Positions 1 to 24,054 of a stretch of 24,054 bases of DNA are shown one piece after another (position 1 is the first letter of the stretch; each line of letters begins with the position of its first letter). The DNA is from a virus (Duplodnaviria > Caudoviricetes): IMG/VR virus record IMGVR_UViG_3300038393_001590, positions 1 to 24,054 of that record; one strand, 5' to 3'. Both the position numbers and the translations under genes were made by a program. The notes under the pieces are model-generated. The model worked only from the letters and a program-made list of their open reading frames with translations. It searched no databases and was not told where the DNA came from.

Positions 1-1
1 A

Positions 2-982
2 GCCGGAATCACGCATAAATACCTCCCGTTCCTGCACTCGCCCCACGAGTTGGCGCTGTTCGTACCCCTGAGCTTTCTTCCGAAGAGCTGGAGCTTCGCG
101 GCGTGGACCGCCTTGAGCACCTGGTTCCTCTACCTCGCATGCTGGATCCTCGCACGCATCACCGAGATCGGCCGCAAAGGGTTACTTCTCCTCTCACTCG
201 CCGCAGCATCGACGACGTTCTGCTACATCGAGGGCCAGGACTGTTTCTTAATCCTCCTTCTCACCGCAGGCAGTCTCTATCTCGTCGTACGGCAGCGCGA
301 ATTCGTCGCCGGCGTCGTGCTTGCGCTCTCGCTTGTGAAACCCCAGACCGCCGTCGTTATTAGCTTCGCTATGCTCTTGAACCGCAGATGGAAATTCACC
401 GCGGGGTTCGCGACCGGCTCGGCTGCGATCGTCGGCGTATCGAGTGCGATCTTTGGACCACATGTCTTTCCCGATCTGATACAGCTGATCAGGAGATCCC
501 AGGATCCGCAGCTGCTGAAGGAAATGGTCGTGGTGCCGCAGAGTTACCCTACGATCAGGGGTATAACTTACCTATTCGGACTGCCCAGCTCGATCGCGAT
601 CATCCTCTCCGCGCTGGTTCTCGCCTTCGGAGCGGTCTGCTGGTACAAGTCGCGGGACTGCGAGTCGGTATTCTCATCCGCCATTCTGATCAGCTGCCTG
701 GTCGCATTCAACTGGCACATCTATGATCTGGCCATCGTCCTAATACCGATCGCCTTACTTCCCGCATCGAGGCTGTCCAGCGCTTCGATCGCCTGGTTTT
801 ATGTTCTGCCCGTGCCTCTGATCTTCCTCGGTGCGGCACCCTTGATTTGCGTTCCGCTCTGCCCCATGATCTGGGAGTACTATGAATCTTCTCATAACGT
901 ACATGCTGCGCGCACTCCTCATTGCCTCGCTGCTCTTCTTCCTGTTCGCCAAACAGATTACGCATCCGGGTCCTCGGCCTGA
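2..982 (+). CDS. GT87/DUF2029-like polytopic membrane glycosyltransferase (GT-C fold), 5'-truncated by the window edge
   Basis: The frame is open from nt 2 (AGITHKYLPFLHSPHELALFVPLSFLP), so the TTG at 50 is not the true start. Motifs PFxHxPxExxLFxPL, EGQD, LALSLVKPQ and HIYDL plus many hydrophobic helices are typical of GT87. Confidence 0.8.
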   Translation, partial: AGITHKYLPFLHSPHELALFVPLSFLPKSWSFAAWTALSTWFLYLACWILARITEIGRKGLLLLSLAAASTTFCYIEGQDCFLILLLTAGSLYLVVRQREFVAGVVLALSLVKPQTAVVISFAMLLNRRWKFTAGFATGSAAIVGVSSAIFGPHVFPDLIQLIRRSQDPQLLKEMVVVPQSYPTIRGITYLFGLPSSIAIILSALVLAFGAVCWYKSRDCESVFSSAILISCLVAFNWHIYDLAIVLIPIALLPASRLSSASIAWFYVLPVPLIFLGAAPLICVPLCPMIWEYYESSHNVHAARTPHCLAALLPVRQTDYASGSSA

Positions 983-1013
983 CGGAAGCCGGACTGAGGA
1001 GTTCAGGCCTTAG
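882..1013 (+). CDS. Putative 43-aa single-pass membrane protein (MNLLITYMLRALLIASLLFFLFAKQITHPGPRPDGSRTEEFRP); not in the ORF track
   Basis: GGGAG lies 4 nt before the ATG at 882, and the N-terminus is a hydrophobic stretch of about 20 aa. The TAG stop (1011-1013) overlaps the convergent TAA stop of the 588-aa gene (1010-1012). The ORF overlaps the GT87 3' end in another frame. Confidence 0.45.
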   Translation: MNLLITYMLRALLIASLLFFLFAKQITHPGPRPDGSRTEEFRP

Positions 1014-2776
1014 TTAACCGGCATCAGGACGAACGTGCCGGTGTCAGTGAACGTTCCCGACAGCGTGCAGCTCCTCGATCCTGAATTTACGACGCCGGTA
1101 GCAGCGTAAGTCTGAGCTGGGTGATCGATGTTCAGCTGGGCCGGCGCCATAATACCGTCGTAACCTTCTGCGTTCGACGTCGGCGTCGATGCAGTATTCC
1201 CTTTGGTCGTGCAGAGCGCGAAACACTTCGTCCCTCCGCAGGTCGCGGTCATGACAGCAGGCGGTCCAGCCGTGTTGCCGGCATTCGTCGTCGTAAGTCC
1301 GCTGTCGGTGACGTTCCAAACTTCGTACATCACCGAGCTGACATTGCCGGCGGCGAAGGTCAGCGTCTCCGCGCAGGCGCTTGTGATCGGCGCGGTGTAT
1401 GCACATGAGTAGTAGCTGTGGATCGTGCCGGTGAAATGACCCGGCGTGCCCACACGCGTATAGGTGAGCCCGCAGCTCGAGCTCGGCGTCGTGCTACAGC
1501 TCGATGAATCCTCCTGGGCCGATGCGACGACAACAAAGTGATTGCTCGCGGGCGTGAGCTTCGTCTCAAACTTGCAAACGTCGGAGGTCGAGGTCGTTTT
1601 CGAATCGCACGCCTTACTCTGTCGGATCGCGGGGTCGCTGCCCGTGACGTCATAGATGGCCGAGTATCCAGCGCCGCGGAATATTTCGTTCATCGTGTCG
1701 ACCTTGTCGCCAGCCCAGGTCGACGCCGCCCAGACCAGCTCGTCGAGTAGCCCGTTCCATTTCACGCCAGTCCCGTCGGCATTATTTCCGATCAGCATAT
1801 TCTGGGTCGGTGTGCCGATCGCGCCTCCCGTTCCGGTCCCGACCAGGTCGCCGTCCAAATAACCTTTGATCGTCGTGCCGTCCGAGGTGAATGCTTGCGA
1901 GAACCAGGTCGATGCCGCGATACAGCAGGGAGTTTGGTACTGGTGGACCGTTCCTCCAGAGTCTTCGTAGAGCATCGGGCCGTTGGCGTTGGTCAGCGAA
2001 AATAACCAGCCATTGTTGCCGCTGTTATTGAGGTTCGAGAGGATTCGCATGAATCCTCCGCCGGCCGTGTTCAGCAGGCCCATCACGGTGATGTTGTTTC
2101 CGCCAGGCCACGCCGGATGATTCAAAGTCACGTAGTCGCCATTCGCCTGGGTTAAGCTGAGAGCTCCTCCCACTCGGCCGGCAACATTGGCCGTCGGCGA
2201 CGAGCCGGAAGCCGTGCCATTATTGACGTCGCAGTTGAAGCTCTCGCCGTGACACCAGTCGGCAAGATTCGCGTCGGTGATCAGCGAGTAATCGTAAGGA
2301 TCCGCGGTGATCGATGCGTTGCCGATCAGCAGCCACACGACGTCGTTCGTCGCAGCGTGCAGCGGCGCCGCAAGCAGAATGATCAGTGCCTCGCCGGTCG
2401 TGTCGTTCCACTCCGGCATGTAGAACTTAAGCGGGCTGCCTCCGCTCTGCGCTGTGCAAAGATGCACGTCGGCCGGTCGAGTTCTGCCTCGGAAATCGGA
2501 GACCGTGTTGTGAACCTTCCCGCTGTGGGCCGTCGTCGCCAGGGCCTTGTACTTCACCCATTGCGGATAGGCAAAATCGGCAAGGTCGACGCTGAGGGCC
2601 TTGTTCAAAACGAGCGGGATCGCGACATCGTAGCTTCCTCCGCAGCTACCTCCTCCTCCGCCACCGGCAGCCTGAGATGCAGACACACTCCCGCCCACAG
2701 AAGCGGTTCCGGATATGGAAACCGACTGCGCGGCTGCAGAAGCCACGAGCGCGAGAGTGATGAGTATCTTTTTCAT
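1010..2776 (-). CDS. Signal-peptide-bearing DUF2341-like plus LamG/ConA-like lectin domain protein (588 aa); putative virion appendage or exported adhesin
   Basis: N-terminus MKKILITLALVASAAA|Q, then a Gly linker. DUF2341-like segment ADVHLC...LKFYMPEWNDTTGEALIILLAAPL...VVWLLIGN. LamG-like segment GRVGGALSL...WFSQAFTSDGTTIKGYLDG...MLIGNN...WNGLLDEL. The C-terminal domain is Ser/Thr/Cys-rich (16 Cys in the whole protein). The ATG directly abuts the upstream TAA. Confidence 0.75.
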   Translation of the reverse strand: MKKILITLALVASAAAQSVSISGTASVGGSVSASQAAGGGGGGSCGGSYDVAIPLVLNKALSVDLADFAYPQWVKYKALATTAHSGKVHNTVSDFRGRTRPADVHLCTAQSGGSPLKFYMPEWNDTTGEALIILLAAPLHAATNDVVWLLIGNASITADPYDYSLITDANLADWCHGESFNCDVNNGTASGSSPTANVAGRVGGALSLTQANGDYVTLNHPAWPGGNNITVMGLLNTAGGGFMRILSNLNNSGNNGWLFSLTNANGPMLYEDSGGTVHQYQTPCCIAASTWFSQAFTSDGTTIKGYLDGDLVGTGTGGAIGTPTQNMLIGNNADGTGVKWNGLLDELVWAASTWAGDKVDTMNEIFRGAGYSAIYDVTGSDPAIRQSKACDSKTTSTSDVCKFETKLTPASNHFVVVASAQEDSSSCSTTPSSSCGLTYTRVGTPGHFTGTIHSYYSCAYTAPITSACAETLTFAAGNVSSVMYEVWNVTDSGLTTTNAGNTAGPPAVMTATCGGTKCFALCTTKGNTASTPTSNAEGYDGIMAPAQLNIDHPAQTYAATGVVNSGSRSCTLSGTFTDTGTFVLMPVN

Positions 2777-4174
2777 TTACAGTACCCGCCGGAAGAAGTC
2801 GTAAATCCCCATCGTTGGGTTCGCTGTCGCGTTGCTGTTCTGGCACGGTCCAACGCGGTCGATCGTCCCTAAGAAGCTTGTCTTCGCCACAGAAAAGACC
2901 TGCGTCCACGATCCATCGGTGCCCGTCATGGACGCGTTGAAGATAAGATTTGTTCCATCGTTCTTCACCTTCAAGTACAGCCAACGGTTCCAGTACGGTC
3001 CGTATGCGGTGCCCGATCCGCCCCAGCCGACGAAGTTAGAGGCATAGGCATTGAACGAAGTCTGCGAGTTCCAGTTGATGACCGACAGTTCCGATTGTGG
3101 CACGTTGCCGCGATAGTCGATCGCGAACGCGGTGATCTTCGTTCCGTCGCCGAGGCAGATGCCAGTCCAGTTGAAATTGTTTGCGTTGCCGACGGCGCCC
3201 ATCACCTTGACTTCGAATTCGTACGGCGTCGACGGCGTCGTCTTCCATAGCTGCCGAACGCTGTCGCCGCCGGCCGTTGTGCCCTGGAACGCGAGGTAAG
3301 ACTGGCCGACCGTGAAGGTGACGCCGGTGTCGTTCGTCTGCGTCCAGCTTCCCGAAAGCGCTGCTCCGGTGAACTCGTCGTCTAATGCGTTCGGCGAACC
3401 AGGCGTTAGATCGGGAGAACTCGAGACCCAGTCTGGCACCGAAGCCCCGCCCGCCGGCGTATTGCAGGATCCGTCGCCGCGAAGGTAGGTAGTCGAGTTG
3501 CAGGTACCGGAGAACAGGCCGTAAACATCGGCCGCGGCAGCGGCCGCAGTCGTGTTCAGTGCGGTTCGCTTGATGAGGCCGTTCGAACCAGGGTCGGCTA
3601 GTCCTGAGCTTCCGCAGCTTCCGATGCTCATGTTGCCGGCGCCGTCCGACTTGAAGCACCCCGAGGCATCGGACGACGGAAGCAGCCACGTGACCGATGT
3701 GACGCCCGTCGGAGACTTGAATGCGACGAAGTGCCCACTGCCGTCGAACAACTTGATCAGGCCCTGTGTCGTACCGTCGCCGACCGACCAGACCCCGGTC
3801 GCCACATCGAACTTGAGTCGCGCATCGCTGGAGAACAATCCCGACGAAGCGAACTGAATGTAGCCATCTGAACCAGAGGCTCCCGTCGCGGCGCCATAGA
3901 TCTTCCGCCAGATGCCCGAGCTTCCGGGGACGGAGCACTCATAGTGCGAGTCGTCGGTCGTCTTGTAAAAGATCGTAGGCCCGAAGCCAGGACCGCAGGC
4001 GGTCGGTAGCGACGTTCCAGACGTCGGCGAGTTTGTCGCGTTGCCCGTGCCGCCGTTGGCCGGCTGAAGAACGCCTTTGACCTGGGAATTCGTCGGCCCC
4101 AAATTGACCTGGGCGGCCGCGAAGCCGCCCAGCATCAGAACGATCGCGAGTTTACTTACGATAGAACGCAACAA
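2777..4174 (-). CDS. Signal-peptide-bearing tail-fibre-like protein with C-terminal ConA-like (beta-sandwich) domain (465 aa)
   Basis: TTG start with GGAG 6 nt upstream; N-terminus MLRSIVSKLAIVLMLGGFAAA|Q. Fibre-shaft motifs: KGVLQPANGGTG, SGSDGYIQFASSGLFSSDARLKFD, VAFKSPTGVTSVTWLLPSSD...SDGAGNMS and TTYLRGDGS. The C-terminal domain starts DDEFTGAALSGSW and ends GIYDFFRRVL. Confidence 0.7.
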   Translation of the reverse strand: MLRSIVSKLAIVLMLGGFAAAQVNLGPTNSQVKGVLQPANGGTGNATNSPTSGTSLPTACGPGFGPTIFYKTTDDSHYECSVPGSSGIWRKIYGAATGASGSDGYIQFASSGLFSSDARLKFDVATGVWSVGDGTTQGLIKLFDGSGHFVAFKSPTGVTSVTWLLPSSDASGCFKSDGAGNMSIGSCGSSGLADPGSNGLIKRTALNTTAAAAAADVYGLFSGTCNSTTYLRGDGSCNTPAGGASVPDWVSSSPDLTPGSPNALDDEFTGAALSGSWTQTNDTGVTFTVGQSYLAFQGTTAGGDSVRQLWKTTPSTPYEFEVKVMGAVGNANNFNWTGICLGDGTKITAFAIDYRGNVPQSELSVINWNSQTSFNAYASNFVGWGGSGTAYGPYWNRWLYLKVKNDGTNLIFNASMTGTDGSWTQVFSVAKTSFLGTIDRVGPCQNSNATANPTMGIYDFFRRVL

Positions 4175-4820
4175 GTGTGTCTCCAGTCCCCGGAGCGACG
4201 GCCATCGCGATGGCGTTCCCGGTGAGCGTGAAATCGGTTCCGGGGAGTAGCAGGACTCCGTTCCGGAAGAGCATCAGTGAATTGAGCGGCGAAGGCGTTG
4301 CTGCCAAGGTGAATGCCGTATTCGCGCCATCGATCGCGCCTGTCGGAACCTCGGCCGAGACGGAGTCCGCCGAAATGCCGTCGACGCGCGACCAGGCCAT
4401 CAGCCAATCGCCGGAGATGGGAGCCACTCCCATCGTGGCCGTCAAGCTCGACAGCGTGTAGTCGGTGCCGGCGATCTCGAGCAGCCCGTTCAGGTACAGC
4501 AACAAGAACGCGACCGGATTCGGAGCTGAGGGCAGCGTGTACGCCGTATTGCTGCCGTTGATCAGGCCCGAAGGCGTGACGCCGTCGTTGAACCCGAGCA
4601 CATTTCCATCGGTTCGGTAATACGCATATAGCCAGTCGCCAACGAGCGGCGCTGCCGCCAGCGTCACGACGGCGCCTGCGATCGTGTAGTCCGTTCCCTG
4701 CCGCAGCACGAGCCCGTTGCGGAACAGCTGCAACGACTGTGGTGGCAGCGGTGAGTTCGACAGGTTGAAGACGGTGTTGACGCCGTCGATGGCTCCAGTC
4801 GGTATCTCTCCGACGACCGC
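4152..4820 (-). repeat. Three tandem ~70-aa protein repeats at the C-terminus of the 1085-aa protein
   Basis: EIPTGAIDGVNTVFNL...LFRNGLVL...GTDYTIAG...AP..GDWL; VTPSGLINGSNTAYTL...LYLNGLL...GTDYTLS...AP..GDWL; EVPTGAIDGANTAFTL...LFRNGVLL..GTDFTLTG...AP..GDTL. Confidence 0.9.
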
Positions 4821-7409
4821 TCCTGCGGATCCTGACTCGCTAGGAACGTCGTCCGGAGGACGAGGATCGAGCGAAGTGTCGGGGTCGAAGAGCGCGCCCT
4901 GGTCAGTGTCGCGGATCCCGATCGTGACGACTCGCAGTGTGCCTTCGTTGACGTTGAAGACGCCGCCACCGGTCGCATCCCTGGCTTCATGGATCGAGAC
5001 CAGGCCGTTCGCGTCGACGTTGGCGTCGAACTCCCAGAAGCGTATGTCGTAAATATTGCCGGCCTCAGGACCGGTCGTTTCTATCTCCCACGCATAGAAC
5101 AGTTCCGAACGTTTGTACTTGTAGCCGTCGTAGCCCGACACCGGAAGCTCGACCGTCTGGCCGTTTCCGTAGCTTGCAGGACCGAAGAACTCGCGGCGAA
5201 CCAGAGCTTTCTTCAGGTTCGCGTTGATCTGCTGCATCAACGTGTACGGATCCGGCTCGCCCGGGAAGAATGCTGAGTCAGCGATCTCGGCGAAGACTCC
5301 GCTCGAGGGACCGACGATCTTCGCGCCTGGATCAATGCCCGGCGTGCCGCCCGTGGCCATGATCACATCCATGTGCCGCACGTTGACGTAGTAAGGCGCG
5401 AAGACACCAGCACCCTGCGCATCCAACTGGAAGGCTGGCTCGACATAATCGGCCTGCACCTTAGCGATCGCCGAGCGCGTGTGGTTAACCGTGTACGTCG
5501 TTCCGTTGATCTTGAGGTACAGGTGCTTGACCGTCTTCGCCGCATGGTCCACGCGGAAAGCCGACTCGATCGACACCCATGCCGTCGCATCATAGAGCGC
5601 CGGGTTGAATATCGCCGAGGCCTCGTTATCCCAGTGCCCCGTCCCGGTGACTCCAGTGTAAGTGAAGCTGCGATACTGGCCGCTGGCAAAGTCTATTTGC
5701 CAAGCCATGTTGTAGACCCAGTCGTCAGCGTTCTGCTGGATCTGCCACTCGATGGCGCGGCAGAGCGACCGGTAAGCGGCCGGGATCTGCACGTCGAACT
5801 TCATGACGAAGTCGGTCGCGTCGTTGTGCGCACCGGCCTTCAGGTACCAGAAGGCATTGTTGAAGGCGTACTTCGGCGTGCTGTGGAACTGGGCGATGTC
5901 GCCCGGGACCATAAATCCCGCCGGCGCGGCGTTCGGGTCACCTCCTCCGGAATTACCGACGTCGCCTGGCTGGATCCATGTGTTGAGCGTCTGTAGCTCG
6001 TCGCCCGTGTAGAGCACGGACGGCCCGGTCGCGTCCGGGATATTGCCGGCGTCGCCGATGATGACCGGATCGCCCAACCTCACCGTGACGATGTCGTTGC
6101 CGATGTTGTCGCTGTAGCGGTCGTCATCGATCCCGAACTGCAGCCACTTGGCGCCAACAGGCGCAGGATAGGAGTCGTTTGAGCCGCTCTCGTGGATCTC
6201 GATCACCGTGCCGTCATCGTCGACAACGACTGACATCAGCGATCCAAGCTGCGCTGTCGAGCCGACCACGCTCTTGGTCGGGAATCCTTTCCCAGTCGAA
6301 CCTCCGGTCGTTCCGGTCGGCACGCCAGCCTGGCCGTCTGGACCGACGAACGGTCGCGCGTCCGACATGCGCACTGAACCGGTCGCTGAGATCTGGATGG
6401 TCTGTCCTTCGCGGATCGGCACCTGCAACTTCACAGGCGGCGTGCCGTCGTTCGCGCCGTACTGCAGTGCGCTATTCAGGCCTCCAGCGACCCACTCGAA
6501 GGGCTGCGCGGTTGCCGGAACGGTGAGCTGATAGACCTGCGCGCCATTGCGCTGACAGAAAGCGAAGACTGCGACGCGTCCCCAGCTCGTCGTAATGACG
6601 CCGGAGTTGTACATCAGGACTTGCGTCGTCACCGCACCGGTCGCCGCGTTTATCTGCGCGGTAATGCGGTGCAGCTGGCCCTTCGAGTAATCGGGCTGAG
6701 CGAATGCAGGACCGTCTGTCGTCCAGCGCCAACTATGCAGGAACTTCGATTCGCCGTAGCTGTACTGATAGCCATCCGCCGGCGACTTCGGCGCCGGGAT
6801 TGTCTGGCCGTTGTAGAACTCGCCGCAGTAGATGACCTCAGCTTCAATGACTGCGTACTTCGCGTTCCGGTTCAGCCGGGTGACGACGTTCTCGCGCATC
6901 GGCTCATCGCGCACGAGCTCGGAGTCGTTCACGTTCACGTAGTTCGGTGTCTGCTCGACGGTCAGCGCCGATCGCTGCCGCTGTGCGATGGTGACGACCG
7001 AGAGCACGCCATCGGTGCTTGCTGCGGATCCCGACTGCTGTCCGCCTTCCGACTTGCGATAGAACTCCTGGCAGCTGACGAGGCCGCTGTTCTGGTCAAC
7101 CTTCCAGCCCGCGTACCACATGGCGCCAGGGCCCGAGATCCATCCTGTCGCGGGATTGACGGTCGAATAGATTCCCCAGACATAGAGCAGCTCGTCGCGC
7201 TGATAGGGATAGCCATCGACGTCTGAGACCGGGAGGTTGACGGTGTCGCCGTGCTTGTAGCGACCGTAGAAGATCTCCGGACGAACGGCCGCGAAGCTGG
7301 CGTTGTCGGCGATGCGCGCCATCTCGAGGCCGAGCGCGGGCTGCTCGGCCTTGAGTACTGCATCGGGGAGATCTGCGAACCCCGGCACCCTTTGAAGTTT
7401 GAAGGCCAT
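4152..7409 (-). CDS. Modular tail-tip/fibre (receptor-binding) protein, 1085 aa
   Basis: Lies directly after the hub gene. Contains three copies of a ~140-aa domain (GxT[VI]x[LA]PxSxxDGYxYxxxE), a LecA/PA-IL-like segment, a ConA-like segment and three C-terminal ~70-aa beta repeats. Confidence 0.75.
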   Translation of the reverse strand: MAFKLQRVPGFADLPDAVLKAEQPALGLEMARIADNASFAAVRPEIFYGRYKHGDTVNLPVSDVDGYPYQRDELLYVWGIYSTVNPATGWISGPGAMWYAGWKVDQNSGLVSCQEFYRKSEGGQQSGSAASTDGVLSVVTIAQRQRSALTVEQTPNYVNVNDSELVRDEPMRENVVTRLNRNAKYAVIEAEVIYCGEFYNGQTIPAPKSPADGYQYSYGESKFLHSWRWTTDGPAFAQPDYSKGQLHRITAQINAATGAVTTQVLMYNSGVITTSWGRVAVFAFCQRNGAQVYQLTVPATAQPFEWVAGGLNSALQYGANDGTPPVKLQVPIREGQTIQISATGSVRMSDARPFVGPDGQAGVPTGTTGGSTGKGFPTKSVVGSTAQLGSLMSVVVDDDGTVIEIHESGSNDSYPAPVGAKWLQFGIDDDRYSDNIGNDIVTVRLGDPVIIGDAGNIPDATGPSVLYTGDELQTLNTWIQPGDVGNSGGGDPNAAPAGFMVPGDIAQFHSTPKYAFNNAFWYLKAGAHNDATDFVMKFDVQIPAAYRSLCRAIEWQIQQNADDWVYNMAWQIDFASGQYRSFTYTGVTGTGHWDNEASAIFNPALYDATAWVSIESAFRVDHAAKTVKHLYLKINGTTYTVNHTRSAIAKVQADYVEPAFQLDAQGAGVFAPYYVNVRHMDVIMATGGTPGIDPGAKIVGPSSGVFAEIADSAFFPGEPDPYTLMQQINANLKKALVRREFFGPASYGNGQTVELPVSGYDGYKYKRSELFYAWEIETTGPEAGNIYDIRFWEFDANVDANGLVSIHEARDATGGGVFNVNEGTLRVVTIGIRDTDQGALFDPDTSLDPRPPDDVPSESGSAGAVVGEIPTGAIDGVNTVFNLSNSPLPPQSLQLFRNGLVLRQGTDYTIAGAVVTLAAAPLVGDWLYAYYRTDGNVLGFNDGVTPSGLINGSNTAYTLPSAPNPVAFLLLYLNGLLEIAGTDYTLSSLTATMGVAPISGDWLMAWSRVDGISADSVSAEVPTGAIDGANTAFTLAATPSPLNSLMLFRNGVLLLPGTDFTLTGNAIAMAVAPGTGDTLVAFYRK

Positions 7410-7412
7410 CGA

Positions 7413-9797
7413 TTATCCGAACGTCGGTGCAGCCGCGCCGTCCGACATCTTGCCGGTGACGTCGCTGTAGAACATGTAGCGGCCCTTCTCGTACGTCGAA
7501 GCAAGTGTCCAGGTCGGCGTGCCATCGGGTGCGATCTTGAACTGCCCGTACTTCAGCAGCGCAGAAGCGTCGACGACCCTTAGCTGGACCTTGTTCTCGC
7601 TCAGTAGCCACTTGCGATCGAAGACCTGCAGCAGCCAGTTCGTGATCCCGAAGACACCGTTCACGCGATCGGGAACCAGCGGATGCGTGACCAGGATCAG
7701 GTCGAACGGCTCGAGCGGCAGCATCTTCCACTGGCCCTCGGCCTCGAAGGTGAGGTTTTTCAGGCCATAACGCAGGAAGATCAGCCTCGAGATGAGCGCT
7801 GCGATCAGGTAGCCCTGGAAGCCCGCGCGCACGCCGTCGGACTCGATGATGTGCTGCCCGGGAAGGTTCTGGTACTTGACTAGGCTCGGGTCGTACTTCT
7901 CGACGCGCTCGGAAAGGAACTTCCCGGATCCGTCGCTCGAGTCGTCCTTGTCGAAGCGATAACTGATCGTGTTCACGAGCTCGGTCTGGCCAGCCGTCGG
8001 CGTCTTCGACAGGTCGCGCTTCGTCAGCGTCATCACCGACGACACGCCGTTCAGCGGCCACATGAAATTGAACTTCAGGACGCCGAGATTGTTCTCCCAC
8101 ATCACCCCGCCGAGCGGCGTCATGATCTGCTTCTCGATCCAGTCGCGCGCTGCCGGCGGCGAGGTGATCGAGAACTTGAACTTCATGCCGGCGAAGACGG
8201 AATCTCGCGCGGCACGCAGAGTGTCGCCATCGAATTCAAGGCTCGACATCGAAAGCTCGTTGATCAGAAGGTCGAGCAGGATGTCGATCGGGTGCCCGGT
8301 CAGAGTCCGCGGGTGGTCATTATCGGTTGGCTGACCGTCGTCGCCTGTGTTGTAGACGACGTTGTCAAGCTTCACCATCCCGCCTGAGCAGGTGAAGGTG
8401 TACCCGTTATTACCGTCCATCGAGTCGACGGTGTCGATCACGCCGGTGAAGCAGGTCAGCAGATCGGCGCGGTTCATCCCGACGTACCCGGTCTTCAACC
8501 ATATCCGCTTGCCTTCGAATGTGAAGGTCGCCATATCGGCCGTGAGCCGATGCGCGCTCGTGTTCGCCGGTGCAGGATCGTCGAGCACGTCGAACACAAG
8601 CTGACTGAGTGAAGAGCTGCCATTGAGCTCGTCGACCGTCAGCTCGATGTCCTGAGGAGAAGCTTTCAGCCACGGCCGCAATGCATTGCCAGCGACAGAC
8701 AGGCGAAGTCCCCAGACGAAGCCGTCGAGGTCCTCGGCGTAGAACACGTCGCGCGACGCGTTGTAGGGTCGACCGAAGCCGAAGGTATCCGAGCCGCCGG
8801 TATAAAACGAGTTCGGCAGTCCGAACCCTGTGATATCGAGGTTCGTCGCCAGGGTGAAGGCGACCGGGTCAAGCTTGTTGACCCCCACGATGATCTTGCC
8901 GTCGGAGCCCACCTGGTGGCTCATTCCGCGGTAAGTATTCGAAAGCGTCCCGACGACCGAAAGTGTCGCTAGGTCGAACTTGTAGAGCGCCGCACCGCCA
9001 GCCACGATGATCGAATGATCGGCCGGAACGTAGCATGCTGCTGCGTTCGCGGATCCCACGGCATGAGCGATGGCAGTCGGTCCACTCCAGTCGATCCCAT
9101 AGATGTGTGCACCGCTGACGATCCAAGTCTGTCCGAACTTGTCAATGATCGGCTGATAGTAGCCACGGCCGTCGGAACCGACACCGATAGTCGCGAGTTC
9201 AGTGATCGGGCTCGGGCTCATCAGCGAGACTCGGCCGACGACGTCGACAGCTACTACGCGCTGAATCCCGGCTATCTTTCCGCTCGTGATGCAACTGTTA
9301 CCCCACTGCGTGAACGGACCCGCGGCGGCGATGCCGCCCGCATTGATGTAGCGCGAATTCTCACTGCCATCAGGATTGATCTGGACGATGGCAGCGTTAT
9401 CGTCAATGCTCTCTATACCGATGTAGAAGTACGTTCCGTCATAGTGCAGCGTGTCCTCGGACACGGACGCGAACCCAGAGATCGATCCCAGCTCAATGAC
9501 GACATAGCTGATGGCTCCGTTGCGCAGCTTGTAAAGGGTGCACGTGTTGCCGCCAGGAGAATACGCGATCCAGTAAAGGCTCTTCGTGGTCTCATCCCAA
9601 AAGGATCCAACTCCCCAGCCAGTCGAGGATTCGAACGGTCCTTCGACGACGGTATAGTTAGGGGCTGCAGAGTCAGGGAACGTGAAGCCCTTGCGGTTGG
9701 TGAAGGAGTAGGGATAGGTGTCGATCTCGACGAGCCACATCGGGCGTCGCTGCCGCTTGGCTGCGTTCGTCGCGAATGCTGTCGAGGTAGAGATCAC
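7413..9797 (-). CDS. Putative baseplate hub / tail-tip protein (794 aa) with an inserted beta-propeller-like region
   Basis: Lies after the Dit-like gene with a GTGA overlap. Hub-like segments RRPMWLVEI...FEGKRIWLKTGY...CFTGVIDTV...GHPIDILLDLL...LEPFDLILVTHP. Residues ~45-370 are beta-rich with blade-like spacing (SLYWIAY, GQTWIV, SIIVAGGAALYKFDLAT). Confidence 0.65.
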   Translation of the reverse strand: MISTSTAFATNAAKRQRRPMWLVEIDTYPYSFTNRKGFTFPDSAAPNYTVVEGPFESSTGWGVGSFWDETTKSLYWIAYSPGGNTCTLYKLRNGAISYVVIELGSISGFASVSEDTLHYDGTYFYIGIESIDDNAAIVQINPDGSENSRYINAGGIAAAGPFTQWGNSCITSGKIAGIQRVVAVDVVGRVSLMSPSPITELATIGVGSDGRGYYQPIIDKFGQTWIVSGAHIYGIDWSGPTAIAHAVGSANAAACYVPADHSIIVAGGAALYKFDLATLSVVGTLSNTYRGMSHQVGSDGKIIVGVNKLDPVAFTLATNLDITGFGLPNSFYTGGSDTFGFGRPYNASRDVFYAEDLDGFVWGLRLSVAGNALRPWLKASPQDIELTVDELNGSSSLSQLVFDVLDDPAPANTSAHRLTADMATFTFEGKRIWLKTGYVGMNRADLLTCFTGVIDTVDSMDGNNGYTFTCSGGMVKLDNVVYNTGDDGQPTDNDHPRTLTGHPIDILLDLLINELSMSSLEFDGDTLRAARDSVFAGMKFKFSITSPPAARDWIEKQIMTPLGGVMWENNLGVLKFNFMWPLNGVSSVMTLTKRDLSKTPTAGQTELVNTISYRFDKDDSSDGSGKFLSERVEKYDPSLVKYQNLPGQHIIESDGVRAGFQGYLIAALISRLIFLRYGLKNLTFEAEGQWKMLPLEPFDLILVTHPLVPDRVNGVFGITNWLLQVFDRKWLLSENKVQLRVVDASALLKYGQFKIAPDGTPTWTLASTYEKGRYMFYSDVTGKMSDGAAAPTFG

Positions 9798-10183
9798 GAA
9801 ACAAACTCCCGGAACACGAAGGTGAATTTGAGGACGTTGCCGCCGGAGGACTTGAAGTTCACCTTCGGATCGAAGTCCGTGTCCTCGAGCGTGTAGGTCT
9901 TGTGTGTGCCACTGGTCGAATCGGGGTAGTAGTCGAAGATGTTCCCCTCGAGTATCCAGTCAGTAAAGGCATCCCATGCCGATGCGTCGCCGATCACCGC
10001 GGTGTCGAACTGCAGGGTGATGAACTTGTCGACCCTGTCCGTCACCCACTGGCCAAGGCCGTCGCCGGTGTAATCGTCGTGTCGAATGGCGCGCTTGGTC
10101 GGCAGCCACACCTTCTGTACCGGGGGAAAGGTCGGAATGAACGTGGTCGGACCTGACCCGTAAACAAATTTCGCTTGGATCAC
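9794..10183 (-). CDS. Putative distal tail (Dit-like) protein, 129 aa
   Basis: Small beta-rich gene immediately after the tape measure. GTG start with AGGAG upstream. Sequence ITLQFD...WDAFTDWILEGNIFDYYPD...FTFVFRE is typical of this position. Confidence 0.6.
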   Translation of the reverse strand: MIQAKFVYGSGPTTFIPTFPPVQKVWLPTKRAIRHDDYTGDGLGQWVTDRVDKFITLQFDTAVIGDASAWDAFTDWILEGNIFDYYPDSTSGTHKTYTLEDTDFDPKVNFKSSGGNVLKFTFVFREFVS

Positions 10184-10192
10184 GTTCGTCTC

Positions 10193-12904
10193 CTAGCTCT
10201 TCTTGCGAACCGATCTGGTCCGGCTCGAGGTCAACTGCACGCCGCCCTTCTCTACGGTGTGGCTGATCTTCTTGATCAGCTCGCGAAGTGAAGCCCCATG
10301 GATGTGAACGACTGGCGTCTCGCGTGGCATGTGCTTGAAGATTGCCTCCGCGAACGCGCTCGTCGTGCGATCGTCGTCCAGTGGGATCGCGATTTCCGTC
10401 TGTCCCGGGCCCGATAGAGCAGCGGCGGTGTTCGCTGAACTCGCAGCATCGCCAAGGATCGCCATCGTCGGTCCGAAGACCATGCCGCCGGAGGCGAATC
10501 GCTGCACCTGCGTCGTTGTCGTCGGTGCGGTCTGCGTCTCCGAAACTGGCGTCGTTTCGATGGGCTTGGTTCCGTCTGGTGCGCCGGCAGTTTCGCCGCC
10601 TCCTGATTGTCCGGGCTTGATGCCATAGGCGAAAGAGCCGGCGATCGCCGCGACCGCGAAAAATTCCGCGGCTGATGCGAAGTCGGCGCCCGCGCGCCCT
10701 GGGTTCCAAAACGAGTCGGCTATTCCCCATGCAGTCCAGTACAGGCCCCACATGATGGCTCGCCCGGCAATTGAGGCTGCTTCTTCAGCGAGCGATTCGC
10801 GAAGTGCTCGACCGAGCGACTCCTGCCCCAAGACCCATCGAGATACCGCATTGCCGAAGGCCGCGGAGGTGTCCAGGATGACGTCGTCGAACGCCTTCTG
10901 GGTGTCGCTGAGGTCCTTGCGCTGTTTGCGCATTTCGGCCGACCAGTGATCGAGCAACTGGATGGTCGAGTTGTGCGACCGATTAAGCTTGTCAGTCGCC
11001 GCGGTATTCTTCTCTTCCGCTCCGGTCAGTTGATCGAGGACGACACGAATGCCGGCCAATTCGTCCTTGAACTGTTCGGCAAGTGCAAGGTCGCCTTTGT
11101 CGATAGCGAGACCGATCTTTGCCGTCAGGTTCTTCTCTGCCAGCTGTAGCATTGCGACCGACAGGTCGGCGATTCCATCGCCAAGTTCGCGAACCTTGTC
11201 GAGTGCCGCTTGCGTCTTATCTACTTCGTCCTGCCAGACCTGTCCGCTCTTTATTCCGAACTGCGCGAGTATGTCGGTGATCTCCTGTACTCGCTGGTTG
11301 ACCTCGCTCGGCAGCGGAATGATGTCATCCACGGGTGTGGCCGTGGTCTGGCTGAGCGCTTGCTTGATCGCCGCCTGTAGGGCCTGTACACCTTTCAATC
11401 GGAGCTCGACCAGCTTCGTCTGGTGCTGCTCTTCAAGCGCCTCGATCTGAGCGTGCAGTTCCTTGATGCGATCGACGTTTCGTGTCGGATCCTGCGAGAC
11501 GAGAGCAAGCGTTTCGCGCAGGCTCTTTAACGTCAGCTGGTACTGCTGTTCAGCGAAGTGCTGCTGGGCATCGATGAAGCTCGAATAGCCGGCCTTCGCG
11601 AGTGTTAGCTTCAGTTCTGACTCGGCCCGGGCAAGCTCGATGCGCGCCGCCATGATCGTCTTCTCGGCATTGATCGAGGCCTCGCCATGCTTGATCTGTT
11701 CGTCCAGCGCTTCCTTATCGAACTGCTTCGATATCGCAGCCTGCTGTTCTGCCTGCACCTTGAGCAACGATGTCAGCCGAAGAATGGTCTCGGCGGCTTT
11801 GTCCGCTTCTTCCTTCGTAACGTCGTGTACAGCGCTAAAGTCGACCGACTCTTGTTCTAGCCGATATTTGGCGAGTGTGTTCTGGGCTGCGCGCAGCGCC
11901 GCTTCGTTCTTATTAACTTCTTCGGTGAGGAGTTCGAATTCCTTGCGGGTCTTCGCCGATCCCTCGAGGTTGATCAGTTGATACGCCTTCTGCAACTCCA
12001 CAAGCTTTGTCGCCTGATCGGTGAGCGCCTTGTTGAGTTCGAGCGTGGCCTCGTATTGCTTCTTCTCGGCGTCGGTGTAGATGAAGGTCTCGGAAACAAA
12101 CTCCGTTAGCTTCTCGGTGGCTTGGACAATTAACTGGATCAGGAGAATGATCGCGAGGCCGGAGAAGGCGGTCTCCATGGCCTGCGCTACTAGGGGAAAC
12201 TGCTGTAGGAACTTGCCCACCTGATAAGAGCCCGTGACGCCGATCTCGTTTCCGAGTATCTGCGCCGTTCCGGCGGCCCTTCTCATTGATTCCGCTGAGC
12301 GCTCGCCGGCGGCTTCCGATTCAACACCGAATTTCAATGCAGCATCGGCTGCAGCTTTCAGAGCGAGTTCGGACTCTAAGGCAGCCTCAGCTTCGGCGCG
12401 GATCCCAGCCGTTGCCTCATGCGATGCGACCTCGACTTCTCGTTGTGCTGCCGCAAGCAAGGCTCCGGTTGTTGCTACTTTCTCTTCAGCTGTAGCAAGG
12501 GCAGTCAGCGCTTGCGTGTCGCCTTCTTCGGCAACGACAGCGGCCTTGATAGCTGCGTCGAGCTCGGCCTGTGCTTTCTTATGCTCGATGGTCGCGCGGG
12601 TCGCGGTATCGGTAGCACGGGCAAGCGCCAACCAACTCGAGTCGACAGCTTGTACGGCTGCGCTCGAAGTGGCTGCTGCTCCCTGCGCCGCCGCGCCGAT
12701 TTCCGCGCCGGCCTTGGTCGACTGATCGGCAGCGACCTGAGCAGATTGTCCTGCCTGCTCCCATGCTTGGCCGACGGTGTTGACCTGAGCCTGCACGGCC
12801 GGAGCCTTGGCGGTCGCGTCGGCTTCCACCTTCGTCCATGTCTGGTCGAGTTGGGTGGCGTCGCCGAGAAAATTAAAGATCGCGTCGCCTGCAGAGATCG
12901 CCAT
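10193..12904 (-). CDS. Tape measure protein, 903 aa
   Basis: Long Ala/Glu/Gln-rich helical protein after the chaperone genes. C-terminal motif RFASGGMVFGPTMAILGD...EIAIPLDD, with hydrophobic segments near residues 240-260 and 710-760. Confidence 0.92.
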   Translation of the reverse strand: MAISAGDAIFNFLGDATQLDQTWTKVEADATAKAPAVQAQVNTVGQAWEQAGQSAQVAADQSTKAGAEIGAAAQGAAATSSAAVQAVDSSWLALARATDTATRATIEHKKAQAELDAAIKAAVVAEEGDTQALTALATAEEKVATTGALLAAAQREVEVASHEATAGIRAEAEAALESELALKAAADAALKFGVESEAAGERSAESMRRAAGTAQILGNEIGVTGSYQVGKFLQQFPLVAQAMETAFSGLAIILLIQLIVQATEKLTEFVSETFIYTDAEKKQYEATLELNKALTDQATKLVELQKAYQLINLEGSAKTRKEFELLTEEVNKNEAALRAAQNTLAKYRLEQESVDFSAVHDVTKEEADKAAETILRLTSLLKVQAEQQAAISKQFDKEALDEQIKHGEASINAEKTIMAARIELARAESELKLTLAKAGYSSFIDAQQHFAEQQYQLTLKSLRETLALVSQDPTRNVDRIKELHAQIEALEEQHQTKLVELRLKGVQALQAAIKQALSQTTATPVDDIIPLPSEVNQRVQEITDILAQFGIKSGQVWQDEVDKTQAALDKVRELGDGIADLSVAMLQLAEKNLTAKIGLAIDKGDLALAEQFKDELAGIRVVLDQLTGAEEKNTAATDKLNRSHNSTIQLLDHWSAEMRKQRKDLSDTQKAFDDVILDTSAAFGNAVSRWVLGQESLGRALRESLAEEAASIAGRAIMWGLYWTAWGIADSFWNPGRAGADFASAAEFFAVAAIAGSFAYGIKPGQSGGGETAGAPDGTKPIETTPVSETQTAPTTTTQVQRFASGGMVFGPTMAILGDAASSANTAAALSGPGQTEIAIPLDDDRTTSAFAEAIFKHMPRETPVVHIHGASLRELIKKISHTVEKGGVQLTSSRTRSVRKKS

Positions 12905-12910
12905 GAGAGG

Positions 12911-13189
12911 TCACCCAAGTACTTCCCACCCTGATTCTTCCTTGCCCTGTCCTGCTTGCAGTTGGCCTTGTGGAGTGCGTGTGCGCTGCGCGGCTTCTGC
13001 CCGTCGCTGCATCTTTCGCGCATACGACCTGAACATCACGAGGAGCCTTTCCTCGGACCAGCGACGATGGATCTGGTCCGGGTCCAGGCCCCACTCCGAT
13101 AGGGCTACCTCGTAGACCTCGCCGACGCTTGGAAGCTCTTCGCCTTCTCCAAGATCTGCACTGTCATCGCCAACTGCTGAGCAAAAGGG
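12911..13189 (-). CDS. Frameshift-extended tail assembly chaperone segment (lambda gpT-equivalent), read in the -1 frame
   Basis: The -1 frame is open from the slippery site to TGA at 12911-12913: ...FCSAVGDDSADLGEGEELPSVGEVYEVALSEWGLDPDQIHRRWSEERLLVMFRSYARKMQRRAEAAQRTRTPQGQLQAGQGKEESGWEVLG. It fills the gap before the tape measure and has no start codon of its own near its 5' end. Confidence 0.8.
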   Translation of the reverse strand, partial: PFCSAVGDDSADLGEGEELPSVGEVYEVALSEWGLDPDQIHRRWSEERLLVMFRSYARKMQRRAEAAQRTRTPQGQLQAGQGKEESGWEVLG

Positions 13190-13569
13190 AAAGCGACCAC
13201 CGCGATCTTGCTGAAGGCTCGCGCCATCTGCTCTTCCGTCGCACCGGTCTTCTCGTCCATGACCGCCTCGCGTGGTAGCACGCCGCTCTTGTCGTAGGCG
13301 AAGACCAGGTCACAGACCAGCTCTGGGAACTGGAGGAAAGCGAACGCGAGACCGGCTCGGAACGTCGCCGCGGTGGCTTCAGGAGACGTTGCGGCTTGAA
13401 CTTTCGAAGCGATATCGATGAACTGTTGGCGCCAGGCGCGCTGTGCTGCGATACGCAGCACGGGGATCTCGTACTCGGCGGTGCCGAGCTTCACTTTGAT
13501 CGGGCGCATCTCGACAGCTTCCTGTTCGCTGCGCCCCGTCATCAGTACTTCCATTCCGGGTAATTGCAT
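13105..13569 (-). CDS. Tail assembly chaperone (lambda gpG-equivalent)
   Basis: Lies between the tail tube and tape measure genes; sequence PIKVKLGTAEYEIPVLRIAAQRAWRQQF. The likely start is ATG 13569 (AAAGGT upstream) or ATG 13542. The track start at 13656 runs through a terminator hairpin. Confidence 0.82.
   Translation of the reverse strand: MQLPGMEVLMTGRSEQEAVEMRPIKVKLGTAEYEIPVLRIAAQRAWRQQFIDIASKVQAATSPEATAATFRAGLAFAFLQFPELVCDLVFAYDKSGVLPREAVMDEKTGATEEQMARAFSKIAVVAFPFAQQLAMTVQILEKAKSFQASARSTR
13183..13192 (-). promoter_or_regulatory. Programmed -1 ribosomal frameshift site TTTCCCTTTT
   Basis: In the chaperone frame, GCT TTC CCT TTT gives two overlapping in-frame X XXY YYZ heptamers: T TTC CCT and C CCT TTT. 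Confidence 0.8.
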
Positions 13570-13601
13570 GGGGAGAACCTTTCGGGTAGGTGTGGCGTGC
13601 A

Positions 13602-13638
13602 TAAAAATCGGGGCCGAGTGCATAACGCACCCAGCCCC
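13602..13638 (-). terminator. Probable intrinsic terminator after the tail tube gene
   Basis: Minus strand reads GGGGCTGGGTGC-GTTAT-GCACTCGGCCCC (12-bp stem with two G-U pairs) followed by GATTTTTA. Confidence 0.7.
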
Positions 13639-13675
13639 AGCTTCCATGCCGAACAACGATCGGTTGACTTGCGGT

Positions 13676-14284
13676 TTAGAGCGGCTCGGCCGTCTTATCG
13701 ACGTAGTAACCCAGGCGCTCGCCGGCGGGCTTGCTCGAATCGGCGAAGAGGTTGAACTGGACCGGGATGATGGTCTTGTCTGCGCGCTTCATCGCGAGCG
13801 TGACATTGCCCTTTGCGATTGCCTTGAAGCCGACGAAGATGCGCCACGGCTTCGTGGTAAGGGAGCCGGCTGGTGCGAGCCCTTCAAAGCCGACCATGAC
13901 GAACTTGCGATCTCCGCTTCCGAAAGCGACCTTCGTCGTTCCCGGTACGCCGCTGGCGGCTGCAACTGTCGTCGTTTTAGAGGCCGATATCGCATATGCC
14001 AGGTTGTCGAGAGTGGGTTCCGCCATCTTGCAGCTCAAGGTCCCAACTTCGCCGTTCAGGAAGCTGTCGATCGGCGCCATCTCTTCATCGACGGTGGTAT
14101 CTTTGAAGGTCGGGTTGTAGGCGAACTGAAGGCCATCGTCGGTGTAACCAACTTCCTTCCATGCCGCATCCCACACCACCGGATCTACGTTGACGGGGGG
14201 TTCGGTCGTGCCCAGAACTGCGATGAGAATGCGCGCCGGGCCGACGATGATCTTGTTTGCATTTCCTGTTACGAGATTGCCCAT
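13676..14284 (-). CDS. Major tail (tube) protein, 202 aa
   Basis: Sequence NANKIIVGPARILIA...WKEVGYTDDGLQFAY...MAEPTLDNLAYA...TIIPVQF. Size and position before the chaperone and tape measure fit, and a terminator follows. Confidence 0.87.
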   Translation of the reverse strand: MGNLVTGNANKIIVGPARILIAVLGTTEPPVNVDPVVWDAAWKEVGYTDDGLQFAYNPTFKDTTVDEEMAPIDSFLNGEVGTLSCKMAEPTLDNLAYAISASKTTTVAAASGVPGTTKVAFGSGDRKFVMVGFEGLAPAGSLTTKPWRIFVGFKAIAKGNVTLAMKRADKTIIPVQFNLFADSSKPAGERLGYYVDKTAEPL

Positions 14285-14302
14285 CGGATTTCCTTTCGTC
14301 GT

Positions 14303-14710
14303 TTAATTGGCACGCATCGAGAGCTTAAAAAAGCCTACGACCGTGGCCCATCCTGTATCGGGATCGAACATCGGTTGCCCCGGACCTTCTGCATATCCGG
14401 AAACGATTACGCCACTCGGCGAACCGTCGAGCTGTTCGGCCTGGTCGAGCAGGTCATATACAGCCGCAAATAACTGCATCGCATCCGGCACCTTCAGCGC
14501 CCAGGTCTTCACCTGAATGCTTGGCTCCGCGAAGGTAGCGGTCTCTGGGTTCTGCGGACCGCCGCGAGCAAAGAACGTAACCGCCTTCTGTCCGGCCTTA
14601 GCATCGAAGCCTGCCGGCAGATCAGGCCAAGCGACGATGCCGCCGCTCAACGTTGCGACCGGTGAATTCCCGAGCAGGACCTGGCGAATGCACGCGTGTA
14701 TGTCGAGCAT
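14303..14710 (-). CDS. Tail terminator / tail completion protein (DUF3168-like), 135 aa
   Basis: Lies just before the tail tube gene; sequence IRQVLL...VATL...WPDLP...SIQVKTWA...AMQLFAAVYDLLD. Confidence 0.7.
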   Translation of the reverse strand: MLDIHACIRQVLLGNSPVATLSGGIVAWPDLPAGFDAKAGQKAVTFFARGGPQNPETATFAEPSIQVKTWALKVPDAMQLFAAVYDLLDQAEQLDGSPSGVIVSGYAEGPGQPMFDPDTGWATVVGFFKLSMRAN

Positions 14711-14713
14711 TGG

Positions 14714-15118
14714 CTACCTCTCCAGGCGCCGCCGAACGGCATCGCCGATCCTGCCCAGAAACCTTTGAACGGCCGGATAGATGTAGGGCCGCGCTGTCAT
14801 CTTTCGCGTGCCAATCTCTAGCCATCCGCCATAACCACTTTGCGAATAGATCGCTGCGCTCACACCCGTCGGTGTCGGCACCGCCACGCCTTCGGTGACT
14901 TCCCCATTGCCAGACTCATTCACGATCGACTCGCCGAAGCTATTGACCTCGACCGCAATCGTTCGTCGGTTGTGGCCGCTCTTCACAGGCGAGCCCTGAA
15001 CAGCCGCAGGCCACATGTCCTGCGTCAATACCTCGGTCACGCCGGCGGCGATTGCCGCATGCATCTCTGCGCGACCTGTTGGGTTGATCCGTACCGTTGC
15101 TTCGGCGTTCAGGCTCAT
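14714..15118 (-). CDS. HK97 gp10-like tail/neck protein, 134 aa
   Basis: Motifs SPVKSGHNRRTI and YGGWLEIGTRKMTARPYIYPA. Confidence 0.85.
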   Translation of the reverse strand: MSLNAEATVRINPTGRAEMHAAIAAGVTEVLTQDMWPAAVQGSPVKSGHNRRTIAVEVNSFGESIVNESGNGEVTEGVAVPTPTGVSAAIYSQSGYGGWLEIGTRKMTARPYIYPAVQRFLGRIGDAVRRRLER

Positions 15119-15462
15119 CCGTTGATGACCTCGACATAAATCTCAAAGTGATGGCCCATGCCCCCCGGATCGTCGATTCCGAGGATGTTGTAGAACGCCC
15201 CGGCTATTTCGAGCGTGTGCTTCTCGGTTAGCCCGGCGAATGGCCGCATGAAGATCTTCTCGTTCGAGATCACCGTCTTCTTGTCGGACTTGAATTCGCG
15301 CGTTCTGCCGGTCATGCTGCGGCGCGCCTTTACGGTCGCAGCTGGCGAGCCTGGGTTTGCCGGATCGAATATCTTTTGCCCTGAGCTGTCAGCGGCTGGC
15401 GGCGCATAGATGTTCATGTCCGCGATCAGCAGCGAATCGAAGGGGTCCACGAAAGCGGCCAT
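15115..15462 (-). CDS. Head closure / head-tail adaptor (stopper) protein, 115 aa
   Basis: Position in the connector cluster; C-terminus FYNILGIDDPGGMGHHFEIYV is typical of SPP1 gp16-like stoppers. Overlaps both neighbours (TGATG and ATGA). Confidence 0.72.
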   Translation of the reverse strand: MAAFVDPFDSLLIADMNIYAPPAADSSGQKIFDPANPGSPAATVKARRSMTGRTREFKSDKKTVISNEKIFMRPFAGLTEKHTLEIAGAFYNILGIDDPGGMGHHFEIYVEVING

Positions 15463-15839
15463 CAGAAGTCCTCATTCCGCAGCACGAAGTTGCGGATGAT
15501 CGTCAGCTCGTTGAAGCCCGACAAGTTCTCTTCCGCGACGCCGAAGGCTGGGTAGTTGTCTTCCATGTCCCGAAGGCGCTGGGCCATGTCGCGGTATTGC
15601 TGGGCGCCGGTCGAGGCGCTGTACTGGTAGTCACCGATCTTTACGCTCTGCGACTGCGAGGCGAACTTCGTCGCGAGCTTCTCGAGGCAGGCGGCGCCGG
15701 CATAGAAGATCGAGCCGTTGTACATGTCGAGGAAGACCTGGATCTCTTCATCCTCGAACTTGTGCCCGGAATCGACCGTGTCATCGATCAGGAAGCGCAC
15801 CTGGCCGATCTGCGTCGTGATGTCGTATGTGAATGTCAT
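15462..15839 (-). CDS. Head-tail connector (adaptor) protein, 125 aa
   Basis: Sequence MTFTYDITTQIGQVRFLIDDTVDSGHKFEDEEIQVFL...AGAACLEKLA...VKIGDYQYS. It is the first gene after the capsid. The true start is ATG 15839 (AAGG upstream), not the track start at 15977. Confidence 0.8.
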   Translation of the reverse strand: MTFTYDITTQIGQVRFLIDDTVDSGHKFEDEEIQVFLDMYNGSIFYAGAACLEKLATKFASQSQSVKIGDYQYSASTGAQQYRDMAQRLRDMEDNYPAFGVAEENLSGFNELTIIRNFVLRNEDF

Positions 15840-15855
15840 GGCGCACCTTGGGTGG

Positions 15856-15884
15856 AAGAAAAGGCCCGGGCGATTGCCCGGGCC
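15856..15884 (-). terminator. Intrinsic terminator after the major capsid gene
   Basis: GGCCCGGGC-AATC-GCCCGGGCC forms a perfect 9-bp stem followed by TTTTCTT, 20 nt after the capsid stop. Confidence 0.85.
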
Positions 15885-15904
15885 CATCAGGAGACGGACG
15901 ACGA

Positions 15905-17320
15905 CTAGGCGAGGAACGCTGCCGACATTCTCGGGTCGGTTGCTTTTCCGCCGAGGACGTGGCGGACTCTCCACCACACTGCATCGCTCTCGAAGTCGCC
16001 TTCGAGCGGGTTGGCCCCGCCGCCGCCGAGCATTACCTTGTTCGGAGCCTTCATGCAGAGCTCAGGAGCTTCGTGACCCTGCAAGAAGTTCAGCTTCGCG
16101 GCCGCGCCGTTGGCGAGGGTTGCGAACAGGTACCAGGTGGTATCCGCGTTTCCGCTGGTGTCGATGATCGGCAGGTACGGATTCACCTGGAGGGTGATGT
16201 TCATGTTCGCGACGATGTTCGCCGAGGTGCGGAACTGCATCGCCTTGCCCGAGGTCGAGTCGCCGCCGGCCGCGATGAGGGCTGCCTTGTTCAGGATCTG
16301 AAGGGCAGCGATCTCGAGAGCCGGAGGAACGACCAGCACGAAGCCGTCGATCAAGATCGGCTCACCATCGGAGTCCACCTGGTGCCGCAGCTTGGTCAAG
16401 CCGACGCCGAGGTTGTCGATCGTCAGTGCCGAGCTGGTGAACTTGTTGGTGATGGCCTTTCCGTCGATCGGGTGCGTGATCGTGGCACCGTATAGTCCAG
16501 TGCTCGGACCAGTGGAGGCCGCGAAGAGCTTCGTGGCTTCACGATACTCGGTTCGCAGGGCTGCCTTGGCCAAGCGATCGGCATTGTCGTTGAAGGCCCC
16601 AAGGTCATCGTTGATCAGCGACTCCCAGCTGAGCGGGAAGGTTCGACCGTACTTCTTCAGCGTGATCGAAACCTTGCCGTCGCCGAGCGACGCATCAGCC
16701 TTGTACTCGTCCTTCTGCACGACTTCGTTCAGTCCGCCTTCCAAGCCGTAGACGCCGATTGCATCCGCGGGGCGGAAGTCCATCTGCGTTCCGGTCTTGA
16801 GATAGGTGCGCCACGCGCCGTCAGCGGCCGACTTGTAGCGGGCGAGCAACTGACGATCGATGACGGTACCGAACAGGATCGGGAAGTCAGAGGTCGTCTC
16901 GGCTTCCGACAACAGGTAACGTCGTTTCGCGCGAGAGAATCCTGGCTTGTTCGTGATGAGCCCAATGAACTTACCGAGGGCCTCTTCGAAGCGATCGCCG
17001 CCTCGCTTTCCGGCTTCTCGAATAGAGACGCCGTCATCGTTGAGGCGATCCTGCGTTGTTGCGGCATCAGCCTCGTCGATCACGTCGAGGAAGCTGCGGC
17101 TGCCGATTACAGGAGCAGTCACCGCGGTGAGCACGCCAGCGTGGACGCCGCTCAGTGGGTTATGGCCGGTTGCGAGGCCATAGATGAATGCCGCCGCCAA
17201 GACAAGCAAGGCGATCGGCGAAGCGAACATGGCGAACTGCAGGCCGAGGACGGCGATCTTGCGTGCCGAGCGCTCGTATTCCATGTTCCGGTGCAACTTT
17301 CTGTTCTCTCCGGCTGTCAT
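15905..17320 (-). CDS. Major capsid protein (Mu gpT-like, HK97 fold) with an N-terminal hydrophobic leader, 471 aa
   Basis: Sequence TTSDFPILF...DFRP...LKKYGRTFPLSWESLINDDLGAF...LVVPPALE...TTWYLFA...LNFLQGHEAPEL...DFESDAVWWRVRHVLGGKATDPR. GGAG lies about 10 nt upstream of ATG 17320, and a terminator follows the gene. Confidence 0.92.
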   Translation of the reverse strand: MTAGENRKLHRNMEYERSARKIAVLGLQFAMFASPIALLVLAAAFIYGLATGHNPLSGVHAGVLTAVTAPVIGSRSFLDVIDEADAATTQDRLNDDGVSIREAGKRGGDRFEEALGKFIGLITNKPGFSRAKRRYLLSEAETTSDFPILFGTVIDRQLLARYKSAADGAWRTYLKTGTQMDFRPADAIGVYGLEGGLNEVVQKDEYKADASLGDGKVSITLKKYGRTFPLSWESLINDDLGAFNDNADRLAKAALRTEYREATKLFAASTGPSTGLYGATITHPIDGKAITNKFTSSALTIDNLGVGLTKLRHQVDSDGEPILIDGFVLVVPPALEIAALQILNKAALIAAGGDSTSGKAMQFRTSANIVANMNITLQVNPYLPIIDTSGNADTTWYLFATLANGAAAKLNFLQGHEAPELCMKAPNKVMLGGGGANPLEGDFESDAVWWRVRHVLGGKATDPRMSAAFLA

Positions 17321-17375
17321 TTGCCTTTTCTCCAGTGAAGGAAGTGGGTGAAGCTGGGGCCCTTGTGGCGGCTTG

Positions 17376-17744
17376 TTAGCCGGCGAGTCGAACGTCGATC
17401 GTCCCGGTTGCGCCAGAAGTCACGGCGCCGAGCGCGATGCCGAAGAAAACCTTGGTGTTGTTCTTGGTGATGGCGGCGGTGGATCCGTCGATGTACAGCT
17501 TGTCGCCGAATGCAACGGCCGAGTTGCCGCCGGAGTCGGTGCCGGTGACCGATACGCTGACCACGCCCTTCGCGAGGACGGGAATCACATCGGTTGTGGC
17601 CGCGGCATCGGTCTCCGCGACGCCAGGCAGCTGCCCGACGACGCAAGGATCGCCGCTGTTGACCAGGCCGTCGGAGTGCGACGGGTGGACCAGCGCGGAC
17701 TCGACAACGCCGATCACGTTGCCGGGATTTTTGAAATTCTTCAT
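17376..17744 (-). CDS. DUF2190-like capsid cement/decoration protein, 122 aa
   Basis: Sequence MKNFKNPGNVI...VNSGDPCVVGQLPGVAETDAA...AVAFGDKLYID...FFGIALGAV...TIDVRL. Strong GGGGAGG Shine-Dalgarno; adjacent to the capsid gene. Confidence 0.85.
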   Translation of the reverse strand: MKNFKNPGNVIGVVESALVHPSHSDGLVNSGDPCVVGQLPGVAETDAAATTDVIPVLAKGVVSVSVTGTDSGGNSAVAFGDKLYIDGSTAAITKNNTKVFFGIALGAVTSGATGTIDVRLAG

Positions 17745-17769
17745 TAGCTTTTCCTCCCCAAAATGGGAA

Positions 17770-17791
17770 GGGCACGCTCGAAAGCGTGCCC
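17770..17791 (-). promoter_or_regulatory. Stable hairpin (weak terminator or mRNA-stabilising/processing element) upstream of the cement and capsid genes
   Basis: GGGCACGCT-TTCG-AGCGTGCCC forms a perfect 9-bp stem with a UUCG loop, followed by TTCCCATTTT. Confidence 0.6.
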
Positions 17792-17817
17792 AGAGATTTG
17801 TGGAACCCGTTTACTGC

Positions 17818-19266
17818 TTACCGCCCTGCGGCTGCGATCTTGGCCTGGGCTTCGGTCAAACCGAAGGCCTGGAAACTCTCGACCAGGTTGGGCTTCTTCG
17901 CGTCCTTGTCCGACTCGTCGTTCTCGTTCGTCTTCTTGCCCATGTTGGTGACCTTGGTCGAGCCCCCGCCTGCAGCGGGTGCGATCGCGGCGATGTAATC
18001 CTTCTCCGCCTGGATCGCGGCTTCCATGCCATCAATCGTGACCGCTTCCTTGAACTGCGAAGCGATGCGATCGGCAGCGGGCTTGGGAAGCTTCGCGGCC
18101 TCGAGCAGCTCTTTCAATTTGGCGGCTGCGGTTGCCTTCTTTGCGGTCGACTCGGATTCCGATACCTTCGTCTCCAGAGCCGCAGACTTTTCCTTCTCCG
18201 CCGCGAGAGCGGCGTTTGCTTCCTGCAACTGCTGTTCTAGTGTCTTCACTTTGGCTACTTCCTCTCGGGCGTTGGATTCGATGAGCTCGACCAGGTCCTG
18301 CCGGCGCTCGCGCAACTGCTCGATCGTCATCAGTTCGAAGTCGAATTCATCACTGCGGTCAGACTCCAGGACCTCGCACTGGCCGCCCGCACCAGCAAAG
18401 GTCACAAAATCTACAGATCGCGCGGCGATCAGCCGCTCGACCATGTTCGTTTTCACGGTCTCAGAACCATCGGGGACATCGGCTTCGGAGCCGACGCCGA
18501 TCGCGCGGATCGAGACTCCCATCTCGTTCAGCAGTCCGGCTTCTTGCAGAGTCGCGAGCTTCTCCTTGAACGGCGGATCGATGACCTTCGCCTTCGCGCG
18601 GATCCTTCCATCGGACTCTGCCCAGGGCTTGCCGATCTGCGCGACCCACTTATTCACATCGCCTTCCGGCCGCGCGGTGTCCTCGGTCTTGGTCGCGTGG
18701 TTCGTGAACATCTTCGCGTTTTCGAAGATGCCCATGTCGCGCTTGAGGACCGTCGCCGGGTAGTAGCGGGTCTTCGATTTGTTCAGACCGGGCTTGATGA
18801 TGGTCAGGGTCAGCTCGCCGGTCTTCTTGTTGTACGAAGCCTCGGCCTCCTTCAGATCGCAGCCGAATGGCGCAAGCAGTCGTTGGGACTCGCCGAGCGG
18901 CTTGTAGGCGACTTCCACCTCGAGCGCGTCGCCGAAAGTGACGTTCCCGGCGGCATCGACCTTGTAGTCGCGCTGATAAAGGTCTCCATTCGTCGAGTAG
19001 ACAACCTTGTCGGTGAAGATATCGCGAATCCAGCAGTACACCGAGTTCTTGCCGACGCAGTTGGAGCAGCAGTTGCCGGCGCATTCATAGCCGCAACCGG
19101 TGCAGCAGGTGCCATCGCATGGATCGACCGAGGCTGCGCGACCGTTCAGCACGTTCGACAGCGCCTGCTGGACCTTTTGCTGCGTCCCGCTAAAGGACTG
19201 CGAGCTCGAGAGAACGGCTTCCTTGATAGCCTCAGCCGTCTTTTTTGCCTTTGCTTTTACCAGCAT
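17818..19266 (-). CDS. Prohead maturation protease-scaffold fusion, 482 aa
   Basis: AAGGAG Shine-Dalgarno. Protease core IIKPGLNKSKTRYYPATVL...MFTNH...MGVSIRA...SVDFVTFAGAGG gives candidate catalytic His and Ser. A Glu/Ala/Lys-rich coiled-coil scaffold tail follows. Confidence 0.85.
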   Translation of the reverse strand: MLVKAKAKKTAEAIKEAVLSSSQSFSGTQQKVQQALSNVLNGRAASVDPCDGTCCTGCGYECAGNCCSNCVGKNSVYCWIRDIFTDKVVYSTNGDLYQRDYKVDAAGNVTFGDALEVEVAYKPLGESQRLLAPFGCDLKEAEASYNKKTGELTLTIIKPGLNKSKTRYYPATVLKRDMGIFENAKMFTNHATKTEDTARPEGDVNKWVAQIGKPWAESDGRIRAKAKVIDPPFKEKLATLQEAGLLNEMGVSIRAIGVGSEADVPDGSETVKTNMVERLIAARSVDFVTFAGAGGQCEVLESDRSDEFDFELMTIEQLRERRQDLVELIESNAREEVAKVKTLEQQLQEANAALAAEKEKSAALETKVSESESTAKKATAAAKLKELLEAAKLPKPAADRIASQFKEAVTIDGMEAAIQAEKDYIAAIAPAAGGGSTKVTNMGKKTNENDESDKDAKKPNLVESFQAFGLTEAQAKIAAAGR

Positions 19267-19402
19267 CGAAATGTCTCCTTCGACCGAGCTTCAGAAAGTA
19301 CTCGACGAGCACCTTGTCCCAGTTGCATGAACATTCGCAGCCCTTGCAATCGATGCACATGCCGTGAACGCATCGCCAGCACATGACATGCTTCGTGGGC
19401 AT
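19232..19402 (-). CDS. Cys-rich 56-aa mini-protein (MPTKHVMCWRCVHGMCIDCKGCECSCNWDKVLVEYFLKLGRRRHFDAGKSKGKKDG); not in the ORF track
   Basis: The ATG overlaps the upstream stop (TGATG at 19400-19404), the ORF fills the gap before the protease gene, and it has 7 Cys in 19 residues. Confidence 0.6.
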   Translation of the reverse strand: MPTKHVMCWRCVHGMCIDCKGCECSCNWDKVLVEYFLKLGRRRHFDAGKSKGKKDG

Positions 19403-20298
19403 CAGTTCGCTACCGTTGCGGCGTCTTCCTCTTCCGGTGCTTCTTCGACCGGAGGCCGCGACCCGACCGTCGCACAGCGACAGTTCGGGTGGATCGGCGT
19501 CCTGTCGTATTCCATCCCGTCAGAATCAACGAAGGGCTGGTCGACTGGAACCGGTCCTGCATCCTTGATCGACGTGCAGATCGGGCACGCTTCCGGCGCC
19601 AGGATCAACTGCTTGTACTCGACGCCGAGCCGCTTCATATTGCGGATCGCGGCCTCGCTGAACGCATCGTTCATCTCGGTGTTGGCGATCATCTTCGCCC
19701 GATACACCGACATGTTCCGAAGCTCGGAGCGGATAAACCGTCCGAGACCTTCGACTCCGAGCTGCTCTTCGATACCGCGCTTGATAGCGTCCTGAAGCAG
19801 CTTCAACGTCGTGTCGTTGATGCCCTTGATCTGCATCGCCGCCCTGCGCGCTGCATACTCCGCGGCTTCCAGCCCCGTGATACCGATCTTCTCGATCGCC
19901 TTCAATATGGTGTCGTAGAGCGTCGGCTCGTCCGGTGGCGGACCTGGTGGCGGTGGAATCGCCTGCGGTCCTGCCTCCTTGAATTCTTCCTTCATCTGCC
20001 GGCGCGCGACTTTGTCACCGTCGAGCAGCGCCAGGTAGATATGACCTGACAGCACCCTGAGCAGAAACGGCGATTCCGATCGGAGTGCTCTCCGAATGTC
20101 CAGCTCGAGCGACTGCGCTCCGGTTTCGGACTTCGCTTCCCCCCAGTCGAGCTTTCGCAGGTCAAGCCACAGCTGGTCGAAGTAGACGCGCAGGTCCTTT
20201 TCGCAGGAGTTCACGCGCTTAATGCCGACCAACGACATCACTCCGGGCTTGGTTGCAGCCTCGGTCAATAGTGCGACGATGCCCTCGAGCAAGTTCAC
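19402..20298 (-). CDS. Head morphogenesis / minor head protein (SPP1 gp7 / Mu gpF-like), 298 aa
   Basis: Motifs IKGINDTT, RAKMIANTEMNDA, ACPIC and PIHPNCRCA; position after the portal. Confidence 0.9.
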   Translation of the reverse strand: MNLLEGIVALLTEAATKPGVMSLVGIKRVNSCEKDLRVYFDQLWLDLRKLDWGEAKSETGAQSLELDIRRALRSESPFLLRVLSGHIYLALLDGDKVARRQMKEEFKEAGPQAIPPPPGPPPDEPTLYDTILKAIEKIGITGLEAAEYAARRAAMQIKGINDTTLKLLQDAIKRGIEEQLGVEGLGRFIRSELRNMSVYRAKMIANTEMNDAFSEAAIRNMKRLGVEYKQLILAPEACPICTSIKDAGPVPVDQPFVDSDGMEYDRTPIHPNCRCATVGSRPPVEEAPEEEDAATVAN

Positions 20299-20483
20299 GC
20301 GTTACCCTTCTGCGACTTCAACCACTGCTCTTTCTGGATCCCCAAGAGCTGTGCCCTGAACATGCACAGTTGCGGATTCGACTGACAAACGACACAGCCG
20401 ACGGCATGACGCTTTACGCGTTCTTCCCTCGCCAACCGATGGACCTTTTGGAACTGGTTCTCATTTGTGTGGCCGTTTGACAT
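20295..20483 (-). CDS. Hypothetical 62-aa protein with HxxxCxxC-x6-C motif (MSNGHTNENQF...HAVGCVVCQSNPQLC...KGNA)
   Basis: ATG 20483 overlaps the upstream TGA, and its own TGA overlaps the GTG of the next gene. The track ORF 20295-20645 is over-extended at the 5' end. Confidence 0.6.
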   Translation of the reverse strand: MSNGHTNENQFQKVHRLAREERVKRHAVGCVVCQSNPQLCMFRAQLLGIQKEQWLKSQKGNA

Positions 20484-20677
20484 CAGGCGGCATTCCCGTG
20501 GAACTTCAATATGCGAGCAACGTCGTCGGTCTTCGAATAGCAGCGGCGATGGAAGTAGCCGACTGCGTGACAGGTCGTACACCACTCGAACACGCATCCG
20601 AACGGAATCTGCCACCAGTGCAGCCGCTCCCTGCAGCCATGGCACACCAGTGCACGAATCATGGGTTGTCCGCTCAT
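20483..20677 (-). CDS. Hypothetical 64-aa putative zinc-binding protein (CHGC...CTTC...HRRC)
   Basis: ATGA overlap with the portal stop and TGATG overlap with the next ORF; two CxxC plus one HxxC. Confidence 0.6.
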   Translation of the reverse strand: MSGQPMIRALVCHGCRERLHWWQIPFGCVFEWCTTCHAVGYFHRRCYSKTDDVARILKFHGNAA

Positions 20678-22296
20678 GCCGCCAGGGCCTCCGATACTTT
20701 CAACAGTGCGGCTGTCAGATGTTGCGCAGCCTCAGTGCTGAGATTCGGAGCGAGTGGCGCAGCTCCCTGCTTGCCCGCGGCAGCGGCGGCTTTCGCCAGC
20801 ACTGCCTGGCGCTTGGCATCGTCGGCGGCGAGCTCTTCACGCTTCTCGCGGATCGAGTCCATCACGTCTTCGACGTTGTTGATGCCGAGGGCGACAAGCA
20901 TTGCCTGCAGTACTTCGTCGACGCCGATCTCGGGGAACAAGGCTCCGATCGCAGTGATCGCCTGGCCGAGGTTTCTCAAGTCGTCCTTAAGGATCGGCGG
21001 CAGGTCGATATCGATGACGGCCGGCTCGTCCTCAGGCTGTTCATTCAGCACGATCGAGAAGACGTCGCGGATAGCGTCGGTCCATAGCCGCTGGTAAGCG
21101 GTGAAGGACTTCAGCATCGGCAATTCCATCGCAGTCGCCGTGGCCAGGTTGCCGGTCGAGGGATCGCCAAAGTAGTGCAGCATTATGTTCGTCGCTGCAC
21201 AGACCATCAGCTTCAGGCCGTCTCCATCCTGCTTCGCATCGCCGGCGCCAGTGGCGCGTGGCATCTGCTCGAGGTTCGCGCCTGCATTCTGGAACCAGGT
21301 GGATCCCGGTGCTCCTTGCGGATTCTTCTCGAGCTGAGTTCCACCGGTCTCGACGTGGCTGGACTGCACACGCTTCTTCAGCTGGTCGAGAAGTGCTTGG
21401 CCGCCCTTGATCGTGAGCTTGTGTGCGAACTTTGAAAGCGCCTGTGTGATCGCAACACGCGCTTCCATGAAGCGGCGATGCTCGCGCGACCAGTCGAGCG
21501 CGGGCAGCAGCAAACCGTTGCCGCGCCAGCCAAAGTCATCGAAGGGTAGGTGGTAGACGACGACGTCCTCTTCGAGCGTGATGGTTTTGCCTGTCTCGGG
21601 GTCCTTCTGTTCCTGAGCGAGGGCTTTGTCTTCCTCGGTAGCGGTCCAGTCGGCGAAGTAAAGGACCTTGTTGCTCGAGGCGAGCACGCGGCGATAGGCC
21701 AGCACATGTTCGTCGTCGTCGGGATCCGTGATGCGGTCCGTGATCTGGATCGGGTCGATGGTGCGGATGATCTTGTCTTCGGCATCGGGTTCGCCGAAGA
21801 TCGCGAAGAAGATCTCGCCATCGACCAGGAGCCGACGTGAGAGCTTCTGCATGCCGCGGGAGCTGAGGAGTGTGCGGTTTGCGCGAGCTTTCCAGAACTT
21901 GTTGAGCTTCTGCTGGATAGGATTGGTGCCTGCGGTCTTCGACTTGCCGGGCTTCGCTGTCTTGTTTTTCCCCGCGACGTTGAAGCTGATGCCGTCGCCG
22001 ATGCCGTAATCGGTCCAGATTCTGACAGCCTGGTGCGCGAGCGGGTCACGGCTCCAGTACATGCGGGCGCGCTTGACGAGGACCTTGCGCGTGGCGCCGT
22101 CGATCTCCCCGATCGAATTCTGCGACATCGGGTTGATCCAGCCGCGGTCATCGAGTGCGAGCTCGAGGTCGGCACGGGTAAAAGCTTCGGCGAGCTCGGG
22201 GATACCGATGAGCGCTTCGGCCATCTCCGAGGCGGAGAACTGGCGGCTTGAGCCCTTACTTCCTGTTTTCCGACTTGGTTTGAGGGTCTTCTTCAC
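20674..22296 (-). CDS. Portal protein (~540 aa)
   Basis: Position and size fit. Sequence RARMYWSRDPLAHQAV...LLVDGEIFF...IDPIQITDRITDPDD...RGNGLLLPAL...YFGDPSTGNLATATAMELP. The likely start is GTG 22296, overlapping the upstream TGA. Confidence 0.88.
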   Translation of the reverse strand: MKKTLKPSRKTGSKGSSRQFSASEMAEALIGIPELAEAFTRADLELALDDRGWINPMSQNSIGEIDGATRKVLVKRARMYWSRDPLAHQAVRIWTDYGIGDGISFNVAGKNKTAKPGKSKTAGTNPIQQKLNKFWKARANRTLLSSRGMQKLSRRLLVDGEIFFAIFGEPDAEDKIIRTIDPIQITDRITDPDDDEHVLAYRRVLASSNKVLYFADWTATEEDKALAQEQKDPETGKTITLEEDVVVYHLPFDDFGWRGNGLLLPALDWSREHRRFMEARVAITQALSKFAHKLTIKGGQALLDQLKKRVQSSHVETGGTQLEKNPQGAPGSTWFQNAGANLEQMPRATGAGDAKQDGDGLKLMVCAATNIMLHYFGDPSTGNLATATAMELPMLKSFTAYQRLWTDAIRDVFSIVLNEQPEDEPAVIDIDLPPILKDDLRNLGQAITAIGALFPEIGVDEVLQAMLVALGINNVEDVMDSIREKREELAADDAKRQAVLAKAAAAAGKQGAAPLAPNLSTEAAQHLTAALLKVSEALAA

Positions 22297-22553
22297 GCGC
22301 TCACCCTGGTCATGACCTTCAACGGGAAGTACAGCCCAGCCCACGTGCTATCGGCTGCCGGCAGCGCCTGATTCATCTTCGCCGGTGCGATGAAGTACGA
22401 CTCGTCCTGGCACGCACCGACAGCGCCAAGCTCATCGCTGAATACGCCTTGGAACGACCACTTACCGTCGCCGATGACCTTGCCGCAGATCCAGACGGGT
22501 TCGCGGCCTTCGAACACTCGCCGCTGCTTCGCGATGTCGCTCGCTTTGCTCAT
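22293..22553 (-). CDS. Hypothetical phage protein, 86 aa
   Basis: Coupled on both sides (TGAATG and GTGA); globular-looking sequence VWICGK...WSFQGVFSDE..AVGAC...YFIAP...WAGLYFP. Confidence 0.7.
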   Translation of the reverse strand: MSKASDIAKQRRVFEGREPVWICGKVIGDGKWSFQGVFSDELGAVGACQDESYFIAPAKMNQALPAADSTWAGLYFPLKVMTRVSA

Positions 22554-22697
22554 TCACACCCACCATGGCGGAGCCAGCATGTCGCCGGTAGCTTCGTCGA
22601 CTTCCGGTTGCGCCAGCTTCTTCTGGCCTTGCTCGCGGAGGATCACGCACGCACTCCACATGACAATGCCGACGACAAATGCGACTTTGAACAGCAT
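22554..22697 (-). CDS. Putative 47-aa single-pass membrane protein (MLFKVAFVVGIVMWSACVILREQGQKKLAQPEVDEATGDMLAPPWWV); not in the ORF track
   Basis: GGAGG lies 5 nt before ATG 22697, the first 20 residues are hydrophobic, and the TGA directly abuts the next ATG. Confidence 0.65.
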   Translation of the reverse strand: MLFKVAFVVGIVMWSACVILREQGQKKLAQPEVDEATGDMLAPPWWV

Positions 22698-22707
22698 CGC
22701 GACCTCC

Positions 22708-22745
22708 AAAACAAAGAGCAGGCCTCCATGCCAGGAGCCTGCTCT
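22708..22745 (-). terminator. Probable intrinsic terminator between the terminase and portal genes
   Basis: AGAGCAGGC-TCC-TGGCAT-GGA-G-GCCTGCTCT (9-bp plus 3-bp stem) followed by TTGTTTT. Confidence 0.7.
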
Positions 22746-22780
22746 CGCGGCGTCCGCTCTCCCCAGGGCGAGTCGCCGAA

Positions 22781-22963
22781 CTATTTAGACGTAGCCATCG
22801 AGCGAGCTGCTTGCTGATAAATAGCAGCGCCAGCCGCTTCCCATGCTTCACGAATGTGCGGCATCAGCTTGTCCCACGTCGGCAGAACGCTGCCCGTGAT
22901 GAGGGACTTGCCGTTCGTGTGTGCGCAGTAGGCCTCGTAGCCGATCTGGCCATAACTCTTCAA
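22781..22963 (-). CDS. Hypothetical phage protein, 60 aa
   Basis: TTG start with GGAG upstream. The pattern GQIGYEAYC...GKSLITG..LPTWDKL...IREAWEAA is one I recognise from small phage hypothetical proteins. Confidence 0.7.
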   Translation of the reverse strand: MKSYGQIGYEAYCAHTNGKSLITGSVLPTWDKLMPHIREAWEAAGAAIYQQAARSMATSK

Positions 22964-22964
22964 G

Positions 22965-23060
22965 TTAGCCGCTCCAGTTCAGGCCGTCATTCGACGAGCT
23001 CATCCACAGGCGGCCATCGATGGTCTTGCCGATCTTGAAGAAGTCTTTCTGACTGTCCAT
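22965..23060 (-). CDS. Putative 31-aa mini-protein (MDSQKDFFKIGKTIDGRLWMSSSNDGLNWSG); not in the ORF track
   Basis: The ATG overlaps the terminase stop (TGATG), and the TAA ends 1 nt before the next start, exactly filling the gap. Confidence 0.45.
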   Translation of the reverse strand: MDSQKDFFKIGKTIDGRLWMSSSNDGLNWSG

Positions 23061-24054
23061 CACATCCACCCCTGGTCGTAGTCGTCCAGGTCGCTCGAGA
23101 TCGTGATCTCGTCGCCCGAAACGATCACTTCTTCCTGCTCGGCTCCGACTACCGGCCTCGTGAAGTACGTCAAGCCGTGGACTACGCAGTCAACCCAGTC
23201 GTCGTTCGCCCCTTTCGGGAACGTCGACGTCTCATCCAAAAAATCATCGAGCCAGTCGGCACGCTCCGGTAGCCAGCACGTCCCAGCGTTCTGGTAACCG
23301 CTGACGCCGTGTGCCCTGACTTCCTTCGACTCGATCGCCGGCATGCCCAGAACGGGAATGATTGGAACCGCGCGCCTCGCGCCATCAGGTCCGATCCACT
23401 CGCCCACCAGGTTGTTCGCCTCGATCTGTTGTCGAAGCGAGATACCTGAACCCTTGTTCTCAACCAGGAGCCGCTCGGGGTAGCGTCCATAACGCGCGCC
23501 AGCCTGCTCCCATCGGTCATAAACCTTGGCCACCAGCTGCGGGAACGGAACGCGATCGCGCCAGGCGTCCGGTACCGCATAGCCCACCTGCGTGTGCAGC
23601 AGATCGATGCCGGCCGAATAATCGTTGTCCTTCTTCTCCTCGAGCGCGGTGTCATACACCTGAATCAGTCGCTCGATGACTGGCAGCTGCTGGAAGTACT
23701 TCCAAGCTCCTCGCTGGAAGATCGTGCCCTGTGCAGCGATGGGTGCCTGTTGGTACAGTGCGGACCAGAACGTTGGACCTTGGTCGACTTGGATCCGGTC
23801 GAGCTCTTCCCTGCTCTGGAACTGCGGCCAGAGAGCCTCATACTTCGGCAGGTACTTCTTCTCGCCTGTCTTCGTGTTCCAGATGTAACTTGATCGTCCA
23901 TCGTCATTCGTCGCCGCGAGGCAGATGACCACCCACTGCGACGCCCTCTTGTCCTTCAGTGCCGCCTTCAGCAACCGCCCAGCGAGGTCGTCGTCGTGCC
24001 ACCTGGTCTGCTGCAGGGTGATCGTGCCGCCTGGCATCAAGCGTGATAGCAGGG
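23060..24054 (-). CDS. terL: Terminase large subunit, C-terminal part (5'-truncated by the window edge)
   Basis: Coupling-motif region QQTRWHDDDLAGRL, WSALYQQAP, and RNase H-like nuclease motifs VYDTA, DNDYSA, VENKGSG and FPKGANDDWVD. The frame is open to the window end. Confidence 0.93.
   Translation of the reverse strand, partial: LLSRLMPGGTITLQQTRWHDDDLAGRLLKAALKDKRASQWVVICLAATNDDGRSSYIWNTKTGEKKYLPKYEALWPQFQSREELDRIQVDQGPTFWSALYQQAPIAAQGTIFQRGAWKYFQQLPVIERLIQVYDTALEEKKDNDYSAGIDLLHTQVGYAVPDAWRDRVPFPQLVAKVYDRWEQAGARYGRYPERLLVENKGSGISLRQQIEANNLVGEWIGPDGARRAVPIIPVLGMPAIESKEVRAHGVSGYQNAGTCWLPERADWLDDFLDETSTFPKGANDDWVDCVVHGLTYFTRPVVGAEQEEVIVSGDEITISSDLDDYDQGWM

Follow-up and report, generated by a model that had tools for sequence, protein, structure and literature searches.

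Leader-bearing fibre- and lectin-like proteins encoded after the tail tip of a siphophage: candidate exported tail appendages

Introduction

Tailed virions are taught as being finished in the cytoplasm. In an excerpt of one report, a binding protein is even argued to be of phage origin because it has no signal peptide (PMC6199706). The locus described here raises the question of whether parts of a tailed virion could be exported and join it later. We have analysed a 24,054-nt stretch of DNA from a virus of the Caudoviricetes, a soil phage with a long tail (IMG/VR record IMGVR_UViG_3300038393_001590; hereafter, the window), in which an earlier note had pointed to two genes with signal peptides behind the tail-tip gene. 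The titles and abstract openings returned by literature searches contained no description of exported tail fibres; subscription papers and supplements may mention leaders.

Results

Gene organization and start codons

The two genes lie next to the tail-tip gene of a siphophage late region (Table 1). Both ORFs were present with the N-termini described previously, together with the 23-nt overlap between the tip gene and the start of the 465-aa gene and the TAAATG in which the stop of the 465-aa gene abuts the start of the 588-aa gene. Their description as the last genes of the tail operon held up to the convergent GT87 gene and not beyond it, as the contig ends 1 kb further; no lysis genes were identified in this contig. 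A contig from run X1 covered positions 2373-6240 with 0 differences; it is possibly the window's own source and thus not independent.

Table 1. Features of the window and their coordinates
Feature	Coordinates	Strand	Remarks
GT87 glycosyltransferase	2..982	+	Convergent; cut by the contig end
588-aa leader-bearing lectin-like protein	1010..2776	-	ATG start; leader, short beta peptide, Gly linker, DUF2341-like, LamG and C-terminal domains; 16 Cys
C-terminal domain, aa 379-588	1013..1642	-	Atlas model resembles domains of phage and Acidobacteriota proteins (TM 0.77-0.79)
LamG/ConA-like domain, aa 212-347	1736..2143	-	PF13385, E 4e-12, over the Pfam cut-off
Mature N-terminal beta peptide and poly-Gly linker, aa 17-44	2645..2728	-	Candidate docking peptide (putative role); conserved in P0023 and P0024
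Predicted Sec/SPI leader of the 588-aa protein, 16 aa	2729..2776	-	Cut before Gln17; kept in 2/2 homologues
465-aa leader-bearing fibre-like protein	2777..4174	-	TTG start; leader, conserved N-terminal peptide, Gly/Ser/Thr-rich stalk, C-terminal ConA-like head; 8 Cys
Head domain, aa ~256-465	2780..3409	-	ConA-like beta-sandwich; large family, mostly on leaderless proteins including phage fibres
Mature N-terminal peptide, aa 22-44	4043..4111	-	Candidate docking peptide (putative role); common to P0002, P0015 and P0084
Predicted Sec/SPI leader of the 465-aa protein, 20-21 aa	4112..4174	-	Cut before Gln22; kept in 19/21 homologues
1085-aa leaderless tail-tip protein	4152..7409	-	4 Cys; repeated N-terminal-type domains and own inserted domains
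Three tandem ~76-aa DUF4183-like repeats, tip C-terminus, aa 865-1085	4155..4817	-	Mobile module; candidate three-fold landing pad for a trimer of exported protein (putative role)
GGAG ribosome-binding-like site	4181..4184	-	6 nt before the TTG of the 465-aa gene, inside the tip gene
Remaining siphophage late region	7413..24040	-	Terminase, portal, capsid, neck, tail tube
Tape measure, distal tail and hub genes	within 7413..24040	-	Assigned by position and size

The database call of the 465-aa gene (P0001, 452 aa) begins at the ATG of codon 14, which removes most of the leader. This call and the use of a TTG start in our assignment would suit a reading in which the N-termini are mis-called starts or hydrophobic anchors and the proteins ordinary cytoplasmic tail fibres. 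We favoured the TTG over Met14 because an SD-like GGAG precedes the TTG only. Moreover, the ATG start of homologues takes in the full leader, the n-h-c pattern and the Gln at +1 persist in leaders of differing sequence, and the shift in cysteine parity described below tracks the leader, all of which makes this reading very improbable. Translation may begin at the second TTG (codon 2), which would give a leader of 20 rather than 21 residues; the homologue P0002 has a Met at the matching position.

The gene context also bears on whether the two genes are lysogenic-conversion cargo, encoding adhesins on the surface of the lysogen or infected cell in the manner of Eib, Lom, Bor or the Bdellovibrio MAT fibres, possibly together with GT87. 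Their location on the strand of the late genes, with overlapping starts and a GC content similar to that of the neighbours, argues against this, as does a scan of positions 900-8000 that found no promoter-like site (a weak test, with 1.6 expected by chance). No stable hairpin was found between the stops of the 588-aa and GT87 genes (z -0.4). The convergent GT87 gene does adjoin, and codon usage of the two genes correlated less well with that of the pooled core late genes (0.74 and 0.83), though similar values were obtained for terminase and head-morphogenesis genes, which were not part of that pool (0.75 and 0.80). Precedents for such cargo are found in prophage-encoded exported adhesins (PMC8065619, excerpt) and in the MAT fibres, which are phage-fibre-like and have signal peptides (PMC10769870, excerpt). 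Glycosylation of the exported proteins by GT87 was considered and rejected, adjacency being its sole support.

Leaders, cysteines and export

Leaders were assessed with our own von Heijne-type rule (not SignalP), which requires a basic n-region, an uncharged h-region and small residues at -3 and -1. The rule was applied to 17 late genes (terminase excluded), allowing any start within the first 60 codons. Only the 465-aa and 588-aa proteins passed, with cuts after A21 and A16, respectively, and the other 15, including the tip, failed. This agreed with the AxA-type signal peptides proposed for both proteins in the earlier note. Among internal control windows, 30 of 7019 passed (0.4%), 0 of them with Gln at +1. 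The leader was kept by homologues of both the 465-aa (19 of 21) and the 588-aa protein (2 of 2), mostly with Gln at +1. An N-terminal Gln exposed by cleavage can form pyroglutamate.

We have then compared cysteine numbers in 169 proteins, comprising 167 relatives and the two window proteins. The 37 leader-bearing members had a median of 2.0% Cys, with an even number in 35 and an odd number in 2, and Gln at +1 in 31. The 132 leaderless members had a median of 0.7%, with even, odd and zero counts in 49, 75 and 8 proteins (Fisher 6.6e-10 for the even-cysteine bias of leader-bearing vs. leaderless proteins). After dereplication at 40%, the even/odd counts were 25/1 for the leader-bearing and the even/odd/zero counts 34/54/4 for the leaderless proteins (n=92; Fisher 6e-8). 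Greedy clustering was used for this step, single-linkage having merged all leaderless proteins into one cluster. The tip, hub and tape measure contain 0-0.6% Cys. Dutton et al. reportedly used an even-cysteine bias in 2008 as a criterion for disulfide-bonded exported proteins. Based on the conserved leaders, the Gln at +1, the cysteine enrichment and the even-number bias, all read from sequence, both proteins are likely exported and disulfide-folded outside the cytoplasm.

Neither protein contained a lipobox, a Tat (twin-arginine) motif or a transmembrane helix, nor did either show a barrel, a YadA-type or a Pfam surface anchor. A C-terminal beta-barrel was absent as well, the C-terminus of the 465-aa protein being a ConA sandwich and that of the 588-aa protein resembling soluble domains. 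With none of these attachment features, the proteins have no visible means of surface display, and together with the gene context this makes lysogenic-conversion adhesins an improbable reading. Thus, of the earlier proposal of export followed by entry into the virion or by action as adhesins or decoys, the export part was strongly supported and the surface-adhesin route was weakened.

Domains of the two proteins

The 465-aa protein had no match in Pfam, PHROG or NCBIfam, no cultured phage was found to match it, and several locus scans for further relatives returned none. In its structural model, the C-terminal half formed a ConA-like sandwich and the N-terminal half was of low to moderate confidence, so that the term "fibre shaft" is drawn from relatives and motifs rather than from a confident model. 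The head fold was closest to a GH43 C-terminal domain (Z 20.3, rmsd 2.4, 181 aligned); among its other matches were the phage receptor-binding modules J-1 Dit CBM2 (Z 14.2, rmsd 4.0, 192 aligned) and TM4 gp23 (Z 13.2, rmsd 3.5, 178 aligned). By fold match, the head would be a carbohydrate-binding-type domain common to phage fibres, with predicted sugar binding. For the 588-aa protein, the DUF2341 match was weak (E 0.0025, under the cut-off) and AlphaFold2 on a 3-row alignment gave a pLDDT of 29.

No known N-terminal virion-anchor family was detected in either protein; short conserved peptides occupy this position instead. The peptide of aa 22-44 is shared by P0015, which differs from the 465-aa protein elsewhere.

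In two of the fetched loci (L001, L016), a leaderless gene immediately following a PF13550 tail tip encodes the same head. Overall, 17 head-bearing ORFs were counted in these loci once duplicate loci and two short fragments had been left out, 13 of them leaderless and 4 passing the leader rule. In a quick tree of the head, with 60 of 141 forks open, 12 of 144 members were leader-bearing, and their distribution took 8 changes, at least 2 of them forced. One leader-bearing head protein was also found between portal and head genes (L012) and one in a bacterial contig (L023), so the leader-bearing forms have no fixed link to tail tips. Another locus (L025), located via the capsid protein, stops before its tail tip.

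The tail-tip protein and the slot behind it

Among the three N-terminal-type domains of the tip, BLAST aligned two of three pairs. For the C-terminal repeats, a link with T7 gp17-N (Atlas family share 14-20%) and one with a K1 depolymerase, in its N-terminal part (E 5e-4), were weak leads, and matches to structural proteins of cyanophage and Methylophilales phage were likewise weak. Branched receptor-binding systems of the CBA120/G7C/KP32 type have a T4 gp10-like XD2/XD3 branching domain on the primary protein; a reading of the repeats as CBA120-type XD domains found no support in sequence, as no profile match to CBA120 TSP1-4 was obtained. In a podovirus-like locus (L011), repeat-bearing, DUF2341 and head proteins lie side by side, all leaderless, which shows that the repeat also occurs without exported partners and has no specificity for export; the DUF2341 protein of L011 aligned weakly with the 588-aa protein (26% over 256 columns). 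The repeats and leader-bearing fibres were directly seen together only in the window, and scans for more such loci found none. Indirectly, the repeat-bearing tip P0202 and the leader-bearing P0015, with the same N-terminal peptide, each occur on a single contig of 28,748 bp. Seven of seven sister phages whose tip belongs to the same family lack the three repeats, and six of them have a leaderless gene in the next slot.

These observations bear on a further possibility, namely that the proteins are exported and disulfide-folded and never enter the virion, acting in the periplasm or as free lectins released at lysis that mask receptors, serve as decoys or make cells and particles stick together. 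All the export evidence fits this equally well, and the tip has inserted domains of its own. The repeated appearance of leader-bearing heads on the head tree and their occurrence outside tail slots are also in its favour. The tight coupling to the tip gene, however, and the leaderless gene in the slot of most sister phages speak for a tail function, a free lectin would have no obvious need for conserved N-terminal peptides, and leader-bearing proteins of Cellulophaga phage phi10:1 are annotated as virion proteins. We consider free lectins rather unlikely, though the most credible of the alternatives.

Discussion

The shared head domain, the slot after the tip and the phi10:1 precedent favour a virion route, and we lean slightly towards the two proteins being periplasm-folded, receptor-binding tail appendages that dock on the tail tip at lysis. 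The two genes would be co-transcribed with the late genes, and the host Sec system would export both proteins during late infection, with cleavage before Gln. Folding, disulfide formation and trimerisation would take place in the periplasm of what would be a diderm host, likely an acidobacterium. Lysis would then mix the compartments and allow the appendages to dock on the cytoplasm-built tip, presumably through their conserved N-terminal peptides and the three DUF4183-like repeats. Since the tip itself carries inserted domains, the two proteins may be dispensable for the virion and are probably accessory or secondary receptor-binding parts.

In a broader and more tentative form, to which we would give somewhat less than an even chance, tailed phages of soil diderms would possess a second, extracytoplasmic assembly line. 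Sec-exported receptor-binding lectins, stapled by the disulfide enzymes of the host, would be kept apart from the tails until lysis, when their N-terminal peptides would snap onto the three-repeat pad. The pad would be a mobile module adding this option to unrelated tips, and cytoplasmic and exported stalks would exchange heads. Should exported parts become attached at lysis, the virion would rely on the Sec and disulfide machinery of the host to mature. Genes for host range in soil viromes would then be mis-called, as by the database start that drops the leader here, or dismissed as morons; mixed bursts could let particles swap appendages, and tailed phages could display disulfide-rich binders.

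Comparison with known systems

The leaderless fibres of L001, L016 and L011 share the ConA-like head, those of L001 and L016 also the slot after the tail tip, and the siphophage modules TM4 gp23 and J-1 Dit CBM2 the fold of the 465-aa head. The leaderless fibres differ in that their N-terminal anchor domains are cytoplasmic and that they show neither a leader nor an even-cysteine bias. Virion proteins with signal peptides are known from filamentous phages (pIII and pVIII), and the disulfides of pIII form outside the cytoplasm. Filamentous virions, however, assemble at the membrane during extrusion, whereas the tailed virion is finished in the cytoplasm.

Prophage morons such as Eib, Lom and Bor carry outer-membrane barrels or lipid anchors. 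Both window proteins lack the C-terminal barrel of trimeric autotransporters and outer-membrane morons (Eib, Lom) and the Bor/Cor lipobox (Cys at +1); the likeness is that these morons are phage-encoded and exported (PMC8065619, excerpt). The MAT fibres of Bdellovibrio bacteriovorus are comparable as phage-fibre-like mosaics with signal peptides and variable adhesive tips, but they are bacterial cell-surface proteins, many with a terminal S74 domain that is absent here (PMC10769870, excerpt). [quoted passage not shown]

The proposed docking resembles branched receptor-binding systems, namely the CBA120 TSP1-4 with their XD domains (PMC8825819) and KP32/K11/KP34 with a branching domain and a conserved peptide (PMC13352976). 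As far as the excerpts of these papers go, a primary tail protein bearing small beta domains in tandem is there combined with secondary binders having a short conserved N-terminal peptide, which is the arrangement proposed here, and no export is described for either system.

The cultured phage phi10:1 (GenBank KC821618), which has tail-tube and tape-measure-like genes, offers the precedent for leaders. Its gp091-gp094 are encoded consecutively after the tail core and carry n-h-c leaders with Gln at +1, as here. They are annotated as "structural protein, experimental MS/MS proteomics" in a record that is silent on leaders, and may have co-purified rather than belonged to the virion. The host is a member of the Bacteroidota, gp091-094 have 0-2 Cys vs. 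8 and 16 in the window proteins, and no sequence match between the two sets was seen. With phi10:1 in culture, the reading of the two proteins as exported tail appendages is testable now.

Two genes after the tail tip encode conserved leaders

The window is the entire 24,054-bp contig. Its minus strand carries the late region of a phage with a long tail, with family matches to terminase, portal, head morphogenesis, capsid, neck and tail-tube genes. Position and size were the basis for assigning tape measure, distal tail, hub (794 aa) and tail-tip protein (tip), and PHROG tail-fibre matches fell within the C-terminal part of the tip. Downstream of the tip lie the fibre and lectin genes, then a convergent GT87 glycosyltransferase truncated at the contig end. 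The latter is a membrane glycosyltransferase whose stop is separated by 27 nt from that of the lectin, and it may be either a host gene or one with which the phage modifies receptors. Across positions 1-24054, no gene for a holin, endolysin or spanin was identified; in sister phages, lysis-like genes come after the fibre and glycosyltransferase genes. In a protease/scaffold-like head gene product (11 Cys, no leader), cysteines cluster close to the N-terminus, possibly as a metal site.

Coordinates of the features in the window and in the compared loci
Feature	Locus	Coordinates	Strand
GT87 glycosyltransferase	window	2-982	+
Lectin (588 aa)	window	1010-2776	-
Fibre (465 aa)	window	2777-4174	-
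Tip (1085 aa)	window	4152-7409	-
Head gene (482 aa)	window	17818-19266	
gp095, pectate lyase	L026 (Cellulophaga phage phi10:1)	19389-20879	
Three large genes	L018	7973-19082	
Glycosyltransferase cluster	L027	12958-15064	
Glycosyltransferase cluster	L028	12817-14304	
Adjoining head-domain genes	L016	7200-10574	
Leader-bearing and leader-like genes	L012	8021-11339	

The two ORFs, their N-termini, the 23-nt overlap and the TAAATG junction described in the earlier note were all present in the sequence. A GGAG lies 6 nt upstream of the fibre TTG start, and nothing comparable precedes the ATG at codon 14, the start in the database gene call. By our own von Heijne-type rule, used rather than SignalP, the fibre and lectin carry a predicted Sec/SPI signal peptide (leader), as did 0/15 other window late genes; among internal control windows 30/7019 passed, none with Gln at +1. 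Conservation of the leader, named earlier as a check, was seen in 19/21 fibre and 2/2 lectin homologues, and the two leaderless fibre homologues match the C-terminal half only.

Cysteine parity argues for export

A profile search gave 7946 clusters, of which the best 150 were examined. Cysteines were counted in 169 proteins (167 relatives, the fibre and the lectin, excluding the database copy of the fibre). An even count was found in 35 of the 37 leader-bearing proteins, with a Cys content 2-3 times that of the 132 leaderless ones (49 even, 75 odd, 8 zero). Exported proteins with disulfide bonds characteristically show a bias towards even cysteine numbers. After greedy dereplication at 40% the bias persisted (25 even/1 odd vs 34 even/54 odd/4 zero; Fisher 6e-8) and, together with the conserved leaders, it backed the export inferred earlier. 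The fibre has 8 cysteines, five of them invariant across five close sequences, and the lectin 16; tip, hub and tape measure contain only 0-0.6% Cys. Judging from these sequence features, both proteins are very probably exported and would fold oxidatively; that they are not exported, against leaders and parity alike, is highly improbable.

Head and lectin domains

The C-terminal ~210 residues of the fibre (head) gave a confident model (pLDDT mostly >90) of a ConA-like sandwich. Its closest structure was a GH43 C-terminal domain (Z 20.3, rmsd 2.4, 181 aligned), and it also resembles legume-type lectins, the J-1 Dit module and the TM4 gp23 receptor-binding domain, likeness of fold being no demonstration of function. 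The lectin comprises a weak DUF2341-like part, LamG and a last domain known from phage and bacterial clusters; thus, of the bodies proposed earlier, LamG and the modelled ConA-like head stood, and DUF2341 was a weak match. Structural look-alikes of the last domain include Acidobacteriota proteins, and head relatives occur in a Vicinamibacterales record and an Acidobacteriota MAG, so the host is likely an Acidobacteriota. The sequencing runs containing window DNA are labelled soil metagenome.

In two loci (L001 and L016), leaderless genes that immediately follow PF13550 tail tips end in the same head, which is also found in other phage loci. On a quick tree of 144 heads, the leader-bearing heads (12) require 8 changes, of which at least 2 are forced, and the clade of the window fibre contains a leaderless protein. 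This argues that stalks of the exported and the cytoplasmic kind exchange heads. In L016, two proteins with this head, one leaderless and one leader-bearing, adjoin after the tail tip. In L012, the portal gene and the head gene that follows it flank two proteins away from any tail module: a head-domain protein with a leader and an Ig-type protein with a leader-like N-terminus.

Tip repeats and destination

Neither the fibre nor the lectin contains a lipobox, Tat motif, transmembrane helix or barrel; both would therefore be soluble in the periplasm of a diderm host up to lysis. They are outside the autotransporter, lipoprotein-moron and MAT families, and a surface moron is improbable. The longest contig of a fibre homologue (P0005) and of a lectin homologue (P0024) shares the value 52,142, which suggests that the two travel as a pair. 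Podovirus-like L011 encodes leaderless counterparts of fibre, lectin and repeats consecutively, linking these modules to virion surfaces; the repeat thus also occurs with leaderless partners. Another podovirus-like locus, L018, has three consecutive genes (832, 562 and 1975 aa) with leader-looking N-termini, the largest with 11 He_PIG Ig stretches.

The tip ends in three ~76-aa DUF4183-like repeats. They also cap unrelated PF13550 tips (P0180, P0190) and so constitute a mobile module. With three N-terminal-type domains related to one another (aa ~1-145, ~150-290 and ~700-835; 2/3 pairs align), inserted domains and the C-terminal repeats, the tip seems to be a single-chain pseudo-trimer. The repeats are absent from all seven sister phages that share the tip family and gene order; the gene after the tip is leaderless in 6/7, the seventh lacks a clear fibre gene, and a leader-bearing fibre occupies that slot in 0/7. 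Between their tail and lysis genes, sisters with leaderless fibres carry clusters of soluble glycosyltransferases (Pfam matches Galactosyl_T and GT2 in L027 and L028; similar in L030-L033), candidate virion glycosylation genes.

Another tip with the repeats and a leader-bearing protein that shares the fibre's mature N-terminal peptide are each on one contig, equal in size. By analogy with pairs of branching domain and conserved peptide in the available parts of PMC13352976 and PMC8825819, the repeats might form a three-fold landing pad for the exported proteins, the weakest step of the explanation; they gave no match to CBA120 domains, and their links to T7 gp17-N and to the N-terminal region of a depolymerase are weak. 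Docking of fibre and lectin on the virion is slightly favoured, and free or periplasmic lectins are a possible but distinctly less probable outcome. Most likely, the system would work like a branched receptor-binding system with secondary parts made via the periplasm.

Comparison with known systems

No description of exported tail fibres was found in the literature searched, including the available parts of PMC3556154, PMC5723332 and PMC6199706. The record of a tailed phage in culture, phi10:1, lists leader-bearing proteins among those of the virion: per its annotation, gp091-094 are structural by MS/MS, and all four start with leaders ending before Gln. The adjacent gp095 likewise carries a leader followed by Gln and, unlike these four neighbours, no MS annotation; of the remaining genes tested there, 0/16 passed the rule. 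Among the nearest exported phage-like adhesins are MAT fibres (PMC10769870) and Eib/Lom/Bor (PMC8065619), but, in the parts available of these sources, both are cell-surface proteins.

What the first reader, a model, noticed from the sequence alone, without database searches (positions are those of the whole stretch)
16901..17320. Major capsid protein begins with a transmembrane-like leader
Seen: after a basic N-terminus (RSARK) come 29 uncharged residues (IAVLGLQFAMFASPIALLVLAAAFIYGLA, aa 22-50) and a second apolar stretch (aa 55-73). The recognisable capsid body starts only at about aa 140 (AETTSDFP). The ATG at 17320 has a GGAG Shine-Dalgarno, the gap to the upstream gene is only 55 nt, and there is no in-frame ATG between aa 32 and the capsid body. 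Established: HK97-fold capsid proteins are soluble, although T4 proheads assemble on the inner membrane. Inference: the capsid precursor may be membrane-anchored (possibly a helical hairpin), giving membrane-templated prohead assembly with later proteolytic release.
Basis: partly seen in the sequence, partly recalled or inferred. Interest (0 to 1): 0.8.

Follow-up and report, generated by a model that had tools for sequence, protein, structure and literature searches.

The report
Membrane leader shared by unrelated capsids
This phage's main shell protein starts with a conserved 75-residue greasy tag that is also found on unrelated shell proteins of tailless viruses; the tag likely tethers new subunits to the membrane of soil Acidobacteria until it is cut off, a step not found described for icosahedral phage shells.

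Summary
Of 119 homologues, 107 start at or after residue ~75 and 12 carry the same leader. It has a basic motif (AG[EQ]xRKxxxN[ML]x5AR), a Pro-kinked hydrophobic stretch, a His/Gly loop and a weak second apolar stretch. It is scattered over the capsid tree (single origin rejected).

The same leader sits on PF05065 HK97-type capsids, on PRD1-like double jelly-roll capsids (weak fold match plus gene context) and on probable single jelly-roll proteins. No host protein carried it. It occurs in viral capsid genes in 4 of 301 genomes of one Acidobacteriota family (one genome unpublished).

Hydrophobic-x-Glu sites at aa 83, 102, 113 and 139 predict removal of the N-domain by the phage protease. Best reading (0.45): a transient, host-cleaved membrane tether, like the staphylococcal Prp leader but membrane-inserted. 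Topology and cleavage are untested. The scan noted hydrophobic capsid leaders before on other DNA, but no look-alike of this sequence.

The parts
17330..17333 (-). Shine-Dalgarno GGAG, 9 nt before the ATG
17258..17320 (-). Leader n-region, aa 1-21, basic motif AG[EQ]xRKxxxN[ML]x5AR
   Evidence: invariant A3 G4 R7 K8 N12 A19 R20 in 17 leaders; 52-81% identity to 12 family leaders
17165..17257 (-). Hydrophobic segment H1, aa 22-52, with invariant Pro35 and frequent Gly26; predicted membrane segment
17135..17164 (-). His/Gly loop, aa 53-62, almost free of Lys/Arg
   Evidence: 13 K/R and 79 His in 536 loop residues of 35 leaders
17102..17134 (-). Weak second apolar stretch, aa 63-73 (VLTAVTAPVIG); candidate host-protease site (inferred)
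16904..17095 (-). Ordinary family N-domain, aa 76-139, with hydrophobic-x-E-A sites at 83, 102, 113 and 139
16901..16912 (-). L-S-E/A (aa 137-140), predicted maturation cut
   Evidence: E139 in 110 of 117 and A140 in 110 of 117 aligned proteins
15905..16903 (-). Capsid body, aa 140-471, PF25209 / phrog_133 (HK97-type by family)
17376..17744 (-). Capsid cement protein (PF09956); no leader
17818..19266 (-). Probable prohead protease-scaffold, with 12 hydrophobic-x-E-[AS] sites
   Evidence: phrog_29592 N-terminal part; motif count; NH / GVS / DFV motifs (their reading as a catalytic triad is recalled)
19402..20298 (-). MuF-like minor head protein
20674..22344 (-). Portal protein
23060..24052 (-). 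Terminase large subunit (cut by the window end)
15862..15885 (-). Terminator-like hairpin just after the capsid gene

Best explanation
The capsid protein is encoded with a conserved 75-residue leader, shared with unrelated capsid families, that likely inserts into the inner membrane of an Acidobacteriota host with its basic end in the cytoplasm and is likely cut off by a host membrane protease near residues 63-75. That cut would free a near-normal precursor before the shell closes. Shown: the leader is in frame, has its own ribosome-binding site, is conserved at protein level, is grafted where leaderless relatives have their start Met, and was found only on viral capsid-type genes or fragments of them. 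Inferred: membrane insertion; a cytoplasmic capsid body (hairpin or re-entrant topology); a host protease; a benefit from holding and concentrating highly expressed subunits at the membrane. Predicted afterwards: the phage prohead protease trims the N-domain at hydrophobic-x-Glu sites to give a mature protein starting at Ala140, as in leaderless relatives.
For: Conserved on 12 of 119 family members and absent in 107. Third codon positions vary while residues stay. Present on PF05065 capsids, on a PRD1-P3-like family (Foldseek E 4.7e-4, probability 0.99, low-confidence model) lying next to a P-loop ATPase gene, and on probable single jelly-roll proteins. Pairwise similarity to those capsids is confined to the leader: 67% over 43 aa with P0132 and 46% over 54 aa with P0134. 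The carriers have different maturation proteases (S49 in L194; a Glu-type one inferred here) and none was seen in the jelly-roll loci, so a common remover would be host-encoded. Charge pattern over 35 leaders: K/R 213 of 735 residues in the n-region against 13 of 536 in the loop. Capsid genes with the leader lie in 4 of 301 genomes of one Acidobacteriota family; two are on 1.8 Mb and 1.05 Mb contigs. Precedent: host Prp cleaves a shared motif on non-homologous phage structural proteins (PMC5744158, passages).
Against: No topology or signal-peptide predictor was available, only Kyte-Doolittle. The second stretch is below the usual membrane-helix level (median 1.18, range 0.31-1.74), and the residues after it are net neutral (83 K/R, 83 D/E in 420), so a C-in topology is not shown. 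No host protein with the motif was found in the Acidobacteriota samples, unlike L27 for Prp. No host protease was identified. The window's own host is inferred only: no close relative was found integrated, and the control searches in two other phyla are too small to prove host restriction.
Confidence: 0.45

Rival explanations
1. Persistent anchor: subunits stay in the membrane while the prohead forms on or around it, and only the phage protease releases the shell. In jelly-roll viruses the leader would stay in the internal lipid vesicle.
For: The leader occurs on PRD1-like capsids, and PR772 P3 is anchored to the viral membrane by its N-terminal residues (PMC6750898, passages). T4 proheads form on the inner membrane and leave it after cleavage (PMC9958956, passages). 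All four hydrophobic-x-E-A sites of this capsid lie between the leader and the body.
Against: The LxE/A site is equally conserved in leaderless relatives, so it does not exist for the leader. T4 is tethered through the portal, not gp23. HK97-type N-domains face inward (recalled), so anchors on every subunit would enclose membrane. The second helix is weak.
Confidence: 0.2
2. The released leader is itself the product: a small membrane peptide made one-to-one with capsid subunits that acts on a host membrane protein (lysis timing, or blocking a capsid-sensing defence).
For: The n-region is as conserved as the capsid body, and more so in distant relatives (52-71% against 51-64% in the nine distant ones). 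It is conserved on all helix faces (conservation moment 0.10), which is more than a generic signal peptide needs.
Against: Only one short form was found among 3363 candidates of 36-149 aa (P0139), and its tail looks by eye like a frameshifted capsid junction. No copy was found elsewhere in 79 leaderless capsid loci.
Confidence: 0.15
3. It is a real Sec/SRP export signal with a long c-region cut by signal peptidase I, sending some capsid protein to the periplasm as a decoy or a side product.
For: Classic n/h/c order, a K/R-poor c-region and Ala-rich ends such as VMAAAAAP and VALAVAP. Neighbouring genes carry ordinary signal-peptide-like starts.
Against: There is no leaderless in-frame ATG to supply the cytoplasmic pool, and downstream GTGs have weak SD pairing. 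DNA packaging needs cytoplasmic proheads. The hydrophobic run of about 30 aa with a central Pro is atypical (recalled knowledge).
Confidence: 0.08
4. It is a non-membrane assembly helix: a hydrophobic coiled or bundled scaffold inside the prohead, digested like a delta domain.
For: AlphaFold2 draws one helix over aa 3-51 (pLDDT 53-72, whole model 48.6). It adjoins the helical N-domain.
Against: A 31-residue run with no charged residue. It also sits on capsids with unrelated scaffolding geometry.
Confidence: 0.08
5. The leader is not translated: the protein starts at a downstream GTG and the upstream open frame is incidental.
For: GTG codons at 63, 67 and 80; several relatives have a Met in the second stretch.
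Against: Amino-acid conservation with synonymous variation. The leader start pairs with an anti-SD at -5.3 to -9.2 kcal/mol in 9 of 10 loci with upstream DNA, and -3.3 in the tenth. The family's start Met is absent in the 13 leader-bearing PF25209 proteins.
Confidence: 0.04

Closest known systems
Prp-cleaved N-terminal leaders of Staphylococcus phage 80alpha capsid and scaffold (PMC5744158, passages read)
   Same: A short N-terminal add-on found on non-homologous phage structural proteins and tied to one host lineage; the model for host-side removal.
   Different: Prp leaders are 13-14 aa, are cut at F|A and mimic ribosomal L27. This leader is about 75 aa with a 31-residue uncharged stretch, and no host mimic was found.
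T4 gp23 propeptide and gp21 processing (PMC9958956, PMC5694885, passages read)
   Same: N-terminal removal by a prohead protease after Glu; assembly at the inner membrane.
   Different: T4 is tethered by the portal with gp40 and YidC; those passages give gp23 no membrane segment. Here the counterpart of the propeptide is aa 76-139, and the leader is extra.
HK97 gp5 delta domain (recalled)
   Same: N-terminal pro-region of an HK97-fold capsid, digested at maturation.
   Different: The delta domain is a soluble coiled coil. In PF05065 carriers the leader lies in front of the charged, delta-like region.
M13 procoat (gp8) (PMC8310372, passages read; hairpin topology recalled)
   Same: A major coat protein made with a leader and inserted into the inner membrane through YidC.
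   Different: M13 is filamentous and its mature coat is itself a membrane protein. Here the body is a soluble icosahedral fold and the second segment is weak.
PRD1/PR772 P3 N-terminal membrane contact (PMC6750898, passages read)
   Same: A capsid N-terminus bound to a lipid membrane; one carrier family resembles P3.
   Different: P3 uses residues 1-6 of a surface helix, not a long hydrophobic leader, and it is not shared with tailed phages.

Membership tests
PF25209 Phage_capsid_4 major capsid protein | Profile match above the curated cut-off | tested here: met
   E 9.6e-37, 128 bits against a cut-off of 27, aa 139-464
PF25209 Phage_capsid_4 major capsid protein | Head-module context (terminase, portal, MuF, protease, cement) | tested here: met
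PF25209 Phage_capsid_4 major capsid protein | HK97 fold in a structure model | tested here: inconclusive
   Model pLDDT 48.6; best Foldseek rows are capsids and encapsulins, none at E<=0.001
Prp-cleaved leader (L27-like) | 13-14 aa leader cut at F|A | tested here: not met
   Leader is about 75 aa; the LQFA at 27-30 is not conserved across the alignment
Prp-cleaved leader (L27-like) | Same motif on a host protein | tested here: not met
   All matches in 401, 401 and 301 (overlapping) Acidobacteriota genomes were viral capsid genes; samples only
T4-type Glu-specific prohead processing | Hydrophobic-x-Glu sites enriched in head proteins and at the propeptide boundary | tested here: met
   12 sites in the protease-scaffold (shuffle mean 2.0; 0 of 1000 shuffles reach it); 4 in the capsid, all at aa<=139 (p 0.012); 11 in the L103 protease-scaffold
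T4-type Glu-specific prohead processing | Protease homologous to gp21 | tested here: inconclusive
   No Pfam, NCBIfam protease or PDB match; only phrog_29592
T4-type Glu-specific prohead processing | Cleavage seen in virions | not testable with these tools
   Needs virion mass spectrometry
Sec signal peptide (SPase I) | Basic n-region and hydrophobic h-region | tested here: met
Sec signal peptide (SPase I) | A-x-A site a few residues after the h-region, and export of the body | tested here: inconclusive
   Ala-rich stretch lies about 10-25 aa after H1; SignalP was not available
Helical-hairpin membrane precursor (M13 procoat type) | Two membrane-spanning segments with both ends basic | tested here: not met
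   Second segment median KD19 1.18; C-flank net neutral. A marginal or re-entrant segment is not excluded.
Double jelly-roll major capsid protein (carriers L043/P0128, P0134-P0136, P0138, L026, L068) | P3-like fold and adjacent packaging ATPase | tested here: inconclusive
   Top four Foldseek rows are PR772/PRD1 P3 (E 4.7e-4 to 7.8e-4, TM about 0.2, model pLDDT 45.4, second barrel unresolved). A P-loop ATPase gene is adjacent in L043 and L068, below family cut-offs.

The most novel reading that the evidence does not exclude
Tailed phages and membrane-containing jelly-roll viruses of Acidobacteriota share one portable membrane anchor on their major capsid proteins, so that HK97-fold proheads are built on, or even around, host membrane. 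This would be an assembly route crossing two virus realms.
Probability: 0.2. Interest if true: 0.92.

Novelty: new variant of a known kind. Interest (0 to 1): 0.78.

Why it matters
HK97-fold and jelly-roll capsids belong to separate virus realms, yet here they share one homologous N-terminal module. That points to a host-imposed step in capsid assembly in Acidobacteriota, abundant soil bacteria whose viruses are barely studied. It makes a testable case for membrane-linked assembly of tailed-phage heads through the capsid protein itself. The motif could also serve as a host marker and a capsid-gene finder for unclassified soil viruses. Gene callers can clip it: the stored call for this gene starts at Met13 (P0002).

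Tried and rejected
Single origin of the leader within PF25209: rejected (7 changes on a 117-row body tree, at least 4 forced; AU p 6e-70 on a 47-row subset). Direction of transfer between capsid families: a tree of 36 leaders over 50 columns is unresolved and does not reject per-family clades (p 0.20, 0.20, 0.38). RNA-level element: fold z-score -0.19, no Rfam match, variable third positions. One conserved helix face: not seen. Leader in isolated phages: no match in 50,697 GenBank phage records. Exact pattern over GTDB contigs: 5 matches, all without a leader. Pattern scans of viral and metagenome contigs: 8 of 98 matches were leader-capsid genes; the other 90 were judged chance by eye. ESM Atlas on the leader: no usable hit. 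The leader has no Pfam match above cut-off and no NCBIfam match; aa 1-140 has no PHROG match. AlphaFold2 models were low confidence. Complex prediction of leader copies was not available, so self-association is open. dN/dS among the closest relatives could not be run because their DNA was not retrieved. Nine paper searches (CC-licensed PMC and bioRxiv only; listings seen) showed no paper on a transmembrane leader of an icosahedral phage capsid. No supplements were read.

Full report
Observation. The gene at 15905-17320 (minus strand) encodes a 471-aa protein matching PF25209 over aa 139-464. It lies in a head module of terminase, portal, MuF, a probable protease-scaffold and a cement protein. 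The SD, the 55-nt gap and the lack of in-frame ATG between codons 32 and 160 are as reported. Residues 22-52 carry no charged residue. The best 19-residue hydropathy is 2.21, reached in the first 75 aa by 36 of 5000 shuffles. An internal capsid stretch scores 2.05, so conservation matters more than hydropathy.

Size of the add-on. The best 120 of 719 homologues were listed; one is the window's own protein. Of the other 119, 107 have no leader: most start at a Met equivalent to aa 74-77, and three are fragments starting later. Twelve (46-86% identity) carry the same leader. The family's start Met is absent in the leader-bearing proteins. So aa 76-139 is an ordinary N-domain and the leader is aa 1-75. 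Of 80 viral loci fetched by the family alignment, only L103 has a hydrophobic leader on a stand-alone capsid gene, and an HMM scan found no leader in any frame of the other 79 (L103 itself was also missed in that scan and was detected). Leaderless forms are therefore real and not gene-calling errors.

It is coding. Third codon positions vary while residues are kept. The leader start pairs with an anti-SD at -5.3 to -9.2 kcal/mol in 9 of 10 loci with upstream DNA, and at -3.3 in the tenth. The window's GTG63, GTG67 and GTG80 give -2.4, -1.5 and -2.0. The basic n-region is 52-81% identical across the 12 relatives, against 51-91% for the capsid body. No RNA structure or Rfam family explains it.

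It is patchy. On a tree of capsid bodies (117 rows; four short or duplicate rows left out) the leader needs 7 changes, at least 4 forced by well-supported branches. A single clade is rejected on a 47-row subset (p-AU 6e-70). Repeated gain and repeated loss cannot be told apart.

It is portable. A degenerate DNA pattern for the n-region gave 98 matches in viral and metagenome contigs. Eight were leader genes and none of them was PF25209. Five loci (three distinct proteins) encode PF05065 capsids. Three encode proteins without a Pfam match. A model of that family hits PR772/PRD1 P3 first (E 4.7e-4, probability 0.99, TM about 0.2, pLDDT 45.4), and L043 and L068 have an adjacent P-loop ATPase gene, with a weak Rep_1 match in L043. 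I read these as double jelly-roll capsids, with moderate confidence. A phmmer scan of 1.84 billion representatives gave 5 hits, including two proteins of about 300 aa; the nearest named clusters for one of them are PM2 P2 and PRD1 P3 families (score 0.77, a lead only). A profile search of longer proteins gave 24 hits, all in these capsid groups; it was capped at 8000 candidates and missed some of its own seeds. The search for short forms gave one 86-aa protein that looks frameshifted (not checked at DNA level). Similarity between the window's capsid and the other families is confined to the leader. A leader tree could not resolve the direction of transfer.

Host. The leader HMM matched 1 of 401 genomes of the phylum of G001 (record title Acidobacteriota), 2 of 401 of the order of G194 and 4 of 301 of the family of G591; the samples overlap. 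All four matches are capsid-type genes: a jelly-roll-like gene among virus-like genes on a 1.8-Mb contig near truB (G194), a tailed prophage on a 1.05-Mb contig (G591), and two more PF05065 capsids. One of these, L195, is from G919, which is unpublished and needs its depositors' permission. Samples of 201 genomes from each of two other phyla gave one partial chance match and none; at these rates that is weak evidence. No close relative of the window's phage was found integrated, so its host is inferred from the leader.

Anatomy. Over 35 leaders (L103 dropped because the motif regex failed), K/R make up 213 of 735 n-region residues and 13 of 536 loop residues, and His 79 of 536. The first hydrophobic segment has a median KD19 of 2.5; the second has 1.18. 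The residues after it are net neutral. Pro35 is invariant. This fits an N-in membrane segment but does not prove a hairpin.

Processing. [LIVMF]-x-E-[AS] occurs 12 times in the protease-scaffold (shuffle mean 2.0) and four times in the capsid protein, all at or before aa 139. E139 and A140 are each kept in 110 of 117 proteins, and L103 repeats the pattern. T4, phiKZ and SPN3US proteases cut after Glu in short motifs (PMC5694885, passages). I predict a mature start at Ala140. The site is equally conserved in leaderless relatives, so it is not evidence for the leader's own release route.

Mechanism. The leader is attached where each family normally starts, and its carriers differ in fold and protease. 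A host-side partner is the simplest common factor. I favour a transient membrane tether removed by a host membrane protease near aa 63-75 (0.45). It would work like the Prp leader of phage 80alpha (PMC5744158, passages) but is not a member of that family. A persistent anchor (0.2) suits membrane-containing jelly-roll viruses (PMC6750898, passages). For an HK97-type shell, whose N-domains face inward (recalled), it would mean enclosing membrane; T4 is tethered through its portal instead (PMC9958956, passages). An independent function of the released peptide (0.15), true export (0.08), a soluble scaffold helix (0.08) and non-translation (0.04) remain.

Novelty. Nine searches of the held literature listed no paper on such a leader (subscription journals are not covered). 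Earlier notes of this scan report hydrophobic leaders on other capsids (unchecked), but none resembles this sequence. What is new here is one homologous leader on HK97-fold and probable jelly-roll capsids, tied to one host lineage. Membrane insertion, topology and cleavage are all untested.

Noticed in passing
window 2777-4174 and 1010-2776 (-): The two genes after the tail-fibre gene start with ordinary signal-peptide-like N-termini ending A-A-A-Q; one has a Laminin_G_3 domain. Similar starts are seen by eye in L185:3142, L184:12568 and 14225, L016:5957 and L194:16815 and 18346.
   Followed up: no
window 2-982 (+): GT87 glycosyltransferase on the opposite strand at the end of the tail module; either a host-surface modification gene or flanking host DNA.
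   Followed up: partly
window 17376-22344 (-): Portal (4 sites), MuF (4) and cement (1, at aa 15) also carry hydrophobic-x-E-[AS] sites, mostly near their ends; enrichment is weak (p 0.08, 0.02, 0.12).
   Followed up: partly
L103:5983-6198 and L196 (G803:C51:114711-114887): A divergent leader class (ARFxQxFxGxR in place of RNMx5AR) on a PF25209 and a PF05065 capsid; L187 and L194 look intermediate.
   Followed up: partly
L190-L192 (G194:C2:236000-276000): Virus-like region with a jelly-roll-type gene, an Arg-rich NP-repeat protein and a resolvase, near host truB and rhomboid genes.
   Followed up: partly
L194:13495-13932 and L184:11391-11750: Apparent homologues of a small neck-region protein, one with a signal-peptide-like start and one without (by eye).
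   Followed up: no
P0122 and P0139: Leader-bearing proteins that end early in what looks like a shifted frame; sequencing error or a broken gene, DNA not seen.
   Followed up: no
L199-L204: PF25209 capsids in the same Acidobacteriota family lie in long open frames (600-840 aa) that look like protease-capsid fusions, 24-29% identical to the query.
   Followed up: partly
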